A stretch of DNA of 64,000 nucleotides from Candidatus Poribacteria bacterium (GTDB lineage: Bacteria; Poribacteria; WGA-4E; WGA-3G): assembly GCA_965261125.1 (NCBI GenBank), contig CBDHCS010000003.1, forward strand, positions 460,801 through 524,800. Direction: 5' to 3'. Positions within the stretch are counted from its first letter, which is position 1. Each line of letters begins with the position of its first letter. The translations under genes and the position numbers were made by a program. This document shows, in pieces, positions 1 through 64,000 of the stretch. The notes under the pieces are model-generated. The model searched no databases. It saw only the letters and a list, made by a program, of their open reading frames with translations, and had not been told where the DNA came from.

Positions 1-304
1 ATAAAACCTAAATGTCTGTTTTCGGAACTGAGTAAAGTGCTGCAGCTCATCAAACTCAAAGATAAAGTGATAGGGTTCTGGAAAATAGGCATCCGGTGTA
101 AGGAATCCATCAGCTTTTGCTGATGTTCCCTTCCAGTCTCCCCCAAATTCATCGTAGAGCTCCATTAGCATATCGTAATAATCACCAAAATGTTCACGAC
201 TCGGTTTGTTACGAAGCCAATCAAACTGCGCGCGTTTCTCTGCTGCAGTCCCTAAAGCCTCTTCCACAAGTGCAATAATACCGACTTCTAACCGCATACG
301 CTGT

Positions 305-1111
305 TTATACAGATTCGGTGTCTAAATCTTTCAAGGCACGCTCGGCTAAAGGAGCCGTTAAACTTGCAAGGTAATCTCTGTCACGTTGTAGTGCCTCTAA
401 TTTGTTGTCACCCTGTACAAATTCTACCTGAATGTAGCCATCATAACCGGCACCACTAAGTGTCTCAACTATCCTGCTATAGTCAACGACACCATCCGCG
501 ATTGCACATGCTTTTCCATTTTCATCAAAATTCTGTGCATGTACGTTGACAACGTGCGGTGCAAGTTTTTGCGCAGCATCATGAGGTTCATCAGCATCAA
601 ACCGGGCGAGTGGCTGATAGTAAGTTTTCAGAGAGGGTTGATTCGTAGTCTCAATTATCTCTAAGATACTATCAACAGTGTCTGTTAGATGGTTATTGTG
701 CATCTCCATGCCCAATTTAATGCTTCGAAAATTTGCCCACTGCGCTAAAGTGACAAACCGAAAAAAGATAAGTCGTTTATCAGCGGGAGCAATGGATTTT
801 GAGGGACCTCCACCTGACCAGATTCTAATCAGATCAGTGCCGAGTTCGTGCGCAATTTTAAACGCTTCCTCTAAATGCTTTTGGTGGAAAGTCATCAAAG
901 GATCAACGTAGGACCCAAAAGCAGAAATCTCCAATCCTTTTTGTTGTGCTAAATCTCTAATGTTTTTGATATACGTTTTATCGTATTCCGCTGGTATGTG
1001 CGGCGGCTTTCCCCAAACTTCAACGCCATCAAAGCCGTAATCTGCTGCAATATCAATAACCTCTTCCAACGGTTTATCTTGAAAAGCGATGGAGCATAAA
1101 CCTAATTTCAT
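305..1111 (-). CDS. sugar phosphate isomerase/epimerase (xylose isomerase-like TIM barrel)
   Basis: 268-aa ORF. The translation has the metal-binding H/D/E pattern typical of the AP-endonuclease-2/xylose-isomerase TIM barrel. It is one of five related paralogs in this window (with 1295-2101, 2296-3072, 14422-15342 and the RhaI-like 3324-4541). Confidence 0.75.
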   Translation of the reverse strand: MKLGLCSIAFQDKPLEEVIDIAADYGFDGVEVWGKPPHIPAEYDKTYIKNIRDLAQQKGLEISAFGSYVDPLMTFHQKHLEEAFKIAHELGTDLIRIWSGGGPSKSIAPADKRLIFFRFVTLAQWANFRSIKLGMEMHNNHLTDTVDSILEIIETTNQPSLKTYYQPLARFDADEPHDAAQKLAPHVVNVHAQNFDENGKACAIADGVVDYSRIVETLSGAGYDGYIQVEFVQGDNKLEALQRDRDYLASLTAPLAERALKDLDTESV

Positions 1112-1294
1112 TGTTTTATCCCCATTTGTGTATTTTTATATAGATAGGATACCATAATAAATGCCAGATTGCAAGGAAAGTTGATTGTACGGGTTTTTAC
1201 TTAAAATCCCGCTGATAACGACTTGTGTCAGTTAACATAAAAACAACTATCTAACACAAGTCGTAAATATACCATAATCTGATGCAGGCAATTT

Positions 1295-2101
1295 CTACAA
1301 CGCATCAATCTTTTCCTGCAAAAATTTCACACAGAACGGCACTTGTTCTTCAGAAAGTCCATGCAGCACTACCGCCCCCTCGTAGCCACACTTCTTTAGC
1401 AAACCGAGATATTGATCGTAATCCAGCAATCCTGTGCCAGCAGCGAGATGTCCTGCTTGCCCATCCCTATCCAAATCCTTTGCGTGTGCAAGCGCGATAT
1501 CTTCGCCAAGCAACGCAAACGCCTCGTCAAGCATTTCGCGCATCTTTGGCAACTCACCTTTGTGGAAGATATTCGCGCCATCCATACAAACCTTCAGGTA
1601 AGGAGACTGCATCTCATCAAGCAGGGAGCGCGCTTTCTGTGCCGAGTCAATCACGTTTGAGACTTCCGGTTCAAACGCCAACGTCACCTTGTGTTCCTGA
1701 GCAATTACCAACGCCTTTTCCATAGATTCAACGAGGTCTTTCCATGCAGACGCGGCGTTATTGTCAGGATGAGCACGCCACATACTATGTGGATCGCGAG
1801 AACCGGTGCAAAGTGTAATGACAGATGTACCAAGCGGTTCACACTGCTCTGCAACGTAGCGTAACATCCTTAATCCCGCGCGGCGTTTCTCCACGTCAGG
1901 GTCAATCATGTTGTAAGTGCCAGAAAGTGCTGAGATCATAATCTTCCGAGACTCCAACTCCTTCCGAATTTTAGCAAGGGGTGGGATGCCCGCAGAAACA
2001 TGAAATTGTAAGTGGTGAATACCGTGCGTTGCCACAACATCAAGGGTTTCTGCCATCGTTTCCCGTCGAATTGTTCCCTCCATGAGTCCTATTTGCATCA
2101 A
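1295..2101 (-). CDS. sugar phosphate isomerase/epimerase (xylose isomerase-like TIM barrel)
   Basis: 268-aa ORF with clear family resemblance to the neighbouring TIM-barrel isomerases (LAFEPE, HAKD motifs). Confidence 0.75.
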   Translation of the reverse strand: MMQIGLMEGTIRRETMAETLDVVATHGIHHLQFHVSAGIPPLAKIRKELESRKIMISALSGTYNMIDPDVEKRRAGLRMLRYVAEQCEPLGTSVITLCTGSRDPHSMWRAHPDNNAASAWKDLVESMEKALVIAQEHKVTLAFEPEVSNVIDSAQKARSLLDEMQSPYLKVCMDGANIFHKGELPKMREMLDEAFALLGEDIALAHAKDLDRDGQAGHLAAGTGLLDYDQYLGLLKKCGYEGAVVLHGLSEEQVPFCVKFLQEKIDAL

Positions 2102-2295
2102 TCGCTCCTAATAAAGTAAAAGAGAATTCTCAAATAACAATTGGTAATAAACCTATCCTGAAAAGACAATATATAGTCGAAATTCATCATATCCTCACTT
2201 GACAATGTAACGTTTCAATGATAGCATATTGTTCGTTGAGAAACAAATTTTATCGGCATGAATGTATGCCGCAGACAAAACAGGAAGGGAAAATT

Positions 2296-3072
2296 ATGGC
2301 AAGAGTACCAATTGGTTTAGAATTATTTTCTGTCCGCAATGAGTTAGCAGAAGATGCCCGCGGCACAATAAAAGCAGTTGCTGAAATGGGATATGAAGGT
2401 GTAGAATTCGCAGGTCCACCCCAACATTCGGCTGAGGAGTTGAAAGGTTACCTTGATGAATTCGGGTTAGTCTGTTGTGGATGGCATACACCGTTCAACC
2501 TCGTTCAAGAGAATACCCTCACTGACACGATTGAATTCAACAAGGTCCTTGAAAATCGTTATGTTATCATTCCGGGAATTCCTGGTGAATTGCGTCAATC
2601 GCGCGCAGATTGGTTGAAGTTAGCAGATTTCTTCAATGAACTTGCTGACAAACTGGCACCACACGGCATGGTAACAGGCTATCATAACCATCACGTCGAA
2701 TTCTCACCTATGGATGGCGAAATTCAGTGGGATACTTTCTTCGGTAACACAAACGATGGGGTTGTGATGCAACTGGATATGGGGAATGCTCTCAACGGAG
2801 GTGCCGATCTCGTTGCCATTTTGGAGAAATATCCAGGACGGGCTGGAACGGTGCATCTCAAACCGTATACTCTATCAGAGAATGAAGAAGATGGACATGC
2901 CGGTTTTCGCCCTATTATTGGTGAGGACAGCGTGCCGTGGCAAGAGATTTTCCGCGTCTGTGAAACAACAGGCGGCACACAATGGTATATCGTTGAATAT
3001 GAAAGTGATGCCTTCCCACCTTTAGAGGCAGTGGAACGTTGCCTAAAAGCATTAAAAGAGATGGGCAAGTAA
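2296..3072 (+). CDS. sugar phosphate isomerase/epimerase (xylose isomerase-like TIM barrel)
   Basis: The ORF track starts at 2218. The ATG at 2296 (MARVPIGLELFSV) is preceded by an AGGAAGGG ribosome-binding site. The protein has GYEGVEF and GYHNH motifs of the family. Confidence 0.75.
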   Translation: MARVPIGLELFSVRNELAEDARGTIKAVAEMGYEGVEFAGPPQHSAEELKGYLDEFGLVCCGWHTPFNLVQENTLTDTIEFNKVLENRYVIIPGIPGELRQSRADWLKLADFFNELADKLAPHGMVTGYHNHHVEFSPMDGEIQWDTFFGNTNDGVVMQLDMGNALNGGADLVAILEKYPGRAGTVHLKPYTLSENEEDGHAGFRPIIGEDSVPWQEIFRVCETTGGTQWYIVEYESDAFPPLEAVERCLKALKEMGK

Positions 3073-3323
3073 TTCCAGGGTTATTTAGTTTTAAGAATTC
3101 TTAGTCATTAAGGTTAACTTCAAGTTTAGATTTGAAAATCCTGGTTCAGACAATAAGTGATTCAGGACAGACAATAAGTCCATTGATATATTAACGTCTG
3201 TGATAAATCTGCCAGAAAAATCGAAAACTAAATAACCCTGCTAATTGCATGGTGATCTTTACATAAAAATGGGAAATATGATATAATTGTCCCCAAAATA
3301 TGAACTGTAATCAGGAGACATAT

Positions 3324-4541
3324 ATGAGCAGCAGTCCAGCTTATAACCTGTTAGCCGAAACATTAAAAAAACAGGGAATTCAAGTTGATATAATTAAGGC
3401 ACATCTCAAACAGCAACATATTGAAACACCTTCGTGGGGTTACGGAAATTCCGGTACCAGATTTGGCGTGTTTGAACAGCCCGGCGCAGCAAGAAATGCT
3501 GCAGAACGTTTAGAAGACGCAGCCACAGTACATAGGTTCACTGGTGTAGCGCCTACCGTAGCGCTTCACATTCCATGGGATAAAACCGATGACTGGGAAG
3601 CATTGAAACAGTATGCAGCAGATGTTGGCATCGGAATCGGCGCAATTAACCCAAACGTTTTTCAAGACCAAGTGTATAAACTTGGTAGTGTCTGCAATCC
3701 GGAGGCAGAGGTCCGGCGCCTCGCGATTAACCACATGTTAGAATGTGTTGAGATAATGCAGAAAACAGGATCAGATTTACTCAGTTTGTGGTTTGCTGAT
3801 GGCACTAACTTTCCCGGTCAAGCCAATTTCAGAAAACGTAAGCAGTGGATGACAGAAGCGTTAGGTGAGGTTTACGATGCACTTCCCGATGCTACCCGCA
3901 TGCTGATTGAGTATAAGTTCTTTGAACCTGCATTCTATCACACCGATTTAGCGGATTGGGGCACCGCTTATCTGATGGCAACAAAACTGGGACCGAAAGC
4001 ACAAGTCCTCGTTGACCTCGGACATCATCCGCAAGGCACAAATATTGAATTCATTGTTGCGTCCCTAATTGACGAAGGTAAACTTGGCGGATTCCACTTT
4101 AACTGCCGAAAATACGCGGACGATGACCTGACGGTAGGGTCTATCAATCCACAAGAACTTTTTCTAATCTATACCGAACTTGTCGCCGCGGAACTTGATC
4201 CTGATACGGAAACCGACATCGCCTATATGATTGACCAAAGCCATAATTTGAAACCGAAGGTGGAGGCGAGCATCCAATCGGTATGCAACTTGCAAAAAGC
4301 TTATGCAAAGGCGCTGTTAGTTGACCGCGAGGCGTTGGCAGCAGCACAAGACGCAGCGGACTTGGTGGAAGCAGAAAGCATCCTCCAACGGGCATCCGAA
4401 ACAGACGTGAACCCATTACTTGAGCAGGTGCGCTTGGAGATGGGACGAGACCCGCATCCATTAACAGCATACCGAAAGAGTGGTTACTACGAGAAGATTA
4501 GTAAAGCACGCGTCGGTGGTGAAAGCCAAGGCTGGGCATGA
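3324..4541 (+). CDS. L-rhamnose isomerase-like sugar isomerase (P. stutzeri/Streptomyces-type, TIM barrel)
   Basis: About 405 aa. An AGGAGA ribosome-binding site precedes ATG 3324. The length and motifs ([22 protein letters not shown]) match the ~430-aa non-E. coli L-RhI family as I recall it. Confidence 0.6.
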
Positions 4542-5212
4542 ACACAGAACACCTAAAGAAAATTGCTGCAGAAAAAGCCACAGAGGAGGTTCGAGACAGG
4601 ACGGTTGTCGGATTAGGGACCGGCTCTACCGTCTACTACGCGCTTTTAAAGCTTGGAGCGATGGTTCGAGATGGTCTTAATATCATTGGAATTCCAACCT
4701 CTGATGGCACAGAGAAAATTGCCACAGAACAAGGCATTCCCCTCTCAACACTTGCGGTTCATCCTACAATAGAATTAACAATTGACGGTGCTGACGAGGT
4801 AGATGCACATCTGAACTTGATTAAGGGCGGCGGTGCAGCCCTGGTTAGAGAAAAGATTATCGCAAACGCCTCTCAACGAATCCTGATTGTTGTTGATGAA
4901 AGCAAGGTTTCTCGTGTGCTCGGTACTTCGTTTGCCCTACCGGTAGAAATTGTACAGTTCGGGTGGGAAGCAACACAGCGCGAAGTTGATAAAATCTGTG
5001 GAAAATCAGATATCCGGAGTGGAATTGAAAACCCACTGATTACGGATAATGGAAACTATATCTTGGACTGCCACTTTGATGGAATCCCTGACCCAGAAAA
5101 GGTTGAGTTGCAACTAAACAATGTCCCTGGTGTCGTTGAGAACGGTATTTTTGTGAACCGCGCGGACAAAGTTATCATCGGCACGCCTTCTGGTATCCAA
5201 TACATGGAGTAG
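4538..5212 (+). CDS. rpiA: ribose-5-phosphate isomerase A
   Basis: 224 aa with canonical RpiA motifs GLGTGST, DGADEVD and KGGGAAL(V)REK. Its ATG overlaps the stop of the upstream gene in an ATGA junction. Confidence 0.92.
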
Positions 5213-5217
5213 CATCA

Positions 5218-6042
5218 ATGACCCGACATCTAATCTTGTTTTTTTTCCTATTCACTGCTTTCTTGACGCTATCCGTTCCTGTTACCAGTGAGATATTCAC
5301 GGACAGTGGATTGATGGATATCCCAACAGGTGAAGTGCTAAAACACGGTATATTCGGAGTAGGGGTATATGCCCCTTTCCAATGGACCACACATTTCAAA
5401 CGGGATCCTGTTGCGTTCCGTGTCAACTTCGGGATGTTTGATAGAATTGAGCTTGGCGCATCACACATACTCCCGCAGGCCAATGATGCCTCGCGTTCCT
5501 TCTTAGGACACCTAAAAGCACAGCTTTTAAATGAAACTGGAAAAATACCGAATGTAGCAATCGGTATTGACAATCTCGGAGATAACGTTATACAAGAGTG
5601 GAATACCTATCATGCTAATTCAGCATATCTTGTAATCAGTAAGACCTTCAATTTACCGCGAATTCACCTTATTTCAGGACATATCGGTGTTGGTAATCAC
5701 CGGTTCGCGTTTGATGAAAGCCCAATCGGATTGTTCGCAGGTGTAAGCACAGAACTTTATCCTGCTTTTGTAAGAGGAGATATTGGTATTAGTCTGGAAT
5801 TTGATGGGACAGGTATAAATGCCGGTGTGCGGCATACTGCCGATAGTGGACTTCAGATCGCGCTCGGTGCTGAGACGTTGAATAAAATAGAAGATATCCG
5901 TTATCTTGTCTCTATCTCTTGGTCAAATGCAAAAATGATGGAACAGATTGACGGTGCAAAGCGGCTTGCCCGACAAGCAGCTAAACTTGCAAGTCAGGCA
6001 AAGAGTAAACCTACGAAAGAAGAGGGGACATCAGAACAGTAG
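5218..6042 (+). CDS. secreted hypothetical protein with Lys/Ala-rich C-terminal tail
   Basis: The N-terminus is a hydrophobic signal peptide (LILFFFLFTAFLTLSVPVTS). No recognisable catalytic motif. Confidence 0.55.
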   Translation: MTRHLILFFFLFTAFLTLSVPVTSEIFTDSGLMDIPTGEVLKHGIFGVGVYAPFQWTTHFKRDPVAFRVNFGMFDRIELGASHILPQANDASRSFLGHLKAQLLNETGKIPNVAIGIDNLGDNVIQEWNTYHANSAYLVISKTFNLPRIHLISGHIGVGNHRFAFDESPIGLFAGVSTELYPAFVRGDIGISLEFDGTGINAGVRHTADSGLQIALGAETLNKIEDIRYLVSISWSNAKMMEQIDGAKRLARQAAKLASQAKSKPTKEEGTSEQ

Positions 6043-6057
6043 ACACATTTTTCTCAC

Positions 6058-6954
6058 CTACTGTTTTGCATCAATAGATTCCATTACATTTTGTAACAAT
6101 TTGAGCAATTCCGAAGATAGATCCTGCGGTGGCACGAGGATAATCTCAATCCTGCGGTTTTTCGCCTTCGCTTCCGCTGTTTCTGCTGTGTCTATCGGTT
6201 GATAGAAGGCATATCCTGTTCCCGATAAACGCTCTGGATTGATCTTGGCATTTTCTTGCAAGTACTTCACCGCAGAAATTGATCGGTCTGTAGAAAGGTC
6301 CCAGTTCCGTAGTGCCGAACCCGCTATCGGGTTGTTGTCTGTATGCCCTTCAATGCGGATAGCGTAATCCGAATAATTTGGGTTTAGTAACACCTCTTCT
6401 GCAATTGCGTCAAGGAGTGCTTTTCCCTCTTTACTAAGGGTTGCGCTACCTGTTTCAAACAGAATTTTCCCTTTGACATCAAGCGTTAATCGTCCCGCTT
6501 CATCCAGCACAGCACCCACTGTATCTTTAAATCTTTCCTGAATAGCAGCAATTGAACGTTGTGATTGGTCGCGAATCCGCTGTAATTCAGATTCAATCTC
6601 ATTCAATTTTGCGCGGAGACTCTCTTTTTCGCGTTCAAGATTACTTTTATCTTGCTGGAGTTTGTTCCGTTCAGCAGCAATTTTTCGCGCCGCTTCGCTT
6701 GCATTTTCTAATATTTCTTTCGTTTGGTTCAGTTCTGTCTGTGTCTCTCTTAGTGTTTTCTCAGTTTCAGTTAACTTCTTTTCCAAACCTGTCTTTGCAG
6801 TTTCAGTTGTCTGTAATGTTGTTTGCGTGGTAGACAGATCTGCTTCTGTCTGCTTAAGTTTCTCAGAAGTAGAATAGAGCAGAACCCCCAGAACAATGGC
6901 AGCAACAACAGCAACGACTATAGATATGATTGAAATGATCCCTTTTGTACCCAT
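6058..6954 (-). CDS. OmpA/MotB-family membrane protein with long coiled-coil
   Basis: An AAGGAG ribosome-binding site lies 7 nt before the ATG at 6954 (MGTKG). The protein has an N-terminal TM helix and a heptad-rich region rich in Q, E, K and L. Its C-terminal OmpA-like peptidoglycan-binding motif reads IEGHTDN...NWDLSTDRS...NRRIEI. Confidence 0.8.
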   Translation of the reverse strand: MGTKGIISIISIVVAVVAAIVLGVLLYSTSEKLKQTEADLSTTQTTLQTTETAKTGLEKKLTETEKTLRETQTELNQTKEILENASEAARKIAAERNKLQQDKSNLEREKESLRAKLNEIESELQRIRDQSQRSIAAIQERFKDTVGAVLDEAGRLTLDVKGKILFETGSATLSKEGKALLDAIAEEVLLNPNYSDYAIRIEGHTDNNPIAGSALRNWDLSTDRSISAVKYLQENAKINPERLSGTGYAFYQPIDTAETAEAKAKNRRIEIILVPPQDLSSELLKLLQNVMESIDAKQ

Positions 6955-6955
6955 T

Positions 6956-7252
6956 TTATTCTCCTTGTAGGTTGAGTATGACATCAAATGTATCGTTTTT
7001 TGATGTCTTATTCTTTTTAGTTATACCGCATACTATGCAACGGTGGATTAGAACATAGTCCGCTTGTTTCATGGTGAACCCTATCGGTTCCATTAGTCCC
7101 TTACAAGTTTCAGCGCGATCACCCGGATTGACATCTACGTGTTGACTCCAGAGACATTCCGGGCAATGATTGGTGTAGCCATCTCCTTTCACGAATATTC
7201 CGCAATTTCCACAGGTAAAATCTTCAATGTGACGTTGGAATTTTTTGTTCAA
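6956..7252 (-). CDS. RNHCP-domain zinc-ribbon protein
   Basis: 98 aa with CGNCG...TNHCPECLWSQHVD...PGDR...HRCIVCG, which matches the RNHCP domain signature. Confidence 0.7.
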   Translation of the reverse strand: MNKKFQRHIEDFTCGNCGIFVKGDGYTNHCPECLWSQHVDVNPGDRAETCKGLMEPIGFTMKQADYVLIHRCIVCGITKKNKTSKNDTFDVILNLQGE

Positions 7253-7303
7253 GTGAAAACCTCCAGCTTACGCCGCTCGCTGTTGCGGTTACTCTTAATT
7301 AAT

Positions 7304-9328
7304 TTAGGAATTTATAAAGGGTTTCACATCCCACAGCAGGATAGTACCATCAAAACTACCACTCGCCAAAAGCTTCCCGTTTGGTGAAAACGTCAGTATT
7401 TCAATATCTGTTGTATGTCCCCAGAAGGTGTGTATGTTTTCACCAGTAGCAACGTCCCACAATCGTATTGCCATTTTTTCTATTCCCTTTTGCCACCAAG
7501 TGCCAGATGCAAGGTAACGTCCACAAGGTGAAAAGGAAAGTGCAAAAGGTTTTAGACTGTCCTCGGGTTGTGAAATTGTGTGCAGTAGCGTCAATTCTTC
7601 AGCACACCACAAGAGAAGTTTGCCAAACATTCCACCAGCAATTACGCTGCCATCTGGAGAAAAAGCTAATGCCATAGTTGTAAATGGTTTTTCTAAGGGT
7701 AACTGGGCTATTTCTACATCTACCTCAACATCCCAAAGACGTACAGTTTTATCACTTGATCCACTCACGATCCTTCTTCCATCTGATGAAAATGCTAACG
7801 CCCAGACGTGATCTGTATGTCCTCTGAAATGTCTCGGTTTTTCATTGTGTTGAATATCCCAGAGATAGATTACCCCACCTTTACCACTAAAAGCAATGCA
7901 TTCTTCTGAAATTGCAAATGTATCATTTCCTAACTGCGTAGGAGGCGTGAATTCAGCGATCAGAATCCTGTCTGTTTTATTTATTTTATACACCTTGTAG
8001 ATGTTGGGGGTCCAGTTAACAGCGAGTATGTCCCCTCCGGGTAAAAAAGTAAAAGACTTGAAGATTTCATTAAATTCATTCTGAATTGATATTCTCTGTG
8101 TCTGATTGCTTTTTATATTCCACAACACGATATCTCTTCCCATAATGCCTTGCACCGCAAGTGCCTCTCCATCGGTAAATTGGACATTACGTGGAAAACA
8201 GAGCGGTTCACTAAGTGTTGAAAAGGTGTGTGTGTTTTCAGATTTCGTTCGCTTATCAGATAAGGTGTGGGCAATCACTAACTTCAGGCATTTAGAAAAC
8301 CATTTATAACCAATACTCTCTTTTTGTTGTTCATAAGTCTGTAATATTTTACGTTCTTCTACGTTCCATACTACAATAGTGCTACCGGTAAACACGGTCG
8401 CAAGAAGAGTCCCGTCAGGCAAATAAAAAGGTTGTCCATAGCCATCATAAGTTTTCTTGAGCACACCCTGTGTTAAATCCCTTATGTATAGTGTCCTACT
8501 TCGATCACTTGATGCCAAGAACTGACCACAAGGTGAAAATCTAATAGTCCTCACCAATTCCTTATGTTCCGTAAAGTGAGCGACGCGTTCACCTGTTACT
8601 ATATCCCACACTAAAATATCACTTGCATAGCGAACAGGTGTGGTATCAGGTATTTTGTGCAGATTCTCACACGCCAACAAGCGGCTGTCCGGGGAGAAAG
8701 CAAAATTCCTCCCTATAAACTTAGCCGTGATTGATCCTGCCATTGGGTTCCACAAATAAGTTTGACTTCCTATTGTGGCAGCAACGAGTTGCCCATCCGG
8801 AGAAAATTGGAGTTTGGAAATATGGTTTGTCTGCCTATCATTTGACTCATGCTCCATTTGTACGATGCATTCACCTGTATGAACATCTAATATTTCTACA
8901 TTACCATCACGATTTACGATGGCAATCCAACAGCTGTCTGGAGAAAATGTTAGATGTTTACAAATTGTATGTTTTAGCGTTTGTGTTATACACTCACCAT
9001 TCTGAATGTCCCGCACTTTAATGAAACCGTCCCAATTGGCAAAAGCAATCAGTTTACCATCAGGTGAAATATCCACGGTAGAAATCATTCCCCGTTCCGT
9101 TTCCCATAACGCAATAGGAGACATTGAAGAAATTTCATACCACCAGAGTCCCATACGTGTGCCTACAGCGAAATATGTATTATCAGGAGAAAGTGCTATC
9201 TCACTATTACCGCTATAGTCTTGAAATCCTTTTCCCAGACGAGCAAACGCACCTTTTGGTAATGCCCATGTTGTTCCTGTTAGGTCATCTGGGGTGAAAT
9301 TCAGTGGTGCAGGTTTTGGATTTTGCAT
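7304..9328 (-). CDS. WD40-repeat beta-propeller protein
   Basis: 674 aa with many FSPDG...LAS...W(D/N) WD repeats. The N-terminus MQNPKPAPLNF...TGTTWALPKGAFARLGKG is nearly identical to that of the downstream paralog. Confidence 0.85.
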   Translation of the reverse strand: MQNPKPAPLNFTPDDLTGTTWALPKGAFARLGKGFQDYSGNSEIALSPDNTYFAVGTRMGLWWYEISSMSPIALWETERGMISTVDISPDGKLIAFANWDGFIKVRDIQNGECITQTLKHTICKHLTFSPDSCWIAIVNRDGNVEILDVHTGECIVQMEHESNDRQTNHISKLQFSPDGQLVAATIGSQTYLWNPMAGSITAKFIGRNFAFSPDSRLLACENLHKIPDTTPVRYASDILVWDIVTGERVAHFTEHKELVRTIRFSPCGQFLASSDRSRTLYIRDLTQGVLKKTYDGYGQPFYLPDGTLLATVFTGSTIVVWNVEERKILQTYEQQKESIGYKWFSKCLKLVIAHTLSDKRTKSENTHTFSTLSEPLCFPRNVQFTDGEALAVQGIMGRDIVLWNIKSNQTQRISIQNEFNEIFKSFTFLPGGDILAVNWTPNIYKVYKINKTDRILIAEFTPPTQLGNDTFAISEECIAFSGKGGVIYLWDIQHNEKPRHFRGHTDHVWALAFSSDGRRIVSGSSDKTVRLWDVEVDVEIAQLPLEKPFTTMALAFSPDGSVIAGGMFGKLLLWCAEELTLLHTISQPEDSLKPFALSFSPCGRYLASGTWWQKGIEKMAIRLWDVATGENIHTFWGHTTDIEILTFSPNGKLLASGSFDGTILLWDVKPFINS

Positions 9329-9365
9329 AGCATTCGTTCTTTAACAGATTCAAAATCAATTTTTA

Positions 9366-11456
9366 TTAGTCTTGAGTAGGGATGAAGGGCTTTACATCCC
9401 ACAGTAGAATTGTACCATCATCCGCTCCACTTGCCAGAATTGTGCCGTCAGGAGAAAAGTCAAGTGACTGCACGTCTGTAGTATGTCCCCAGAAGGTCTT
9501 GATATTTTCACTTGTGGCAACCTCCCACAACCTGATTGCCATTTTCTCCATTCCCTGCTGCCACCAAGTCCCCGATACAAGATACTTGCCACACGGTGAA
9601 AAGGTGAGTGCATACGTCCGTCGGCTGTTTTCAGATTGTGGTATCGTACGTAACGTCGTTAGTTCCTCAGCACACCACAAGCGAATCTCGTCGTCCATTC
9701 CGCCGGCAATTATCTTACCACACGGTGAAAACGCTATCCCTTCAGTGCAGCGAGGCTCATCCAGAGGAAGTGGCGCAATTTGCTCACCTGACTCAACATC
9801 CCACAAGCGAATGGTGTCGTCGCGCGCCCCGCTCACTAACCGCTTGCCATCCAGTGAAAACGCCAGTGATGTAACGTAATCCGTATGCCCAGTGAGCAGT
9901 GTTGGCTTCCCTGGATCGTGGAAGTTCCATACATAAACCGTGCCTTCTCTACTCCCCGCTGCAAGCCGATCGCCAGTGGGAGCGAACACTTTGTGACGCA
10001 CCCACTGTGAAGGTTCCTTAGGTGCTGTGAACTCAGCGACAGGTTCGTCCGGATTACTGGCATCCCATACTTTGGTCTCATTGTGGAGACGGGTGCCCAG
10101 TATCCTTCCACAAGGCAAAACAGTGTAAGTATGAATATTTTTCCCCTTCATTAACGTTTCCTGTGGACACTTCTGGGCAACATCCCATAATTCAATACCT
10201 GGGTAATCGCGGGTACTTACGAGTGTTTGGTTATCCAACCAAGCCACCTTAGGATAGGGCCACGGGAAATGAGGTTCACAAAGCGTTGGGAATGTTTGGG
10301 TCTTGCCATCTGTCTCTTTGTTGGACAGCGCGTAGGCGACAGCCAACTGTGGACATCTGAAAAACCATATCGCACCAACGCTCCCCGTCAAGAGTTCAAT
10401 CGTTTGTAGTTTTTCACGGGGTTCTACACCGCAGATATCAATGGCTACTGCCGCTTTCTCATAGCGAAATGCGGCAGTCAGTAGCTTCCCCTCTGATGAG
10501 TAGAATGGAAGTCCCCAATCTGTTTCAGAGTCGGTATAAGCCTTCTTTTGTATACCTTTTGTGACATCCCACACGCGTAGACTTTTATCTCTACTACTCG
10601 ACACAAGAAATTCACCACACGGCGAAAAGGTTACAGTATTCACCCAATCACTATGCCCTATGAAGTGAGCAATGCGTTCCTTTGTTTCCACATCCCACAC
10701 CGAAACACAGCGATCAACACGCCCTTCATTGCTAAGAGAATCATCAGCAGATGCGCCTGCCAGCAGACGACTATCTGCTGAAAAGGCAAAATTTCTTCCT
10801 GCAAACTTGATAATTGCCTCACCCGTCTCTGGATGCCACACGTAAGTTTGCGTCCCTTCTGTGTCAGGATTCAGAACCTGTCCGTCGCGCGAAAGTTTAG
10901 GATTTCGTGCTGTAGCAGCGAGACAGCTACCATCTGGCGAAAATTCGAGTTGGGAAATATCATTTGATTGGAATTCGTGCGCGCCCCGATCCATCTGTGC
11001 AATACACTCACCGCTATGGATATCTAATACCTTCACGACCCCTTTCATCGCTGCAATCGCAATCCACTTGCCGTTCGACGAACAGGCAAGTCCACCAAAA
11101 GCGTCTTGACCTTCTATCTGTGTGATACATTCGCCGCTTTGAATATCCAGTCCCTTGATAATACCATCCGCAGTAGAGATGATAAGCCATTTGCCATCAG
11201 AGGAAAAATCGATGGAATTAACCATTCCCCTTTTCGTTTCCCACAATGAAATCGGAGACATTGAGGCTATGTCATACCACCAAAGCCCCATGAGGGTTCC
11301 AACAGCGAAAAACGTGCTATCTGGAGATAATTTAACATCTCCTTCATTCACATCACCTTTGCCAAATCGAGCAATCGCACCTTCTGGCAATGCCCAGGTT
11401 GTTCCTGTGGCATCACCTTGCACAACATTAAAGGGTGCAGGTTTTGGATTTTGCAT
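9366..11456 (-). CDS. WD40-repeat beta-propeller protein (tandem paralog)
   Basis: 696 aa of WD repeats. It shares the N-terminal MQNPKPAP...ARFGKG motif with 7304-9328. Confidence 0.85.
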   Translation of the reverse strand: MQNPKPAPFNVVQGDATGTTWALPEGAIARFGKGDVNEGDVKLSPDSTFFAVGTLMGLWWYDIASMSPISLWETKRGMVNSIDFSSDGKWLIISTADGIIKGLDIQSGECITQIEGQDAFGGLACSSNGKWIAIAAMKGVVKVLDIHSGECIAQMDRGAHEFQSNDISQLEFSPDGSCLAATARNPKLSRDGQVLNPDTEGTQTYVWHPETGEAIIKFAGRNFAFSADSRLLAGASADDSLSNEGRVDRCVSVWDVETKERIAHFIGHSDWVNTVTFSPCGEFLVSSSRDKSLRVWDVTKGIQKKAYTDSETDWGLPFYSSEGKLLTAAFRYEKAAVAIDICGVEPREKLQTIELLTGSVGAIWFFRCPQLAVAYALSNKETDGKTQTFPTLCEPHFPWPYPKVAWLDNQTLVSTRDYPGIELWDVAQKCPQETLMKGKNIHTYTVLPCGRILGTRLHNETKVWDASNPDEPVAEFTAPKEPSQWVRHKVFAPTGDRLAAGSREGTVYVWNFHDPGKPTLLTGHTDYVTSLAFSLDGKRLVSGARDDTIRLWDVESGEQIAPLPLDEPRCTEGIAFSPCGKIIAGGMDDEIRLWCAEELTTLRTIPQSENSRRTYALTFSPCGKYLVSGTWWQQGMEKMAIRLWEVATSENIKTFWGHTTDVQSLDFSPDGTILASGADDGTILLWDVKPFIPTQD

Positions 11457-11471
11457 TGTCCTTCTCTTTGA

Positions 11472-12716
11472 TTATAGTTCAGCACGCGTCATAAAAATCG
11501 CATAGATAGCAGAAGTCCGCACCAGATCAGGAATATACACACGTTCATTTATGGCATGTCCACCTTCACCCCGCGGCCCGTAGCCAATTCCCGGCAAACC
11601 TGTGTGGACAAAATAGTGCAGGTCAGTAAACCCCGCAGTACTCTTAAATTTCGGTTGATTGAAACGGACAGTCCGCACTGCATCAGCAAAACCTTGCGCT
11701 AAAGGGGAATCAGTATCCGTTAAACACGGTTCAATTCGTAAAATTGCTCGGACCTCTGCTTTTAAATCTGGATAATATTCACACGCACCCGAAATTGCTT
11801 CTCGTAAGTCAAGTTCTGCAAACTCAAGTTTTTCATTGGGTGTAATCCGCCTGTCAATTGAGAAGGTGAGATGTGCTGGAACAGTGTTGACCTTATCCCC
11901 TTCAGTGCCACGGAACGTTCCACCAATGTTCATAGTCGGATAACGTTCACTGTCATCCAGCAGTTTAAACGCGCGTTCTGGTGACTTCAAATTCCGTTTT
12001 ACCCGTTGCAACGCTAATACAAGTTCTGCTGTTTTCTCAAAGGCGTTTACTCCTTTATCTGGTTGAGACCCATGTGCCGCTTTTCCGTGAACGTCAATTT
12101 CCAGCCAAAGCACCCCGTTATGTCCGTTGCCGATGTTCATTTCCGAACCCCCTTCACAGTTGACAACATAGTCAGCGTTGACCAACTCCTTCTCTACAAT
12201 ATATCCAGCGCCTAACTGCCCACCTGTCTCCTCATCACAAGTGAACGAGCACTCAATGTTAAACAACGGTTCAGCACCACTCTCCTGAACAGCCTGAATT
12301 GCAAAAAGCAGTGCAGCGATGGCATCCTTCATATCATCCGCTCCACGCCCATAAAGCCATTCCCCTTCAATCTTTCCGCTGAACGGATCATCGAAACGCC
12401 ACTCCCCCGAAACCGGCACGACATCGTAATGGGCGTTAAAATGTACCGTCTTTTCTGCCCCAACATCCCAGCGTGCAATCAGGTTCAGCCGTGGATGGCT
12501 TGAGGCATTTGAAATAATTTGTTCAGCACGCTGTTTGGGAACTTTTACGATTTTTGTTTTCATTCCCAACGCCTGGCATTTTGCTTCAAGTAGTTCAACA
12601 ATCTTAGTATAATTCTCACCTGGTGGATTGACGGTTGGAATTCTGACGAGTTCTTGCAGCAACCCACACAACGAATCTTGGTTGTCCTTAATATAGGTTT
12701 GTACGGACATTATCAT
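11472..12716 (-). CDS. M20-family metallopeptidase/deacylase (ArgE/DapE-like)
   Basis: 414 aa with an HxD...D...EE...H metal-ligand layout (HYDVV, GADDMK, CDEETGG). Confidence 0.8.
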   Translation of the reverse strand: MIMSVQTYIKDNQDSLCGLLQELVRIPTVNPPGENYTKIVELLEAKCQALGMKTKIVKVPKQRAEQIISNASSHPRLNLIARWDVGAEKTVHFNAHYDVVPVSGEWRFDDPFSGKIEGEWLYGRGADDMKDAIAALLFAIQAVQESGAEPLFNIECSFTCDEETGGQLGAGYIVEKELVNADYVVNCEGGSEMNIGNGHNGVLWLEIDVHGKAAHGSQPDKGVNAFEKTAELVLALQRVKRNLKSPERAFKLLDDSERYPTMNIGGTFRGTEGDKVNTVPAHLTFSIDRRITPNEKLEFAELDLREAISGACEYYPDLKAEVRAILRIEPCLTDTDSPLAQGFADAVRTVRFNQPKFKSTAGFTDLHYFVHTGLPGIGYGPRGEGGHAINERVYIPDLVRTSAIYAIFMTRAEL

Positions 12717-12725
12717 TTCTCCTGT

Positions 12726-13139
12726 TTACGATACAACCGCTTGGTCACCAGCAGATAAATGCCCAACCGTTTCACCGGTCTCTGTAAAGGTGCGTGTTAC
12801 GTCAACAGAGGCATAAGTCCACAAAATCTTCATCGGTGCTTCACTTTCATTCCAAAACCTGTGCGGGATGCCAGCAGGAACAAACGTTGTGTCAAATACA
12901 TTCATTGTGAAGACTTCACCGTCAACCTCACAAGTGGCTTCACCTTCAAGAATTGTCACAGATTCATCGCAATTGTGGTAGTGGCGTGCGATTGCTGCAC
13001 CAGGTTCAAATATCGTTATGCCGTTGGTAAGCGATGTGGAATCAAGCCACTTCCCTGCTAATGGTACCGTTTTGACACCGGTACCGCGATCAATAGGCTT
13101 CTGTTTATCAAAATCAATTATATGTGCTTTTGTGCTCAT
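12726..13139 (-). CDS. cupin-domain protein
   Basis: 137 aa with an HYHNCDESVTILEGE ... H cupin metal motif. Confidence 0.7.
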   Translation of the reverse strand: MSTKAHIIDFDKQKPIDRGTGVKTVPLAGKWLDSTSLTNGITIFEPGAAIARHYHNCDESVTILEGEATCEVDGEVFTMNVFDTTFVPAGIPHRFWNESEAPMKILWTYASVDVTRTFTETGETVGHLSAGDQAVVS

Positions 13140-13244
13140 TCTGGTAAATCTCTTTCAGTTTGGATTTGTTATAGTTTCACATAAATACACAATAATTTCA
13201 ACAAGTAATTGTGTGGTAACAAACCTCTCATTATGGCTATTTGC

Positions 13245-14417
13245 TTATTTGCAAACCAAATGACGCACATTTGCAAATCCATCTAACGCATGTTCTATAT
13301 CAGAATCTGTGTGCGTTGCCATCACGGTAACACGTAGACGGCTTGTACCTGCTGGGACAGCAGGCGGACGAATTGCAGGTGCAAACACATCCTCTGCAAG
13401 CAACGCTTCAGCGACATCTGTTGCGCGTTGTGGTTCTCCTATTATCACAGGCAAAATCTGTGTTTCGCTCGGCAATAGGGTATATCCTAAATCCGTTAAC
13501 GCTGTTTTCATGGTTTCTGCATGGTTCAGGAGATGGCACCGCAAATTCCTTGAAGAACGCATAACATTGAGTGCCGCGTCAGCTGCTGATAACGTTGCTG
13601 GTGGCAGTCCAGTCGTAAAAATAAAGCCGCGCGCTCGGTTGATGAGTAAATCAATCAACACCCGATGCCCGGCGACATATCCTCCTAAACCGCCTATCGC
13701 TTTGCTGAGCGTCCCCATCTGAATAATATCTTGCCCTTCTAATCCGCAGTGTGCTACGGTGCCGCTTCCATCCTTTCCTAAAACGCCAAATCCGTGTGCG
13801 TCATCTACCAACAGCATCGCATTATATTCCTTAGCAAGTTCGTAAATATCCGGTAGCGGTGCAATATCCCCATCCATACTGAAAACACCGTCTGTCACAA
13901 TGAGTCTCCGCCTAAAATCCGAAGACTCTGCTAATAACGTCTTTAGATGTTCCACATCGCAATGTCGGTATACCTTTTTGGTAGCGCGACTGAGACGGCA
14001 TCCGTCAATGATACTTGCATGGTTAAGCGCATCGCTTAAGATGAGATCACCTTCGCCCGCAAGCACAGGAATGATGCTTGTATTCGCCGCATAGCCTGAG
14101 CTAAAAACAAGTGCTGCTTCAGTTCCTTTTGTTTTCGCTAAGTTTGCTTCCAAAGTTGTGTAGAGTTCGCTGTTCCCTGAAAGCAGACGGGATCCGCTTG
14201 CACCAGCACCATAAACCATCGCTGCAGAGGCTGCTGCGGACATAACCCTGGGATGTGTGCTTAACCCCAAATAGTTGTTTGATCCGAGGTTCACAACATA
14301 GTTTCCATCAAGAGTAATTACGCCTGTCGGCGGACTCATCACAGTGCGGAGGTGGCGCAGCAATCCTGCTTGTTCAAGTTCTGTGTATTCTGTTTGTAGC
14401 CAGTCGTGGTAGTTCAT
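13245..14417 (-). CDS. class II aminotransferase, 8-amino-7-oxononanoate synthase / 2-amino-3-ketobutyrate CoA ligase-like
   Basis: 390 aa with a PLP-lysine motif (GTLSKAIGGLGGY) and an HG..G loop of the alpha-oxoamine synthase family. BioF cannot be distinguished from Kbl on sequence alone. Confidence 0.75.
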   Translation of the reverse strand: MNYHDWLQTEYTELEQAGLLRHLRTVMSPPTGVITLDGNYVVNLGSNNYLGLSTHPRVMSAAASAAMVYGAGASGSRLLSGNSELYTTLEANLAKTKGTEAALVFSSGYAANTSIIPVLAGEGDLILSDALNHASIIDGCRLSRATKKVYRHCDVEHLKTLLAESSDFRRRLIVTDGVFSMDGDIAPLPDIYELAKEYNAMLLVDDAHGFGVLGKDGSGTVAHCGLEGQDIIQMGTLSKAIGGLGGYVAGHRVLIDLLINRARGFIFTTGLPPATLSAADAALNVMRSSRNLRCHLLNHAETMKTALTDLGYTLLPSETQILPVIIGEPQRATDVAEALLAEDVFAPAIRPPAVPAGTSRLRVTVMATHTDSDIEHALDGFANVRHLVCK

Positions 14418-14421
14418 CTCG

Positions 14422-15342
14422 TCACCCGATGAACTGTCTCAAGAAGATATGGCTCTGCCTTAAGGCGCGTTGTCGTGTCTCTAATGTTTCCTCGTACGCA
14501 CGATCCTCAATCTCAACACAGACCGAACCATCATAACCTGTATCGCTTAAAACAGAAAAAAAACTGCCCCAGTCCACATCGCCAAGTCCCGGCAGTTTTG
14601 GTGTATGATACGCCAGCGGCGTTGCAAGAATACCAACCTCATCAAGTCGTTCCCTATCTAACCGTACATCTTTCGCATGCACATGGAAAATGCGACCAGC
14701 AAAGGTAACAAGCGGTTTTAAGTAATCCATCTGAAGCCATATAAAATGGGATGGATCAAAGTTGAGTCCAAAATTCTCGGATGGAATTTCTTCAAACATC
14801 CGTTCCCAAATCGATGGAGAATAGGCAAGGTTTTGCCCCGCGGGCCATTCGTCTTCAGTGAAAAACATCGGACAATTTTCAATACCGATACGGATACCAT
14901 GGTCTGCAGCAAATTGAATTAGGGGTTTCCACACCTGCACAAACCGTTCCCAATTGCCGTCTATTGTCCGTGTCTGATCCCTACCGATGAACGTGTTTAC
15001 AATGTCTACCGATAAACGTTTCGCTGCCAATATTAGTTGTTTAAGGTGTTCGCTATAGATATTCGCTTCTGTTTCATTAGGTGTCAGCGGGTTCGGATAG
15101 TAGCCTAAACCACTAATCGTTATCCCCGCATCCGAAACACATTGTAGAATGTCATCTGCTTCTGCTTCGGAAAGGGACGCTACATCAATATGTGTAACGC
15201 CTGCATAACGTCTTTCCGCTTTTCCTTTGGGCCAGCACATCAACTCAACGCAATCGTAGCCTGTGTCGGCAGCAAATTGGGCAACCTCTGCCAATGTCTG
15301 ATCAGGCAAAATCGCACTTACAAATCCGAGTTTCATATACAA
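14422..15342 (-). CDS. sugar phosphate isomerase/epimerase (xylose isomerase-like TIM barrel)
   Basis: 306 aa with TIM-barrel family motifs. It lies 4 bp upstream of the aminotransferase-like gene. Confidence 0.7.
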
Positions 15343-15508
15343 CCTCCATATTGCTTTTTAAACATTATACTACGCATCAGACAATTTTTGGAGATTTTTG
15401 AATCCCGAAATAGAAATTTACACCGCTCCGTATCTCTTTACACATCAGTTTGTCTACAAAAACTTTACACACCCAAGAAAAACATTATGCGGACAGGGAT
15501 AGAGCAGA

Positions 15509-17458
15509 CTACTGATTAAGAACTAAAGTAGTTAAATCCCACAAAAGAATTGTGCCATCGGCACTGCCACTCGCAAGCGTTTCCCCATCGGGTGAGTACG
15601 CAAGACTATTCACAACATCCGTATGTCCCATATAAGTATCCAGTAGTTTTCCTGTTTGCACGTTCCAAAAGTAAATTGCACCATTGTCTCCACAAGCGAT
15701 CAAACTACCATTTGGAGAAAATGCAACAGAAAATATTTTCTTTGCTTGTCCTTTAAGAGTTCCTAACAATTCGCCTGTCTGACTGTTCCACAAGCGGAGT
15801 GTCCCATCGTGACTTCCGCTGGCAAATATGCTGCCATCGGGTGAATATGCCACCGCATAAACACTTCCTGTGTGGTCAGCAAGGGTTTTCAGTGAATTCC
15901 CAGTTTGCACATCCCACAATCGGACTGTCTTGTCGCAGCTGCCTGTGGCGAGGCTGCCTCCATCTGGAGAAAACGCTACGGCGCAAACACTGTCTGTATG
16001 TCCAGTGAATGTCAACAGCAAATCGCCAATAAGATACAGTTCACCTCTGCGGACTTCCCATAAGCAGGTTGTGTTGTCATGGCTGCCAGTGGCAAGCATG
16101 CAACCGTCCGGAGAAAACGCGACTGAAGATATATTTTCTTTATGTCCAACGAAGGATCCAAGGAATCTTCCGTTTTGAGCATCCCATAATCGCGCTTTTT
16201 TTGTATCCTCTGCACTTGCGAGTATTTTACCGTCCGATGAATATGCGACTGCAAGTACATTTTGTTGTGGACGACGAAAAATTTCCCAGGAATATGTGAT
16301 AGTTGTTTGGATTTCACCGGCCTCTGAGTTTCGCATAAGAATTTCGGTCCCATAGCTACTCGCGAGTGTGTTGCCATTTGGAGAGTAAGCCACAGAATAA
16401 GTGCGTTGAGAAGGATGACGTGTTCCAACTGTTTTTTGCGGAGGACGTGTTCCTTCTGTTTTTTGGGTAGAAGAACAATGAAGGGTATGATCCGAAATCG
16501 TTTCTAAGATTTTGCCAGTGTTTACTTCCCAAAACCGAATCGTGCCAATCTCACTTGCACAAGCAATCGTTTCGCCATCGGGTGAAAATGCTACAGAAGA
16601 GGGCCAAGAATTTACATCTACCTCAAGTTCAAACCTTTTCAGCAATTGTCCAGTGCCAACATCCCAAAGACAGACATCATCACCATGTATTCCAGTAGCG
16701 AATGAGCGTCCATCAGGAGCAAATGTAATAGGTGAGAAATCACCCATCCAACTTTCGGCTTCACACGTTTTCAGTTTTTTACCTGTGTTAGCATCCCAAA
16801 AATTAATTTCTCCACAGCTATCTCGACTAATGAGCATGCTGCCATCAGGGCTGTACACAATATATTCTACCCAATCAGTCCCTTCAGTAAAGTGTTTTAG
16901 CAATTCACCTGTTTGTGCATCCCAAACCCAAATTCCACCTTTTCCACCAAAAGCTTCACTGCTGGCAATTGTATTTCCATCTGGCGAAAAAACTGCTGAA
17001 AAAACGCTCTCCGTATGCTCCTCAAGTTTTGCTAACTGTTGTCCCGTTTGTAGATTCCAGAGCCCAATCGTTTTGTCGTCACTTGCAGTGGCAAGCCTTT
17101 CACCATCCGGACTGAAGGCAACAGCGTTGACAGTCTCCGTATGCCCAATGAAAGTTGCTTTGTGTTCCCCTGTATTGGCATCCCACAAACGTGCAGTCTT
17201 ATCATCACTCGCGGTTGCAAACGTTCCCCCATCCGGACTAAATACTATTGAATTGACTGGACCTGTATGTCCCGTTATCAGTTCAAGGGGTTTGCATGTT
17301 TCCACATCGTAAATCCAGACTCCTATTGTGCTGGCAACGGCGAGCCGTGTGCCATCCGGAAAAAATTTTATTTCATTTATCCCTCCTTTGCCAATGCGTT
17401 TTTTGGCACCTGGGGGAAGTTTCCACTGTGTGTAGTGTTGCAGATTTTGCATGTTCAT
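15509..17458 (-). CDS. WD40-repeat beta-propeller protein
   Basis: 649 aa of WD repeats. The N-terminus has KLPPGAKKRIGKG. It is a paralog of 21428-23423. Confidence 0.85.
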   Translation of the reverse strand: MNMQNLQHYTQWKLPPGAKKRIGKGGINEIKFFPDGTRLAVASTIGVWIYDVETCKPLELITGHTGPVNSIVFSPDGGTFATASDDKTARLWDANTGEHKATFIGHTETVNAVAFSPDGERLATASDDKTIGLWNLQTGQQLAKLEEHTESVFSAVFSPDGNTIASSEAFGGKGGIWVWDAQTGELLKHFTEGTDWVEYIVYSPDGSMLISRDSCGEINFWDANTGKKLKTCEAESWMGDFSPITFAPDGRSFATGIHGDDVCLWDVGTGQLLKRFELEVDVNSWPSSVAFSPDGETIACASEIGTIRFWEVNTGKILETISDHTLHCSSTQKTEGTRPPQKTVGTRHPSQRTYSVAYSPNGNTLASSYGTEILMRNSEAGEIQTTITYSWEIFRRPQQNVLAVAYSSDGKILASAEDTKKARLWDAQNGRFLGSFVGHKENISSVAFSPDGCMLATGSHDNTTCLWEVRRGELYLIGDLLLTFTGHTDSVCAVAFSPDGGSLATGSCDKTVRLWDVQTGNSLKTLADHTGSVYAVAYSPDGSIFASGSHDGTLRLWNSQTGELLGTLKGQAKKIFSVAFSPNGSLIACGDNGAIYFWNVQTGKLLDTYMGHTDVVNSLAYSPDGETLASGSADGTILLWDLTTLVLNQ

Positions 17459-17504
17459 CTCCTCCCAATCTCTATTTTTGATGTGTAGTAAAACCTATAA
17501 TTAT

Positions 17505-17635
17505 TGGGACACTTCTGTAGCGCAAACTGTTAGTTGCGTCCCATCGGCACAAACTATAGTGAAGCTTAGAAATAAATAGACACTTTCAACCGACTGCTGG
17601 CGAGGTTTCCTAACCTCGCTGGTGCAGAAGTGTCC
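17505..17635. repeat. inverted-repeat-bounded element (GGGACACTTCTG ... CAGAAGTGTCC) containing the tcct-loop hairpin
   Basis: The two terminal 11-12-mers are reverse complements. A related left end occurs at ~62826. Confidence 0.5.
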
Positions 17636-17695
17636 AATTAATTCTAAAATTCACTGTAAATGAATATTAAATAAATATTTCGGGTACTTTCTTTA

Positions 17696-17750
17696 GTCCC
17701 GTGAATCAACGCCAAATACGCGTTTGGTATTTGGCGTTGATTCACGGGAC
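17696..17750. repeat. perfect 23-bp-stem hairpin (GTCCCGTGAATCAACGCCAAATA-cgcgtttgg-TATTTGGCGTTGATTCACGGGAC)
   Basis: Exact reverse complementarity was checked base by base. Related AATGC-CAAA...TTTGGCATT hairpins occur at ~20928-20951 and ~28321-28350. Confidence 0.8.
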
Positions 17751-17841
17751 TAATTAGGACAAACACAATAACCATGCGTATTGATAAGAGTTCATAATAA
17801 TGTAGACGTTTCTTAAGTTGACACATAAGGGTTCCGTTTCT

Positions 17842-17980
17842 GCACAACCTAAATGAAGATTAATTTATTAATTCGGTAATTTCCCATATCTACACAAGTC
17901 ATGTGCAAGCCTCTGCTGGCGAGGTTTCCTAACCTCGCCAAATTACCGATTTATTTTCTTAAACTTCATACAGGTTGTGC
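17842..17980. repeat. MITE-like element, copy 1 (~139 bp; ~40-bp imperfect terminal inverted repeats GCACAACCTAAATGAAGATTAATTTATTAATTCGGTAATTT; central GCGAGGTTtcctAACCTCGC hairpin)
   Basis: The left end and the reverse complement of the right end align. A second copy lies at 62872-63068. Confidence 0.7.
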
Positions 17981-18025
17981 TACAGAAATGAAATGTCTAA
18001 GTAATTATATGCTTTACTATAATCT

Positions 18026-20599
18026 CTACTTCGTTAAATCCCATAAAATTACTGTGCTGTCTCTACAGCAACTCGCGAGCGTTTTGCCATTTGGAGAAAA
18101 GACTATAGAATTAATACCACTTATATGCCCCTTTAAAGTTTTCAGAAGTTTTCCTGTAGCAACATCCCACAAAAGTATTTCATCCTGAACACCTACACTT
18201 GCCAGCGTGTTGCCATCTGGTGAAAGGACAGCATAAACAATATAATAATCTTTTGCTTTTAAGTGTGTGATAGATTTTTGCTCTGCAGTTGTAACATCCC
18301 AAAACTTGATTTTCCCGGCGTCGTCTGCGGTTACAAGGATTGTCCCATCAGGGGAAAAATCTATAGAATTAACATCAACATCTGCTTTCATTTTTATAGT
18401 ATTCAACAGTTCACCCGTTGCAACATCCCGAAAACGAATTGTTTCATCGTCTTCGATACTGGCTAAAATCTCTCCATTGGGTGAAAATAAAACTGTGCTA
18501 ACATGCGGTGCATGCTTTTTAAAGGTTTTTAAGTGTTTTCCCGTGTGGGCATTCCACAATCGGATTGTCCCGTCCCAACTTCCACTTGCAAGGGTTTGTC
18601 CATCTGGACTAAAGGCTACCGAGGATACGCCATCTGTATGTCCTTTGAGAACTCCTCTTTTTTTCCATTCGCTAACATTCCATAGTACCGTTTTATCCAT
18701 AGTTCCACAAGCGAGTGTCTCCCCATCTGAAGAATACGCGATTGCCCTTATTGACCCTTTCACAGAAAGTGTTTTTGTGGAAAGTGTTTTTATGAGTTTT
18801 TGCGTTTCTAAATCCCAAATACGTACGATATTGTCTAAACTTGCTAATGTCCTCCCATCAGGAGAGTATGCTACAGAACTGACAACATCAGAATATCCGG
18901 TGATTGTCTTTTCAAGTTCACCAGTATTCACATCCCAGAAATATATTTCATCACAGGTTTTAACGGCAAGTGTCTGTCCATCTGGTGAAAATAGAAAACC
19001 AGTAACCCACTCTGCATGTCCAGGCATTTTGAGATCATGTAATAACTCTCCTGTGTCAGCATCAAATAGTAGGACTGTTGCTTCTCCATAATCCTCACTA
19101 CATGCAAATATTCTTCCATCCGGAGAATACTGCACAACCTCAAGCTTTCTATCCTGTTTTATTGTTTTCAGTTGCTCACCGGTATGGGGGTTCCACAGTC
19201 GGATATTTTCATCGGAATTAACACTCACAAGTGTTCTCCCATCTTTTGAAAAGTCAATAGAAAAAGCATTTTCTGTCCAAGTTGTGAGTATGCGCAAAAA
19301 TTCGCCAGTCCGTGCATTCCATAGACAGACATTGTTATCTCCTCCTTGACTGACAAGGACCTCTCCATCTGGAGAATACTTCAGAAAATCGACAATATTT
19401 GCGTGTGCTGCGAAGGTTAACTGTAGTTCAGCAGTGGTAACATCCCATAAACGGATTACTTCATCATTACCGCCACTTGCAAGTGTGCTACCATCTGGAT
19501 TGAATGCTAACGTCTTGATTGGAGCTGTATGTCCTATGAGAGTTGATTTTAATTCACCTGTGTCACCATCCCATAAACAGATGCCGTCTTCACCAGGACC
19601 TGCCAGTGTTTTCCCATCAGGACTGAAAATAGGGAAAATAGGAGAATCTATCCCCTCTGTAAGTACAGCTTTAGATTCACCAGTGACTGCATCCCATAAA
19701 CGAATAGTATCGTCTCCGCGGTATCCTTTACTTAAACTTGCCAGTGTCTTCCCATCAGGACTGAAAACAACGCTACGGGCATAATACGTATGTCCAGTTA
19801 CATAACCAGTATGTCCAGTTAACAGATTGATTTCCTCACCGGTTGTGACATCTATCAACCAGATACCGATTGTACTTGCTAAAGCAAGGCGGGTGCCATC
19901 TGGCGAATAAGCAAAATCAAATACATAGCCTTTCCCGAACCGTGTTATTGCGTCTTTCGGTAGATAGTTTTCAATATAATTCTCAAGATTGTGCGATCGA
20001 ACGGATTCTAACAACATAATATCTCCTTGTTGCGGTTCAACGCCAAACTCCTTACGCAGGAGTGAGCGAACTTCTCTTAATCTTGTTTTGACTGTGCCTA
20101 TAGCTAAGTTAAGTTCGTGGGCAATGTCTTTGACACTCCATGATTCAAGGTAGTACAGGACCGCGATGGGACGTACCCGATGTGGAAGGTGATGCACCGC
20201 CTCTCTGGCATCTGCGCGTAATTGTGCTGCCTGATAACGTGTAGGGGCATCTTGGTCAATATGTTCGGCTAAATCCGCATCGCTTTGTGGGATTTCGTCT
20301 TGTGAACGGCGATGAGAAGAATAATACCTATTGCACGCGTTATATGCAATGCGTCGCAGCCACGCACCAAAACTATCTATTTTCCGGAGACCCCCTATGT
20401 TTTCCCACACTGCCATCCAGATGTCAGTCCGAATTTCTTCCGCATCCCGGTGTTGCCTTGATTTTGAGACAACGATACGCCAAATACGTGGTGTCCAACG
20501 GGACATAAGTTCCGCAAATGCCGCTTCATCGCGGTTTTGTACAAGACATATCAATTCATCGTCTTCAAGGTCACTGAGATCTATCAAATCATTGTTCAT
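18026..20599 (-). CDS. ECF-type sigma-70 factor fused to C-terminal WD40 propeller (soluble)
   Basis: The N-terminus has sigma-70 region 2 (FAELMSRWTPRIWRIV...) and a region 4 helix-turn-helix (DIAHELNLAIGTVKTRLREVRSLL). It is followed by YLPKDAITRFGKG plus more than 12 WD repeats. No TM segment is present. Confidence 0.85.
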   Translation of the reverse strand: MNNDLIDLSDLEDDELICLVQNRDEAAFAELMSRWTPRIWRIVVSKSRQHRDAEEIRTDIWMAVWENIGGLRKIDSFGAWLRRIAYNACNRYYSSHRRSQDEIPQSDADLAEHIDQDAPTRYQAAQLRADAREAVHHLPHRVRPIAVLYYLESWSVKDIAHELNLAIGTVKTRLREVRSLLRKEFGVEPQQGDIMLLESVRSHNLENYIENYLPKDAITRFGKGYVFDFAYSPDGTRLALASTIGIWLIDVTTGEEINLLTGHTGYVTGHTYYARSVVFSPDGKTLASLSKGYRGDDTIRLWDAVTGESKAVLTEGIDSPIFPIFSPDGKTLAGPGEDGICLWDGDTGELKSTLIGHTAPIKTLAFNPDGSTLASGGNDEVIRLWDVTTAELQLTFAAHANIVDFLKYSPDGEVLVSQGGDNNVCLWNARTGEFLRILTTWTENAFSIDFSKDGRTLVSVNSDENIRLWNPHTGEQLKTIKQDRKLEVVQYSPDGRIFACSEDYGEATVLLFDADTGELLHDLKMPGHAEWVTGFLFSPDGQTLAVKTCDEIYFWDVNTGELEKTITGYSDVVSSVAYSPDGRTLASLDNIVRIWDLETQKLIKTLSTKTLSVKGSIRAIAYSSDGETLACGTMDKTVLWNVSEWKKRGVLKGHTDGVSSVAFSPDGQTLASGSWDGTIRLWNAHTGKHLKTFKKHAPHVSTVLFSPNGEILASIEDDETIRFRDVATGELLNTIKMKADVDVNSIDFSPDGTILVTADDAGKIKFWDVTTAEQKSITHLKAKDYYIVYAVLSPDGNTLASVGVQDEILLWDVATGKLLKTLKGHISGINSIVFSPNGKTLASCCRDSTVILWDLTK

Positions 20600-21048
20600 A
20601 AACAGATTTCTAATTCGGTTTTAATATAAAGAGGCAGGTTTTCAAGGAGAGGGTTTAAAAAAATGCAAAAATTATATTTTTCGGAAGAATTACCAGTCTT
20701 AAAGGGCATCTTATGAATAGGATCTATTGGGTTGTCTCTGTCCAACTTATATTAACAGGACTTACGCAAATTCAAGTATCCCTGTTTAGAATTTTGTCCT
20801 TTCACGGATATTAACCCTGATTTTTTGTCCTTTTCAAGGTTTTACCCCCCTTTATCCCCCCGCAAGCGGGGGGAATGCGTGAGTCCTGATTAAATTACCG
20901 GGATTTATCTTTTTCCGGACGGTGAATCAATGCCAAATGCGCTTTTGGCATTTAGGCGGGTGCGGTTTCCTAACCAATTCAGAATACCGAACGCGTATTC
21001 TGACATACCCATAGGCATCAACTTAAGGAATTTTGATTTTGAGTCCAT

Positions 21049-21277
21049 CTCTTCAGTCCCGTAGGGACGATATGTTTATAGAATTATGTTCAACTACCTC
21101 TTCAGTCCCGTAGGGACGATATGTTTATGGACCTGTTATTGGCATCTACATATCGTTCCTACGGAACTCAAGAGGGGTGGTGACAGCGTTTTTCTATAAA
21201 CATATCGTCCCTACGGGACTAAGAGAATAGGGATAACACGTGCTACTATAAACATATCATCCCTACGGGACTAAAAG
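21049..21277. repeat. array of five ~30-bp repeats (CTCTTCAGTCCCGTAGGGACGATATGTTTAT) with 17-22-bp spacers: two forward copies, then three reverse-complement copies
   Basis: Copies at 21049-21080, 21098-21128, 21148-21174 (divergent), 21196-21225 and 21248-21277. Each contains a GTCCC-gta-GGGAC mini-palindrome. Confidence 0.8.
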
Positions 21278-21427
21278 TCGGGACACTCTCAATCCTAATG
21301 CCTATTGAACCGGGTTTATAGAACAAGAAATATTGTCTTAAATTGACATTTATGGCAATTTGTCTATTAGAAATGGTACTACAAACTGAATAGGGATAAT
21401 GGAAATGGAGATATCAGCACAAATTAG

Positions 21428-23423
21428 TTATTGATCACGGACCAATTTTGTGAGATCCCACAACAGAATTGTGCCATCAGAACTCACGCTTGCAAGCGTT
21501 TCACCATCTGGAGAAAACACAACAGCGTTGACGCTCTGTGTATGTCCGATAAGGGTTTGAAGACGTTCCCTCGTTTGTGCACTCCAGAGGTGGACAGCGT
21601 TGTCGTTTTCAGTCCCACTTGCGAGTGTTTCCCCATTTGGAGAATATGCCAAAGAAGTTACTTGTCCTGCTTCTTCAATTGGCGGAAGCATCAAATCGCC
21701 TGTATTAGCGTTCCATAATCGGATAGTGCCATCCGCACTTCCACTGGCAAGTGTTTTGCTATCTGGGGAATACACTACATCAGTAACAGACTCTTCATGT
21801 CCTGTGAGTGCCCTAAGATGCGTGCGGGTGTCTATGTACCAAAGTTGAATTGTTTTGTCATGGCTGCCACTTGCAAGTGAAGTGCCATCAGGTGAAAATG
21901 CCACTGCAGTGACTCTGTCCGTATGTTCGGTAAAGGTTGCCAAACGTTCACCAACCGGATATAATTCACCTGAACGAATTTCCCATAAACAGACCATATT
22001 GTCTTCACTACCGTCTTTCTTGACAGCATTTCTGGGGCCTCTTCCTCCCACCTCCGCTGGCAAGCGTCCTGCCATCGGGCGAAAACGCTACGGAAGAAAC
22101 CTGATACTTATATCCGTCAGTAACCCTGTCCTTATGCCCCTTAAAACTGCCGAGGAACCGTCCGCTCTGCACGTCCCACAAACGCGCTTTCATAGAAGTA
22201 CCACCAGTTGCAAGTAGCTTTGCATCGGAAGAATATGCAATTGAATGGACATCACAACTCGGTTCTTTGATCGTTTTTAGATGTTCACCCGTCTGTGGAT
22301 TCCACCATTGGATTTTGGACTCACCCCCACAAGCAAGTGTGTTACCATCAACGGAATATGCCACAGAATAAATTTTTGAGGAAGCATGTCCGGCTATCGT
22401 TTTTATTAAATCACCAGTAGCAGCATCCCAGAACCCTATCGTGCCATCGTCACTTCCACTTGCAATTGTCTTTTCATCAGGGGAATATGTCACAGAATTG
22501 ACCGTGTCAGCATGCCCCATGCTTTTCAAAAGTTTTGCCATGCTAACATCCCAAATATCAACTCTGTCCCAATAACTACCTGAAATGAGAGTGCGTCCAT
22601 CAGATGAAAACTCCATAGACTCAAAATTACCTATCCACTCTGTGTGGCTTTTTAGGAGTTTGGCTGTTTCTACATCCCAAAATTGAAGTGGACCTTCACC
22701 ACCGCAAGCCAAAATCTTGCAATCATGTGAAACTGAGACAGCATTGAAATTCTCTTCAATTAGAACATCTTTTAAATGATCACCGGTTTTTGCATCCCAG
22801 TACTCGATATAGAATTCGTATTTGTCCCAATTTCCGATTGTGAGGATCATCGTTCCATCAGGAGAATATGTCATCGCCAACACTGGAGAAGCATCAGACT
22901 TTATAGTTTTCAGAAGCTCTCCGGTTTGCGCGTCCCAAATATGTGTATTCCACAGATCACAGTGACTGGCAAGTGTTTCCCCAGTAGGGCTAAACGCAAT
23001 TAAATTAATACCGTCTTTACGGCTACTGTTGTCTTTCTGTCCAATACAGGTCGCTTTATGTTTACCTGTACTTGTGTCCCACAATCGAATAGTGTAATCT
23101 TCACTACCCGTGGCTAAAGTTTTACCATCAGGACTGAAGGCTATTGACTTAACCGGGGCTGTGTGTCCTGTAAGCAGGTCAAGTACTTCTCCTGTTTGAA
23201 CATCATAAATCCAGATACCGATAGAAGTCGCGACTGCCAGCCGTTTGCCATCAGGAAAATATTTTATCTGATGTATTCTGCCTTTTCCGAGTCGTGCTTT
23301 GACACCTGCAGGTAAGCCTAAGCGGGTATGGTTTTGAGAGAAAGCGGTTGCAGACAAAAAAATTAACAGATAGAATGTAGAGATTAGCGGTCCAAAAGTC
23401 AGAACGATGTTTAATATTTTCAT
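21428..23423 (-). pseudogene. WD40-repeat protein with N-terminal signal/TM, disrupted by a 43-nt frameshifting insertion (~22010-22052)
   Basis: Two overlapping ORFs (22008-23477 and 21428-22075) rejoin into an in-frame LASGSEDNMVCLW repeat if 43 nt are removed. An AAGGAG ribosome-binding site precedes ATG 23423 (MKILNIV...). Confidence 0.65.
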
Positions 23424-23477
23424 ACAATTTAAACTCCTTTGAAGATTGTGTCTGTTGTCTATATTATGCAATGGCAC

Positions 23478-26219
23478 TTACTGCGGAACATCCCATAGTA
23501 GAACTGTGCTGTCCCATCCGCCAGTGGCAAGGGTGCGTCCGTCTGGTGAATATCTGATAAAATAGACACCTTCTGACCTATTACTTCTTTTATGTCCGAT
23601 GGCAAAAGTCTGAATAACTTTACAAGTCTCTGCATCACAAAACGATAATTTACCGTCCGAATCAATGCCAACAATTGTACGTCCATCTGGCGAATATGTC
23701 CGAAAGTATGTTTTTTCTTCTGATGTAATGGTTTTCAGCGGTTCATCACTATTCCTATGCCAAAACTGGATAATGCGACTTCCGAAGTCAATGCTTACAA
23801 ACTTTTCCCAGTACGGTGAAAGTACAATTGTGTCCGCCTTAATGTCCTTTACGGTTCCACCGGTAGCGATGTCCCAAAAACGTGTTCCCGAATCACTTGT
23901 ACTGACAAGCATCTTTCCATCAGGTGAAAACGCTAAAGTTCTGACAAAATCGCTGTGCCAATCAAGTATTTTTAAGGTTTCACCTGTAGACACTTCCCAT
24001 AAGTGAATAGCACCGTAAGAGTCTCCACTTGCAAGTATCTGTCCATCAGGACTAAACGCTACCGATTCAGCACCATCCTTGTTGTGTCCTGTGAAAACGC
24101 GTCCGTGTTCACCTGTTTTAGTATTCAAAAGAAAAACCGTATCATATTCGTCCGGTCCACCCCCGCATGCAAGCGTTACGCCATCTGGAGCATAAGCGAT
24201 ACAAGTGATACTAATGGAACCCGGAGAGTAGATCTTTTTTAGTTTGCCAGTGTGCGGATCCCATAATCGCAGACTTGGACCGGTGCTTACAGTAGCAAGT
24301 GTATTTCCATCTGGTGAATATGCCATATCACGAAACATTTCTGCGTAGCCAGTCAATGTTCGTATCGGATCAGTGGTAGCCACATCCCAAAACCGAATTG
24401 TACCGTCACTGCCTGCATTTACCAATGTCCTACCATCCGAGGAGAACACTATATGATGGGTTGTTTCTGGTGGACTTTTAATAGTTTTTAGACGTTCGCC
24501 TGTAGCTACGTCCCAAAACTGAATCATATCATCTTTGTAGTTGTTGCTGACAAGTGTTTTTCCATCGGGGCTAAACATTACTGAATTAACGCCACCGGAA
24601 TCTGTTGTAGCAGTTAAGGTTGTCTTAAGCTGTCCGGTATGATATTCCCAGAATCGAATTATCCCATCCTCTCCGGCACTTGCTAAAGTTTTGCCATCAG
24701 GTGAATATGCGATGGAATAAACATCTCCCTTATACCCAGTAATTGAGCGAAGGAATTCTCCAGTGTGTGCATCCCACAGATGAATCATTTCATCCATGCC
24801 GTGGCTGGCAAGAATTTCACCATCTGGCGAATACATCACTTCGGAGACACTACCTGCATGTCCAGCAAAGACAAGAAGTTGTTCACCTGTAGCCACATCC
24901 CACAAACGAATTGTTTCATCTTCACTCCCACTTGCCAGTGTTTTCCCATCAGGATTAAACACTACCGAACTAATACCTTCAGTATGTCCAGTGAGTGTCG
25001 TTCTTAGCTGTCCGGTTTGTGTATCCCACAATAAAATTGTGTTGTCGCTGCCATCGCTTGCTAAAAGTCGGTTATCAGGACTAAAGGCGACTGTTGAAGC
25101 ACTTTCCATGTGTTCTGTGAGTAGGTTAAGTTCTTTACTGGTGTGTGCATCATAAATCCATATACCGATGGTGCCTGCTGCAGCAAGCATTGTACCATCT
25201 GGGGAATACGTCATATCAAATATGTGTCCTTTTCCGAGGCGCGCTTTCGCACCTTCAGGCAATTTCCACTTTGTAGAATCTTGAACAAGGTTATTTTGCA
25301 TAGATGATTTTCCTTTTGCTAATCCGTCATTACTGTTTTTGTCGGAGACAGCATCGCTTCCAACCCGATTTTGCACATCAGGTTTTGATTTGATATTAGG
25401 GATTATCGGTGTCTCAACGATTTCAATTGTGGCTTCAGATTGTGCCTCAAAACTATATGGCAACTGAAACTGAGTGAGGTATTGATTACTCGCGCCTATC
25501 AGTAAAATAACTAATATTAGAGATGAACCTAAAGCACCCAGCGGCAACAACGGTTTACCCACTGAAGGGGATGTCTGTTTTACCTTGGCGATGTCCTGCA
25601 TGATATTTGCAGTTAGATCGGGAGATAACGGAACAGTGCCGAGGGTTTCTTGAATCATGGAAACTTCTTCTCTTAGACGTTTCCGTGCGCGGCTCAACCG
25701 ACTTTTAACCGTGTTCGGTGAAACACCTAAAAATTTGCTAATCGCTTCGCAAGTCATCTCTCCGAGGTAGTGGAGTATTACGACCGTGCGTTCACTTTCT
25801 GGCAGCTTTTCCAAAAGTTTTTGCACGACTTCACGGCGGCGCTCAACTTCCGCCTCTTCACGCTGTTCCGAAATATAACACGTGTATGCTGTTTCTTCTA
25901 ATGTTTCTTGACTCGTCGCTTCAAGGGATTGCACCGGCTGTTTTTTCTTTCGCAGCCACGCGATGCATTGTCTATTAGCGATCACATACAACCATCCGGT
26001 AAATTGGTTCGAGTCTTTCAGAGTTGGCAGTTTTTTGTATACCTGTAGGAAGATGTCTTGTGTAATTTCTTCAGCAATATGGAAATCGCCTATTTTCCGC
26101 CATACAAGCGCGTGAACACTTTTTTGGTATTTTTGGACTAAGGCACTAAAAGCCGCCTCGTCACCGGATAAGATTTTATGAATCAATTCAGCATCGCTTT
26201 TCTTCATTAGGGACCTCAT
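23478..26219 (-). CDS. ECF-type sigma-70 factor fused via TM helix to WD40 propeller
   Basis: The protein has sigma-70 region 2, a region 4 (VSPNTVKSRLSRARKRL) and a TM segment (PLLPLGALGSSLILVILLIGA). These are followed by KLPEGAKARLGKG and WD repeats. This fused architecture was previously reported for Planctomycetes ECF groups. Confidence 0.85.
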   Translation of the reverse strand: MRSLMKKSDAELIHKILSGDEAAFSALVQKYQKSVHALVWRKIGDFHIAEEITQDIFLQVYKKLPTLKDSNQFTGWLYVIANRQCIAWLRKKKQPVQSLEATSQETLEETAYTCYISEQREEAEVERRREVVQKLLEKLPESERTVVILHYLGEMTCEAISKFLGVSPNTVKSRLSRARKRLREEVSMIQETLGTVPLSPDLTANIMQDIAKVKQTSPSVGKPLLPLGALGSSLILVILLIGASNQYLTQFQLPYSFEAQSEATIEIVETPIIPNIKSKPDVQNRVGSDAVSDKNSNDGLAKGKSSMQNNLVQDSTKWKLPEGAKARLGKGHIFDMTYSPDGTMLAAAGTIGIWIYDAHTSKELNLLTEHMESASTVAFSPDNRLLASDGSDNTILLWDTQTGQLRTTLTGHTEGISSVVFNPDGKTLASGSEDETIRLWDVATGEQLLVFAGHAGSVSEVMYSPDGEILASHGMDEMIHLWDAHTGEFLRSITGYKGDVYSIAYSPDGKTLASAGEDGIIRFWEYHTGQLKTTLTATTDSGGVNSVMFSPDGKTLVSNNYKDDMIQFWDVATGERLKTIKSPPETTHHIVFSSDGRTLVNAGSDGTIRFWDVATTDPIRTLTGYAEMFRDMAYSPDGNTLATVSTGPSLRLWDPHTGKLKKIYSPGSISITCIAYAPDGVTLACGGGPDEYDTVFLLNTKTGEHGRVFTGHNKDGAESVAFSPDGQILASGDSYGAIHLWEVSTGETLKILDWHSDFVRTLAFSPDGKMLVSTSDSGTRFWDIATGGTVKDIKADTIVLSPYWEKFVSIDFGSRIIQFWHRNSDEPLKTITSEEKTYFRTYSPDGRTIVGIDSDGKLSFCDAETCKVIQTFAIGHKRSNRSEGVYFIRYSPDGRTLATGGWDSTVLLWDVPQ

Positions 26220-26514
26220 TATACCATGTGCTTACAGTAATTAATGACGCGATTTAAAAGTTGAAAGGTTGCATGATTGTCATAATTGAAACAAATTTGA
26301 ATTCTTTATCTGAAATATTCTATTTTCACTCCGGTCCGGTTAGGAAACCGAACCAGCTGAATCATGCAGAATGCCGGCCGCGCATGAGGCGTTGATTCGT
26401 AGTGTAAGGAAAAAGCAGAAGAGATAACTGCACGATTTTGTGCAAGCGGCGTTGAAAAAGAAGGGGTATGGAACAGCAGTCTGCTGTCCCATAACATTTT
26501 TTGGACTCTGTATT

Positions 26515-28224
26515 TTAAATCACTCGTTTTACATAGACATAATACGCGCCAAGCGTTAATTCGCCTGTTTTATCAGAGAACTGGGTGTGGAGACGTGTTT
26601 GCCCTGCTTTGAGGTTAAACGTAAAGGTTACGCCAACTGCATCAGGATCAATAGATTGTGCCTCTGACTGATCGCCAATACGGATTTGTGCGGTTTTCAA
26701 GTCTAATGCGCGGCCACCGTTGTAAAGGTCAATTTTCTCACCGGGAATCCCCTCTGTAATAGCTCTGTTTTCCTCACGCGGCCAGCGGCGTAATTCAAAA
26801 CTATACTCCCCATCTTCAGGAATCTCAATTGCCCAATATCCGTTGCATTCCATCCCGTTCCGTATAGACCCTTGATTCCAAGCATTTCCACCGCCGTGCC
26901 AATCATGTGTTGTTATACATGCAAGTTGCTCGTTTTGTGTGCCAACGACAATCGGACACTCTTCATCAAACCGTTCTGAGACTAACGTCCACCATGTCTC
27001 ATAATGCTCGCGTAGTTCTGCAACTACTTCGGGATGGTCACCAACGATGTCTTCTCGTTGTTCGGGGTCTGCTTGGATGTCATAAAGTTCTGTGCCATTG
27101 ATAAGTCGCCATCTTTGTGACATTGTGGCACTCTGTCTCCACTTAACAGGGTTTTCAATCCGTTGTGAATCGGTAACAATCACGCGATCTTCCCATTCCA
27201 CCGAGTCATCTTGCAATAACGGTGCAATGCTTTTACCATGGAAACGAGAGGAATCGGACACCTCTAAATCGCAGAGGTCAATTAACGTAGGCAGCAGGTC
27301 GATGTTTGCCGTGAGTTCGTCAACCTCTTTCTTTTGTGAAAAGCCACCTTCTGGCCAATGCATAAAGAGCGGTACACGATGTCCGCCTTCATACGGCGAG
27401 CCTTTTTTGCCGCGCATCCCAGCGTTGTATCCTGACTTGACAAACTGCTGTCCATCCAAATCGCAACCATTAGCAGACCCGTTATCTGTCATGAAGATTA
27501 GGATAGTGTTTTCCTCAAGCGCCAAGACTTTGAGATGATGTCGAAGTCGTGCCATGTTGTCGTCAATGTTGGTAATCATTCCATAAAAACAAGCACGCGA
27601 TTCTGGTTCCCCTTTCCTTCGGTATACCTCGCTATAGGCATCAGGAACACGGAACGGACCGTGCGGCGCATTGGTTGGAATATAGCAGAAAAATGGACGG
27701 TTTTGGTTTCGTTCAATAAACTTCATCCCTTCTTGAAACCAAACATCGGTACAATAACCTTCAAATGGTTGTTCAGACCCGTTGCTAAAGTAGGTATCGT
27801 CAAAATAGTCGTTTCCCCAATAGTCGGGCGTTTGACTGATACCGCCGCCGCCATGATAAAGTGCTTCTTCAAAGCCACGGTCGTGCGGACGGAACGGATA
27901 GTTATCGCCAAGATGCCATTTGCCGAACATGCCGGTTTTATAGCCGTTGCGTCTGAAGATATCTGCCATCGTGACCTCATCGCTTCGCAGAAGTGATCTG
28001 CCTCCGATGGTATGCCACACGCCTGTTGAGTTGCAATAGCGTCCGGTCATGATGCCTGCGCGCGTCGGTGAACAAGTGGGGCCGACATGTAGGTTCCGCA
28101 GTTGCACGCTTTCTCCTGCAAGCGCGTCTAAATTCGGGGTGTTGATAACCGAATTTCCGGTGCATCCTAAATCACCGTAGCCTTGGTCGTCGGTGATAAC
28201 GAAAACTAAGTTAGGTTGTGACAT
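26515..28224 (-). CDS. arylsulfatase-family sulfatase
   Basis: 569 aa with the CSPTR formylglycine motif and GKWHLG. No obvious N-terminal signal peptide. Confidence 0.85.
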   Translation of the reverse strand: MSQPNLVFVITDDQGYGDLGCTGNSVINTPNLDALAGESVQLRNLHVGPTCSPTRAGIMTGRYCNSTGVWHTIGGRSLLRSDEVTMADIFRRNGYKTGMFGKWHLGDNYPFRPHDRGFEEALYHGGGGISQTPDYWGNDYFDDTYFSNGSEQPFEGYCTDVWFQEGMKFIERNQNRPFFCYIPTNAPHGPFRVPDAYSEVYRRKGEPESRACFYGMITNIDDNMARLRHHLKVLALEENTILIFMTDNGSANGCDLDGQQFVKSGYNAGMRGKKGSPYEGGHRVPLFMHWPEGGFSQKKEVDELTANIDLLPTLIDLCDLEVSDSSRFHGKSIAPLLQDDSVEWEDRVIVTDSQRIENPVKWRQSATMSQRWRLINGTELYDIQADPEQREDIVGDHPEVVAELREHYETWWTLVSERFDEECPIVVGTQNEQLACITTHDWHGGGNAWNQGSIRNGMECNGYWAIEIPEDGEYSFELRRWPREENRAITEGIPGEKIDLYNGGRALDLKTAQIRIGDQSEAQSIDPDAVGVTFTFNLKAGQTRLHTQFSDKTGELTLGAYYVYVKRVI

Positions 28225-28406
28225 AATAATAATAATATCTCCTTTATTTTATCTGCCATAAGTGCATCTTGGTGAAATTTAACTACGTAGGTTTAGGTAG
28301 AGCAAGCAAACCCAAAATTAACGCTGTAAATGCGCTTTTAGCATTCAGCGGGTGTCAATTTAGCAGTCCTCTAACCTCGGTAGGTAAGGTTCTCTAACCG
28401 CATTTT

Positions 28407-28500
28407 TTGTCTGAACCAAGATTTACAGGATTGAGAGCATCTACATAAATAAGATTAATCCTAAAATCCGATAATCTTGCAAATCCTGGTTCAGACAAAT
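28407..28500. repeat. inverted pair of AATCCTGGTTCAGACAA-family repeats
   Basis: TTGTCTGAACCAAGATTTACAGGATT at 28407 and AATCCTAAAATCCGATAATCTTGCAAATCCTGGTTCAGACAA at 28459. Other family members are at 3133-3160 and 40141-40318. Confidence 0.65.
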
Positions 28501-28687
28501 AGTGGAACACCGATAATCATTAACTCACTGAGAAAAAGGCACAATAAATTGCGCGACTACAATACTGATATTCTTAAAATCTGTCAAATGCCATGCGCGC
28601 ATTTCGCGTAATCAGTGCAATCTGCGAAAATCCGTGATTCAGAACAGTAATCGAACGGACAAAGCCCTTCTACAAGAAAGAATTACC

Positions 28688-29875
28688 TTATTCCAACGCC
28701 TTCTTAATGCGATCCAATCCACGATTTATCTCTGTTAAAGAGGTAGCGAAAGAGAGACGCAAATTGTTATCCGCGCCGAAGCCATCACCCGGCACAACAC
28801 CAACACCCGCTGAACCGAGCAGATAATCAGTTATATCCATTGACCCTTCAATCTTTTTACCATCAAGTATTCTGCCGTAGTGTGCAGAAAAATCGGGGAA
28901 GATGTAGAACGCCCCTTGCGGTTTAACGTAGCTCACACCGTCTATGTCATCAAAACGTTCACAGATAACATTGCGGCGCTCCTCAAATGCTTTACGCATC
29001 TCCTCAACGGCATCTTGCGGTTCGTTGAGTGCAGCAACCGCAGCTTTCTGTGCAATAGAGGTTGGATTTGAAGTGCTGTGTGATTGGATACGAGACATTG
29101 CTGAAATCGCATCTTCGGGGCCTGCGGTATACCCGATACGCCAACCTGTCATAGAATACGCTTTGGATACCCCGTTGACGACAAAGGTAATCGCTTTCGT
29201 CTCCTCGTTGAATGACGCAGGACTCTGATGTGTTGCACCGTCATAAAGCAATGCTTCATAGATTTCATCTGAGATGAGATACACTTGATTTTCGACTGCA
29301 AGTGCTGCTATCTGTTTGAGCGTTTCCACATCATAAGTAGTGCCAGTCGGATTGCTCGGACTGTTAATCAGTATTGCTTTTGTTTTTGGTGTTATCGCTG
29401 CTTCCACCTGATCGGGTTGCATGCAGAAGTTCTGTTCGGCTGTCGTCTCAATGACGCGTGGAACAGCACCTGCCAATTTAATCTGCTGCGGATAACTTAC
29501 CCAATACGGTGCAGCGAAGATAACTTCATCGTCCGGATCGCATATCGCTTGCATGATGTTATAGAGGGTGTGTTTTGCCCCACACGAAACGATGACTTGA
29601 GATGTTGTATAATCCAGGCCGTTATCTTTTTTGAATTTGTCCACGATTGCTTCTCGGAGTTCGGGAATACCGGGGACGGGTGTGTATTTTGTGAATCCAG
29701 CATTGAGTGCATCAATTGCGGCGGCTTTGATATAGTCAGGTGTATCAAAATCGGGTTCGCCTGCCCCGAATTTGACGACATCTACGCCATCGGCGATCAT
29801 CGCGTTGATTTTCGCGGTGATCGCTAAGGTTGATGATGGTGTTACGTTTAGACTTCGTTGTGATAGTGAAATCAT
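28688..29875 (-). CDS. class I PLP aminotransferase (aspartate/aromatic-type)
   Basis: 395 aa with NGVSKAYSMTGWRIGY around the PLP-lysine and an NPTG motif. Confidence 0.88.
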   Translation of the reverse strand: MISLSQRSLNVTPSSTLAITAKINAMIADGVDVVKFGAGEPDFDTPDYIKAAAIDALNAGFTKYTPVPGIPELREAIVDKFKKDNGLDYTTSQVIVSCGAKHTLYNIMQAICDPDDEVIFAAPYWVSYPQQIKLAGAVPRVIETTAEQNFCMQPDQVEAAITPKTKAILINSPSNPTGTTYDVETLKQIAALAVENQVYLISDEIYEALLYDGATHQSPASFNEETKAITFVVNGVSKAYSMTGWRIGYTAGPEDAISAMSRIQSHSTSNPTSIAQKAAVAALNEPQDAVEEMRKAFEERRNVICERFDDIDGVSYVKPQGAFYIFPDFSAHYGRILDGKKIEGSMDITDYLLGSAGVGVVPGDGFGADNNLRLSFATSLTEINRGLDRIKKALE

Positions 29876-29955
29876 TAGTTCTCCTTACTTTTGGGTTTAT
29901 GCTAAAGTCTCATTTTAGCTCAGCATGTTGATGGCACTGTGCCTCAACATATCAA

Positions 29956-31758
29956 TTATTCTGCACTGATAAACTTCCTCAAATTCTCTAACGTTTTTTC
30001 GGCAATACCATGGATCTTAGTGATATCTTCCACAGAATCAAATTTTCCATGCTTTTCGCGGTACTCAATAATATCTTGTGCTTTTGCTGGTCCGATGCCC
30101 GGGAGCGTTTGAAGTTCTTTAATAGAAGCAGTATTGATATTGAGAAGTTCGGAAATAGGTTTTAGCGGCGGAGGTTCTGGTTCAATCGGATTCTTAACGT
30201 CTGAATTCTGCGGAGGTAGTTTCTCCGAGTCAGATTCCTGGGGCTTTTCAGTTATCTGTTCTCGCAAATCTGCGATTTCACTTTCCAGTTTGGAGTTCTT
30301 ACTGGTGTATTCCTCAAGTTGCTTATCCTTTTCAGTTATTTGCTCTTGCAATGCTTGTTTTTCATTTGCAAGCGTTTCGATTTTATTTCTCAGTTGTGAA
30401 ATGGCTTTGGTGTTATCCTGAATTTGTGTATTTTTTTCAGTTAATCGTGTGTTATCATGTTTCAGTTGGGTGATGATCCTGGTGTTGTCCCGAATTTGCC
30501 TGTTCTTTTCATCTAACTGCATTATCAGAACTGTAAGACAAATACACAAAGCCACACCTAATACACCGGTAATGTATTGCCAAAGACGTGGCGCGGGATT
30601 TGAGGGAATAGGTAGCGGAGTTGGATTCGGATTTGGTTGTTCAGGAAAAGGCTGTGCTTTTTCGTCCCTTACCATCGTCTCAAAGTCAGAACGGGTGATC
30701 TCGGTAAATTTACCTTTTCCAAGATTCTTAAGAAAAGTCCATCCATTAGGGTCTGTATCATCGGCAAATAAACCTAATGTAGTGCCGCTTGCATTGAGAT
30801 AAGATTCTAGCTGATCTATCCCGCTGGTTCCATCATATCCAATGTGTTTGCACTCCGCAATGACAGATAATTTGTTCTTACTATCCTTTAACACAACATC
30901 TGCTCGACCTTGCTTAGCCCCGAATTGGATCGGATATTCCTGTTTTGTAGAAAAATCCTTAAACCTATTGAAATAACGCATGACTGCCCCGACGACAATC
31001 CCCTCATGCTCAACTTGGGCATAATGACACATAGGACACAATTCATAATTGGTGTCATGGCACTGATTACACTGATTACAACGAGTTATTGGCGGGTCTG
31101 CTAAAACCTCCGGAACACGTACTATATCCGCAGAATTGTTAATAATGATCTGATATGTGTTTCTGGCTGAGAAGATTTTGAAATTCCCTTTTACGCTTAC
31201 TTCCTCGCCTTCTGTCAAAGGAAAAGGCAAGTTATTTGCAATTGACGGAGGGAGTGAACATTCAATGCTGTTACTTAGTGTCTCATTTGCTGTTGCGGTT
31301 TTGAGCTTAAAATTAGTCCAACCCGTATTTGCTTCATAGATATCTGAAATTTGCCCTTGTCCTTCTCCCAAATGATCCGCTACGGTATTTTCTAATACCT
31401 CTGTTAGAGCGGCAACAGAAACAGATTGATTTGGTAAGGGATTTTCAGGCAGATTTATATCTGTAACCTTAAACCGATATTCGCTGCTAACTCCATAGAT
31501 AAAAATCTGTCCTTTGATATATACACCACTTCCTTCTGAAGGCAAATCTGTTTGGAGAGATGTTCCATTGTCAAAAATGACACAATCAATTTTTTCATTG
31601 CTATCCTTGATCGTAAAATTGAGCGGGCCATTTTGTATAGATCTGATATTTGAAATTTTACCACGTATCCAGACATCTTGTAGATCAGAATTAGCCTGTA
31701 CAATGTCTATTAAGTGCTGCGTAATCTCGCTAACATTTGACATACATATCCCTTTCAT
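29956..31758 (-). CDS. membrane protein: XseA-like OB-fold + Zn ribbon + PD-(D/E)XK nuclease-like domain, TM, coiled coil, C-terminal ComEA helix-hairpin-helix
   Basis: The start is uncertain: the ORF track extends to 31845, and candidate ATGs lie at 31758 and 31743. The OB-fold segment (WIRGKISNIRSIQNGPLNFTIKD...IDCVIFD) resembles the ExoVII large-subunit N-terminus. A CNQCNQCHD...CPMCH motif and a GRADVVLKD...IAECK nuclease triad follow. The C-terminal ComEA motif reads NINTASIKELQTLPGIGPAKAQDIIEYRE. Confidence 0.7.
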   Translation of the reverse strand: MKGICMSNVSEITQHLIDIVQANSDLQDVWIRGKISNIRSIQNGPLNFTIKDSNEKIDCVIFDNGTSLQTDLPSEGSGVYIKGQIFIYGVSSEYRFKVTDINLPENPLPNQSVSVAALTEVLENTVADHLGEGQGQISDIYEANTGWTNFKLKTATANETLSNSIECSLPPSIANNLPFPLTEGEEVSVKGNFKIFSARNTYQIIINNSADIVRVPEVLADPPITRCNQCNQCHDTNYELCPMCHYAQVEHEGIVVGAVMRYFNRFKDFSTKQEYPIQFGAKQGRADVVLKDSKNKLSVIAECKHIGYDGTSGIDQLESYLNASGTTLGLFADDTDPNGWTFLKNLGKGKFTEITRSDFETMVRDEKAQPFPEQPNPNPTPLPIPSNPAPRLWQYITGVLGVALCICLTVLIMQLDEKNRQIRDNTRIITQLKHDNTRLTEKNTQIQDNTKAISQLRNKIETLANEKQALQEQITEKDKQLEEYTSKNSKLESEIADLREQITEKPQESDSEKLPPQNSDVKNPIEPEPPPLKPISELLNINTASIKELQTLPGIGPAKAQDIIEYREKHGKFDSVEDITKIHGIAEKTLENLRKFISAE

Positions 31759-31850
31759 ATTATCTGATACTACAACTAATTGAAGTACAAAAAAAATTTT
31801 CTTCTTAACGTTATCCCTATTTGTGTTACTTACGAAAAGACTCAATTCCC

Positions 31851-32075
31851 CTATGATGCCAAAATGCGTTTAAATTCATCAAGGTTGGGCACCTGAACTG
31901 CCTCACGTAGCAACTGCTTGAGGGACTGTAATTCTTCAATGTTCTCAAGCGCAGGTTTTAACATTTGCACATCATTAGGTTGAAAGCGTACATCTAACAC
32001 ATTAAGTATATTCTCAATGTTAGCCTTTCTTTCAGCTTTCTCCGAATAGTATTGTATAACAGATGATTGTTGCAT
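31851..32075 (-). CDS. small DUF4351-like protein
   Basis: 74 aa, 5 bp upstream of the nuclease-ComEA gene. The pattern ILNVLDVRF...LENIEELQSLKQLL...LDEFKRIL resembles the DUF4351 C-terminal module of PD-(D/E)XK proteins. This assignment is from memory. Confidence 0.45.
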   Translation of the reverse strand: MQQSSVIQYYSEKAERKANIENILNVLDVRFQPNDVQMLKPALENIEELQSLKQLLREAVQVPNLDEFKRILAS

Positions 32076-32184
32076 GGTTTCCTCCGAATAAATATTACGA
32101 ATATCTTGAAAATCAAAAAACCCCGTTGTTACCCAAAAACGATTTCATATCTCCACAAGCAACTGGTTCTATAACGGTTTATTT

Positions 32185-34155
32185 CTAATTACCTCTCCGA
32201 ATTTCGTCAATCAATTTTTGTACTTCAATAACGGCTCTCGGCGGATTTTGCAATTTCTCACCGATAGACAAAATTAACATATAATACTCGTAAGCGGTTT
32301 GGAGATCACCGATGAGATGTGCGCTTTCAGCAGCATTAAAATAACAAACAGTCGCAGAAGATTCGCACTTTTCAACATCCAGACTCATCTGGGCAAAACG
32401 GTAATTGTCGGCAGCAAAAATGTATGACATACCAGCTTCAATCCATGCGCGTTGCATTTCTAATTGTCGTGCCAGATGAACGTAGTACGCAGCTCCATTT
32501 CTTGCGTTTTTTCTTGCACTCCGTTGTTTTTGTGCAGCTGCGTAAGCAAATCGCGCGCGTGTATAACAATTCGCGACGAGTTCTATTTCGTCCATCCGAA
32601 TAAACCGTCTGGCGTGTCTGTGATAAAAAGCGCCGAGTCTTTTATACTGCCCAAGGCATCCACGGGCGTTTTCTTGTTGCATAAAAATTTGTGCTTGTTG
32701 GTAGATATACGCTGCTTCTTCCTCATGTGGATACTGTATATCTTCGTGAACTTTATCCAATAAAAATTCAGGTGAAGCTTCTTCTATTAAGACACGGTAA
32801 TTGTCTACTTGTTGTGCCTCAGTTTTAGGAAAAGAAATTGTATCTAATTCCCCCTGGTAAACTTCGGGAGGCTCCGGAAAAACTTCAGGTTCAGCCTCGG
32901 TTTCCGATATGCTTAACGTATTAAATAGGTTTGTTTTTTCTGTTTCAGGGAGTGCCTCAATCAGTGCAGCAATCTCCTGAACTGTTGGGGCATTCGGCAG
33001 CGATTTTGCTGTGCTTGCTTCCTTGAAGAGTGTATCTGCTTGGGCAACAAGTTCTGCATCCTGTAGGCAGAGGTCATGTGCCTTATGGAGTTCTCGAAGT
33101 GTGTCATCTATGGCTCCGGTGCGTGCATATTTAATCGCTTCGGTGTAGTGTTGTCTAAGTCGTATCTTAACACGTTCGCGGTTCTCTTTCTCGTCTTTGC
33201 TGCGCATCTCAAAAAAGAGGTTCTGGTTGATAAACTCGGCAACATCAATTTCTAATCGGAAAGTCTTTCGACAACGTTCAAGTGCGCTCGCTAATTCAGT
33301 TGCGGGGGAATTAGCACTTTCTGCAATAAGGACAGAGGCTTGTTGTTCGTATTGCCAGCGGCGAATGCGGTCAAGTTCTTCGTACATTTCAGATGCTGTT
33401 TGGTAACGTTTATCCACATCTCGATGAAGTGCTTTTAGCGAAAAATTCCGGAATTCCTCTGGGCATTTTTCGAGGTTCTCTATTTCACCCGATGCTTTCT
33501 TTCTATCGATTTCATCGGCTTCGCCAGAAAAAGGGAATTGTTTTGTGAGTGCCTCATAAAGCACTAAACCTGTAGCATACAAATCCGCACGAAAATCGTA
33601 AGCACCGTAGTGTTGCTCTGGTGCCATATAGCGTCGGGTACCGGTCATAGTTACAGCGAATTCGGTTGTTTCACCAAAAATACGTGCGATACTAAAGTCT
33701 GCTATTTTTGCTTCTTTTTCGGGAGTGAGTAGTATATTTTGTGGTTTAATATCACGGTGTAGGATATTGTGGGCATGCGCAGCTTTTAAACCGTTGCATA
33801 TATCTAAACCAATATTAAGAACATCATTTAATGTTAAATCTCCTTGTTGAACAAGTTGATTTAGATTAGTTCCATCAATATATTCCATAACTATCCAGGC
33901 AAGGCAGTTATCTTTCCCGGGTTCAACAGTATGGATTGAGACAATATTAGGATGTCCCCATATATTTGACATTGCTTGAAGTTCGGTTAAAAGATAGCGC
34001 ATTCTGTCCGCTGGATAAGCATCTTTGGAAAGTGCTTTGATCGCAACGATGCGGTCCGTCATCTCTTCGCGCGCACGAAAAACAGACGAAAAACTGCCTG
34101 AACTGAGATACTCAAGCAACCTATATTTACCTAATATCAATTCGTTAATCTTCAT
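32185..34155 (-). CDS. Hanks-type Ser/Thr protein kinase with helical/TPR-like C-terminal region
   Basis: The kinase domain has HRDIKPQNILL, DFS, GTRRYMAPEQ, and K in VAIK. About 350 aa of helical repeats follow. Confidence 0.88.
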   Translation of the reverse strand: MKINELILGKYRLLEYLSSGSFSSVFRAREEMTDRIVAIKALSKDAYPADRMRYLLTELQAMSNIWGHPNIVSIHTVEPGKDNCLAWIVMEYIDGTNLNQLVQQGDLTLNDVLNIGLDICNGLKAAHAHNILHRDIKPQNILLTPEKEAKIADFSIARIFGETTEFAVTMTGTRRYMAPEQHYGAYDFRADLYATGLVLYEALTKQFPFSGEADEIDRKKASGEIENLEKCPEEFRNFSLKALHRDVDKRYQTASEMYEELDRIRRWQYEQQASVLIAESANSPATELASALERCRKTFRLEIDVAEFINQNLFFEMRSKDEKENRERVKIRLRQHYTEAIKYARTGAIDDTLRELHKAHDLCLQDAELVAQADTLFKEASTAKSLPNAPTVQEIAALIEALPETEKTNLFNTLSISETEAEPEVFPEPPEVYQGELDTISFPKTEAQQVDNYRVLIEEASPEFLLDKVHEDIQYPHEEEAAYIYQQAQIFMQQENARGCLGQYKRLGAFYHRHARRFIRMDEIELVANCYTRARFAYAAAQKQRSARKNARNGAAYYVHLARQLEMQRAWIEAGMSYIFAADNYRFAQMSLDVEKCESSATVCYFNAAESAHLIGDLQTAYEYYMLILSIGEKLQNPPRAVIEVQKLIDEIRRGN

Positions 34156-34320
34156 AACGATTATTCGCTAAGTTATATCTCGCTTTTAACAAATTTCTGC
34201 GGGGTTTATTGTTTCTGTTTTAAAATTAGCAAAGATAAAATCAACTGTCAACGTTAAAATGGTATTAATACGGTTATATTGCGTGAGCTATGTATAACCT
34301 AAGTTGCTACCTTGTCTTAC

Positions 34321-34430
34321 AATCTGTTAGATTGGGTTTCCTGCCCGGGTGCAAACTGAATTGGGACGAAATCTTGCGAAAAATGGATCATGCTCTATAA
34401 AAAACGGTGGTTTGCACGCCGAAAATCTTG
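34321..34430 (+). ncRNA. candidate non-coding element A (paralog of 53423-53540)
   Basis: About 110 bp beginning AATCTGTTAGATTGGGTT and ending AAAAACGGTGGTTTGCACGCCGAAAATCTTG. It aligns at about 75% with the copy at 53423. It lies in the 5' region of a + strand gene. Confidence 0.35.
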
Positions 34431-34669
34431 TAGGTGGTAATTTGAGTTATAACAGAAGATGTGTACAAGTAGAAAATGATGCATGCTTCAATTCTATTAA
34501 CTTAACCTATTCCTGCAAAATTGTCAAGTGTTTTCGAAATGTCAAAGGACAACCGCAAAATTCTGTTGACAGATTGTGAGACTCTACTATAAGATAAAGC
34601 CTATAAGCAACTATAGATACGTGCCCCGCTATCCAAAATCTGTTTTCGGGGCTTAGAAGGAGCATTACA

Positions 34670-35548
34670 ATGCCCAAACGGGTTAATAAAGCGATTGAAT
34701 TGTTAGAAGTGGATCAGCCGGTTTTCTATACAGGAAGTCACACAACTTCAGACTTGAATTATGATGCAGGGCGCGCGATGGCAAAAACGTGGGCTGACTA
34801 CATCAACATCGGTATGGAACACGGTTGTTTTGATCTGTCCGGATTAGATAGTTACATGCGCGGGCTGGCAGATGGTGGTCCCACAAATAGCGGACACAAA
34901 ACACCCGCAGTGATCGTTGAGTTACCGGTAGATGGCATAAGTGCAGATGTAATTCGCGCGAACGGATGGCAGATGCGACAACTACTGGCACGCGGTGTGC
35001 ATGGGCTACTGCTCTGTCACGCAGAATCACCGGAGGCAGTCAAAGCGTTTGTAGAGGTATGCCGTTATCCATTCCAAACAATCGGCGTAGGAACGCAATT
35101 GGATGTCGGTAGACGCGGTTCAGCCGGACAAGGACCTGCCTCGCATATCTGGGGTGTTTCTGTCGACCAATATCTTGATACTGCTGACCCTTGGCCTCTG
35201 AATCCAGACGGTGAACTGCTCCTCGGTTTGAAATTTGAAAATAAGCGCGCATTAGCCAACGTTGAAATGACTGCTCGGGTACCAGGAATCGCCTTTGCGG
35301 AATGGGGTCCGGGTGATATGAGCATGTCATTTGGCTATAAACATCAACCGAACCCACGCCCACAGGAATTGCAGGACGCGAGAGATCGCGTTTTTGCAGC
35401 ATGCCAATCGGCAGGTCTAAAGTTTTTGGAAAGCGCATCGCCAGAGACGATTGAGGCAAGTATTGATGCGGGCGTGAGAATCTGTGGCTCAGGTGAAGAA
35501 ACTGCACGTATCGGACGCGCTTATGCTGGCAGGACTATGCTTGTCTAA
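34670..35548 (+). CDS. HpcH/HpaI-family aldolase-like protein
   Basis: 292 aa with a GAAGGAG ribosome-binding site. The IGMEHG motif parallels the ID(M)EHG catalytic region of 2-keto-3-deoxy-acid aldolases. Confidence 0.55.
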   Translation: MPKRVNKAIELLEVDQPVFYTGSHTTSDLNYDAGRAMAKTWADYINIGMEHGCFDLSGLDSYMRGLADGGPTNSGHKTPAVIVELPVDGISADVIRANGWQMRQLLARGVHGLLLCHAESPEAVKAFVEVCRYPFQTIGVGTQLDVGRRGSAGQGPASHIWGVSVDQYLDTADPWPLNPDGELLLGLKFENKRALANVEMTARVPGIAFAEWGPGDMSMSFGYKHQPNPRPQELQDARDRVFAACQSAGLKFLESASPETIEASIDAGVRICGSGEETARIGRAYAGRTMLV

Positions 35549-35584
35549 TTGAACTGAAAAACCTTCTAAAATATGAGGTCCACT

Positions 35585-36319
35585 ATGGCATTAACAGAAC
35601 AAGAAATGTTAGCAGAATTGCGTAAATACGATACACCGTCAATAACAAATGTTGTGGCTACTTATCCGGGGAATCCACTTTGTCTTGGGCTTTATAATCC
35701 GTGGACAGAAAACTGGTACACAGATACCACTATCCGTTGTATGTATCCTGAGTTAGGTGCAATTGCAGGATATGCGGTGACGTGTGTTTACGGCTTACCC
35801 GATCCGAACTATTCCGAACTCTCTTTTATGGATGTGGTTGATGCGTTAGATGCATCTAAAAAACCGACAATTCTGGCGTTGCAGCAAAAATTTCCACCTG
35901 AATTGGCAAACAAAGTAGGGTTAGCAGGTGGCAATATGACAGCTGCAATGAAGTCTCTGGGGTGTTTAGGTGTAATTTCAAACGGTCCTTCGCGAGACAT
36001 TGATGAAATTCGCCCAATGGAATTTCAGTATCTGTTGAGTGGGATTTCGCCTGGGCACGGTGCGATGGCAGTCCAATCTGTCAATGTTCCAGTTTCTATA
36101 GCAGGAATGGATGTGGCACCAGGTGAGATTATCCACATGGACGAAAACGGGGCATGTAAGTTTCCAGGAGATAAGTTGGAAGCAGTGTTGACAAATGTCA
36201 AGGCTTTGTTGAAAGAGGAAGGTGACCGAATTGGGCAGTTGTTATCAGGTCCAAAAACGGCAAAACAGGTTCGGGCAATTTTTAGTGGGCATTCTTACGC
36301 TGAAGATGAGGATGAATAG
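35585..36319 (+). CDS. RraA-family protein (putative 4-hydroxy-2-oxoacid aldolase / demethylmenaquinone methyltransferase-like fold)
   Basis: About 245 aa. It has a Gly-rich GLAGGNMTAAMKSLGCLGVISNGPSRDIDEI segment and a GEIIHMDENGA motif typical of the family. Confidence 0.55.
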   Translation: MALTEQEMLAELRKYDTPSITNVVATYPGNPLCLGLYNPWTENWYTDTTIRCMYPELGAIAGYAVTCVYGLPDPNYSELSFMDVVDALDASKKPTILALQQKFPPELANKVGLAGGNMTAAMKSLGCLGVISNGPSRDIDEIRPMEFQYLLSGISPGHGAMAVQSVNVPVSIAGMDVAPGEIIHMDENGACKFPGDKLEAVLTNVKALLKEEGDRIGQLLSGPKTAKQVRAIFSGHSYAEDEDE

Positions 36320-36470
36320 GACACAGTAGGTTAGGTCCTCCCGCTTCCCGCAAACACATTCCCGGTAGGTGAGGTTTCCTAACCTCGCTGGTTCACGATG
36401 TCCAGATAATTGTAAAATCAACTATAGATACTTCTGAGTAGCGAAAACGGATTTATAAATAAGGTGAAAA

Positions 36471-37568
36471 ATGAGAAGTTTTGGAACACGCGGACGCGTT
36501 TATCCCGACAAGCACTATGTTGTGTCGCGTACTGAAGAAATTAGGGATTTTATCAATCGCATTAAGGATGGAAGGTACATTGTCCTCTTTGCACCGCGCC
36601 AAACAGGCAAAACTTCCTTTTTCCGATTCGCTGCTGAGGCACTCACAACCAAAGATCAAAACTATTTTCCAGTTCAACTAAATTTTGAAGAGTATAAAAA
36701 CCTCGATGATACAAGCTTTTACTCATCCTTCCACAGAGAATTGTGCAGAGAACTTGAGAGGGGTATTCAAAGACGCGGTGAGGTTCCTTCTACCGCATTG
36801 GAACAATTATTGACCGAACCAAGAATAACCGATCATATTTCAATGCGATACTTTTTTGAAAACCTTACAAATTTTCTGAATTTGCATTACAAAATGGATA
36901 CGAAAGTTGCCCTCATCATTGACGAATTTGATGGCATTCCACAATCCGTTGTGAGTGATTTTCTTCATTCGCTCCGCCACATCTATTTATCTGACGAACT
37001 GCAATGCCCACACAGTGTTAGCATTGTCGGGGTTAAGAGTATTACGCAACTCAACTATGATCGTTCCATCTCACCTTTTAATGTCCAAGATGAGTTCAAC
37101 TTACAGAATTTCAGTTTGCAACAAGTAGACGAATTGCTCTCGCAATGGACAGATGAAGTAGGGCAAGCGTTTGACTCAGAAGTCATCGCAACACTCCATA
37201 AACAGACAGCCGGACAACCGTTCCTCGTCAACCGTTTTGCACAGATTCTCACAGAGGAATTAGACATCCCGAAAACAGAAACAATACGGATGGAACACTT
37301 TTTAACTGCCCATGAACAGATGCTTGAAGAGCAGAATACCAACATCCAGCATCTTCTAACAAATGTTCGTAGAGACCGACGGTTTGAAAAACTACTCATG
37401 AGAATTACCTCCTATGAAAGAGGACTGCCGTTCACCCTTGATAACGAAATCATCAATGAACTTGTTATGTACGGTGTAATTAAAAAAGGCGATGACAGAA
37501 TGTGTGAAGTAGCCAATCCTATTTATCAACACCGAATCATGCAAGCATTTAAACCGAAGAAGGCATGA
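36471..37568 (+). CDS. P-loop AAA-type ATPase, uncharacterised
   Basis: 365 aa with an AAGGTG ribosome-binding site, Walker A (APRQTGKTSF) and Walker B (ALIIDEFD). Confidence 0.65.
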   Translation: MRSFGTRGRVYPDKHYVVSRTEEIRDFINRIKDGRYIVLFAPRQTGKTSFFRFAAEALTTKDQNYFPVQLNFEEYKNLDDTSFYSSFHRELCRELERGIQRRGEVPSTALEQLLTEPRITDHISMRYFFENLTNFLNLHYKMDTKVALIIDEFDGIPQSVVSDFLHSLRHIYLSDELQCPHSVSIVGVKSITQLNYDRSISPFNVQDEFNLQNFSLQQVDELLSQWTDEVGQAFDSEVIATLHKQTAGQPFLVNRFAQILTEELDIPKTETIRMEHFLTAHEQMLEEQNTNIQHLLTNVRRDRRFEKLLMRITSYERGLPFTLDNEIINELVMYGVIKKGDDRMCEVANPIYQHRIMQAFKPKKA

Positions 37569-37609
37569 CAGTTTGAATTTACATCATTCCTGTACCTCAG
37601 GAAAAACCT

Positions 37610-38881
37610 TCATCGGTTTCCTGATTCTGAGGAAGTGTGTCGTGCCTGCCATAGCCACCAGAGTATCGCTGGAATCAACGGAAGGGCAGTCATTCCCCAT
37701 AGAACAGTCTGCACGCCAAAGGTATCCAGCATTGCCCCGACAGTCGCTGCAGCGATTCCGCCCATAAGCGTGAAAAGAGCAAACTCAGTGCCAAAGATAC
37801 GTCCTCGTATCTCGTTAGGCGCACGTTGAAGGAGCAGTTGCGTTGAAAATACCCAAGCGATTCCGCCACCAACACCTCGAATGAACCCTCCAAGGACTAC
37901 AGTTGTTAGACTCAAAAGCGGTGCAGCAATCGCGAGTCCAACTGAGCCAATAAGATAACCGAGACTGATACTTCGGCGAAGCGGTTTGTCACGGTCACCT
38001 GTCCAATATCTTGCGACAATAGGTCCTATCCCGCTGCCAACACCTCCCATGCAATACATCACACCTAAGCTAATTGCGCCATCAATACCGATGACAAAGT
38101 GCGATTTTGCAATCTCAACCTGTGCCACCATAAATCCAGAATACAAAAGAAGTGCTATGGCAGCTTTATGCAGTGCAATGAAGAAAATATCGGGGTGTCT
38201 TGACATGTAGCCGAGTGCTGAAAACTTAGAGCGTCTACCTATCTCCGATTCTGATTCAGAAATGTTCGGCAGTTTAATCTGGAATAGAAGTGCAGCTGAA
38301 ACGAAAAAGGTTAATCCATCAATTATAAAGGCAGTATGCACGCCAAATAGCCCTGCTGTAAATCCACCGATAGCGGCACCAAGCGCAAGCATCACAGACC
38401 AAGTTGTAGCACTCAACGCATTGGCTGTGCCAAGTTCGCGGCGTGAGGTAACATCCGGTAGAATCGCACTACGGGCAGGACTGAAAAAACCGCTTACAGC
38501 AAATAAAAGCATGGTGAGAACATAGAGAAGCAAGATATCCTTTTCGGTTTTAACAAAGAGAAACCCGAAAAGAAGTAGCCCTCGGATGATGTCGGTGATG
38601 ATTAAGATACGCTTACGGTTGAAGCGGTCCGCGCATATCCCAGCGAGCGGTGCTATAAAGAAAGGGGCAAGCATCCGTATCGTAAACAACACCCCTAATG
38701 CTAATCCCGATTCAGTGAGGTTGTGAATCAGGATAGCAGACGCAATGATATTAAACCAATCGCCCAAGAGACTGACAACCTGTCCTGCCCAAAGCCAACG
38801 AAAGTTTGAATTCGTGAGGAGAAGTTCAAAATAACCGACAAGTTTTTCCTGTTTTGTGGTAGCTTCTTCTTTGTTAGACAA
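37610..38881 (-). CDS. MFS transporter
   Basis: 423 aa with about 12 hydrophobic helices and a D-R-x-G-R-K/R-like loop (ADRFNRKR). Confidence 0.85.
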   Translation of the reverse strand: MSNKEEATTKQEKLVGYFELLLTNSNFRWLWAGQVVSLLGDWFNIIASAILIHNLTESGLALGVLFTIRMLAPFFIAPLAGICADRFNRKRILIITDIIRGLLLFGFLFVKTEKDILLLYVLTMLLFAVSGFFSPARSAILPDVTSRRELGTANALSATTWSVMLALGAAIGGFTAGLFGVHTAFIIDGLTFFVSAALLFQIKLPNISESESEIGRRSKFSALGYMSRHPDIFFIALHKAAIALLLYSGFMVAQVEIAKSHFVIGIDGAISLGVMYCMGGVGSGIGPIVARYWTGDRDKPLRRSISLGYLIGSVGLAIAAPLLSLTTVVLGGFIRGVGGGIAWVFSTQLLLQRAPNEIRGRIFGTEFALFTLMGGIAAATVGAMLDTFGVQTVLWGMTALPLIPAILWWLWQARHTSSESGNR

Positions 38882-39218
38882 CTATAATCCCTGATATGTA
38901 GAACTTTCACTTAGACTTTGATATAAAAAACGGAAAGTTGGATAGGACAGATACAATTTTATAACTCAAGTTGCTACAGCACAAGCGGTAGGCGAGATTT
39001 CCTAATCTCGCTGGTGTCCAATGTTCAAGTAATTCTAAAATCTACTATATTTTACGGAAACAGAATAAAATGCTCCAGTTGAATAACAACCAGAGCATTT
39101 TGTTTTACCGAATAAGTTAACCTAATTTGCCACATAGTAGCACAAACTTTTAGTTTGTGCATATTAATCCGCAGACTGAATGAAGATTAATTTATTAATG
39201 TGGTTACGGCAGTAGGTT

Positions 39219-40115
39219 CTAACGTTTTTTCTTCAGATCACCCCAGACCGTTGGCAATTTCTGAATAGGTTCAACACTTAGACCAATACCAGATTCATAA
39301 TTGCGGATCACTTCTTCATGCGTAAGGGCCCGATCATAAATCCGCACATCATCAAAAACGCCTTGAAAAAAGCCTAATACATCCTTACCGTTATCATTCA
39401 CAGCACCGAGAAAAATAGGTAGTGTATAGGGTTTGTTATTTTTAACGAATCTACAAGAATCAAATCTCGGATAAATTTTCTCACTATCAAGATAGAGAGC
39501 CTTTTTATAACAGGACTCACCAACTATATGCCTTCTCTGATCCAACTCTTCTTGATTAGATATCCAAGTTGTAAAAACAATGTGGTGCCACTCACCATCT
39601 GAAACGGGTTGATACCATCCAGAGGAAATGCCACCACACCCATTCCCCGATTTTATAGCATTATGTTTATACATATAATCTTCTTTGGTCTCATATACGG
39701 TGTGTCCTACTTTTGGCAAAGTATTAATGAGGATTCCATAACCCATGTTATTATTACCACCACATTCATTGACTTTATAGATTGCACTCCAGTGTTTCTT
39801 ATGGCTTGTTTTAAACCATGCTTCAAAAGTATATGGACCGATTCGACTTCCAAAATTGCCTACGTTTGGCAAACTCACATAATCCCCAACACCATCTAAT
39901 TCAAGTCCTTGTTTTAGGTATCCACCGACTATTTTGGGGTTTCCCACAATCGTTGCATCGTTTTCACCCCAAACATCCTCTACTGTTTTATCGTTAATAT
40001 TGGTTCGATCAAAAGTCCAATAACTCACGAGCTCATCTGTTACGATAGTCTTTGCAGATACATTGACAGTGAGCGTCCAACCAAGGACTGTGAATAGTAA
40101 CATGAGCCTTTTCAT
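39219..40115 (-). CDS. secreted LamG/concanavalin-A-like lectin domain protein
   Basis: An AAGGAGG ribosome-binding site precedes ATG 40115 (MKRLMLLFTVLGWTLTVNVSA signal peptide). The LamG-like core reads YWTFD...LELDGVGDYVSLP...FEAWFK. Confidence 0.7.
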   Translation of the reverse strand: MKRLMLLFTVLGWTLTVNVSAKTIVTDELVSYWTFDRTNINDKTVEDVWGENDATIVGNPKIVGGYLKQGLELDGVGDYVSLPNVGNFGSRIGPYTFEAWFKTSHKKHWSAIYKVNECGGNNNMGYGILINTLPKVGHTVYETKEDYMYKHNAIKSGNGCGGISSGWYQPVSDGEWHHIVFTTWISNQEELDQRRHIVGESCYKKALYLDSEKIYPRFDSCRFVKNNKPYTLPIFLGAVNDNGKDVLGFFQGVFDDVRIYDRALTHEEVIRNYESGIGLSVEPIQKLPTVWGDLKKKR

Positions 40116-40140
40116 AATAATGCCTCCTTTACTGGCAGAA

Positions 40141-40318
40141 TCTGAACCAGGATTTTCAGGATTATCGGATTTCCAGGATTGTTGTGGGATATATGATTTT
40201 GATTGGATACACCTCAATGATTTATGAATCCATTGTATTTCTCTTGGAAATGCCCGTTATCTATGCAGATATTCTAATCCTGTAAATCTGCTAATCCTGT
40301 CCATCCTGGTTCAGACAA
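40141..40318. repeat. inverted pair of AATCCTGGTTCAGACAA-family repeats flanking ~95 bp
   Basis: TCTGAACCAGGATTTTCAGGATTATCGGATTTCCAGGATT (40141-40180) and TAATCCTGTAAATCTGCTAATCCTGTCCATCCTGGTTCAGACAA (40275-40318). Confidence 0.65.
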
Positions 40319-40322
40319 AATA

Positions 40323-41312
40323 TCAATCTGAATACGCCTTTTTGAGTTCACCCCACCGCACTGATTGCTTGCCCGCCGGAGAGACAGCATAAGCACCGCT
40401 AACCCAATCTTCACCCCATTTATCACCGGGACCATGCGTCAACTGCCTGATGTGCTTCGTTGCAATATCATACCGATAGAGTTGCTCAAAATGATTTGGC
40501 TTGTCCCAATGCGCGAAATCAATCGCACTGAAAAGCACTGACTTGCTCCTATTCATCCAAGCAACAGAACCAGGTGTCCAATTTTTCGGAATAGCCAACC
40601 TCCGGGGAGTGCTACCATCCGCGTTGCGTATAATGTATCGGTATGTGCCTGCATGACGAAGCAGTCCATCCTTTTTGTGCAGGTCTGTTTCGGTATACAG
40701 AATATGTCGACCGGTTGGTGACCACCTCGGGCTATAGGGAACCATAGTTTTATTTAGGGGTATCCAAGGGCGAGCGTCTGTGCCATCGACGTTCATTATC
40801 CAAAGGTTGAATTCCTCCCACTGAAATGCTACTTCATTCAAAAATATAATTTGCTTTCCATCAGGCGACCAATCGATGTCACCCGTTCTGATGTTGGAAA
40901 TCTGTTGGGTATCACCGCTTTCAATGTCTATCACATGAAGACCTCTTAGACTCCTACTGACGAGAAGTTTTTTGCCATCCGGTGAAAACGCTAATCCTCT
41001 ATCACTCCCTTGGTGGCTCGTGAGTTGTCGGACATTCGTGCCATCAGCGTTCATGATGAACGTGTTACGGGTAACCCTGTTTGACGGGTCAGTGTCCTTC
41101 ACAAAGGCGATCTGTTGTCCGTCTGGAGACCAGCGCAATAATCCCACCAATTCTGGATAAGAGATAATTTTTTTTATATTTCTGCCATCATCATTCATAA
41201 CATAGATATGATATTCTCTGTCTTGGTAGGAGCAAAAAGCGATTTTCGCACTTGCAGCAGCTGTAAAGAATAAGGTAAGATTTAAGCATAGAATTATTTG
41301 AAGTACGCGCAT
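40323..41312 (-). CDS. secreted TolB-like PD40 beta-propeller protein
   Basis: An AAGGAG ribosome-binding site precedes ATG 41312 (MRVLQIILCL... signal peptide). Repeated SPDGK(K/Q) PD40 repeats follow. Confidence 0.7.
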   Translation of the reverse strand: MRVLQIILCLNLTLFFTAAASAKIAFCSYQDREYHIYVMNDDGRNIKKIISYPELVGLLRWSPDGQQIAFVKDTDPSNRVTRNTFIMNADGTNVRQLTSHQGSDRGLAFSPDGKKLLVSRSLRGLHVIDIESGDTQQISNIRTGDIDWSPDGKQIIFLNEVAFQWEEFNLWIMNVDGTDARPWIPLNKTMVPYSPRWSPTGRHILYTETDLHKKDGLLRHAGTYRYIIRNADGSTPRRLAIPKNWTPGSVAWMNRSKSVLFSAIDFAHWDKPNHFEQLYRYDIATKHIRQLTHGPGDKWGEDWVSGAYAVSPAGKQSVRWGELKKAYSD

Positions 41313-41791
41313 TGTTGTTCTCCTTGATTGATATTGCTGTTTTCCTAACATATTTCTAAAGTTTGAACAATTTATATCTGCCTTATGCTGAGTTTTCAAG
41401 TCCTTTTCTATTTTTCTGTGAGTTTCACACATTGGGGAACTCCGAGGAAAATGCTGCACACTAATGGGTCGTGCTTCCCGCCCCGCTGAAAGAAAATTGT
41501 CCAAACTATAGTAACATACATGCAATTTATGTGCCATTCCGAAACCGCTGAATGCTTAGAGATTTTGTCCTAAAAAAGGAAACCCCTGCACAATAACGTG
41601 CAGGGGGTGTTCATGCTGCACAAAATGGGGCATTAGGTTTCCCGCTATATGTCTGAACCAAAGGAGCTGAATACCACGCGCGCATTTAGTGTTGATTCCG
41701 ACCTTGGGTAAATATTGAAAAAAACGCGAAAACTGCATGGCAAGACGGATTTATACGTAATTTTATTCCAGAGAGACACTACGCTCAAATA

Positions 41792-42973
41792 TTAAACCAC
41801 TTCCATCCATACCCCCGGAACAAATCCCGGATACTTTCCTTCACTAAACGCCGGATAATATTCACCCTCTCCACTGAAATCGTGGATTGTCTCTCCGCCA
41901 TCCGCATTGGGAATATGTACTCTGCACGTATAATCACTTTGGTGGAACAGCTGCTGCGGTGTCGGTGCAGATTTTTCAACGCGATATGATACCAATGCAT
42001 CTTCATCCACTGAAACGCCCAATCCAGGTGAGTCAGGAACGTTGATCGTCCCATCAACGACTTCAAGTCGTGTTTCAAGCAGGTCCGATTCCCACAACTC
42101 ATGGCACGTAATCGCTGGCAATTCAGCTTGCGAAAGCACAGCACCAAGATGCACACAATATGCCGTTGTAATGCCTGTGCCGACCATCTGTAGCCAGAAC
42201 GGTTGTTCAAACGAAGCACAGAGAGCGTTGGTACGCAGCAGTGAATTGACACTACCTCCGACAACAAACCCGCCACAACAACGCGCATGCAAACAGGATT
42301 CATTGTAATGCTCTACGATACGTTTTTGAACAGCCTCTTGCAACCTTGCCGCACCTTCAATATCTGTTCCGAGGTAGAACGGACTTTCGTAGATCGCAAC
42401 ATTCGGATGTTCATCTAACTTCTGTAAAACGGGAATAGCGTTATCCGCTGTTAGCAGGAAGCCGTTGAAGTCAATATCAAGTTTGTAGTCTGCTGGTACT
42501 GCGTTGCCGACTGCATCAACTTGTGCAAAGATGTCTCGCCAAGGTCTCGCTTTGAGTTTGGCAGATGTATAACCTCTTTTGACAGATTCCTGCACTTCTG
42601 CAACCCAATCCTCTGGCGGCATGTCAATGTCCCACCATGAAATCGGACACTTTTCACGCACCTTCGGACCAATCAGGCCAGATACAGGGACACCAACCGT
42701 TTTACCGACAGCATCATATAGTGACATCTGAATGCCAAACCCGACACCATCATCGTTCATACACGCAAATGGATTTTGTCCTACTAATCGTTCAATATTA
42801 CCTGATTCATCCGATAAGTTTTCACCATATCCCACAACCCCATTGCTAAGTTCAACGCGATAAACGTGAACTCGTTCTCCGTGCGTTGCTGCTCGGTGCA
42901 TGTGCCGACTGACACGATCACAATAGAATGGAACATTCAACGTTATTGTTTCAAGATGTTTGATGCTAAGCAT
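41792..42973 (-). CDS. enolase-superfamily enzyme (mandelate racemase/muconate-lactonizing family; sugar-acid dehydratase-like)
   Basis: 393 aa with a strong AGGAGG ribosome-binding site. KLDIDFNGF and downstream D/E ligands fit the MR/MLE barrel domain. Confidence 0.65.
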   Translation of the reverse strand: MLSIKHLETITLNVPFYCDRVSRHMHRAATHGERVHVYRVELSNGVVGYGENLSDESGNIERLVGQNPFACMNDDGVGFGIQMSLYDAVGKTVGVPVSGLIGPKVREKCPISWWDIDMPPEDWVAEVQESVKRGYTSAKLKARPWRDIFAQVDAVGNAVPADYKLDIDFNGFLLTADNAIPVLQKLDEHPNVAIYESPFYLGTDIEGAARLQEAVQKRIVEHYNESCLHARCCGGFVVGGSVNSLLRTNALCASFEQPFWLQMVGTGITTAYCVHLGAVLSQAELPAITCHELWESDLLETRLEVVDGTINVPDSPGLGVSVDEDALVSYRVEKSAPTPQQLFHQSDYTCRVHIPNADGGETIHDFSGEGEYYPAFSEGKYPGFVPGVWMEVV

Positions 42974-43249
42974 GTTGTGCCTCCTAATTTTTAGATTGTT
43001 GTGAATTGTAGCATATTCTCAAAATAATCGGTTAAGAAATTTGAAGAAAACCGAAGAAAGCTACAACAAAGGAAAGAGAATCTAAATCTGTTTTACCGTA
43101 AGAATCACAACGCGCCTTTGAAAATATTAACACACCCGTATGTTCTATATCAGTTGACATGCCTCCTATTTGTTGGTATAATTTCAAGTATGTATCCAAT
43201 ATTGAAGTACATTTACCTTGTTATATTTTTTGGAGGCGATAAGCACGTT

Positions 43250-44113
43250 ATGCCAAAAATTTCTCCTTTTTTTGTCTCAAATGAACTGTTAGATCAACCT
43301 GAAAAACTCCGTGAACGAGCTCAGCAAGATGGCTATCTCTTTTTTCATCAGTTAATTGATGAAGAATCCATATACAACTTGCGCAGGGATTTCTTAGAGA
43401 TTTGCCACAGACATGGATGGGCGCAAGGCGGTGCAACACTGATGGAAGGTATACGCACGGGTGGACCATTTATGGAAGGTGATGATGGATATTGGCCCGT
43501 GTTAGACGAATTCCAATCTCTTGAATCGTTTCATGCGTTTGCACATCATCCTGCAGTTTTGGATATGTGCGACAAATTGTTTGGCGAAAAGACACTGGTG
43601 CATCCGCGGAATATCGGAAGAATTATGTTCCCAGAAAACACAAAGTATACAACCCCTGCACATCAAGACTTTATCCATATACGAGGCACAGAAGAGACCT
43701 ATACAGGTTGGATTCCACTGGGTGCGTGTCCTGAATATATGGGCGGATTATCTGTTTTAGCTGGATCCCATCGGTCTGGGATTTATCCCGTGAAGCCAGC
43801 GTTAGGCGCAGGCGGGCTCGGGATTGACACCGATCCGTTAGAAGCGAACGGATTGCACTGGGTTGGCGGAGATTACAAGATAGGTGATGCTATTTTCTTC
43901 CATAGCCATACCGTTCACAAAGCACTGCCAAATCAGTCACCTGATCGCATACGCTTATCAGTGGATTATCGGTATCAAGGTTGCTCACAAGCTGTTACAG
44001 AAGGTTCACTTTTACCACATTTCAATCGGATGCCGTGGGATGAGATTTATAATGGATGGGAATCCACACAATATCAGTATTATTGGAATAATTTTGATCT
44101 TAATCGGGTGTAA
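43250..44113 (+). CDS. phytanoyl-CoA dioxygenase (PhyH)-family Fe(II)/2-oxoglutarate oxygenase
   Basis: The start is taken at MPKISPFF (ATG 43250), inside the longer ORF-track call that begins at 43118. The HxD...H facial triad is HQDFIHIRG ... HSHTVHKALPN. Confidence 0.65.
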   Translation: MPKISPFFVSNELLDQPEKLRERAQQDGYLFFHQLIDEESIYNLRRDFLEICHRHGWAQGGATLMEGIRTGGPFMEGDDGYWPVLDEFQSLESFHAFAHHPAVLDMCDKLFGEKTLVHPRNIGRIMFPENTKYTTPAHQDFIHIRGTEETYTGWIPLGACPEYMGGLSVLAGSHRSGIYPVKPALGAGGLGIDTDPLEANGLHWVGGDYKIGDAIFFHSHTVHKALPNQSPDRIRLSVDYRYQGCSQAVTEGSLLPHFNRMPWDEIYNGWESTQYQYYWNNFDLNRV

Positions 44114-44193
44114 TAATTGATGAAAATGCGCGGATATTGCTACTAATAGTTGAAGATTATTATTATCAACAGGCACAGGAAAAAGGCATAATT

Positions 44194-44640
44194 ATGCGAA
44201 ATACTATACTTTCATTTATAGGTTTAACTATCTTGACCGCAGTAAATCTTATGGGATGCAACCGAGAGATAATTGAATTGATGCCGATCAAAGATGTTGA
44301 GATAATCACAACAGCAATAGACCTACCGGAGGCTCCGGACGTTTTTGCCATTTCCGTTTTGGTTATTGGAACACTATCAGCGGATAACTGTATTGAAAAC
44401 TATCAAATAGAGCCTGGTATTATGCCTCATGTATTTGATAGATACCCAATTTATTCAGATGGAGACACAATTTTCATTGAGATCAAACAGACGATAATGG
44501 GAGGGAACGTTCTGGGAGGAAATGCTCATTGTGATCTAGCAAGTCCATATTATATTGATATGATTTTTCTTGGATACTGTAAACCAGGGGAATATACAAT
44601 TGATGTGAACGGATACACTGAGACATTTAGTGTTGTATGA
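44194..44640 (+). CDS. putative lipoprotein
   Basis: Signal peptide plus lipobox-like LMGC at the N-terminus (MRNTILSFIGLTILTAVNLMGC). Confidence 0.5.
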   Translation: MRNTILSFIGLTILTAVNLMGCNREIIELMPIKDVEIITTAIDLPEAPDVFAISVLVIGTLSADNCIENYQIEPGIMPHVFDRYPIYSDGDTIFIEIKQTIMGGNVLGGNAHCDLASPYYIDMIFLGYCKPGEYTIDVNGYTETFSVV

Positions 44641-44908
44641 TGTGTTGGTCTATAGTGTCTCTTGTTTGTCTTGCAAAAAGGATTAGGTGCACTTGAACCT
44701 AATTGAAGAAATAGTTAGTTCAATATAAATGTCGGACGCACATTCATCAAGCGCAATTTATCGCAACTCTCACATTCAATATGTCTAATAAATCACAGAA
44801 ATGCAACATCATTATTTAGAATTGGTATAATATTCATTACACCTTTCATTTTATGTACTGTTTGAACATAAGCAAAAAAACACAAAATACATCAAGGAAC
44901 AACGACCT

Positions 44909-45988
44909 TTGTCTAAAAGAATTCTCTTTCTCATAATTGCATTTAGTATAGTTATAGCATTACCATCCTATGCCGAGAATTACACAGGTGATTTTCTGAC
45001 AAACGGCATCGGGGCACGCGCCCTTGGGCTTGGCGGCGCTTATGTTAGCATCGCTGACGATGCTACTGCTACCTACTGGAATCCCGCGGGAATAGCAGGC
45101 GTTCCGCAAAAGTATCAAGTCTGTATGATGCATGCGACACGCCGCTCTGGATTAGGGGCATTTAGTTATGTCAGCAGCATCGGAAAAATATTACCACAAC
45201 TGACGCTCGGTCTGTCATGGATTCGCGCTGGTATTGACGACATCCCTATCTATTACGATGTGCCAGCGTTTGATCCCGCAATTAGTGCTGACCAACGCAA
45301 AAACGACCCGAAATACCGACCACGAGAAGAGGACTTCACACCTTCGGGGTATCTTAACGATAGTGAAAACGCTTTTGTGCTGTCCCTTGCAACACGTTTA
45401 GCCATCAGTCAATCGTGGTGGGATAACTTCGGTAGAGATTCTGTTCCACCTGAATTTCTGTTCGGTCTAAATGTGAAGGGAATCTTTCAGAATTTCAACG
45501 GGGTGGGTGATCTTGACGAGGTTACTTCCGTGTTCTCAACTTACGGAAGTCGCGGATACGGTTTTGATGCGGGTATGTTAATACGTCTACCAGATATGAA
45601 TGCACTTTTCGGTTTGGAAAATGCAGGTGGATTTGCTTTCGGTATGAATCTCCAAGATATATCACAGACAACTTTGACGTGGAACACCTTACCCGCTCTC
45701 AAAGAATCAATACCAGCAAATTTCAATATAGGTCTTGCATATTTTACCAAACTTCTTTTCAATCGAGAATTAATTCTCTCCTATCAATGGCAAGAACGTT
45801 ATGGTGGACAAACACATCTCGGCATAGAATATCATCTCAGCCCTCCGTTAGCACTGCGCATTGGTTACCGCGACACTCGGTTGACAAGTGGAGTCGGTAT
45901 CCAGCTCAAAAAGTTTCGACTTGATTACGCGCTGCTTCTTGGCGATCTAATTAATACACATTTTTTGAGCGTGCTGTGGACTTTTTAA
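44909..45988 (+). CDS. FadL/PorV-like outer-membrane beta-barrel protein
   Basis: The start codon is TTG. After a signal peptide comes the N-terminal GARALGLGGAYVSIADDATATYWNPAGIA motif of the FadL/TodX/PorV superfamily. The protein ends in C-terminal aromatic residues. Confidence 0.6.
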   Translation: MSKRILFLIIAFSIVIALPSYAENYTGDFLTNGIGARALGLGGAYVSIADDATATYWNPAGIAGVPQKYQVCMMHATRRSGLGAFSYVSSIGKILPQLTLGLSWIRAGIDDIPIYYDVPAFDPAISADQRKNDPKYRPREEDFTPSGYLNDSENAFVLSLATRLAISQSWWDNFGRDSVPPEFLFGLNVKGIFQNFNGVGDLDEVTSVFSTYGSRGYGFDAGMLIRLPDMNALFGLENAGGFAFGMNLQDISQTTLTWNTLPALKESIPANFNIGLAYFTKLLFNRELILSYQWQERYGGQTHLGIEYHLSPPLALRIGYRDTRLTSGVGIQLKKFRLDYALLLGDLINTHFLSVLWTF

Positions 45989-47215
45989 TCAGATTTTGGG
46001 TTGGATAAATCTGGTTGACTTCTAAGGAATATCACCAGTGGGGATACCATCAACGGCACTATCACTAACCAATCCAGCACAATAGGTAATCCGTACTTAT
46101 CAGCCAAAGCACCGACAATTAAATTTAATAATCCACCCACTCCCCACGATGCACCCATCATAAAACTTGATGCGATATTCTCATGCCCGCGCAGCATCAT
46201 TTGTGCTAAGATAATGTTAATTGTTACTGAGCTCGTAAGGGCCACGTTACCTAAAAAAAGAAGCACAAGGAAAGCGGCGCCGTTGGTATGAAGTGAGGCG
46301 TAGAGCAGTGGCGGTGCAACGACAAGTGAAATCAGCAGCAAGACCAGCGTATTCACCCTGCTTAGAAACCAACCATTTCCCAGGATACCCACTGAACCGG
46401 CAAAGATATAGAGCGCAAGAACTAATGACCGCTTTTGGTCAGAATAGTCCAGATCATCAAGGTAAATAGAGAGAAAATTTTCTAATCCGGCAATTGTAAG
46501 TGTTCGGAGCGATGCAATAACAAATAGCATAATGAGAGGCAAGAGGTAAGGTCGAGCGACTCTCCAAAAAGATTCACGTATGGAATTGGCATTATCTGAT
46601 AATACGCGTGCAGATGCGGTTAAATCAAGTTCGTGTTCAAATTTCAATACAAACGGAATAAATAGTGCGACAAGGACCCCTGGTATCATCTCCCAGACTA
46701 AATGGCTTAACCCAAAACGGTATGGAATGTATAAGAGGACTAGCGGCCCAAGGGCGCGACCAATATTGCCACCTGTGAGAAAAATAGAAATACCCATTCC
46801 TCTTGTTTCTGCGGCAAGTGCGCCAGCATAAGTCGTCGCTTGTGGATGAAATGCGGCAACACCTGTACCTCCAATGGCTAACAACAGGTACAATATAAAT
46901 GGTGAAGGTGCCACTACCACTAGACTTAATCCCACTGCAGTCAAAGCAACACCGAATGTTAGGAAATGGACTGTCCGCACCCTATCCGAAAGCCAACCGA
47001 AGAGTATCTGTCCGAGAGAACTGAAAATGTAAAAAAGTGCAATAAGGATACCTGCAAAACTGTTCTTTGCAGTTGCTGGGGCTAATCTGCTTGTCAACTT
47101 TGGAAGAATATGCGATAAGAGTGTTGCGTAAGAATCAAGGACGGTATGTGTGAATGTGAGAAAGAAAAACTGGTTACGTGTGGATGAATTCGAAGGGTCC
47201 AAGTCATTTTTCATA
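45985..47215 (-). CDS. MFS transporter
   Basis: Multiple TM helices. The likely start is the ATG at ~47215 (MKNDLDPS...), not the ORF-track extension to 47379. Confidence 0.75.
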
Positions 47216-47449
47216 GTATTGAAAATTACAATTATTAAATATTTTATAGGCACGCCAGTGAAATTAGCCGTTGGTATTCGGGCAATGTCTACATAATTCA
47301 GATTATTCTGTAGTTTCAGTTGTGATTCTTCTGTATTAACTCTGCACATCTGATTAGTCAAACTGTATACTAATACCAAATCAACTTAATTAGAGATTCC
47401 TAAGAGAGTCAGTATTGCGAGGTACAGAAACCTCACAATACAAGTCAGG

Positions 47450-47914
47450 TTAATTTGGCATTAGATCAATTCTCGCGTTTAAATGTGCATATCCTCCTGA
47501 ATCTTTAGAGATTTCCTGAGAGATATTAGTCACTTTTACATCAACTTCGTCACCCTGAGTGAGATTATCGGATATTTTTGAAGTATGGATCATTCCTGTA
47601 ATCCCTTCTTCTATCTCAACGAAAACTCCAAACTTTTGCAATTTTGTAACATAACCGGTAACTATTGTGCCGATAGGGTAATTCTGTTCTAATTGATTAA
47701 AGTTTTTAGAACTTAGCGTTATCTCATTTCTTTCACAATTAATATCAATAACTACTACTTCAACAATATCTCCAATTGAAAATACTTCTGCGGGATGATT
47801 TACGCTTTTCCAATCCAATTCGGATCTGTGAATGAATCCATCAACGTCATCGTTGAGGACAATAATCGCACCAGAATCAGTGATCCTAGTGATTTTCCCT
47901 TTGACTTTTTGCAA
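47450..47914 (-). CDS. tandem S1 RNA-binding domain protein
   Basis: 154 aa with two S1-like OB segments (GKITRITDSGAIIVL...GFIHRSEL and GTIVTGYVTKLQKFGVFVEIEEGITGMIH). Confidence 0.7.
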   Translation of the reverse strand: MQKVKGKITRITDSGAIIVLNDDVDGFIHRSELDWKSVNHPAEVFSIGDIVEVVVIDINCERNEITLSSKNFNQLEQNYPIGTIVTGYVTKLQKFGVFVEIEEGITGMIHTSKISDNLTQGDEVDVKVTNISQEISKDSGGYAHLNARIDLMPN

Positions 47915-47985
47915 AACCTCAAAGATATCGTATAACTCAAGTTCTGATTCTTCTGATGTAAAAGATTCGTTATTAAGATCGTCTT

Positions 47986-49038
47986 CTAAATCAATGTTAG
48001 TAACACCAGTCTCTTGCTAACTGAAACAACTTCGGATGAATGATTTAATGTTTCGCTATTGTTACTGATAAATTCATCGCGAATAGTTACTACTTTGTGT
48101 TTTTCTTTATGGGCATCGATCCACTCAAGAACCTCGACCATGTGGTATAAGCAGGTCCTGGTGTATTCTGGATCAATATCCTCTGTGTCAGTATGTACAA
48201 CTAGGTTTCGAGATTCACCTATCAGTCCTATTCTACTCCGAACATCCCTGTTGGGATCGAAATGGGAAGCAAAGGCACATTCCCATCTTGCTCTGAATAA
48301 GTGGGGGACACTCACAATATCTATGTCAGATTCGGTTTTGACTCTCTTTTCTCCGTTTTTAATTGGAGTATTCTTTAGTTTATTCGCCATAAAACTTCGT
48401 ATCGCAGGAAAATAGTTCTGATAGATAGCCAAATAAAGTACGTGTTGGTTGGGAAATTTTACCGTATTGATATCTGAAGAATCCGATTTATGTTTCAGTG
48501 CATCAGGTTTATCAACATTCGATCCGCTGGTAGATTCCAAGTCCGAGGTTTTCCCTTGATCAACGTGCCCATTACCTTGATGATTTTCACGTAGTCTCAA
48601 TGATTCGGAGATTTCCTTTACATCCGATAGAAGATCATCTTCACGCGGCTGTTCCCTCACTACTTTGAAGCCGAAATGTTCTCCTATAACTGACAAAGTG
48701 TCATAGTCTAAACGTTGATCAACTTCTGCTGGCACATTTAATTCCCTTAAAGACTTAATCAAATCTATTAGTTGTAATTTAAGTAATGATGCTAGTGAAC
48801 CGATTGTAGATCCTTCTAAAATCTGCAACGGAGCTTCGGACGATTTCTCTCTTTTTGATGCGATTTTAACTTCTTTTTCTTGTTTAGGGGCTAAATTGGA
48901 TTCAACTGACATAATTGTTTCTGGATCTAAAGTAGACATGTGGTTTTTTACGTTAACGCCTGAGTCGATTAATTTCTTAATGAGTATTTTACTACTTAAT
49001 CCATGTTTTTTTGCCAATTCATAAACTCTCATATTCAT
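47986..49038 (-). CDS. protein with two IF2-N-type domains and C-terminal HEPN-like (Rx4H) domain
   Basis: An AAGGAG ribosome-binding site precedes the ATG. Residues 3-40 (VYELAKKHGLSSKILIKKLIDSGVNVKNHMSTLD) match the IF2_N signature. A second IF2 N2-like segment follows (TIGSLASLL...IKSLRELNVPAEVDQRLDYDTLSVIGEHFGFKV). The C-terminus has ESRNLVVHT, an R-x4-H HEPN motif. Confidence 0.6.
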   Translation of the reverse strand: MNMRVYELAKKHGLSSKILIKKLIDSGVNVKNHMSTLDPETIMSVESNLAPKQEKEVKIASKREKSSEAPLQILEGSTIGSLASLLKLQLIDLIKSLRELNVPAEVDQRLDYDTLSVIGEHFGFKVVREQPREDDLLSDVKEISESLRLRENHQGNGHVDQGKTSDLESTSGSNVDKPDALKHKSDSSDINTVKFPNQHVLYLAIYQNYFPAIRSFMANKLKNTPIKNGEKRVKTESDIDIVSVPHLFRARWECAFASHFDPNRDVRSRIGLIGESRNLVVHTDTEDIDPEYTRTCLYHMVEVLEWIDAHKEKHKVVTIRDEFISNNSETLNHSSEVVSVSKRLVLLTLI

Positions 49039-49209
49039 GTATGTTCTCCTTTAGTTTATTTTGTTAGGACCTATGCAATTCCCTGGGATGTGCGGTTAGG
49101 AAACCGCACCTACCGCTTGATAATAGGGGTAATTCCGTGCTATGTGCAAGTCCTGTTGTCTCGGTTTACTTGTTACTTGTATATTTTAGTTTTGTTCAAT
49201 GATCAGAAT

Positions 49210-49467
49210 TTATTTAAAGATAGCAACGACAACAGAGATGATCAGTGCCCCGATGGCACATGCGGTGACTATCCAGCTGCGCATCCCTGCAATCGCACTT
49301 TGCTTGCCTTTGAGTTCTGATATACCGTTCTCAACATCACGAAGTCTTGTATCCATCCCATCTAAACGTTGATTGACTTCTGTAAAACGTTGATTGACTT
49401 CTGCAAAGTCTGCTTTGACTTGATCAAAACCGTCTTTCATCAGTTGATAGAGTTCTTCATTTGTCAT
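49210..49467 (-). CDS. small tail-anchored coiled-coil membrane protein (XhlA-like)
   Basis: 85 aa with a strong AAGGAGG ribosome-binding site. The N-terminus is a heptad coiled coil and the C-terminus a single TM (WIVTACAIGALIISVVVAIF). Confidence 0.6.
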   Translation of the reverse strand: MTNEELYQLMKDGFDQVKADFAEVNQRFTEVNQRLDGMDTRLRDVENGISELKGKQSAIAGMRSWIVTACAIGALIISVVVAIFK

Positions 49468-49572
49468 TTTTCCCTCCTTTGGCTTCTCACCAGTGTTGTC
49501 GGTCGAGATTCAATTCTCGCTGCGACAAGGTTGTTGTAGGTGAGAGTCCCACTCAGTAATTGATAACATATT

Positions 49573-51324
49573 TTACCTTTTTTTAGAGGCTTTGTCAAGA
49601 GCTGTATAAGGTGTTTTCTTCTTTTGAGCCTTCCTTCTTGCGCACCAATACGTAAACTGCCGATAATAATAACCTATATTTTTCGGAATGTTCTCAAATT
49701 CTGGCACGAATTGACACATCCCACCCAGAACAACCAACTGCTCCTTCGCACGCGTCATTGCTACATAAAAGACGCGGCGTTCTTCTTCAAGGACCGTATC
49801 CTTCCGCGGAAACCTACGATCCAACGTGTTGTGAATAAGGATAACCCTCTCCCATTCACGTCCCTTTGCTTTGTGTATTGTTGTCACCTCTACTGGAGGA
49901 GATTCGGGCACACTGGATAATATCTCATCAATCCGATCAACCTCGTAGTTCGTTCTGACAAGGATTGCGGTCTCAACATTCTCGGATATTTTTTCTAATA
50001 GATGTTTTTTGATGGTTTCAGGCGTTGTCTCTATAATGTCTATCTCATTTTTTATCGGATTATAGGAACGTAGGTTTTTCCGAATCCGAGGCTTGTTTCG
50101 TTCAATTATGGCTCTTGCATGCTCAACAATTGTTGACGTGGAACGATAATTACGGGTTATCTCATATTGAACGACATCTGATCGGTTGGAAAATTTCTGC
50201 ATAATTTGGGAATCACCGCCGCGAAAGCTATAAATCGCTTGGTCATCGTCTCCGACCGTAAAAAGATTCTCTGATAACTGCGAAATCAACCGAAAGTCAA
50301 TCGGTGCAATGTCTTGAAATTCGTCAACAAGCACATAAGGGTATCTGTCTTGGTAGGTCTGGCGGATATCTGGATGAGTTTCTAACAGATTTGCGGCGTA
50401 GATAATCATATCCTCAAAATCAACAGCATTCGCTGCTGATTTTTGGTCTTCATATTTCTTTGCAAATTCGCGTGCAACAGGATTTTGTAATGTGTTTGGA
50501 TCAAAAAGCCCGGCTTTAACCTGTCGCTTTGCTCGCATAACAATCTCCTTTATATCGTTGAAACGTTCACGGAGATTTTCAAAATCGGGGTCTCTATCCA
50601 GATGATCAGTGTATTGGACATTAAAGTGTTGGCAGAACATCTCAAGCATAAGTTGATTGCTAAATTGTTCTCGCATCGGGTCTGCTCGGTTGAACACTTC
50701 GCTGCAGTTTTTGTAATATCTAATCCAATGTGCTTCGCGTCTGTTCGCCTCTCTTCCTTCAACCTGTTCCAACACCTTAAAAGTGAACTGCGATTCTCCT
50801 TCAGCTCGAATGGCTTGACGGAGTCGATCATTTGATGAGTGGTCAAAATGTTCACGCCTACGCCGCTCTGGATTTGTTGACTGTCCTATATAACATTTGC
50901 CCGTCTGTTTGTTCTGAATTTTATAGATGGAAACAGTCGTTTTTGACGCTGTCTGCTCAATTTGTTTTCTTTCTTCTGTAATAATTCGATTGATTTCGCC
51001 TGACCAAATTTCGGGACGATGTCCAAATCCTGCACGCTTGTAGTTTGCGGTGACAATGTCTTTCCCAAAAGCGTGGAGCGTACGGATGACTGGCAAAGTC
51101 TCTTTTGACTTTAGCCCAAGGATAATCCGATTTTCCATCTCTTCAACTGCTTTTCTATTGAATGCTATGGCGAGGATTTTTGAGGGAGGAATATTGTGGG
51201 TTCGAATGAGGTTGAGAATACGTGCTGTTACGACTCTCGTTTTACCGCTCCCTGGTCCAGCGACAACGATGGCAGGTCCAGTAAAATGGTTGACAGCTTT
51301 CTCTTGGTTTTTGTCAAGATTCAT
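49573..51324 (-). CDS. compact UvrD-like SF1 helicase with inserted GIY-YIG nuclease domain
   Basis: Helicase motif I is VVAGPGSGKT, motif Ia AIAFNRKA, motif II VLVDEFQD and motif III VGDDDQAIYSFRGG, with TTIHKAKGREWERVIL and YVAMTRAKEQL as motifs V and VI. Between Ia and II lies SIYKIQNKQTGKCYIGQSTN...RRRREH...E...N, a GIY-YIG nuclease signature. Confidence 0.75.
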   Translation of the reverse strand: MNLDKNQEKAVNHFTGPAIVVAGPGSGKTRVVTARILNLIRTHNIPPSKILAIAFNRKAVEEMENRIILGLKSKETLPVIRTLHAFGKDIVTANYKRAGFGHRPEIWSGEINRIITEERKQIEQTASKTTVSIYKIQNKQTGKCYIGQSTNPERRRREHFDHSSNDRLRQAIRAEGESQFTFKVLEQVEGREANRREAHWIRYYKNCSEVFNRADPMREQFSNQLMLEMFCQHFNVQYTDHLDRDPDFENLRERFNDIKEIVMRAKRQVKAGLFDPNTLQNPVAREFAKKYEDQKSAANAVDFEDMIIYAANLLETHPDIRQTYQDRYPYVLVDEFQDIAPIDFRLISQLSENLFTVGDDDQAIYSFRGGDSQIMQKFSNRSDVVQYEITRNYRSTSTIVEHARAIIERNKPRIRKNLRSYNPIKNEIDIIETTPETIKKHLLEKISENVETAILVRTNYEVDRIDEILSSVPESPPVEVTTIHKAKGREWERVILIHNTLDRRFPRKDTVLEEERRVFYVAMTRAKEQLVVLGGMCQFVPEFENIPKNIGYYYRQFTYWCARRKAQKKKTPYTALDKASKKR

Positions 51325-51512
51325 ATTTGATCGTAGGAAAGAATATTTTTGCTTAGTATATCATTAGAGAGCTGTGAAGTCAAAACGTTTATAACTTGAA
51401 TAAAATGGCAGTTGACTTCAACAAACCCACGTGATATAATATTTGAATATAAATTTAGGAAAACCGCAAACATTAATTACACCGGTGATAGTTTGCCTGA
51501 GTAAAACATTTT

Positions 51513-52442
51513 ATGAATTACATCTTTACTTGTATTCTCATCATAACTTCTATCTTCATGTGTATACCTGTTGCAGCCGATAGCACAGACATTCATGAGA
51601 ACGCAGGAACACGCGCGATGACATTTCTCAAGATCGGTGTCGGTGCGAAAGCAATGGGAATGGGAGAGTCCCAAGTTGCTGCAACAGACGATCTTTATGC
51701 TTCATACTGGAATCCAGCCGGTCTCACAAGGCTACAAAAACCGCAACTTGCTCTGATGCATAACGAATGGTTTGCTGGAATCAATCATGAGTTTGTAGGA
51801 TTTGCCATTCCGATTGGAAAAAATACTGTTGGTGCAAGTGCTAATTTCTTATCCTTTGGTGAATTGCAAGGACGCGATCAAGAAGGAAATGAAACAACCC
51901 TTTTTCGGCCTTACGATTTAGCAGTGACACTTTCCTATGCTCGCAGCTTTAGTACGAGGCTCGCTTTCGGGGTAAATGCCAAACTTCTACGAGAACAGAT
52001 TGCTGAAGATAGCGGACGTGGGATTGCATTCGATCTCGGTGGGTTATATGCTTTTGCTAACGTTCCCCTTTCACTCGGTTTTAACGCACAACATATCGGT
52101 CCTCGAGTGCAGTACGTTGAGGACGCGTTTGAACTCCCTTTCACGTTCAGATTAGGCACAGCATATCTATTATGGAACGATGCTGCTGTCCTAACAATGG
52201 ATTTCATTCGTCCCACCGACAACGATAATTCTATCGGGATAGGAGGGGCTTACACGATAGGTAACATTTTGCAACTGCGGGCAGGTTATATATATAAACT
52301 CGGGGGCAACGATTTAGGGGCAACTTCAGGGCTTAGAGGCGGTTTTGGACTGGCTCTCCGAAAATTTCAAATTGATTACGCACTCGTACCATTCGGTGAT
52401 TTGGGACTGACACACCGATTTTCTTTGATTGCCACTTTTTAG
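51513..52442 (+). CDS. FadL/PorV-like outer-membrane beta-barrel protein (paralog of 44909-45988)
   Basis: A signal peptide is followed by the GTRAMTFLKIGVGAKAMGMGESQVAATDDLYASYWNPAGL motif. The protein ends in C-terminal Phe. Confidence 0.6.
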   Translation: MNYIFTCILIITSIFMCIPVAADSTDIHENAGTRAMTFLKIGVGAKAMGMGESQVAATDDLYASYWNPAGLTRLQKPQLALMHNEWFAGINHEFVGFAIPIGKNTVGASANFLSFGELQGRDQEGNETTLFRPYDLAVTLSYARSFSTRLAFGVNAKLLREQIAEDSGRGIAFDLGGLYAFANVPLSLGFNAQHIGPRVQYVEDAFELPFTFRLGTAYLLWNDAAVLTMDFIRPTDNDNSIGIGGAYTIGNILQLRAGYIYKLGGNDLGATSGLRGGFGLALRKFQIDYALVPFGDLGLTHRFSLIATF

Positions 52443-52461
52443 GAATAGACCCGTTTTCGGG

Positions 52462-53178
52462 CTATCGTTGTTTAGCGGCATGAATAAACGCCTCAAATAA
52501 CTTTTCTGCATGTCGACGAAGTTCTGGCTTTTTAAGCATCCGTTCAGGATGATATTGCACACCTATCACAAACCGCTTCGATGGGTTTTCTACTGCCTCA
52601 ATGATGCCATCCTCTGAGTACGCTGTCACAACAAACTCTTCGCCAATCTCGTCTACTGCTTGATGATGGGCTGAGTTCACTAAGGTTTGATGCTCATTTA
52701 CAATTTCGCTTAGCCGGCTATACGGTTTAATCTCAATTGGATGCCGAGAATCCTCTCCAGATTCATCTACCTTATGGTTAAGTGCCTCTCTTGGATATAC
52801 TGCTTCTATATCTTGATAGAGACTTCCGCCCATTGCAACACTCATCACCTGGATACCACGGCAAATTCCGAAAACAGGAATATTGGCTTGCAAAGCTTTT
52901 TGACACAACCGTAGTTCTAAAGCGTCACGAGATCTGCTCACATTATTAACTTCAGGATGCCGTTTCTGAAAAAAAAGAGTCGAATCAATGTCGCCACCGC
53001 CTGGCAATAGAAGCCCATCAATTTCCTCAAGATATTTCGGAATAGATGCCAAATGTTCAGGAATCGATTTTTCCAGTGACGCGAATATGATCGGGTCTCC
53101 TCCAAAATTTACAATTGCATCGGTATAGTTTTCCATGCGGACATTTTTTTTGCAAGTGATGCCGATTTTCAATGACAC
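52462..53178 (-). CDS. class I glutamine amidotransferase, peptidase C26 / gamma-glutamyl-GABA hydrolase-like
   Basis: 238 aa with GGGDID, a catalytic Cys in GICRGIQ and HHQ. Confidence 0.8.
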   Translation of the reverse strand: MSLKIGITCKKNVRMENYTDAIVNFGGDPIIFASLEKSIPEHLASIPKYLEEIDGLLLPGGGDIDSTLFFQKRHPEVNNVSRSRDALELRLCQKALQANIPVFGICRGIQVMSVAMGGSLYQDIEAVYPREALNHKVDESGEDSRHPIEIKPYSRLSEIVNEHQTLVNSAHHQAVDEIGEEFVVTAYSEDGIIEAVENPSKRFVIGVQYHPERMLKKPELRRHAEKLFEAFIHAAKQR

Positions 53179-53370
53179 AGTGAAAATCTCCCTTCAAAAT
53201 TGTTTTGGATATGATTATAGAAATTTGTTATTTTGCTTTATTATAATTTCATCCGTATGCTTCCTTTACAATATAATTATTAGACAAAAGGAGCATAAGG
53301 ATGGATCTATAGGATACATTAGAACAGTATATTATGCAACCGAAAACTAAATAACCTTGCCAACAATCCT

Positions 53371-53405
53371 TTTAACTTGCATCGTCCGACAATACATGGT
53401 AAACT
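53371..53405 (+). promoter_or_regulatory. sigma-70-like promoter candidate TTGCAT-N17-TAAACT (duplicated at 53594-53626)
   Basis: Two copies of TTAACTTGCATC, each followed by a 17-nt spacer and TAAACT, lie upstream of arc. Confidence 0.3.
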
Positions 53406-53422
53406 GACAGACTTTGTAGCAT

Positions 53423-53540
53423 AATCTGTTAGATTAGGTTGCTTATAAGTGAGCAAACTGTCAGTTTGCGGCACGGAATTTCGTAAATAATGAATATTCT
53501 CGCTAAAAAAAAACGGTGTTTGCATGTCCAAAATCTTCTC
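53423..53540 (+). ncRNA. candidate non-coding element B (paralog of 34321-34430)
   Basis: AATCTGTTAGATTAGGTT ... AAAAACGGTGTTTGCATGTCCAAAATCTTC, in the 570-bp divergent region upstream of arc. Confidence 0.35.
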
Positions 53541-53798
53541 CATAGCAACTTGGGTTATATTATAAGGCTATAGGACAGAATATATTTCCGCGATAACTGA
53601 TTTTTTAACTTGCATCTATTTACGAAGTATGTTAAACTAATGGCAATTGTCAAAGTTGAGTCAATTTTTTAGCAAATCTGCCAAAAATCAAGAATTATTG
53701 AATATATTTGCTAACATATCCGGTAAATTCGCAAATTAGTTGGAAATGTGGTAAACTCTATCGTAAAGTCACCCTTTTTGTCTGAGGAGACGTTCAAA

Positions 53799-55698
53799 AT
53801 GAACGATAAAGAGAAATTTAACAACGAAAAAGAAAAGTTCGGTGAGACTGGCGGAAACCGTTATGATCATAAATCTTTTGAAGACGAGGATGAGTTGGAA
53901 CTGGAGGAGGATATTGAGGATGAGACAAATTCCAACTACTCCCAGCGATTTATTAACTCGCACCAGAACCATTATGATCGTGGATCTTTTGAGGATGAGG
54001 ATGAGTTGGAACTGGAGGAGGATATTGAAGATGAGGCAAGTTCTGGCTATTCCTTGCGGTTAATCCATCATATTATCTCAGAAACACCCGTGGAAGACCG
54101 TAGACGGCGTTTGTTAATTGAATTACGCCGCTCAATCATCAATGATGAAGGCGAATTTCGGCAGAGAGTTCGAGCCATTGAACAGGAAGCAGTCCGCATA
54201 CATACTGAGATGGCAGAACAAATTGATAAACTGACCGCGCCAGCAAATCGCATCGGAACACTCCTCGCGATCCCCGAAGACGACACAGCACGCGTCACTG
54301 TTGCCGGATCTGAATACTATGCTAATATTGACCCGCAATTAGAGACAGAAAACCTTAAAAAAGGAATGAGTGTGCTTCTAAACGAGGCTTTTGTCGTTGT
54401 TGGTGAACTCGGCTATACTGAATCAGGACCAATTGCCAAAATTGCCGATGTACTTCCCGATGGCAGGCTTCGCGTTGGGTCTGAACCGAGTCTCCAATCT
54501 GTTATTATTGAACGCGCTACAGATTTGGCAGATGTCAAACTAAAGTCCGGTGACGAAGTCCGCCTTGATGCCAATTTAAAGGTTGCCATTGAACGAATCG
54601 CCTCAAAAGAGCAGAAAGATTATGCACTTGAAGCAGTACCGCAAATTCCATGGACAAAAGTTGGCGGACTTGACGAAACTATTCAGCGGATTAAGGATAC
54701 TATTGAACAACCGATTCTGCACCCTGAACTCTTCAAGCGGTTTCAATATACTGTACCAAAAGGATTCCTTCTCCACGGTCCCCCCCGGTTGTGGCAAAAC
54801 GCTTATCGGGAAAGCAACCGCTTATAACTTAACAGAACGTCTCAAAACAGAAACAGGTGAGGAGATTGAAGGTACTTTCCTTCATATTAAAGGTCCTGAA
54901 ATACTCAATATGTGGCTCGGTGAGTCGGAGCGGAAAGTCAGAGAAATCTTTCAGATGGCACGCGAGAAGCGCGATGAGGGTAAACTTGCATTTGTCTTTA
55001 TTGACGAAGCAGAATCCATTTTGGGAACTCGCCGTGCTATGCGCTCACATAGCATCTCTAATACGCTGGTACCGATGTTCTGCGCAGAAATGGATGGAAT
55101 TGAACCCTTGCAAGAGGTCGTTATCATTTTAGCAACTAATCGTCCCGACTTAATTGACCCAGCTATTCTCCGACCAGGACGAATTGATAGAAAAATTAAA
55201 GTGACACGCCCAAATAAAGAGGCTGCCAAAGATATTTTCGGTATCTATCTAACACCGGACCTCCCCATTGAAATGGAAGATAGTGAGACTACAGACAAAG
55301 AGGTCGTTGATGACTTGATAACACAAGTCATTGATGAAATGTTTCGCGAATCAACAGAAAACCGATTCCTTGAAGTTGCGCTTCGCAGCGGTAGGCGCGA
55401 CATTCTCTACCGCGGTCATCTCTGTAGCGGTGCAATCATTGAGTCTATTGTTCAGAGAGCGAAAGAATCTGCTATGAAACGTGCCATCGCAGCCCCCGAA
55501 ACAGAGACAGGCATTTCGTTAGACGATCTATTAGGCGCACTCAATTCAGAATATAGCGAAAACGACATTTTTCCGCCGACCGAGGCTACTGAGGATTGGC
55601 TTAAACTTCTTGACTATGATCCCGTGAATGTTGTTAAAGTTACGCCTATTCAAACAGAAAAGAGAGAGTCCCAAAAAACACCAAGTCCGGTGATTTAA
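53799..55698 (+). CDS. arc: proteasome-associated AAA ATPase ARC/Mpa, interrupted by +1 frameshift in a C7 tract (54780-54786)
   Basis: A GAGGAG ribosome-binding site precedes ATG 53799. The first ORF ends ...LLHGPPRLWQ. The overlapping second frame continues (GPP)GCGKTLIGKA (Walker A) and then Walker B FVFIDEAES, which reconstitutes one AAA protein. The position 5' of dop-pup-prcBA-pafA fits arc. Confidence 0.8.
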
Positions 55699-55755
55699 CG
55701 CTTAACTTCCGTCGGAGATCTAGCACATACTGCCGAAACTATAGAAGACGTAATA

Positions 55756-57273
55756 ATGCATAGACTTTTTGGAATCGAAACTGAATACGGCATTACACTC
55801 GAAAGTGCTGAACAAATTGATCCGGTCAAGGAATCGATTGAACTGATAAAGAATTATCGGCGCGACCCGTTCTTACCACTCTGGGACTACAACGGCGAAG
55901 ACCCATTTCGAGATGAACGCGGTTTCCGAGCAAAGCACCTCAATAACCATCCTGATGAAGTGGAGGAAGAAAAACGCGACAAAGAGCGATTTGCCAAAGA
56001 ACCGGGGCGTTCTTTCCGAGAGATCAAAAGTGATCGTATCCTTATTAATGGTGCACGGCTTTACAATGACCACGCGCATCCAGAATATTCGACACCGGAG
56101 TGTCAAGACCTGTTTGATCTCGTCGCACACGATAAAGCTGGAGAGAGAATCCTCCAGAAATGTGCTGAAAGACGTAGCCAAGAACTTGGTGAACGTGTCA
56201 TCTTATATAAAAACAATACTGATTTCTACGGACATAGTTACGGATGCCACGATAATTATCTTATGGCTCGCGAAGTGCCTTTTGATTACCTTAAAACTTG
56301 CATTCTCCCGTTTTTCGTTACACGACAAATTTTTGCTGGAGCTGGCAAAATAGGTATTGAAACCGAAGCAGGACTCGCGACACCTGGACATTTTCAACTC
56401 ACACAACGTTCCGACTTCTTTCACGTTGAAGCAAGTGTGGATACGATGCACAAACGGCCTATCGTTAACACGCGAGACGAACCGCATGCTGACCCCGCTA
56501 CATATCGCCGACTTCACGGTATCGTCGGAGACGCAAACATGTCTGAATACGCAACGGCACTCAAGATCGGGACAACTGCTCTTGTTATTGACCTAATTGA
56601 ACAGCGGCTTGTTCCTACGGCATTCGCAATTGCCAATCCTATTGATACCATCAAAACAATTTCGCATGACCAGACGTACCGATGGATGCTACAGAAAGTT
56701 GATGGGAAAATGATCAGTGCAATTGACCATCAACGTGAATATCTTGCGCTTGCACAAAAACATCTTGCACATCAAAATAGTGACACCGATTGGGTCTTGA
56801 CACAGTGGGAGGAGACGCTCGACGCACTTGAAAATGACCCCATGACACTTATAGATCGTCTCGATTGGGTTGCCAAAAAATGGTTGTTGGAAACCTTTGT
56901 TGAATCAGAAGATATTGAATGGGACGATCCTTGGTTGCAAAGCATTGATTTAGAGTACCATAACATCGATCTTGAAGAGGGGTTATTTTACGGATTACAG
57001 ATGCAACGGGTTGTAACGGATGAACAGATTCGGACCGCTATACAGACGCCACCATTGAACACGCGCGCTTATTTCCGTGGCACATCCCTTAACAGATTTG
57101 AAGATGCTATAAAAACTGTCCAATGGGACAGTATTACTTTTGATATTAAAGGCAAACCAGTTACCGTTAACATGAATTCGCTTGCAAACCCTGAACTTGC
57201 ACGAAAATATAATGAAGCTCTTGACCAATCACCAAACCTCCAAACCCTTGTAGAAAAACTTGGTTTACACTAA
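55756..57273 (+). CDS. dop: Pup deamidase/depupylase Dop (PafA/Dop family)
   Basis: 505 aa. The N-terminus MHRLFGIETEYG is the carboxylate-amine ligase signature of the Dop/PafA family. The gene sits immediately upstream of pup, as in actinobacteria, and is longer than its paralog at 59178-60638. Confidence 0.75.
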   Translation: MHRLFGIETEYGITLESAEQIDPVKESIELIKNYRRDPFLPLWDYNGEDPFRDERGFRAKHLNNHPDEVEEEKRDKERFAKEPGRSFREIKSDRILINGARLYNDHAHPEYSTPECQDLFDLVAHDKAGERILQKCAERRSQELGERVILYKNNTDFYGHSYGCHDNYLMAREVPFDYLKTCILPFFVTRQIFAGAGKIGIETEAGLATPGHFQLTQRSDFFHVEASVDTMHKRPIVNTRDEPHADPATYRRLHGIVGDANMSEYATALKIGTTALVIDLIEQRLVPTAFAIANPIDTIKTISHDQTYRWMLQKVDGKMISAIDHQREYLALAQKHLAHQNSDTDWVLTQWEETLDALENDPMTLIDRLDWVAKKWLLETFVESEDIEWDDPWLQSIDLEYHNIDLEEGLFYGLQMQRVVTDEQIRTAIQTPPLNTRAYFRGTSLNRFEDAIKTVQWDSITFDIKGKPVTVNMNSLANPELARKYNEALDQSPNLQTLVEKLGLH

Positions 57274-57338
57274 CCCAGCTTGTTAAAGGGTTATAATCCA
57301 AAAACTGCTTTCGTGAAGCAATTAAGGAGATTTTTCCG

Positions 57339-57536
57339 ATGAGAGACAAGATTGTTTATTTTCCTGAACGCAAACAGAGACCCGTAAAACCGATGGAACC
57401 CGGCGACGGCGGAGACGATAATAACGCTCCCAAACGTCCCGACGTTAATAGACCGGACACACAAGAACTCCTCAAACGTATGCGCCGTGTTGACAAAGAT
57501 CAATCCCGGCGGTATCGTCAGAGAACGGGGGAATAA
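57339..57536 (+). CDS. pup: prokaryotic ubiquitin-like protein Pup (non-canonical)
   Basis: 65-aa ORF filling the dop-prcB gap, with an AAGGAG ribosome-binding site. Its TAA stop overlaps the prcB ATG (TAATG). The N-terminal half is disordered and acidic. The protein ends ...YRQRTGE, a terminal Glu, but TGE rather than canonical GG(Q/E). Confidence 0.55.
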   Translation: MRDKIVYFPERKQRPVKPMEPGDGGDDNNAPKRPDVNRPDTQELLKRMRRVDKDQSRRYRQRTGE

Positions 57537-58366
57537 TGTACCATAAAGGCGACTTTCTTAGCCTTTTAAAAAACGCAGACACCTTGCAAGTTGATGGTGA
57601 AACGCCTACAAAAGCATTAATTCATGGTGCTTTTCAGGTGCCATCGGATGAACAAGTATCCCATGGTACCAAGGTAGAGATACCGGAAGCTACGACGGTT
57701 GTTGCCATGCGTTACAAAGAAGGTATTATTATTGCAGGTGACCGGCGTGCCACTGCTGGTACTGCTGTTGTTCATGACCGTGCTGAGAAAGTCCTTCCTA
57801 TTGACACACATTCTGTTCTTGCCATATCTGGGGCACCAGCGATGGCTTATGAAATAGCGCGTGTCTTAAAACATTCATTCCAATATTTTCGGCGCAGCCA
57901 ACTCCAAGAACTCAGTGTAGAAGGAAAACTGCGAACGCTTTCACGGCTTATTCGTGATAATCTACCCATGGCACTGCAGGGTATCGGTGCGGTTATCCCG
58001 ATCTTTGCTTTGTACGTGCCGCAAACCGACGAATCGGAAAATGGCGGTAAAATTTTCTTCTACGATGCACTCGGTGCACACTTTGAGAACGTGGATTTTG
58101 CAACTACTGGTTCCGGTTCAGTTTGGATACGTGGGGTGTTACGTTACCTTGACAGATGGGGCGAAACCCGTTTGGAAAAGATGGATCAACAACAAGCAAC
58201 CGTTACTATTTTAAGGCTACTTGACACCGCAAGTGAATATGATGCCGCTACCAGTGGATATAACGCAAAAGCCGAAATTTTCCCCACTCTCAAAACTATT
58301 ACGCGGCAAGGGATAGAAACACTCACTGACCAATACTTATCGGAATGTTATACGGAGGTTACTTGA
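57536..58366 (+). CDS. prcB: 20S proteasome beta subunit with propeptide
   Basis: 276 aa. After the propeptide comes ...EA|TTVVAMRYKEGIIIAGDRRATAG, which places catalytic Thr1 at TTVVA. Confidence 0.88.
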   Translation: MYHKGDFLSLLKNADTLQVDGETPTKALIHGAFQVPSDEQVSHGTKVEIPEATTVVAMRYKEGIIIAGDRRATAGTAVVHDRAEKVLPIDTHSVLAISGAPAMAYEIARVLKHSFQYFRRSQLQELSVEGKLRTLSRLIRDNLPMALQGIGAVIPIFALYVPQTDESENGGKIFFYDALGAHFENVDFATTGSGSVWIRGVLRYLDRWGETRLEKMDQQQATVTILRLLDTASEYDAATSGYNAKAEIFPTLKTITRQGIETLTDQYLSECYTEVT

Positions 58367-59136
58367 TGCGCGATCTGCCATATCGTTGGATTGAAGCAAT
58401 TCAGGACCGACGTGATTACATAGAAGACCAACTCAGGCTCGGAAGTCCCGTCGTTGGACTACCTTACGCACAAGGCAGCCTCCTATTGACCGTGAGTAAA
58501 GGTGCACAGAAAATTTTTGAAGTCCATGATAGAATTGCACTCTCCGCTATCGGACATCCCGCTGATATTGAACGTCTCCGAATGCTTGTGACCGATACTG
58601 CAAGCGTTCAAGCCTTTCAGAGCGCGACTGAAGATGTAAACTTGCACAGACTAACCCACTATGTTTTAGCGCATACCTTCAAACAAGCATTTGAAGCAAT
58701 AGTCGGTGAGGCATACATTATAAAAATGCTCCTTGTTGAAATCGGGAATGGTGATGCCGCAACGCAATTTACGCATATTAATTATGATGGTAACGTTAAA
58801 GTCCAACACGAATCATCAGTAATTGGCGGCACCACAGAAATCGAAAACGCTATGCAAGATTATCTCACTGCGGCACAAACCGATGCAAAACCCGATCTTC
58901 CCACTGCACTTCAGTTAGCACTTAAAACTTGGGCAGTCGGTAGAGGGTTAAGCCAACGTTTTGAGGATGCGGATGACAATACCGAAGTGACGGATGAGCA
59001 GATAGACGAAGTCATCAAAACGGAATTAGAAGATGGAGATATTGAGGTGGGTGTGCTTGATTCTACCTTATCTGGAGATACCAAATTCCGGATCCTGACT
59101 CAAGACGAAATTCAGGCAGCGCGCAAAACTACATAA
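58365..59136 (+). CDS. prcA: 20S proteasome alpha subunit
   Basis: The prcB stop and the ATG overlap (ATGA). The start MRDLPYRWIEA resembles the actinobacterial PrcA N-terminus. The ORF track begins 20 nt earlier. Confidence 0.8.
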
Positions 59137-59177
59137 TAACTTCTCATCAAACTGACAGCCGATTAAGGAACAAACCT

Positions 59178-60638
59178 GTGACACAGAGAATAATGGGAAT
59201 AGAAACTGAATTTGGTTGCATGATTCAGTCTCAAGCGATGCAGACACAACGGATCAAAGTATCACCTGAAGGTGTTGCCGCGCGCGTTAGAGACTATGTC
59301 TTCAAAACCCTTGAACTCGGTATTCCCGATCTTCACTATCGTGATTGGGGTGAACCCCCTGGCAACGGTGGTTTCCTCTTCAACGGTGGTAGACTCTATA
59401 TTGACATGGGACACCTTGAATATGCTACGCCGGAATGTGCTAATCTCTTTGACCTCATCGCTTATGATAAAGCCATTGAACACGTCATCACAGCAATTTT
59501 ACATGACACCGGTCTTGCAGCACACGTTGCCTTCTACAAAAACAATATAGACCATTTCACAGGGGCAACTTTCGGATGCCATGAGAACTTTCAGGCACGC
59601 CGCGATATCCCGTTCTACAAAATTATTATCCCAACCTTGCTCCCTTTCTTTGTGACACGACAGATATATGCTGGTGCGGGGAGAGTCGGAGGGTATGATG
59701 ACATCCTCGAATTTGGAGATGGGCAATACAGTGTTGATGATTTTCTCGGATATCAAATCTCCCAACGGGCTGACCACATCGTCACTGAAATCTATGAATG
59801 GATTCAGTTTAGCCGAGCAATTATCAATACTCGCGACGAACCGCTTAGTGATTATACGAAATACCGCAGACTCCATCTCCTCGTCGGAGACTCTAACATG
59901 TCCGAGTATGCGACTGCACTCAAGGTCGGAACAACTGCACTTATCCTTGATGCTATTGAGCAGCACTATGAAATTCATGGCGTAAAACTTCCGATGCCGA
60001 ATCTTGAGCTCGCAGATCCTATCGCTGCTATCAGACATATCTCAAGAGACACTTCTCTTAAATGGGAGGTTGATTTGCAGAACGGTAGCACTATTTCTGC
60101 CATTGATATTCAACGCGAATACCTCAACTTTGTACGGAACGTGTTAACGGAACTTGATGAAACTGCTGAGTGGGTTCTCACAGAATGGGAAACTGTGCTC
60201 AATGACCTTGAAGCAGATTGGACACGCCTTACAACAAGGCTTGATTGGACAGCAAAAAAGTGGTTTCTCGATGCCTTAATCGCCGAAGAGGCGTTGACTT
60301 GGGATGATCCATGGCTAAAAAGTCTTGATTTAGAGTATCACAATATTGACCCTGAAAGCGGTATCTTCTACGCGTTGCAAAGCGAAGGGTGTATGAGACG
60401 GGTCATTACAGACCAACAAATTAGCTACGCTATTAGCAATGCACCTATTGATACGCGTGCAAGGGTTCGCGGATACCTCATGCGAAATCTAAAAAAACAG
60501 AAAATGCCGTGTATTGTTGACTGGCACCACGTTTATGCGGGCCAAACCGAATGTTTTGAGATGAAAGAACCTCTTGACACAAGTATACCTAAAGCACAAA
60601 AATGGCTCCAAATCCTTAAACTTCGGCAGAGAATGTAG
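59178..60638 (+). CDS. pafA: Pup--protein ligase PafA
   Basis: The GTG start gives MTQRIMGIETEFG, a good match to the PafA N-terminus. The protein is 486 aa and lies downstream of prcBA. Confidence 0.8.
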   Translation: MTQRIMGIETEFGCMIQSQAMQTQRIKVSPEGVAARVRDYVFKTLELGIPDLHYRDWGEPPGNGGFLFNGGRLYIDMGHLEYATPECANLFDLIAYDKAIEHVITAILHDTGLAAHVAFYKNNIDHFTGATFGCHENFQARRDIPFYKIIIPTLLPFFVTRQIYAGAGRVGGYDDILEFGDGQYSVDDFLGYQISQRADHIVTEIYEWIQFSRAIINTRDEPLSDYTKYRRLHLLVGDSNMSEYATALKVGTTALILDAIEQHYEIHGVKLPMPNLELADPIAAIRHISRDTSLKWEVDLQNGSTISAIDIQREYLNFVRNVLTELDETAEWVLTEWETVLNDLEADWTRLTTRLDWTAKKWFLDALIAEEALTWDDPWLKSLDLEYHNIDPESGIFYALQSEGCMRRVITDQQISYAISNAPIDTRARVRGYLMRNLKKQKMPCIVDWHHVYAGQTECFEMKEPLDTSIPKAQKWLQILKLRQRM

Positions 60639-60676
60639 ACAATCTTGACAACGAAATGATGAGGTTATAGATTTCA

Positions 60677-61609
60677 ATGAAGCAGATAAAAATTCCCGGA
60701 GTCGACCAAGAAATTTCACAACTGATTCTGGGAACTATGATGTATTCACCTGTAAGTTTCGACCACAGCACCGAGATGCTGGACACATTCTTTGAAGCAG
60801 GTGGAAATGCTTTGGACACTGCGCACATCTATGGAGGCGGCAATAGTGAAAAGTTAATTGGACTTTGGATGAAGGAACGTGGCAATCGGGAAAAGGTGTT
60901 TCTGATAGACAAAGGAGGGCACCCACAAGGTGGTGTGCCACGCCGTGTTTCCCCAGAGTACGTTAAACAGGACCTTGACGAAAACCTTGTCCGCCTCCAA
61001 ACCGATTATATTGACCTTTATATGCTTCACAGAGACGATGCAGAAATTCCGGTCAGCACAATAATTGATTATTTGAATGAAGAGATAACTGTAGGACGTA
61101 TCCGAGCCATTGCCGCTTCTAATTGGGAACCTCAACGCATTATTGAGGCAAATACTTATGCTGAAGAAAACGGGTTAAGCGGTTTCGTCGCTTGTAGCAA
61201 TAACATTAGCCTTGCAGTACCAATGGAACCGATGTGGGGTGGTTGTGTTTGTGTTGACGATGATGCACGCCGTTGGCATGTAGACAGCCAATTCCCGTTA
61301 ATGCCGTGGTCATCTCAAGCACGCGGCTTCTTCAGTGGTGCTTTTACCCCAGAAAACCGAGACAGTGGAGATATGGTACGTGTCTATTACAACGGTGATA
61401 ACTTTGAAAGACTTGCACGTGCCAAACAATTAGGGGAAAAATACGGTTTTTCCGCAATTCAGGTCTCGCTTGCATACTGTGTCAACCTTTCCTTCCCAAT
61501 TTTTCCGATTGTTGGTCCGGCTAACTTAGAAGAGATGGAATCTTCCTTGGGCGCATTGAAACTTCAACTCTCTGAAGAAGAAATTGCCTGGCTAAACCTC
61601 GAAACATAA
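60677..61609 (+). CDS. aldo/keto reductase family oxidoreductase
   Basis: 310 aa with the AKR fold signature (GTMMY, D...Y...K catalytic layout, IDLYMLHRDD). Confidence 0.8.
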   Translation: MKQIKIPGVDQEISQLILGTMMYSPVSFDHSTEMLDTFFEAGGNALDTAHIYGGGNSEKLIGLWMKERGNREKVFLIDKGGHPQGGVPRRVSPEYVKQDLDENLVRLQTDYIDLYMLHRDDAEIPVSTIIDYLNEEITVGRIRAIAASNWEPQRIIEANTYAEENGLSGFVACSNNISLAVPMEPMWGGCVCVDDDARRWHVDSQFPLMPWSSQARGFFSGAFTPENRDSGDMVRVYYNGDNFERLARAKQLGEKYGFSAIQVSLAYCVNLSFPIFPIVGPANLEEMESSLGALKLQLSEEEIAWLNLET

Positions 61610-61810
61610 TAAAAATAGACATACATCCAGCGAATGCCGTCCAAGTAATCGCTGTTGATTTTGTGTGCTGCTAAATAGGAAATTATAATGAAAACTCAAA
61701 TTCTGAAAACAATATTTACCTTTCAACTTCTTTTACTTTTCTATAGTATCAGCGCTTTTGCGCAAGAGAGCTGAGGCGCGTGAAGCAATCCCGCAATCCC
61801 ACGTAGCGGG

Positions 61811-62791
61811 ATGGGTGAAGTCAGTTTGACTGCAGATAACAAAAAATTTCAAGTTTCTTTCAGCACGATGCGATGGTTTGACGCGCAAGGTGGGCACTTT
61901 GAAGATGAAGGAGTTTTCATTGATCCAAGCGGAAGCCGAAAAATAGACACAGTTCCACAACACCGACATCAGGTTACTTTAAACGTATATCGCATTGATG
62001 TTGGGTTAAAATATCAACTCGGACCTCAATGGTCGTTGGAAGCCAATCTCCCTTATGAATCCAAAGTTCAAGAAGCCAGTATTGAGAAACTTGACGGCGT
62101 TAAGTATACTGAAGACGAGTGGAAGGCGATTGTAGAAAATGGACGTATTCATCATCGTGATGACACCTACACCGGTTTAACAGATTCAGAAGTTTTTCTT
62201 GGACATTATAGATTGGGTGTCTTCATAGAAGGTGATTTTTTAATGGGACGCATCGGAACGTCTATCCCATTTGGTAAAACAGAAGAAGACCCATGGAAAC
62301 TTGGAGCTGCTGGTCTTGAGCATCTACACCTCCAATTTGGAACTGGGACGTTTAACCCTATAGTTAATCTGCATTATAATCTGCCTATATACAAAGGGTT
62401 TGCAACGCATACCAGTCTCCGCACAAAATTACCTTTCTACGAGAACAGCAAGACCTATCGTGGCTCCAGAGAATTTACGTACACTGCGGGGTTAAACTAT
62501 CGTTTGAATAAATGGTTTTCTTTCCAAGCAGGCTACCTTGGAATTTATCAATCTTATGCGTATTGGGACGGGGAAATAGACAAAAACACAGGACTCCTTT
62601 TTGGCATGGCATCACTCAGTACATCTATTACAACGCCATTTAATGTCCCGTTATCTGTTACGCTTATGCTACCATTGCATCAAAAAACACTTTATGATGA
62701 CAGCGAGACTTTGGCTGATAGCGAATATGAAGAAATCGATGCGTTTAAATTTGGTCCGCTTGTCTCCTTAACGGTTTTATATTCATTTTAG
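61811..62791 (+). CDS. putative outer-membrane beta-barrel protein; upstream in-frame signal peptide (61688-61771) interrupted by two TGA codons
   Basis: 326 aa of alternating amphipathic segments ending in C-terminal LTVLYSF. The upstream ORF MKTQILKTIFTFQLLLLFYSISAFAQES* is in the same frame. Confidence 0.5.
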   Translation: MGEVSLTADNKKFQVSFSTMRWFDAQGGHFEDEGVFIDPSGSRKIDTVPQHRHQVTLNVYRIDVGLKYQLGPQWSLEANLPYESKVQEASIEKLDGVKYTEDEWKAIVENGRIHHRDDTYTGLTDSEVFLGHYRLGVFIEGDFLMGRIGTSIPFGKTEEDPWKLGAAGLEHLHLQFGTGTFNPIVNLHYNLPIYKGFATHTSLRTKLPFYENSKTYRGSREFTYTAGLNYRLNKWFSFQAGYLGIYQSYAYWDGEIDKNTGLLFGMASLSTSITTPFNVPLSVTLMLPLHQKTLYDDSETLADSEYEEIDAFKFGPLVSLTVLYSF

Positions 62792-62871
62792 GCGTTTCAC
62801 GAGTCATATAGTCCAAAGGACAATTAGTGGGACACTTCTGTAACGCACCCTGTTAGGTTGCGGACTAATAT

Positions 62872-63068
62872 GCACAACCTATATGAAGATTAATTTATTA
62901 ATTCGGTAATTTTCTATCCGTCCGAGGCAAGTGTACTCCCCCGCTGGCGAGGCGGGGAATGCCTAAAGACGAATGCGCCTATGGCATTCGCGATGATTCA
63001 TACCGTTGATTTCTTCCTAACCTCGCCAAATTACCGAAATATTTTCTTAATCTTCATACAGGTTGTGG
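62872..63068. repeat. MITE-like element, copy 2, carrying a nested ~61-bp palindromic insertion (~62953-63013) inside its central hairpin
   Basis: Same terminal inverted repeats as copy 1. The central GCTGGCGAGG | TTCCTAACCTCGCC is split by CGGGGAATGCC...GAATGCGCCTATGGCATTCGC...GATTTC. Confidence 0.7.
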
Positions 63069-63166
63069 GACATAAGAGCGATACATTATCAGAAATGGTA
63101 TTATATTTATTTTAGGTTGTTCACAGTGATAATCAACGAAAGCACAAGAGGGTTTATAAAAAATAA

Positions 63167-63601
63167 ATGATAGCACACAGCAGAGGAGTCCAAATCTTTC
63201 AGGGCATAATTAGCATTATCTTAGGCGTTATTAGCATCTTATTGGTTATTGTGTTGCGACAATCCGCATATCCAACCATGACGCTCATCGCCTTTTTTAT
63301 AATTGGCTTGACTCTCATTTTTTCTGGTGATTACCTCATTAACCCTTTTGGTATGCCTGTAGATCCCTTCAAACAACAACTTCTCAGTGAGATGTGTCTT
63401 ATCGCTTACGGTGCGTTTTATGTTAATATTGGCGTATCTCAGTTGTTACAACCACTCTCAAAGTTCAACATTACACACTACTTAGACCCCGTGTGGATAC
63501 GGCGAGGTATAAGCACTATCGGTATACTTTTAATTATTGGTGGAATTTACGGAATTTATCAATTGCGGCACACGGAACTACCCGAACCTCCATCAGAATA
63601 G
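63167..63601 (+). CDS. small integral membrane protein (about 4 TM)
   Basis: 144 aa made almost entirely of hydrophobic helices. Confidence 0.5.
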   Translation: MIAHSRGVQIFQGIISIILGVISILLVIVLRQSAYPTMTLIAFFIIGLTLIFSGDYLINPFGMPVDPFKQQLLSEMCLIAYGAFYVNIGVSQLLQPLSKFNITHYLDPVWIRRGISTIGILLIIGGIYGIYQLRHTELPEPPSE

Positions 63602-63662
63602 CAAATGTTTTGTTGTGGCACATGACGTTTCGTTTAAGCACTGACCAAGAAAAACATGAGAT

Positions 63663-63968
63663 TCAGCGCGCGATGATTACTGCGTAGCGCAATGGTGCCT
63701 CCCCTACGTTTCGTATACCGTGTAACACTTGGCAATCAACATGCACGGCTTCATTGTCACGAACGCGGTGTTTGCGTTCTCCAAATAAGACTTCGCCCTC
63801 CCCAGAAAAAACATAAAAAATCTCTTGCCCATCATGTGTATGTGGCGGATGTGCGCGTTGCCCCGGTTCAACTTCGGAGATGTGTAGATGAAGTTGTTCT
63901 TGGTCTGCTCCAATTTCAAATATGAATCGATCTATACCTTTGATGTCCGTTCTTACTGTTTCTGCCAT
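63663..63968 (-). CDS. cupin-domain protein
   Basis: 101 aa with an HPPHTHDGQEIFYVFSGEG ... H cupin motif. Confidence 0.65.
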   Translation of the reverse strand: MAETVRTDIKGIDRFIFEIGADQEQLHLHISEVEPGQRAHPPHTHDGQEIFYVFSGEGEVLFGERKHRVRDNEAVHVDCQVLHGIRNVGEAPLRYAVIIAR

Positions 63969-64000
63969 TGCGAAACCTCCTTTCTTTGCACTATTCTATC

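Follow-up and report, generated by a model that had tools for sequence, protein, structure and literature searches.

Membrane-tethered ECF sigma factors and paired free WD40 propellers: a candidate sensory family of Candidatus Poribacteria

INTRODUCTION

To our knowledge, no branch of bacterial signal transduction is less understood than the ECF sigma factors that carry fused sensory extensions, and we know of no WD40-type member that has been studied experimentally. The closest described group is ECF57 (formerly ECF01-Gob), a set of ECF sigma factors from Planctomycetes whose C termini are extended by WD40-like repeats and which have many young paralogs per genome, with 5.3 copies per planctomycetal genome (PMC8999054, PMC7826278, PMC8567305). 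For the WD40-like extensions of this group, a regulatory role via protein interaction has been proposed, and the sigma2 and sigma4 domains each contain one conserved cysteine (PMC8999054). In two other proteins, IutY of Pseudomonas putida (ECF243) and SCO4117 (ECF52), the sigma factor is fused to transmembrane (TM) regions and released by proteolysis, with IutY being activated by Prc and RseP cleavage (PMC8999054).

Here, we analyzed a window of 64,000 nucleotides from Candidatus Poribacteria that contains six propeller genes, which we refer to as A to F and which all lie on the minus strand (Table 1). Genes A and C encode fusions of an ECF sigma core to WD40 repeats, and each is accompanied by a free propeller gene (A-B, module 1; C-D, module 2). 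The fusions resemble ECF57 in combining a sigma2-sigma4 core with a long C-terminal WD40 extension, in having many paralogs, and in lacking a separate anti-sigma factor. However, the range of ECF57 is Planctomycetes whereas that of the family described here is Candidatus Poribacteria, and we liken the two by architecture, not by clade placement. A TM and juxtamembrane module shared with non-WD40 ectodomains, a propeller head motif, a TGCAAC-N17-GCGTC promoter, and a paired free propeller are not found in the ECF57 descriptions consulted. Gene A is predicted to share with IutY and SCO4117 the combination, in one polypeptide, of a cytoplasmic ECF sigma factor and an extracytoplasmic sensing domain joined by a TM helix, and by analogy these two proteins are the best precedent for activation of the tethered sigma factor A. 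In contrast to A, in which ~30 residues with no Pfam anti-sigma match lead from the sigma domain to the TM helix, IutY and SCO4117 have a FecR-like or zinc-finger anti-sigma domain at this position, and their ectodomains are neither propellers nor paired with a free ectodomain paralog. We tentatively favor, at a little short of an even chance, a reading in which A is a one-component transmembrane sigma sensor and the co-transcribed free propeller modulates signaling in the same compartment.

Table 1. Features of the propeller locus, in positions of the 64,000-nt window
Feature	Position	Strand	Comment
Predicted promoter (ECF type) preceding gene A: TGCAAC (-35) at 26268-26273, 17-nt spacer, GCGTC (-10) at 26246-26250	26246-26273	minus	
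Gene A: ECF sigma, predicted TM helix, juxtamembrane segment, linker, and 14-blade WD40 tandem propeller	23478-26219	minus	
A sigma2-sigma4 core, A-type clade	25638-26207	minus	Family HMM, 344 bits; Pfam and NCBIfam matches
A family-specific segment: post-sigma linker, predicted TM helix (~25482-25556), and conserved juxtamembrane stretch QFQLPYSFEAQSEATIEIVETPIIPNIKSKPDV	25350-25634	minus	tmjm HMM, 146 bits
A head motif (TKWKLPEGAKARLGKG...) and blade 1	25119-25274	minus	Propeller span, 25274 to 23481
Gene B: free tandem propeller, predicted to be exported	21428-23477	minus	Signal peptide/anchor, 23334-23423; head, 23172-23327
Conserved element 5' of gene C: TTTAAACC, 23 nt, TATATTAAA	20620-20659	minus	
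Gene C: predicted soluble protein in which a 14-15 blade propeller directly follows an ECF sigma (C-type clade, 20048-20566)	18026-20599	minus	
C head	19820-19972	minus	Gene C lacks a TM helix
Gene D: free tandem propeller without signal peptide, predicted to be cytoplasmic	15509-17458	minus	Head, 17276-17431
Gene E: free propeller with the same head type (11244-11402), predicted to be cytoplasmic	9366-11456	minus	
Gene F: free propeller, paralog of E (47%), predicted to be cytoplasmic	7304-9328	minus	Head, 9107-9274

RESULTS

Sigma cores and membrane tether of the fusion proteins

An initial annotation had read A as a fusion of a sigma factor, a TM segment, and WD40 repeats and C as a similar fusion without the TM segment, and our analyses bear out both architectures. 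The 913-aa A protein matched Sigma70_r2 (E 1.9e-13) and Sigma70_r4_2 (E 1.3e-17), scored 105.5 bits on the sigma70-ECF model TIGR02937 (cut-off, 42.9), and was also above the cut-offs of PF04542 and PF08281. The 857-aa C protein scored 74.4 bits on TIGR02937, 36 bits on PF04542, and 33.5 bits on PF08281. Thus, both proteins contain the sigma2 and sigma4 domains only, at scores above threshold, as ECF (group 4) sigma-70 factors do. WD40 repeats, detected by PF00400 in 10 stretches of each protein, extend from aa ~317 of A and aa ~210 of C. The ATG at 26207 (MKKSDAELI), with GAGG before it, is probably the true start of A; the A ortholog in the related locus L001 was called at 909 aa.

A single hydrophobic segment at aa ~220 to 245 of A, preceded by lysines toward the sigma domain and followed by acidic residues, predicts one TM helix separating the sigma domain from an extracytoplasmic domain. 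This segment is absent from C. Only ~30 residues separate sigma4 from the TM helix in A, and a Pfam scan of A aa 1 to 330 returned the sigma domains and HTH_23 only; no anti-sigma match of the FecR, zf-HC2, or RskA type fell in this interval. An alignment of A-type proteins revealed a conserved KPxxP motif before the TM helix, a conserved juxtamembrane segment, an invariant Cys85 in sigma2, and a sigma4 cysteine (GEMTC) in 8/10 sequences. Gene C encodes the sigma2 cysteine (YNAC) and lacks the sigma4 cysteine, with positions being read from these sequences alone. An AlphaFold model of A aa 1 to 367, built from a 10-sequence alignment, reached a pLDDT of 43 and was too poor to interpret.

A large A-type family in Poribacteria

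With A aa 1 to 367 as the query, we obtained 3156 proteins. The best 120 of the 3156 were 49 to 80% identical to A, and query coverage was 90% or more for 91 of these 120 and 49 to 89% for the others. We counted at least 565 genomic copies of the A-type family in species-representative genomes. The initial annotation had noted that ECF::WD40 fusions are described for Planctomycetes; all named matches to the query were from Poribacteria, as were all fetched loci (79/79), and we rejected a planctomycete origin on these grounds. The TM/juxtamembrane segment was present in 190 representative clusters (phmmer, E<=1e-10; the family count of ~190 is of clusters at 50% identity), lying in nearly all of them at aa ~183 to 335 and nearly always directly behind the sigma domain. 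The sequences indicate a common build of sigma domain, TM helix, conserved juxtamembrane segment, and variable ectodomain, the last being a head-WD40 propeller, Sortilin/BNR-like, or unknown. A literature search, which does not prove absence, found no earlier description of sigma-WD40 fusions in Poribacteria. The A-type family therefore appears to be large, so far undescribed, and restricted to Poribacteria.

Relationships among the propellers

Each of the six propellers carries a single copy of the motif LPx[GD][AV]x[AKT]RxGKG, immediately before blade 1, including, as initially annotated, the pair at 7304 to 11456. An HMM of this head scored 73 to 96 bits at the six head sites, and no other blade in the window reached 20 bits. 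All six propellers could also be aligned colinearly from end to end, with identities of 40 to 41% for A and C, 45% for B and D, 47% for E and F, and 35 to 36% for A or C against B or D. The head HMM and the colinear alignment therefore argue for a specific relationship, as the initial annotation had supposed, and not for generic WD40 similarity. E was closest (52%) to the propeller that an L002 fusion gene joins to a C-type sigma.

AlphaFold modeled D (pLDDT, 81.9) as two 7-bladed propellers at residues 27 to 321 and 353 to 641, with 54 DSSP-assigned strands that fit 14 blades and a predicted WD40 tandem beta-propeller; the N-terminal head peptide was modeled at pLDDT <50. The best PDB match of this model in Foldseek was 2YMU (E 3e-51, 38% identity), a 14-blade WD40 tandem propeller of Nostoc punctiforme with the same fold. 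Unlike 2YMU, the propellers described here carry the N-terminal head peptide and are linked to sigma factors or export signals.

A propeller phylogeny, suggested at the outset as a check on pairing, gave ((A,C),(B,D)), with the fused and free clades as mutual sisters. Because A and C are sisters and B and D are sisters, the propeller part appears to have been duplicated as a two-gene unit, not as single genes. The duplication of fusion and free partner proposed in the initial annotation is thus upheld for the propellers but not for the sigma domains of A and C, which fall in two different ECF clades. The C sigma domain is 65 to 69% identical to other C-type sigmas, and an A-type HMM gives C 66 bits versus 344 for A. 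Because of this clade difference, C is a chimera, or recombinant, of an A-like propeller with another sigma core. A plain whole-module duplication of A-B into C-D was rejected for the sigma part, the C sigma being C-type.

Gene B carries a frameshift in this assembly and is under purifying selection

Although B and D are indeed paralogous propellers located downstream of the fusions, the stretch from 21428 to 23423, initially annotated as one standalone WD40 gene, is not one open reading frame (ORF). A +1 frameshift near 22037 breaks B into ORFs at 22008 to 23477 and 21428 to 22075, with an extra base in the window (GGCCCC) relative to the syntenic relative L001 (GACCC). The ortholog P0010 (662 aa, at least 90% identity to B) is intact and exactly matches a one-base repair of B. 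We rejected a programmed frameshift, the L001 ortholog and P0010 being one base shorter and read through.

The frameshift raises the question of whether the locus is decaying, with the fusion genes or free propellers being pseudogenes, or whether it reflects an assembly artifact in a repeat-rich MAG. Frameshift-truncated database homologs are numerous (e.g., P0026, P0054, and P0079), and the intergenic regions are filled with REP-like repeats, both of which would fit such an origin. However, A, B, C, and D are all under purifying selection (dN/dS 0.08 to 0.33, with 0.33 for the portion of B beyond the frameshift), and the repaired B agrees with an intact ortholog. Moreover, L001, an independent assembly, has the same four-gene order, and family genes in the fetched loci are mostly full length (900 to 1150 aa). 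We regard decay or artifact as highly improbable.

Pairing and shared compartments of fused and free propellers

The N terminus of B is a signal-peptide-like segment (MKILNIVLTFGPLISTFYLLIFLSATAFSQ) that is absent from D. The initial annotation had described one partner as membrane anchored and one as soluble; our analysis instead predicts that the members of module 1 are all exported and those of module 2 all cytoplasmic. Across the family, a signal peptide was present in 22/22 free propellers nearest a TM fusion and in 0/3 nearest a soluble fusion, for a compartment match of 25/25 (Fisher p=4e-4, phylogeny not corrected for). The closest relatives of C and D form a pair in another genome (L016) that consists of an exported sigma-TM-propeller protein, whose propeller is 56% identical to that of C, and an adjoining secreted free propeller that is 56% identical to D. 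Both module 2 members therefore appear to have lost their export signals. This move to the cytoplasm is in essence a single evolutionary event, to which L002 adds one at most.

The A-B pair is retained in the closest relatives of A (L001, L002, L003, L004, and L006), and between L002 and L004 the two genes diverge in parallel (63% and 57% for the A propeller, 67% and 56% for B). Retention of the pair and its parallel divergence, together with purifying selection and matched compartments, partly support the cognate partnership that the initial annotation had proposed, but not the anti-sigma role suggested along with it for module 1. Since the membrane is predicted to separate B from the sigma domain, B could not be a classical anti-sigma factor. 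Furthermore, the +1 genes B and D encode pure propellers, so that neither module is a canonical ECF sigma/anti-sigma operon.

Adjacency of free propeller and fusion, which had been expected to be consistent, is not a rule of the family. The next gene is a free head-propeller in 17/103 scorable family genes (~17%), and tandem fusion-gene arrays (26/103 scorable genes, with up to 5 tandem fusion genes within 21 kb) are at least as common as free-propeller neighbors. On a tree of 133 propellers, the fused or free state switches at least 21 times. In loci of other subfamilies (L078, L068, and L047), the free propeller is 58 to 64% identical to the ectodomain encoded next door, and some free genes of L041 and L078 keep remnants of the sigma-TM linker as a signal sequence, suggesting that free propellers arose recurrently from neighboring ectodomains.

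These observations could mean that adjacency arises incidentally in a rapidly growing paralog family, where tandem duplication, loss of domains, and recombination keep yielding such neighbors, with free propellers working independently, for example as secreted "eukaryote-like" sponge-host binding proteins with no cognate link to the neighboring sigma fusion. Such an origin would be consistent with the frequent switches, the tandem arrays, and the low frequency of free propellers as next genes. It would also fit the "free" genes that are visibly truncated fusions (L041, L078, and L007 8749), the occurrence of free genes upstream as often as downstream in L007, L026, L053, and L072, the lack of the family promoter from free genes upstream of fusions, and the known abundance of WD40 proteins in Poribacteria (PMC3909097). 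We nevertheless consider it fairly unlikely, given that the A-B pair is kept while diverging in parallel down to ~56% identity, with tight spacing (0 to 54 nt; abutting genes in L016) and purifying selection on both genes, and given that compartments match throughout and both module 2 partners changed compartment together.

Promoters and co-transcription

The TGCAAC-N17-GCGTC motif has one match in the window, 5' of A, and its AAC-containing -35 and CGT-containing -10 elements are those predicted for an autoregulatory ECF promoter. The strict motif has 76 matches in 1.55 Mb of related loci, 67 of them directly upstream of A-type sigma genes and mostly at a distance of 30 to 60 nt, and a relaxed motif is present at 86/122 genes. 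A conserved ECF-type promoter of its own therefore indicates autoregulation of A. Our window scan found no family promoter 5' of B, C, D, E, or F, and the check for ECF -35/-10 motifs upstream of each gene, suggested at the outset, thus confirms this motif for A only.

Upstream of C, the conserved element at 20620 to 20659 has one occurrence in the window versus 0.00 expected and is common to C-type genes in L001, L002, L005, and L007. A close variant with TAGGTTAAA replacing TATATTAAA precedes a sigma::FtsZ gene whose sigma domain falls in the clade of C, and we suggest that this element is possibly the promoter of C. A scan for sigma-70-type promoters was uninformative (27 sites versus 25.2 expected).

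Gene B starts 0 to 54 nt past the A stop with no terminator-like site in the gap, and the A-B analogues in L016 abut. Fusion-to-free gaps of 200 to 900 nt in several orthologous loci indicate that co-transcription is not universal. The C-to-D gap spans 567 nt and is full of palindromic repeats, and neither the A-type motif nor the C-type element was found upstream of D.

Because the family promoter lies nearly only before fusion genes (67/76), the sole visible co-transcribed "target" is the downstream gene. The commonest single class of downstream genes is the secreted head-propeller, and the remaining downstream genes also encode mostly secreted proteins; in addition, L002 has a copy of the A promoter ~200 nt 5' of a free cytoplasmic propeller gene. 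This arrangement would be consistent with the free propeller being an output instead of a modulator, such that the sigma factor senses a target and induces a secreted copy of its binding module that coats, sequesters, or agglutinates this target, with no signaling feedback intended. We think this rather improbable, as it leaves unexplained why the cytoplasmic C-D pair, which has no external target, is maintained. Effector and competitor functions are also not mutually exclusive.

DISCUSSION

In the one-component sensor model that we tentatively prefer, the cytoplasmic sigma2-sigma4 core of A would be tethered by one TM helix, and a conserved juxtamembrane stalk and 14-blade WD40 tandem propeller outside the membrane would serve as the sensor. 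Transcription from the TGCAAC-N17-GCGTC promoter of A would cover B as well, which encodes a secreted paralog of this propeller. Binding of a ligand or protein at the A propeller would alter the state of the tether, which by precedent may occur via regulated proteolysis at the juxtamembrane segment and TM helix, and this change would free or activate the sigma domain. Conservation of the juxtamembrane segment and of the KPxxP motif hints at such proteolysis. B would act in the same compartment as a soluble competitor or co-receptor, its target being either the ligand of A, or a related one, or the A ectodomain itself, and because B is made from the promoter of A, it would feed back on signaling.

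In the sigma-E pathway, the periplasmic protein RseB binds the periplasmic domain of the sensor RseA and gates site-1 cleavage. By analogy, B as a soluble periplasmic protein encoded beside a membrane component could control access to a juxtamembrane cleavage site. The likeness is one of analogy only: RseB is not a paralog of the RseA periplasmic domain, and there is no homology to the proteins described here.

C-D may be a cytoplasmic derivative of the two-gene unit, in which the fused propeller would have recombined onto a TM-less ECF core and the free propeller D would have lost its signal peptide. The propeller-propeller or propeller-ligand relation of this pair would now work in the cytoplasm, similarly to what has been proposed for ECF57 extensions.

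Several observations were counted against the sensor model. Adjacency is low (17/103), with other fusion genes having no such neighbor or another fusion gene, and the ~30 aa between sigma4 and the TM helix contain no anti-sigma domain that could hold the tethered sigma factor inactive. D lies 567 nt from C, with repeats between them and no promoter motif, and several orthologous loci have gaps of 200 to 900 nt. B is frameshifted in the assembly, and module 2 documents in essence a single relocation.

More broadly, and as a doubtful extension of this model, Poribacteria may run a sigma-based "receptor repertoire," with many tethered ECF sigmas per genome that combine a near-identical DNA-binding core and one promoter with fast-diversifying propellers and soluble decoy or co-receptor copies, at least one pair having moved to the cytoplasm. 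Because core and promoter are shared, any activated member would feed the same output and all paralogs. The soluble copies would then be a bacterial counterpart of eukaryotic soluble decoy receptors, and a large share of the WD40 "eukaryote-like proteins" carried by these sponge symbionts would be sensory hardware, not host-manipulation effectors.

The locus offers a testable system with a defined promoter, a modular tether common to different ectodomains, and natural paired soluble paralogs, and the joint compartment change of both partners provides a natural experiment. Part of the WD40 abundance long noted in sponge symbionts may consist of ectodomains and spin-offs of a signaling family; if so, the genes for symbiont-host interaction would have to be counted and interpreted differently.

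Domain organization of the fusion and free propeller proteins

The minus strand of the window carries four genes, A to D, with two more alike (E and F) further on. Domain and hydrophobicity scans bore out both layouts proposed in the initial annotation for the fusion genes, a sigma factor joined to WD40 repeats with a transmembrane (TM) helix in A and without one in C. A scored 105.5 bits against TIGR02937 (cut-off, 42.9), with Sigma70_r2 and Sigma70_r4_2 also above threshold, and contains a single hydrophobic helix at approximately residues 220 to 245 and WD40 repeats from approximately residue 317 to the C terminus; the hydrophobic segment is absent from C. In this topology, the sigma domain of A is inside, followed by a single TM helix and a propeller outside.

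Features of the A-F gene region (window positions)
Feature	Position	Strand	Basis or remark
A, sigma + hydrophobic helix + WD40	23478-26219	-	Pfam/NCBIfam domains, hydrophobicity
A, likely start (ATG, RBS GAGG)	26207	-	
Family promoter match	26246-26273		~40 nt ahead of likely A start
B, free WD40 gene, as one gene	21428-23423	-	
B, split ORFs	22008-23477; 21428-22075	-	
In-frame peptide 5' of B ATG	23424-23477	-	
C, sigma + WD40	18026-20599	-	same sigma domains as A; WD40 from ~aa 210
C upstream element, TTTAAACC-N23-TATATTAAA	20620-20659	-	common to other genes with same sigma type
D, free WD40 protein	15509-17458	-	
E, free WD40 protein	9366-11456	-	
F, free WD40 protein	7304-9328	-	
B-C intergenic repeats	21049-21277		
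C-D gap repeats	17459-18025		
Repeats upstream of A	~26300-26500		
Flanking genes	26515-28224 and neighbours		

The window propellers are related beyond generic WD40 similarity, as had been proposed. An N-terminal head motif, LPxGAxxRxGKG, lies immediately before blade 1 in all six propeller proteins, a head HMM gave 73 to 96 bits at these six sites and <20 bits on all other blades, and the six propellers align colinearly over approximately 600 to 680 residues. D was modeled by AlphaFold (pLDDT 81.9) as two 7-bladed propellers (residues 27 to 321 and 353 to 641), with the head peptide (residues 1 to 24) lacking confident placement; the closest PDB match is 2YMU, a 14-blade Nostoc propeller.

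B was indeed found to be a free WD40 gene, but not the single ORF that had been annotated, as one extra base near 22037 (GGCCCC in the window versus GACCC in a syntenic relative) splits it in two. The relative P0010 (662 aa, ≥90% identity) is uninterrupted and identical to one-base-repaired B. Frameshift truncation is also present in many database members of the A family. Because dN/dS of B past the frameshift is 0.33 rather than ~1, an assembly error or very recent lesion appears likelier than an old pseudogene, and we regard decay or artefact as a highly unlikely account of the module. The peptide that precedes the B ATG in frame (..IDNRHNLQRSLNC-MKILN) is kept in two related loci, L003 and L004, and a GTG at 23477 adjoins the A stop codon, so B may begin earlier, with translational coupling to A and a longer, positively charged N-region. 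Its N terminus may thus be a signal anchor instead of a cleaved signal peptide.

A membrane-anchored sigma family in Poribacteria

Exact-sequence look-ups and named homologs both indicate Candidatus Poribacteria. The first 367 residues of A, from the sigma domain through the TM, juxtamembrane segment, and linker to the first blade, matched 3156 proteins; the best 120 of these were 49 to 80% identical, with 91 spanning ≥90% of the query and the others 49 to 89%. Scanning one genome per species gave at least 565 family copies, and 79/79 loci retained from that scan were from Poribacteria MAGs. The 145-aa segment that begins where sigma4 ends and reaches to the head defined 190 clusters (50% identity, E ≤ 1e-10) in a set of 1.84 billion representatives, and it lies nearly always at residues ~183 to 335 of proteins of 600 to 1380 aa; most family genes in the fetched loci encode 900 to 1150 aa. 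Common to members are the sigma domain, a KPxxP motif, the TM helix, and a juxtamembrane QYLxRFQxPYSxDAQSExT[IV]E[IL][IV]DAPI...KPDV segment. Ectodomains vary, being mostly head-type WD40 propellers, with some Sortilin/BNR-like and some of unknown type.

In three genes (L005 12905, L007 12981, and L033 7107), deletion of the TM and juxtamembrane segment has left an A-type sigma (HMM ~290) sitting directly on a head-propeller; these genes represent a second, independent route to soluble fusions. Another gene, L007 8749, has the family promoter followed by an ORF running from the first ~15 sigma residues (MKKSDTELNHKILS) straight into WD40 repeats and derives from a fusion gene by internal deletion.

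By description, the family resembles ECF57 (formerly ECF01-Gob) in the WD40 extension of the sigma factor but differs in taxon, as ECF57 comprises planctomycetal ECFs with many young paralogs (PMC8999054, PMC7826278, PMC8567305); ECF57-type proteins have been recovered in membrane fractions. IutY-type sigma/anti-sigma fusions work similarly, but their defining anti-sigma domain is missing in A. In the literature examined, we found no description of a common TM/juxtamembrane module bearing exchangeable ectodomains, of the head peptide, of the promoter, or of a paired free propeller with matched localization. The abundance of WD40 proteins in Poribacteria was noted earlier under the label "eukaryote-like repeat proteins" (PMC3909097), in an account that does not mention sigma factors, and a literature search for Poribacteria and sigma factors returned nothing relevant.

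Promoters and probable operon structure

The hallmark of ECF promoters is AAC within the -35 element combined with a CGTC -10. The upstream regions of 122 family genes have in common a strong strand-specific motif, TGCA[AC]C-N17-GCGTC (60 instances with 17-nt spacing, 6 with 16-nt spacing). In its strict form, the motif matched 76 times in 1.55 Mb of loci, with 67/76 matches directly 5' of A-type sigma genes; the relaxed form occurs at 86/122 family genes. A check for conserved ECF -35/-10 elements upstream of each gene had been suggested initially; the only match to the family motif in the window precedes A, and the motif was not found upstream of B, C, D, E, or F. A possesses its own family's ECF promoter; ECFs usually autoregulate (PMC7826278).

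The A-B gap is 0 to 54 nt and lacks a terminator-like site, so A and B likely form an operon, and the secreted paralog B is probably cotranscribed with A. As a further alternative, the effector output of the system would be the free propeller itself; this reading seems improbable to us.

The element upstream of C is distinct from the family promoter, and a near variant (TAGGTTAAA) lies 5' of a sigma::FtsZ gene in the C-type clade. In L002, a near-copy of the A promoter and leader (ATTATGACGGTCATGCAACCTTACAACCTCAAAATCGCGTCAC...GTGAGGTCTATA; 4780-4820) precedes by ~200 nt a gene for a cytoplasmic free propeller (4957-7032), after which comes a C-type sigma-propeller fusion (7095-9803). This hints that an A-type membrane-tethered sigma may drive a cytoplasmic module in that genome, a possible cascade.

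A ~30-nt repeat with AGTCCCGTAGGGACGATATGTTTATAGAA as its palindromic core is present five times in the B-C intergenic region, three times in one orientation and twice in the other, ~50 nt apart. It recurs in intergenic clusters of nine further Poribacteria loci (L001, L004, L019, L022, L025, L026, L034, L058, and L080) and looks like a REP/BIME-type dispersed element. Palindromic repeats also occur upstream of A and in the C-D gap, where GGCGAGGTTAGGAAACCTCGCCAGCAG is present twice along with a 60-nt perfect palindrome, TTAGTCCCGTGAATCAACGCCAAATACC...GGTATTTGGCGTTGATTCACGGGACTAA; copies related to GGCGAGGTTAGGAAACCTCGCCAGCAG also occur in L003 and 5' of A.

Pairing of free and fused propellers

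The expectation that free propellers adjoin sigma fusions in related genomes held for the relatives nearest A (L001-L004 and L006) but not for the family at large. Of 103 family genes that could be scored, 17 are followed on the same strand by a free head-propeller gene and 26 by another family sigma gene; 71 have some other gene next, a class that includes frameshift continuations and various secreted proteins. The A-B-type pair was absent downstream of more distant family genes, e.g., L005 and L007-L015. The propeller tree requires at least 21 fused/free state changes. Since free propellers are 58 to 64% identical to the adjoining gene's ectodomain in several subfamilies (L078, L068, and L047) and some free genes (L041 and L078) start with sigma-TM linker remnants reused as an export signal, free copies have been spawned repeatedly by adjacent fusion genes.

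Such an origin would suit the main rival explanation, that adjacency is a by-product of duplication and domain loss and the free propellers act independently. We consider this rather unlikely, though the strongest competitor, given how compartments correspond. For 25 free propellers, the N terminus could be scored and a fusion gene lay no more than 4.5 kb away; a signal peptide was present in 22/22 whose nearest fusion is TM anchored and in 0/3 whose nearest fusion is soluble (Fisher P = 4e-4, a descriptive value, as the cases are not independent events). The A-B pair is coinherited and matched in compartment.

Origin of the two modules

A propeller phylogeny, suggested initially as a test of pairing, supported it, with fused A grouping with C and free B with D. 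Nearest to the A propeller are orthologs in L002 (63%) and L004 (57%), with the L016 fused propeller (43%) and C (40%) coming next; nearest to B are orthologs in L002 (67%) and L004 (56%), with the L016 secreted free propeller (48%) and D (45%) coming next. The nearest nonortholog of C is the TM-anchored fused propeller of L016 (56%) and that of D is the L016 secreted free propeller (56%). In a neighbor-joining tree, the fused (A group and C/L016 group) and free (B group and D/L016 group) propellers form two sister pairs. The two-gene unit therefore predates the species splits and was duplicated as a whole.

Duplication of the whole sigma::WD40 fusion, in contrast, is contradicted by the sigma cores, which fall in different clades. 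A-type sigmas form a tight clade (median pairwise identity, 63%), whereas the C sigma (66 bits on the A-type HMM) shares 65 to 69% identity with proteins of another clade found in L002, L005, and L007; most members of that clade have C-terminal domains quite different from that of C. C is therefore a recombinant in which a C-type sigma core is joined to an exported-family propeller, the TM and juxtamembrane part being absent. D lacks a signal peptide, unlike its L016 relative, and has in-frame stops directly upstream. With C lacking a TM helix, both members of module 2 (C-D) thus became cytoplasmic. The C-D gap is 567 nt and packed with palindromic repeats; the two genes are set apart by repeat insertions, while the related L016 genes abut.

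Comparison of the window with L001 gave dN/dS values of 0.17 (A), 0.08 and 0.33 (the two parts of B), 0.30 (C), and 0.21 (D), against 0.02 to 0.09 for neighboring housekeeping genes; A-D are constrained yet evolve faster than their neighbors. The flanking genes (a sulfatase, two class I/II aminotransferases, a xylose-isomerase-like TIM barrel, a cupin, and an M20 peptidase) are syntenic with L001, with dN/dS in that range, far below the propeller genes.

The C-type clade consists mostly of ~400-aa Poribacteria proteins with an ECF sigma core and a Tubulin/FtsZ GTPase domain (P0162, P0164, P0188, and others; ~100 of the best 120 clusters). In P0162, residues 206 to 365 match PF00091 (E = 5.5e-40; profile positions 1 to 189 of 190). 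One such gene, L081 4001-5200, follows four DUF5694 genes and has the near variant of the C upstream element. No prior description of an ECF sigma::FtsZ-like fusion was found in the literature examined.

Proposed mechanism

We tentatively favor, at somewhat short of even confidence, a model of a TM sigma sensor with a free propeller as competitor or coreceptor in the same compartment. The propeller would be the input domain, and the conserved juxtamembrane segment and proline-rich TM entry would mediate a release step common to all family members, for which IutY and ECF52-type proteins, sigma factors fused to transmembrane regions, offer precedents (PMC8999054). The free propeller would target the ligand of the fused ectodomain or that ectodomain itself, and its joint induction with the sensor would provide feedback. 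In C-D, the same propeller relationship would now operate in the cytoplasm, which fits the protein-interaction model proposed for ECF57 extensions.

Follow-up and report, generated by a model that had tools for sequence, protein, structure and literature searches.

A predicted membrane-spanning nuclease with a ComEA-type head belongs to a recombining, apparently Poribacteria-specific protein family

Introduction

Membrane-anchored nucleases include RmuC, EndA and NucA. RmuC combines a transmembrane (TM) helix, a coiled coil and a PD-(D/E)XK domain; EndA and NucA process membrane-associated DNA during transformation, with the nuclease outside. To our knowledge, no single-polypeptide system that checks DNA entry on both sides of a membrane has been described. 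Nucleases of the RecB family and HsdR carry a QxxxY motif (PMC2475608). Rpn long/short (L/S) gene pairs have been shown experimentally to be antiphage toxin–antitoxins and are enriched near defence genes; RpnS proteins neutralise PD-(D/E)XK toxins, and a criterion for Rpn genes is a 4-aa repeat whose copy number varies 8-20 aa after the methionine of the internal start (PMC10400941).

The DNA analysed here, called the window, is a 64-kb stretch of a Candidatus Poribacteria contig. The host, a sponge symbiont, encodes on the minus strand of this window one C-terminal variant of a previously undescribed and very fast-changing protein family. The family appears to be restricted to Candidatus Poribacteria. 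All of its domains are known, and we found no description of their combination in one protein. The interpretation that we favour, albeit tentatively, is a bitopic inner-membrane nuclease of conflict or defence type, with a ComEA head at the envelope, in a Poribacteria-specific recombining family.

Results

The long minus-strand open reading frame recognised in the first-pass annotation is present and encodes 595 aa, beginning at ATG 31743. An identical database copy (P0001, 595 aa) begins MSNVSEITQ, and homologues begin at the same place. A TTG start at 31845 (629 aa), which leaves a 5-bp gap to the next gene upstream, was rejected as an artefact of ORF calling, the extra 34 residues being found in no homologue. 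With ATG 31743 as the start, the distance to this upstream gene, a 74-aa mini-ORF, is 107 nt and not the 5 bp given before. The gene and its parts are as follows.

29956..31743, minus strand: whole gene, 595 aa plus stop; ATG at 31743, AAGGGA 7 nt upstream of the start
31429..31743, minus strand: OB fold 1 (residues 1-105), XseA-N / tRNA_anti_2 type, from PF13742 and Foldseek (pLDDT 83-94)
31108..31428, minus strand: OB fold 2 (residues 106-212), a second tRNA_anti_2 stretch, beta-barrel in the AlphaFold2 model (pLDDT about 90)
31012..31107, minus strand: Cys4 zinc ribbon (residues 213-244; C222, C225, C236, C239), from conservation in 71 sequences
30664..31011, minus strand: putative PD-(D/E)XK nuclease domain of HSDR_N_2 / RecB-family type (residues 245-360), from PF13588, motifs and Foldseek
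30586..30663, minus strand: Pro-rich disordered tether (residues 361-386), AQPFPEQPNPNPTPLPIPSNPAPR (pLDDT about 44)
30514..30585, minus strand: single TM helix (residues 387-410, LWQYITGVLGVALCICLTVLIMQL), from hydropathy and conservation
30250..30513, minus strand: coiled-coil stalk (residues 411-498), a single long helix of about 88 aa in the AlphaFold2 model
30142..30249, minus strand: Pro/Glu/Lys-rich linker of 36 aa (residues 499-534, ...PIEPEPPPLKP...; pLDDT 41-45)
29959..30141, minus strand: ComEA-type helix-hairpin-helix (HhH) domain (residues 535-595), from PF12836 and TIGR00426 (pLDDT 87-95)
31744..31850, minus strand: intergenic spacer of 107 nt between the mini-ORF and the nuclease gene

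Promoter and terminator scans of the spacer gave no terminator and no promoter match above chance. Near the gene no Rfam family and no tRNA was found, and the DNA under the coiled coil contains no tandem repeats. The domain order is thus OB-OB-Cys4 ribbon-HSDR_N_2 nuclease-Pro-rich tether-TM-coiled coil-Pro/Glu linker-ComEA-type HhH. The full-length AlphaFold2 model reaches a pLDDT of 80.8, and AlphaFold2 together with Foldseek confirms the predicted domain folds.

An XseA-like OB fold had been proposed for the N-terminus. The type holds, with a PF13742 score of 83.5 bits (cut-off 27, E 1.2e-23), but two OB folds are present instead of one. Within the ExoVII model TIGR00237, OB fold 1 matches positions 2-94 of 389 only (85.6 bits, cut-off 180), and Foldseek aligns it with ExoVII (8txr_B) at an rmsd of 2.1 Å over 97 columns with 27% identity. 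Its aromatic residues W25, F43, Y89 and F91 are nearly invariant across 71 family members. The top Foldseek matches of the N-terminus are the tandem-OB structures of SSB, RPA and HIN-200 proteins (2ihf, E 2.8e-9). The following ribbon had been read as CxxCxxC...CxxC; the CxxC...CxxC pattern is present, whereas the third cysteine, C228, is not conserved. C222, C225 and C236 are invariant and C239 is conserved in at least 90% of the same 71 members. Model confidence for the ribbon is low (pLDDT 55-71).

The nuclease domain scores 33.3 bits with PF13588 (cut-off 25) and is the best-conserved part of the protein, with a mean identity of 65%. The proposed motif GRADVVLKD...IAECK was borne out: the domain displays D282, E297-C-K299 and Q311-xxx-Y315, and E247, D282, E297, C298, K299, Q311, L312 and Y315 are invariant across the 71 family members. 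Structure prediction for this region, suggested as a check, gave a restriction-endonuclease-like fold at residues 245-360, with a pLDDT of 92-94 for the domain and of 88.6 for the sub-model. Foldseek matches comprise 3ijm (E 2.3e-4), an HsdR fragment (3h1t, TM-score 0.56), Cas4 (4r5q), the DUF820 protein 1wdj and DrdV; the E-values are modest, although the list of matches is coherent. The domain would be expected to act as a metal-dependent nuclease.

The hydrophobic helix YITGVLGVALCICLTVLIM has a Kyte-Doolittle mean of 2.45 over 19 aa and is the sole such segment in the protein. The TM helix is kept in all ten ComEA-type members and occurs in none of the Macro-type members, which are described below. 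In the AlphaFold2 model it lies within one continuous helix (386-498), of which the stalk shows regular a/d heptads of isoleucine and leucine and is rich in E, K, Q and T. Stalk length differs between homologues (proteins of 574 to 637 aa). The coiled coil of about 120 aa that the first-pass annotation placed beyond the TM segment is a helical stalk as stated, but a shorter one of about 88 aa, followed by the 36-aa Pro-rich linker. The C-terminal ComEA domain behind the TM helix was recognised correctly: it scores 79.6 bits with PF12836 (HHH_3; cut-off 27, E 1.9e-22) and 75.5 bits with TIGR00426 (cut-off 53.1), and is 52-58% identical to annotated ComEA-family proteins. The full-length ComEA model TIGR01259 stays below its cut-off (84.4 bits, cut-off 152.35), with positions 59-119 of 120 aligned.

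The conserved TM helix thus parts the nuclease half from the ComEA half, as the earlier topology check had asked. Which half faces the cytoplasm was approached by several routes. The protein has no signal peptide. Its N-terminal 386 aa are Cys-rich and contain the zinc ribbon, whereas the C-terminal 187 aa contain no cysteine; among ComEA-type members, 7-15 cysteines precede the TM segment and 0-1 follow it. The net charge flanking the TM helix is +1 on the N side and +1 on the C side, so that the positive-inside rule is uninformative. Among 144 representative proteins with this nuclease module, 45 have TM segments; some of these are C-terminal tail anchors, which necessarily leave the nuclease in the cytoplasm there. 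On the strength of the missing signal peptide, the Cys distribution and the tail-anchored modules elsewhere, the nuclease is predicted to be cytoplasmic and the HhH head periplasmic, the reverse of the surface or periplasmic nuclease suggested initially. Since the TM helix lies between the two halves and the N-terminal one has a restriction-endonuclease-like fold, it is plausible that the protein can bind DNA on both membrane faces. Against a defence role, phage DNA does not as a rule become accessible in the periplasm, and a DNA receptor on that side would be better suited to transforming DNA or DNA from the environment than to defence against phages.

Four kinds of C-terminus were seen on the same core: a Macro domain, the TM-ComEA module, a coiled coil, or none. 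The majority of the family carries a MacroD-type Macro domain without a TM segment (MacroD/YmdB-like, E 1.7e-35 to 5cb3), and the TM/ComEA module is present in about ten members. Module identities are mosaic; P0010, for example, is 35% identical in the N-terminus and 78% in the C-terminus. At one locus (L005) three paralogues stand in tandem. The public names 'exodeoxyribonuclease VII large subunit', 'O-acetyl-ADP-ribose deacetylase' and 'ComEA-like protein' are misleading, each describing one domain; the first of them is given in GenBank to a Macro-type member, a mis-annotation. Searches of 50,697 phage records, 72,556 plasmids and IMG/VR contigs brought up no composite homologue, and a mobile-element origin was rejected on this ground. 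A metagenome scan with the TM/coiled-coil/HhH module returned ordinary ComEA HhH domains only, with no new N-terminal partners.

In the window the gene is flanked by a Ser/Thr kinase gene, the mini-ORF and an aminotransferase gene. In all loci examined it has DnaJ (or the kinase) on one side and the aminotransferase on the other, and in what appear to be most Poribacteria the family fills a single syntenic slot of the chromosome, an arrangement that would also suit a lineage-specific housekeeping or repair gene. The slot can likewise hold DUF433/DUF5615 pairs, an N6_N4 MTase-HNH gene, SLFN_AlbA_2 and transposases, neighbours that favour a defence-type reading. A functional link to the upstream kinase was discarded, the kinase adjoining the gene only in the lineage of the window and of two related loci, L001 and L004; in this lineage the ancestral DnaJ-Rpn-core locus is broken in two, with its other half at L027. 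The kinase, aminotransferase and sulfatase of the window are 92-97% identical to those of L001 and L004, the core only 50-63%. Between L001 and L004 themselves, the flanking DNA is 99.7% identical over 7.9 kb upstream and 96% identical downstream, and over the whole cytoplasmic part no blastn similarity is left. One break falls at the TM helix; the upstream recombination breakpoint lies within the spacer equivalent to 31744..31850. Thus, a whole cytoplasmic cassette has been exchanged between near-identical flanks.

This pattern bears on the question of whether the protein is a housekeeping repair or processing nuclease. Such an enzyme would be an ExoVII-like ssDNA nuclease, with a Macro form stripping ADP-ribose from DNA or proteins at lesions, a lineage-specific ComEA form tethered to the envelope and no role in conflict. 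The conserved syntenic position, an OB fold nearest to XseA, the MacroD/YmdB-like domains and the well-conserved nuclease domain all suit it. We nevertheless consider it rather unlikely, because a core protein that diverges by 40-50% between strains with neighbouring genes 92-97% identical, and that is replaced as a cassette, is abnormal for repair genes; tandem paralogues and variable C-termini suggest diversifying selection, and the ExoVII catalytic domain is absent.

Competence-like uptake, one of two functions offered in the first-pass annotation, gained no support from the gene context. As a competence accessory, the protein would be a ComEA paralogue that takes periplasmic dsDNA while its OB/nuclease part trims ssDNA delivered by ComEC, aiding uptake or recombination. 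The HhH domain is of genuine ComEA type, the TM-linker-HhH order is that of membrane-anchored Gram-positive ComEA, and SSB-like tandem OB folds would suit a hand-over of ssDNA. Yet the 64-kb window contains no com or pil genes, and neither the window nor the related loci contain comEC, pil, dprA or other competence genes. Most of the family consists of soluble Macro fusions with no obvious link to uptake, and extreme allelic diversification with swaps of the cytoplasmic cassette is unexpected for uptake machinery. A competence role therefore appears distinctly unlikely.

The 74-aa ORF noted upstream is real and conserved, and the frame continues beyond its start.

31851..32075, minus strand: 74-aa mini-ORF, stand-alone RpnS-like / DUF4351-equivalent tail, from conserved relatives and hhalign
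32076..32144, minus strand: in-frame remnant of an Rpn long form (...FFDFQDIRNIYSEET-M) upstream of the mini-ORF ATG, from reading of the sequence

More than 262 relatives of the mini-ORF were found in Poribacteria, and they include long forms, 310-370 aa in length. Long and short Rpn-like forms share the C-terminal tail, and stand-alone short genes occur. Where the mini-ORF starts, long forms have an invariant ..EETM.., with GGAGG within the codons; in the window the SEE codons of the remnant (tcg-gag-gaa) provide the GGAGG Shine-Dalgarno sequence of the mini-ORF, and a match of the family HMM falls on the stop-to-stop frame 31854..32144. A 4-aa repeat, GIEQ, is present in 0 to about 12 copies, beginning about 13 aa past the internal methionine. 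The family thus displays the pattern of Rpn short forms, the tail of a long form from a conserved internal start with variable repeats. The window copy itself has no repeats and no long partner, only the truncated remnant. At 17 of 18 loci, Rpn-like long or short genes are the direct upstream neighbours of the core; in Poribacteria such genes have been amplified into arrays of up to six. This adjacency is perhaps mere inherited synteny within one phylum.

The proposed likeness to DUF4351 is real by transitive homology, although PF14261 itself (DUF4351) matched neither the mini-ORF with nine short relatives (E <= 10) nor 18 longer relatives, and TIGR01784 reached at best 20.1 bits among the relatives (cut-off 52.1). 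Long forms match cyanobacterial genes annotated as Rpn family/DUF4351 in tblastn (E down to 4e-14), and hhalign aligns them with a Nostoc 'DUF4351 domain-containing protein' over 277 columns, tail included (probability 99.5%, E 1.4e-22). The profile of the mini-ORF matches the Nostoc tail with a probability of 89.5% (E 2e-6). A PDB profile search with the long forms matched no Rpn structure (best E 0.25). By transitive sequence homology, the mini-ORF is the tail of a putative Rpn/DUF4351-family nuclease. The earlier description of it as a module that follows a PD-(D/E)XK domain is hence right as to the Rpn/DUF4351 tail, but the tail is not that of the protein studied here, and no physical link joins the two.

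With an RpnS-like gene as the next gene upstream, in the same orientation, at most loci, and RpnS proteins known to act on toxins of the PD-(D/E)XK fold (PMC10400941), the mini-ORF could be the cognate antitoxin of the nuclease, in a toxin–antitoxin pair analogous to RpnL/RpnS. We regard this as improbable. RpnS works via a tail in common with its own long form, and the core has no such tail (hhalign probability 0.3%). The RpnS gene is essentially the same at L001 and L004, where the nuclease cassettes are unrelated, so that there is no co-variation, and full RpnL-like partners in many loci account for the short forms. Docking of RpnS onto the core nuclease was rejected for the missing tail and the lack of co-variation.

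A search of the core against PADLOC-DB 2.0 yielded almost exclusively coiled-coil matches (LmuB, PbeC, JetC), with no defence protein recognised through a functional domain; the remaining match, a weak one to a Type I MTase model, covered residues 301-365 in the 629-aa numbering (E 1.3e-4). The Rpn-like long forms gave coiled-coil or weak PADLOC matches only. The outcome for the core, like the lack of copies on phages, plasmids and viral contigs, weighs against a defence role.

That the gene is a functionless recombination chimera, a decaying nuclease-ComEA fusion, would fit a recombination-prone locus and a split version at L018 in which nuclease and TM-HhH are in separate frames, but is highly improbable given that ten ComEA-type clusters, 35-70% identical in the N-terminus, all retain an intact reading frame together with the TM helix, the HhH domain and the invariant residues for catalysis and zinc binding.

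Discussion

We return to the tentative reading of the protein as a bitopic, envelope-facing nuclease of conflict or defence type. It is prompted by the fast diversification of the family, the cassette swaps between strains and the Rpn toxin/antitoxin neighbours. For the same reasons, the DNA restriction device considered in the first-pass annotation fits better than competence, although not with the nuclease at the surface or in the periplasm. The protein would probably be oligomeric via its coiled coil. In the cytoplasm, the tandem OB unit may bind single-stranded DNA, which the zinc ribbon and the RecB/HsdR-type PD-(D/E)XK domain would cut, while the flexible Pro-rich tether would keep this unit near the membrane. 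The C-terminal part of about 185 aa resembles a complete membrane-anchored ComEA, with a TM anchor, a stalk of about 13 nm, a Pro-rich spacer and a presumed dsDNA-binding HhH head. This head might place the protein, or activate it, at sites where foreign DNA passes through the envelope; the incoming DNA could then be captured and cleaved by the unit in the cytoplasm.

A more specific proposal, in our estimate unlikely, is a two-sided DNA-entry checkpoint. Here, the head would bind foreign dsDNA in the periplasm, the oligomeric stalk and TM helix would position or activate the nuclease, and ssDNA emerging from the uptake channel would be destroyed. Such a protein might be an anti-transformation immunity device or, more generally and with the same low probability, an outside-in transmembrane DNA sensor whose cytoplasmic 'warhead' is swapped as a cassette between strains.

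If topology and activity hold, a single protein would link DNA outside the cell with DNA inside, which bears on the control of gene flow by bacteria whose habitat, sponge tissue, is rich in DNA and phages. The family further offers a clear-cut case of module swapping in nature, in which the C-terminal module or the whole cytoplasmic half is exchangeable as a unit. It marks a previously unnoticed hot spot of Poribacteria genomes, with Rpn long/short arrays of up to six, and these arrays extend the Rpn 'gene-within-gene' story to another phylum.

Compared with membrane-anchored ComEA of Bacillus subtilis, the protein is alike in its HhH domain and in the order TM anchor-spacer-HhH. It differs in the 386 aa of OB-OB-Zn-nuclease, predicted to be cytoplasmic, ahead of the TM helix, in the heptad coiled coil that replaces the usual spacer/oligomerisation region, and in lacking both a full-length ComEA model score and a competence gene context. 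With HsdR and RecB-family nucleases (PF13588, PF04313) it shares the HSDR_N_2 score, the D/ExK/QxxxY motifs and Foldseek similarity to 3h1t and Cas4. It differs from HsdR in the Cys4 ribbon and the two OB folds that come before its nuclease and in the tethering of this nuclease to the membrane; the protein contains no SF2 translocase (ResIII/helicase), and no HsdM or HsdS is encoded nearby. XseA resembles it in OB fold 1 only, the N-terminal tRNA_anti_2 type, and the ExoVII catalytic domain PF02601 has no match in it. In RmuC the domains run in the opposite order and no DNA-binding head lies outside, and EndA and NucA carry outside the membrane a nuclease that here is expected inside. The mini-ORF family is like RpnL/RpnS in its shared tail, the internal methionine behind GGAGG, the variable repeats and the stand-alone short genes; it differs in falling below the PF14261 and TIGR01784 thresholds, in its arrays of up to six and in a window copy devoid of repeats and long partner. 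The Macro paralogues of the family (such as P0016 and P0032; about 560 aa) share the OB-OB-Zn-nuclease core (35-58% identity), occupy the same slot and have Rpn neighbours too, but end in a soluble MacroD/YmdB-like C-terminus without a TM segment, whereas the clade described here has the TM helix, the coiled coil and ComEA.

Gene limits and domain matches

The gene under study, here called the core gene, had been listed as a 629-aa ORF with a TTG start (29956..31845, minus strand). The identical database protein (P0001) has 595 aa, and all homologues begin with MSNVSEITQ, which corresponds to an ATG at 31743. Together these observations rule out the TTG start and define the true gene as 29956..31743; AAGGGA lies 7 nt 5' of the ATG. 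Consequently, the 74-aa mini-ORF upstream is separated from the gene by 107 nt, and not by the 5 bp claimed in the first-pass annotation, a distance that holds only for the TTG start. Features of the window include:

7304-26219, minus strand: run of seven large WD40-repeat proteins, eukaryote-like repeat proteins; some genes are split or adjacent (e.g. 21428-22075, 22008-23477 and 23478-26219)
28401-28504: inverted repeat
29956-31743, minus strand: core gene
31851-32075, minus strand: mini-ORF
32185-34155, minus strand: Ser/Thr kinase gene
49573-51324, minus strand: UvrD/REP-type helicase gene, with a GIY-YIG nuclease domain (residues 133-206) inside the N-terminal helicase domain

Pfam searches of the core gene product (the query) matched tRNA_anti_2 in two stretches (E 1.2e-23), HSDR_N_2 (33.3 bits, cut-off 25) and HHH_3 (E 1.9e-22). 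The NCBIfam XseA model was matched only at positions 2-94 of 389, with 85.6 bits, below its cut-off of 180. The query exceeded the cut-off for the ComEA HhH domain model TIGR00426 (75.5 bits vs 53.1) and stayed below that for the full-length ComEA model, both from NCBIfam; annotated ComEA proteins share 52-58% identity with its HhH domain. A hydropathy scan revealed a single TM-like segment, YITGVLGVALCICLTVLIM, and the stalk displays a regular a/d heptad pattern.

Predicted structure and conserved residues

An AlphaFold2 model of the full query, built on a 71-sequence family alignment, reached a mean pLDDT of 80.8.

Segments of the AlphaFold2 model
OB1: residues 1-100
OB2: residues 110-205
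Zinc ribbon: residues 215-243, low confidence
Alpha/beta domain: residues 245-360, pLDDT 92-94
Pro-rich tether, disordered: residues 362-381
One unbroken helix forming TM and stalk: residues 386-498
Pro/Glu linker, disordered: residues 500-530
HhH domain: C-terminus, pLDDT about 90

The top Foldseek matches in the PDB were tandem-OB ssDNA binders, Thermus/Deinococcus SSB first (E 2.8e-9), followed by RPA, POT1 and HIN-200. OB1 superposes on ExoVII of E. coli (2.1 A). Residues 215-365, modelled separately (pLDDT 88.6), retrieved a coherent set of PD-(D/E)XK structures at modest E-values: the restriction-endonuclease-like protein 3ijm (E 2.3e-4), the HsdR fragment 3h1t (TM 0.56), Cas4, DUF820/Uma2 proteins, DrdV and lambda exonuclease. 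Invariant positions of the family alignment are C222, C225, C236, E247, D282, E297, C298, K299, Q311, L312 and Y315; C239 is almost invariant. Judged from the alignment, these residues are a Cys4 ribbon, nuclease motifs I-III and a QxxxY motif, the last of which characterises RecB-family nucleases and HsdR (PMC2475608). The XseA-like OB fold, the Cys ribbon with its D...ExK nuclease motif, the PD-(D/E)XK fold and the C-terminal ComEA HhH domain, all proposed in the first-pass annotation, are thus borne out by profile matches, structural models and invariant residues.

Topology

The query lacks an N-terminal hydrophobic segment, and the charges flanking its TM helix are balanced and do not decide orientation. 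Eight cysteines lie in the N-terminal 386 aa (zinc site included) and none in the 187 aa after the TM helix; ten ComEA-type homologues contain 7-15 before the helix vs 0-1 after it. An exhaustive HMMER search collected 144 representatives of the same nuclease module, 45 of which possess TM segments. In several cases the segment is a C-terminal tail anchor, an arrangement that forces the nuclease to be cytoplasmic. An N-in/C-out topology is the parsimonious reading for the query.

A family with exchangeable modules

A search of 5.8 billion proteins yielded 82 relatives. All named relatives, and 17 of 19 loci in GTDB species representatives, belong to Candidatus Poribacteria. About ten members carry the TM/coiled-coil/ComEA C-terminus; about sixty combine the same OB-OB-Zn-nuclease core with a Macro domain (MacroD/YmdB-like, E 1.7e-35 to 5cb3) and have no TM helix. 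Other members end in a long coiled coil or have no C-terminal domain. Public names each describe one domain only (P0032, P0002, P0038, P0054): 'exodeoxyribonuclease VII large subunit', 'competence ComEA-like helix-hairpin-helix protein' or 'O-acetyl-ADP-ribose deacetylase (regulator of RNase III)'. N-terminal similarity and C-terminal type do not go together. Identity to the query core is 56% for the Macro-type P0007; the ComEA-type P0010 is 35% identical to the query in the N-terminus, 78% in the C-terminus and 90% over the TM helix plus the next 60 aa. By domain, mean identity is highest in the nuclease (65%) and lower in the OB folds (50-52%). One genome encodes three paralogues in tandem (L005:6234-10803): a Macro-type protein of 564 aa, a single-OB ComEA-type protein of 430 aa and a 435-aa form without C-terminal domain.

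The nuclease module alone occurs in many further architectures, among them coiled-coil plus 4-TM, TPR and Tubulin_2 fusions. P0127 (1084 aa) and P0135 (1116 aa) join an N-terminal HSDR_N_2 module of the query's type to Tubulin_2 (PF13809); elsewhere the module is combined with coiled-coil plus 4-TM domains, with TPR arrays or with C-terminal tail anchors. Some members are divided between overlapping or adjacent frames, with the nuclease separate from TM-HhH (L018:4019-5004) or OB1 separate from the rest (L008:3980-5695, L017:3872-5567); frameshifts, pseudogenes or assembly errors could account for this.

Cassette exchange in a single slot

The family occupies a single syntenic slot. DnaJ or a kinase comes first, then Rpn-like genes and the core gene; aspartate aminotransferase follows, and variable inserts separate it from a sulfatase. 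Kinase, aminotransferase and sulfatase of the window are 92-97% identical to the proteins of two related loci, L001 and L004, vs 63% (L001) and 50% (L004) for the core protein. Between L001 and L004 themselves, DNA identity is 99.7% over 7.9 kb upstream and 96% downstream, and blastn found no similarity over the stretch that begins 87 nt 5' of the start codon and ends in the codons immediately preceding the TM helix. The whole cytoplasmic half was therefore exchanged as a cassette. In this sequence comparison, TM-ComEA is the constant chassis beneath it.

The lineage of the window has the ancestral DnaJ-Rpn-core locus in two parts on one 1.28-Mb contig (L027:5349-6222 vs L001:5359-9725). One site retains DnaJ, a truncated long Rpn-like form and a short form; the other, about 840 kb off, holds kinase, short form, core gene and aminotransferase. 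The break appears to lie inside the Rpn array. The kinase (Pkinase E 7.6e-49; a helical C-terminal region of roughly 350 aa without Pfam match) adjoins the core gene only in this rearranged lineage, and its PADLOC kinase matches are strong but generic (PD-T4-6, mad6).

Several genomes hold a 460-aa N6_N4 DNA methyltransferase-HNH nuclease fusion between aminotransferase and sulfatase (L005:12151-13533; L006:11188-12570; L007:11189-12571; L029 and L030, about 10.7-12.2 kb), which is absent from the window; the same interval can also contain SLFN_AlbA_2, rve and DDE transposase genes. At the site of these insertions the window has a 463-nt spacer with the inverted repeat (32-nt arms, 84% complementary; RNA fold -38.8 kcal/mol, z -6.0). 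Its 'MIR172' Rfam match, sub-threshold and on both strands, was rejected as simply a long hairpin.

The mini-ORF and Rpn-like arrays

A profile search found more than 262 Poribacteria relatives of the mini-ORF, including long forms of 310-370 aa with an N-terminal RADSF...H-EFQ region and the mini-ORF as C-terminal tail. By tblastn, the long forms matched cyanobacterial genes (E down to 4e-14) annotated 'DUF4351 domain-containing protein' or 'Rpn family recombination-promoting nuclease/putative transposase'. Aligned by hhalign with one of these proteins, from Nostoc, the long forms gave 99.5% probability (E 1.4e-22, 277 columns including the tail), and the mini-ORF profile alone matched its tail at 89.5% probability. 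The proposed DUF4351 likeness of the mini-ORF hence holds as transitive homology, although Pfam DUF4351 matched neither it nor its relatives. Where short forms begin, EETM is invariant in the long forms, and the SEE codons there read GGAGG; a GIEQ repeat of very variable copy number starts about 13 residues past the EETM Met. In the window, the frame 5' of the mini-ORF ATG reads FFDFQDIRNIYSEET and then a stop. Since FFDFQDIRNIYSEET is still in frame, the mini-ORF is what remains of a long form: its 3' end, in which the start of the short form is intact.

At 17 of the 18 loci with enough flank, the core gene is immediately preceded by long and/or short Rpn-like genes in the same orientation, in arrays of up to six. 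Tandem arrays (L010:652-3851; L028:1579-6246; L029:3071-6246; L030:3167-6246) contain long genes of about 320-370 aa and short ones of about 75-95 aa at 18-40 nt spacing. The first long gene overlaps the dnaJ stop by 4 nt, and GIEQ counts differ between copies.

Function and comparison with known systems

The domain architecture of the query is secure; the assignment of a function is not. The source organism is uncultivated. Our favoured but tentative reading, held with a little less than even confidence, is a defence-like nuclease tethered at the envelope. It is preferred because the family shows several traits typical of genes in biological conflict: extreme recombination-driven diversification, modular C-termini, tandem paralogues and a neighbourhood with Rpn genes, DUF433/DUF5615 pairs, the MTase-HNH gene, SLFN_AlbA_2 and transposases. 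In the query variant, a periplasmic ComEA head would position or trigger the nuclease at the site of DNA entry. Several points count against the defence reading: the family is restricted to a single syntenic slot of one phylum, PADLOC did not match the query, no copies were found on mobile elements (phage, plasmid and IMG/VR records searched), and DNA in the periplasm fits transformation better than phage.

A role as competence accessory meets no com context in the 64-kb window. A housekeeping repair enzyme is hard to reconcile with a core so divergent between near-identical neighbours and with cassette exchange. As for a toxin-antitoxin pair of mini-ORF and nuclease, no tail is common to these proteins and the mini-ORF does not vary in step with the exchanged cassette; nothing suggests that it regulates the neighbouring nuclease. 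A dead chimera is contradicted by conservation.

Returning to the envelope-tethered nuclease, its TM-stalk-Pro linker-HhH part would, if N-in/C-out, resemble a complete membrane-anchored ComEA. In RpnL/RpnS, the short protein, which corresponds to the tail, acts as antitoxin to the long nuclease and is encoded either inside the long gene or separately; together they protect against phage (PMC10400941). The Poribacteria genes share the reported RpnL/RpnS features of a common tail, an internal start and a variable 4-aa repeat (PMC10400941), and their arrays look like a Poribacteria-specific RpnL/RpnS locus that is amplified and hypervariable.

Follow-up and report, generated by a model that had tools for sequence, protein, structure and literature searches.

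The window analysed here is a stretch of 64,000 nucleotides from the genome of a sponge symbiont of the Poribacteria. The organism is uncultured. The ORF listing places four minus-strand open reading frames, at 49573-51324 (g1), 49210-49467 (g2), 47986-49038 (g3) and 47450-47914 (g4), exactly as given in the original prediction, which had read them as four co-directional genes of one defence or abortive-infection system. As also predicted, the flanks are of housekeeping type, including an MFS transporter, a PorV-like outer membrane protein (OMP), a peptidase C26 and a Pup-proteasome cluster. The features of the locus are as follows (coordinates within the window).

49573-51324, minus strand: g1 (583 aa), core Poribacteria SF1A (UvrD/PcrA-like) helicase with a GIY-YIG nuclease at the 1B position and without 2B
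50689-50949, minus strand: GIY-YIG catalytic domain of g1 (aa 126-212; Pfam match at aa 133-206)
49570-49598, minus strand: sigma-70-like promoter match TTGACA-17-TAAAAT (11/12), inside the 3' tail of the helicase gene and upstream of g2
49210-49467, minus strand: g2, 85-aa tail-anchored coiled-coil protein
49366-49407, minus strand: 7-aa (21-nt) repeat in g2 (repeat families D1/D2)
49216-49275, minus strand: transmembrane (TM) helix of g2, from sequence reading
47986-49038, minus strand: g3 (350 aa), two IF2_N domains and a HEPN domain
48484-49038, minus strand: IF2 N-terminal mimic (g3 aa 1-185), two IF2_N domains and a degenerate G1 P-loop relic
48547-48576, minus strand: P-loop relic GNGHVDQGKT (degenerate G1)
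48031-48471, minus strand: Swt1-like HEPN domain (g3 aa 190-336)
48193-48216, minus strand: R-x4-H motif ESRNLVVH of g3 (R277, H282)
48013-48025, minus strand: frame switch in the HEPN-S1 linker, splitting the ancestral ORF into g3 and g4
47450-47914, minus strand: g4 as annotated (154 aa), two S1 domains
47450-48016, minus strand: module of two S1 domains, the g4 frame being open and P0002-homologous upstream to ~48016
47193-49630, no strand: variable slot, reaching from inside the last ~19 helicase codons (left edge) to a point immediately upstream of MFS (right edge)

Pfam searches with g1 identified UvrD-helicase (PF00580, E = 8e-63, 213 bits) and UvrD_C (PF13361, 85 bits) domains; all SF1 motifs were found and the 1A and 2A cores are present. 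Motifs I and Ia span aa 25-60 and motif II (DEFQD) aa 334-338, and between them lies the GIY-YIG domain (PF01541, 37.6 bits against a cutoff of 22.6), in agreement with the predicted compact UvrD-like helicase carrying a nuclease between motifs Ia and II. Its closest counterparts in the PDB are D. radiodurans UvrD, PcrA and Rep, with which g1 shares the SF1 motifs but from which it differs by the homing-endonuclease-type GIY-YIG domain at the 1B position and by the absence of 2B, a region cut to ~49 aa (aa 423-471 of the query replace UvrD aa 320-559 in the PDB comparison). Orthology to PcrA, UvrD or Rep was rejected on this reduction and on scores of 184-220 bits against equivalog cutoffs of 911-1144. 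The nuclease domain matches a PHROG homing endonuclease (E = 2e-19), g1 scores 53.7 bits against the group I intron endonuclease model TIGR01453 (cutoff 56), and no phage record was found with the helicase and GIY-YIG parts together. The residues Y..YIG..R..EH..E..N are kept in 41 g1 orthologues and five paralogues, and the domain is, judging by its sequence, apparently active.

Forty-two Poribacteria species genomes carry a g1 orthologue, with identities of 61-90%, and the 41 orthologues that were extracted are all intact ORFs. The helicase diverges at the rate of its core neighbours, its identity tracking that of the MFS, OMP and PhyH genes. It is a vertically inherited, phylum-wide core helicase-nuclease of the Poribacteria, conserved and syntenic across the whole phylum, unlike typical defence genes. 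Helicase and nuclease are likewise combined in Nhi. As predicted, the combination of genes is absent from named systems: PADLOC returned generic GajB-type helicase matches for g1 and none for g3, and no PADLOC system model matched the locus proteins. Gabija itself was rejected, as the window contains no GajA partner and no ATPase or TOPRIM gene at 47000-52500.

The g2 product combines a heptad-repeat N-terminus with a 20-residue hydrophobic C-terminal helix (sequence reading), and the proposed tail-anchored, coiled-coil character of this 85-aa protein stands. Like XhlA-type lysis-associated proteins it is small, with an N-terminal coiled coil, a C-terminal TM helix and weak profile matches; the XhlA similarity that had also been proposed is sub-threshold (PF10779, 14 bits against a cutoff of 34.7; PHROG 'hemolysin', E = 2e-4), no holin or endolysin lies nearby, and the identification as an XhlA/holin-like lysis protein was rejected. 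The family comprises 124 clusters (54-139 aa, mostly 71-99), few of them with a source name, in every case Poribacteria; a few members have a precomputed PF10779 match, no viral relatives were found, and the family appears to be restricted to Poribacteria and chromosomal. The g2 gene often follows the core helicase (L003, L015, L030, L034, L042, L048-L054 and L058; the order is not readable in L055, which ends without upstream sequence), is present in only 6-7 of the 42 species-genome helicase loci, and occurs as one copy at another place in the L021 genome. The promoter match upstream of g2 is a consensus match only, the total count of such matches not exceeding the shuffled expectation.

The domain calls made for the remaining two ORFs, namely two IF2_N domains with a C-terminal R-x4-H HEPN-like domain in g3 and tandem S1 domains in g4 (Pfam, two stretches, 106 bits), proved correct, but the two do not count as separate genes. 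The alignment of the homologue P0002 follows the g3 frame as far as its residue 334 and the g4 frame from residue 341 onwards, and its C-terminus is 61-68% identical to the S1 module; g3 and g4 are, by this alignment, the two halves of one ancestral ORF of ~520-540 aa with the order IF2_N-IF2_N-relic P-loop linker-HEPN-S1-S1. An intact 536-aa allele is present in other Poribacteria, for example in the same slot of L057 (5.96-Mb genome), and in the window each half remains an open frame uninterrupted by additional stop codons. Sequence reading revealed no homopolymer or X XXY YYZ slippery site at the frame switch. The frameshift could be an assembly error, since the window holds at least one other split gene (Mpa, split at a C7 homopolymer) and probably a second (WD40). 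Canonical start codons for g4 begin with the TTG at 47914, which GAGG precedes by only 2 nt, and expression in this genome may amount at best to an IF2N-HEPN protein plus a separately initiated S1S1 protein, and at worst to a decaying pseudogene.

Residues 1-185 of g3 align at 48-53% identity with true poribacterial IF2 (P0005), from both IF2_N domains (PF04760, two stretches, 70.3 bits against a cutoff of 25.3) into G1 and through the P-loop, after which the sequence runs on into the HEPN domain. The GTPase domain, domain II and the C-terminal tRNA-binding domains of IF2 are missing, and the match to TIGR00487 (NCBIfam IF-2) reaches 45.5 bits against a cutoff of 424, so that g3 was rejected as a real IF2 and is better described as an IF2 mimic. 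Its degenerate P-loop (GHVDQGKT) sits in a predicted disordered linker, the structure model of the protein resembling beads on a string. The relic is common to g3 and P0002, which indicates a single origin, and this part of the gene is, from the alignment, an old partial duplicate of infB still holding a degenerate P-loop. In E. coli the IF2 N1 domain binds NusA; the docking partners of IF2_N are known from E. coli alone and are said not to be conserved (PMC12297416).

The following domain has the all-alpha helical-bundle fold of HEPN proteins. No Pfam HEPN model matched g3 at E <= 1; P0003 and P0004 score 21 bits against PF18731 (cutoff 27.5), and this model is matched by 52 of 82 relatives found by profile search (best E = 1e-12). 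The domain is assigned to the Swt1-like family PF18731 by transitive profile matches and fold, transitive because the relatives match the model while g3 itself falls below every Pfam HEPN model. The R and H of the motif are invariant in five close homologues; among the 82 relatives the H is invariant and the R at least 90% conserved. The fold and the invariant R-x4-H (E-x-R-N/D-x-V-x-H) are shared with Swt1-like/Abi2-clade HEPNs (the 'Ava_2192' group of Anantharaman et al., 2013, PMC3710099), whose bacterial members are described as catalytically active and found in R-M or defence contexts. In the wider Swt1-like family the HEPN domain is typically N-terminal, variable C-terminal modules follow it, and neighbourhoods are variable, R-M-rich or toxin-rich. 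In contrast, g3 has an N-terminal IF2 copy (seen in 1 of 82 scanned relatives), its ancestral ORF ends in two S1 domains (a domain present in just 6 of the 82), and the locus contains no DUF499 ATPase, Mrr_N or R-M partner. AbiF/AbiD (Abi2) HEPNs, including PbAbiF bound to ncRNA (PDB 8vz6), carry other domain additions, whereas here neither an upstream repeat nor an ncRNA antitoxin came to light: the g2-g3 spacer gave no Rfam match, contains no tandem repeat and has no fold of significance (z -1.0). With no nucleotidyltransferase (MNT) ORF in the locus either, a HEPN-MNT or type III AbiF-like toxin-antitoxin module was rejected, and the searches revealed no antitoxin, immunity gene or ncRNA to account for the tolerance of an active RNase.

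Comparison with L004 delimits the variable slot: homology breaks off at 49631 and picks up again at 47192, and in L004 the two blocks stand a mere ~100 bp apart. Slot contents vary among 44 loci. The slot is empty in ~20 genomes, where the MFS gene directly follows the helicase, and elsewhere is occupied by a Menshen-like ATPase together with ParE and HNH, or by a giant paralogue of the helicase-GIY-YIG protein in which GrpE, an Hfq-like region and three S1 domains are joined in one polypeptide. The NsnB-like ATPase (E = 8e-47) is confined to the slot of L001 and L002, and Menshen (NsnABC) was rejected for the window, where no such ATPase is found. In L003, the closest relative, g2 remains but the HEPN domain and the first of the two S1 domains are gone, and L015 has kept g2 alone. 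Between the window and L057, identity is 79-84% in the flanks, 52% in IF2N, 41% in HEPN and 68% in S1S1; by these comparisons the evolution of the IF2N-HEPN-S1 gene far outpaces that of the flanks, and the gene has been lost repeatedly. The segment 49581-48983 is 97-99% identical between the window and L003 (helicase, ~89%) and, on this alignment, has been recently exchanged. The slot immediately 3' of the helicase is recombination-prone.

Synteny of the four genes does not hold across related genomes, an outcome that the original prediction had itself named as refuting it. A HEPN gene stands beside the helicase in none of the 42 species-representative genomes, and a conserved multigene defence system was rejected on this count together with the scarcity of g2. 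Because g3 and g4 form one gene, the helicase is core, the slot is variable and other HEPN-S1 relatives lie far from such a helicase, the proposed four-gene unit was abandoned: the locus is a composite, not one system. What survives of the defence reading is the accessory, conflict-type look of a HEPN RNase joined to RNA-binding and translation-factor parts in a variable slot; the co-evolving system with a helicase sensor does not. It seems to us somewhat probable that the locus combines a core helicase with a slot carrying a fast-evolving, stand-alone, S1-guided HEPN RNase directed against the translation or transcription machinery, and perhaps decaying in this genome. In such a protein, the two S1 domains would bind single-stranded RNA, and the IF2 N-terminal copy would dock at IF2's own site, either on the 30S subunit/initiation complex or on NusA at transcribing RNA polymerase. 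The HEPN domain would presumably form a dimer, the usual way in which HEPN RNases assemble the R-x4-H active site, and would cut mRNA, tRNA or rRNA at the docking site, shutting down translation. IF2N-HEPN-S1S1, an architecture that is novel and whose function we infer, would then work on its own, as a toxin or an effector of abortive-infection type, and the gene product is probably an accessory toxin or defence-type RNase. Across HEPN-S1 contexts no constant partner gene was found, which fits a stand-alone protein.

An unlikely alternative is that the locus nevertheless encodes one anti-phage or abortive-infection system, with the helicase-GIY-YIG protein as constant sensor or DNA effector and swappable downstream effectors, g2 at the membrane and IF2N-HEPN-S1S1 against RNA. 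A HEPN-S1 gene lies directly 3' of the helicase in the window, L001, L002, L057 and L058 (5 of ~9 HEPN-S1 contexts), with two downstream contexts, the L058 flank being DUF6785 instead of MFS; the order helicase, g2, HEPN-S1 recurs in L058, and in L063/L064 the HEPN-S1 gene lies among UvrD-RNase T helicase paralogues. The fusion of the helicase-GIY-YIG paralogue to GrpE, an Hfq-like region and three S1 domains provides a Rosetta-stone hint in the same direction, and the NsnB-like ATPase, ParE and HNH are further slot cargo of defence type. However, the helicase lacks an adjacent HEPN gene in all 42 species-representative genomes and is followed by MFS in ~20, its conservation and synteny equal those of its housekeeping neighbours, no helicase of this kind lies within 8 kb of the HEPN-S1 genes of L059-L062 and L065, promoter-like and RBS signals are separate for each gene, and PADLOC system models are silent. 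The co-locations, moreover, all fall within one phylum, and common descent combined with a hotspot may account for them. Helicase and HEPN-S1 may still be linked more loosely, by position or by function, as five adjoining contexts of ~9 could mean more than position.

We regard it as quite unlikely that the gene is a functionless chimera, formed when part of infB was duplicated by accident onto a HEPN-S1 gene, and now decaying in an inert slot. The frameshift, a relic P-loop that is useless without a G domain, the loss of the HEPN domain in L003 and of the whole gene in L015, and the other split genes of the window would all be expected of such a chimera; yet the intact 536-aa ORF persists in a lineage only 52% (IF2N) and 41% (HEPN) identical, with R, H and the GNGHVDQGK segment all conserved, which argues for long-term selection on the fusion, and neither half in the window has acquired further stops. 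A housekeeping role, as a ribosome-associated RNA-processing or quality-control factor paralogous to translation factors and unrelated to conflict, appears highly improbable. Core translation proteins are the source of the IF2_N and S1 domains and the neighbours are housekeeping genes, but the gene is missing at all 42 species-representative helicase loci, evolves fast, is frameshifted or deleted in close relatives and is very rare, with the IF2N-HEPN architecture in only two 90%-identity clusters in a k-mer-limited search of a 5.8-billion-protein database.

Alongside the preferred reading of a stand-alone RNase beside a core helicase, a very unlikely variation would make the slot one of 'host-factor bait', in which nucleases are fused to copies of phage-hijacked host proteins, the IF2N and S1 domains serving as decoys whose engagement by phage would switch the nuclease on. 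S1 and Hfq are host factors of phage Q-beta and GrpE is a replication host factor of lambda, which is what suggests the idea. If true, it would constitute a new guard/decoy type of immunity built from duplicated translation and chaperone pieces. It would cover the HEPN RNase as well as the GIY-YIG helicase paralogue, with the IF2 N-terminus, ribosomal-protein-S1-type domains, Hfq and GrpE as baits.

The four co-directional minus-strand ORFs of the locus (g1-g4) are present as originally predicted, with these features:

49573-51324, minus: g1, 583 aa, UvrD/PcrA-type SF1 helicase (PF00580, E 8e-63)
49210-49467, minus: g2, 85 aa, heptad-repeat N-terminus and C-terminal 20-residue hydrophobic helix
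49366-49407: 21-nt (7-aa) tandem direct repeat in g2, FAEVNQR / FTEVNQR, within the heptad-repeat N-terminus
49090-49109, minus: perfect 8-bp hairpin in the g2-g3 spacer, GTGCGGTT-tcct-AACCGCAC
47986-49038, minus: g3, 350 aa, two IF2_N domains (70 bits) and a C-terminal domain
~48013-48025: g3/g4 frame switch, in the poorly conserved HEPN-S1 linker
47450-47914, minus: g4, 154 aa, two S1 domains (106 bits)

The original prediction was essentially right in what it observed, including the two IF2_N domains of g3 and the tandem S1 domains of g4, but wrong in its count of four genes. P0002, an intact 536-aa homologue, aligns with the g3 frame up to residue 334 and with the g4 frame from residue 341, its homology in the g4 frame extending upstream of the annotated g4 start, and locus L057 of a 5.96-Mb Poribacteria genome contains an intact 536-aa ORF of identical architecture. 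On these alignments the locus comprises three genes, one of them split, and the "IF2-like" and "S1" ORFs should be annotated here as the two halves of a single accessory gene. No homopolymer is found at the frame switch, and programmed frameshifting was discarded as an explanation, with no slippery heptamer seen on reading the sequence. The split may be an assembly artefact, a possibility favored by the proteasomal ATPase gene of the window, which is split at a C7 run, and by a WD40 gene that also appears split; the window copy of the IF2N-HEPN-S1S1 gene may also be dead. The ATPase gene belongs to a complete Pup-proteasome cluster (53748-60638, plus strand) encoding Mpa/ARC ATPase, Dop, PrcB, a probable PrcA and PafA, in which Mpa/ARC is broken into two ORFs exactly at the homopolymer, within the Walker A codons (54780-54790), through an assembly indel or else a slippage mutation. 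The two overlapping same-strand WD40-repeat ORFs (21428-23477, minus strand; 215 and 489 aa) appear to be a single gene broken near 22040-22075, which would be the third split gene in the 64-kb window.

The C-terminal domain of g3 has no Pfam match of its own, but its predicted assignment as a HEPN domain holds. The R and H residues, R277 and H282 in g3, are invariant in five close homologues, in the motif E-x-R-N/D-x-V-x-H, and a profile of the domain retrieved 337 relatives from 1.84 billion cluster representatives; 52 of the 82 relatives scanned match PF18731 (Swt1-like HEPN; best E 1e-12), linking g3 to this family transitively. Bacterial HEPN domains of the Swt1/Abi2 clade have been described as catalytically active and embedded in restriction-modification or defense contexts (PMC3710099; Anantharaman et al., 2013). 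Proteins of the wider family usually carry the HEPN domain at the N-terminus, ahead of varied modules (such as Mrr_N, DUF499, HTH and LRR), with S1 domains in 6/82 scanned relatives. A scan of JGI metagenomes with the HEPN alignment yielded no relatives, and a k-mer-limited search of a 5.8-billion-protein database recovered the IF2N-HEPN-S1 architecture in only two 90%-identity clusters. Judged by the latter search, the combination of an IF2 N-terminus with HEPN and S1 domains is novel within predicted HEPN RNase effectors.

Residues 1-185 of g3 share 48-53% identity with true poribacterial IF2 proteins through the G1 motif, which is degenerate in g3 (GNGHVDQGKT versus IMGHVDHGKT); this resemblance marks the IF2 part as a partial infB duplicate. 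The true infB was not found in the window, and tblastn searches of phages and plasmids with g3 matched true infB only. The odd GNGHVDQGK string is also present in P0002, indicating that the fusion arose once and was kept while the rest of the gene diverged to 41-52% identity, versus ~80% for the flanks. A full-length AlphaFold model resembles beads on a string (IF2N, linker, IF2N, disordered linker with the G1 relic, HEPN, linker, S1, S1) with no confident inter-domain packing (pTM 0.30), and so gives no clue to autoinhibition.

The helicase g1 carries the predicted GIY-YIG domain (aa 133-206; 37.6 bits, cutoff 22.6) after motif I/Ia and before motif II (DEFQD, aa 334-338). This domain most closely resembles phage homing endonucleases (PHROG E 2e-19) and scored 53.7 bits against TIGR01453 (cutoff 56). 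Compared with solved UvrD, g1 residues 68-280 stand in for ~96 residues around domain 1B and residues 423-471 for ~240 residues including domain 2B, which would make g1 a compact motor without 2B and with a nuclease at the 1B site; it reached none of the PcrA, UvrD or Rep equivalog cutoffs. The helicase-GIY-YIG architecture is common to hundreds of protein clusters at an identity threshold of at least 70%, and g1 orthologues with 61-90% identity occur in 42 species-representative Poribacteria genomes. All 41 extracted orthologues are intact ORFs (564-595 aa) that keep the GIY-YIG catalytic residues, as do five paralogues, and helicase identity to the window parallels that of the neighboring MFS, OMP and PhyH genes (helicase/MFS/OMP/PhyH: 87/76/91/86% in L004, 66/66/66/81% in L001). 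This distribution identifies the helicase-GIY-YIG gene as a phylum-wide core gene of Candidatus Poribacteria, to which the organism of the window belongs. In tblastn searches of phages and plasmids, its GIY-YIG and helicase parts matched separate phage genes and never a single gene, and scans of viral contigs with g1, g2 and g3 found no relatives except for a 29-residue GIY-YIG match. PADLOC returned only generic GajB or RT-helicase matches for g1, only marginal matches for g2 (PbeC, E 0.017) and g4 (Csx21, E ~0.01) and none for g3; GajB matches alone give no ground for scoring this helicase as a defense gene. Gabija was considered since an AAA_15/21 ATPase adjoins the helicase in loci L001 and L002, and ruled out: the best match of this ATPase is NsnB, no TOPRIM domain was detected, and the ATPase is absent from the window.

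The interval between the helicase 3' end and the MFS gene is a variable slot. In ~20 genomes the MFS gene lies within ~50-100 bp of the helicase with nothing between, and homology between the window and such an empty locus ends at 49631, inside the last helicase codons, and restarts at 47192. The slot is occupied as follows:

Window: g2 and the split IF2N-HEPN-S1S1 gene
L003 (closest relative): g2 (100% identical), the IF2N part and a second-S1 fragment, with HEPN and the first S1 deleted
L015: g2 only
L057 10001-11611: intact IF2N-HEPN-S1S1 gene, without g2
L001 7742-13288 and L002 8332-11083: HEPN(-S1S1) gene and an NsnB-like ABC ATPase of Menshen type (E 8e-47); in L001 also a 126-aa protein, a ParE-family toxin and an HNH protein
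L009: unrelated glycosidase-like gene
L016 11812-15903, L040 13096-17253, L024 13107-17381 and L005 11814-15830: giant proteins of 1338-1424 aa
L025 12019-15471: giant protein lacking S1, extending the size range of the giants to 1150-1424 aa

The S1 part of the L001 HEPN protein appears degenerate, with an S1 match in another frame at 11708-11914. The giant proteins combine a helicase-GIY-YIG paralogue (40-50% identical to g1) with a GrpE domain (64-85 bits) and, in all but L025, three S1 domains; an Hfq-like match is sub-threshold in L025 and L040 (23-24 bits) and absent from L016. No description of this helicase-GrpE-Hfq-like-S1 architecture was found in the literature searched, and an HMM search revealed no divergent HEPN in the giant paralogues or other slot cargo. 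Also absent from that literature were a helicase occurring across a phylum with a conserved GIY-YIG nuclease embedded in it, and a variable gene slot at the 3' end of such a helicase. The 5' side of the helicase is variable too in a purQ-linked clade (L048-L052, L058), where sets of small unannotated ORFs occur, in some cases together with an HNH protein, and where L058 has a PemK toxin.

These comparisons leave the proposed four-gene defense system unsupported: synteny, whose absence the original prediction had itself named as refuting it, is lacking in related genomes. An obligate functional partnership between the helicase and HEPN-S1 cargo seems improbable: none of the helicase loci in the 42 species genomes has a HEPN gene, HEPN-S1 relatives in five loci (L059-L062, L065) adjoin DUF6785 and MNT/HepT modules and have no helicase of this kind within 8 kb, and no constant partner gene is shared across HEPN-S1 contexts. 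A looser link is favored by five HEPN-S1 genes lying directly 3' of this helicase; by L058, which repeats the order helicase, g2, (IS), HEPN-S1 with DUF6785 rather than MFS downstream; by the paralogue fusion of helicase-GIY-YIG and S1 domains in one chain; and by L063/L064, where a HEPN-S1 gene has UvrD-RNase T helicase paralogues on one side and, on the other, a duplicated helicase 3' end that is 98% identical. Our reading is that HEPN-S1 genes are mobile cargo for which the 3' ends of UvrD-family helicase genes would be favored landing sites. In L063 (7635-17254; same layout in L064), the HEPN-S1 gene (417 aa) and a helicase paralogue of UvrD-RNase T type (DEDD exonuclease) converge. After the HEPN-S1 gene comes a 90-aa fragment that matches the C-terminus of the neighboring intact 1043-aa helicase copy at 98% identity, and IS elements are interspersed; the arrangement resembles an insertion of cargo at the 3' end of a helicase gene, accompanied by duplication of that end.

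The heptad repeat and hydrophobic helix of g2 agree with the predicted coiled-coil membrane protein, but its XhlA-type similarity is sub-threshold. The g2 family comprises 124 clusters, the few with a source name all being from Poribacteria. Member lengths lie mostly between 71 and 99 aa and differ in ~7-aa steps (71, 78, 85, 92, 99 and 75, 82, 89) that match the internal repeat, which suggests that repeat copy number varies among family members (P0284-P0403). Since g2 follows the helicase in several clades with differing downstream genes, any pairing with the HEPN gene is less well conserved than the helicase-g2 pairing; a family member is also found elsewhere, apart from the helicase. A ~600 bp stretch (window 48983-49581; L003 ~11440-12040) encompassing g2, the g2-g3 spacer and the first g3 codons is 97-99% identical between window and L003, against ~89% across the adjacent helicase and ~82% across MFS, which points to recent exchange or conversion of this segment. 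Searches of the spacers for an ncRNA, type III antitoxin or riboswitch gave only a chance Rfam match to mir-29, the overall spacer fold is not significant (z-score -1.0), and the locus spacers contain no tandem repeats, the sole repeat being that inside g2. The 8-bp hairpin is kept in L003 and has no T-tract and no evident role; its GCGGTTT core also aligns upstream of the L001 and L002 HEPN genes.

S1 domains bind single-stranded RNA, and IF2 binds ribosomal subunits in part through its N-terminal region. In E. coli, the IF2 N1 domain also binds the C-terminal part of NusA on RNA polymerase (PMC12297416), and HEPN domains are established RNases, with an active site built from the R-x4-H residues and typically shared across a dimer (PMC3710099). 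Given these two IF2 interactions, the intact HEPN protein would most plausibly dock on initiating ribosomes or NusA-bound transcription complexes, where its S1 domains would hold RNA for cleavage by the HEPN domain, and translation would be shut down, as by a stand-alone toxin or an abortive-infection effector. We infer all functional statements on this locus, which belongs to an uncultured phylum. The rarity, fast divergence and repeated loss of the gene, and its company of toxin, HNH and ATPase cargo, fit a conflict gene. If the proposed function is true, a fragment stolen from initiation factor IF2 would guide a HEPN RNase to its substrate, a new strategy for directing a toxin against starting ribosomes or nascent transcripts, and the gene would offer a natural experiment on the partners bound by the IF2 N-terminal domain, which is poorly understood. 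The locus yielded no antitoxin, ncRNA or immunity gene that might hold the HEPN protein inactive.

A conserved 92-100-aa protein (MDTKDNQFPQFGLCLNNEGY...) with no Pfam match, absent from the window, adjoins helicase-less HEPN-S1 genes in L059 (9898-10176) and L061 (7366-7668), on the downstream side in one of the two and on the upstream side in the other, and is a possible partner or antitoxin candidate for this subgroup.
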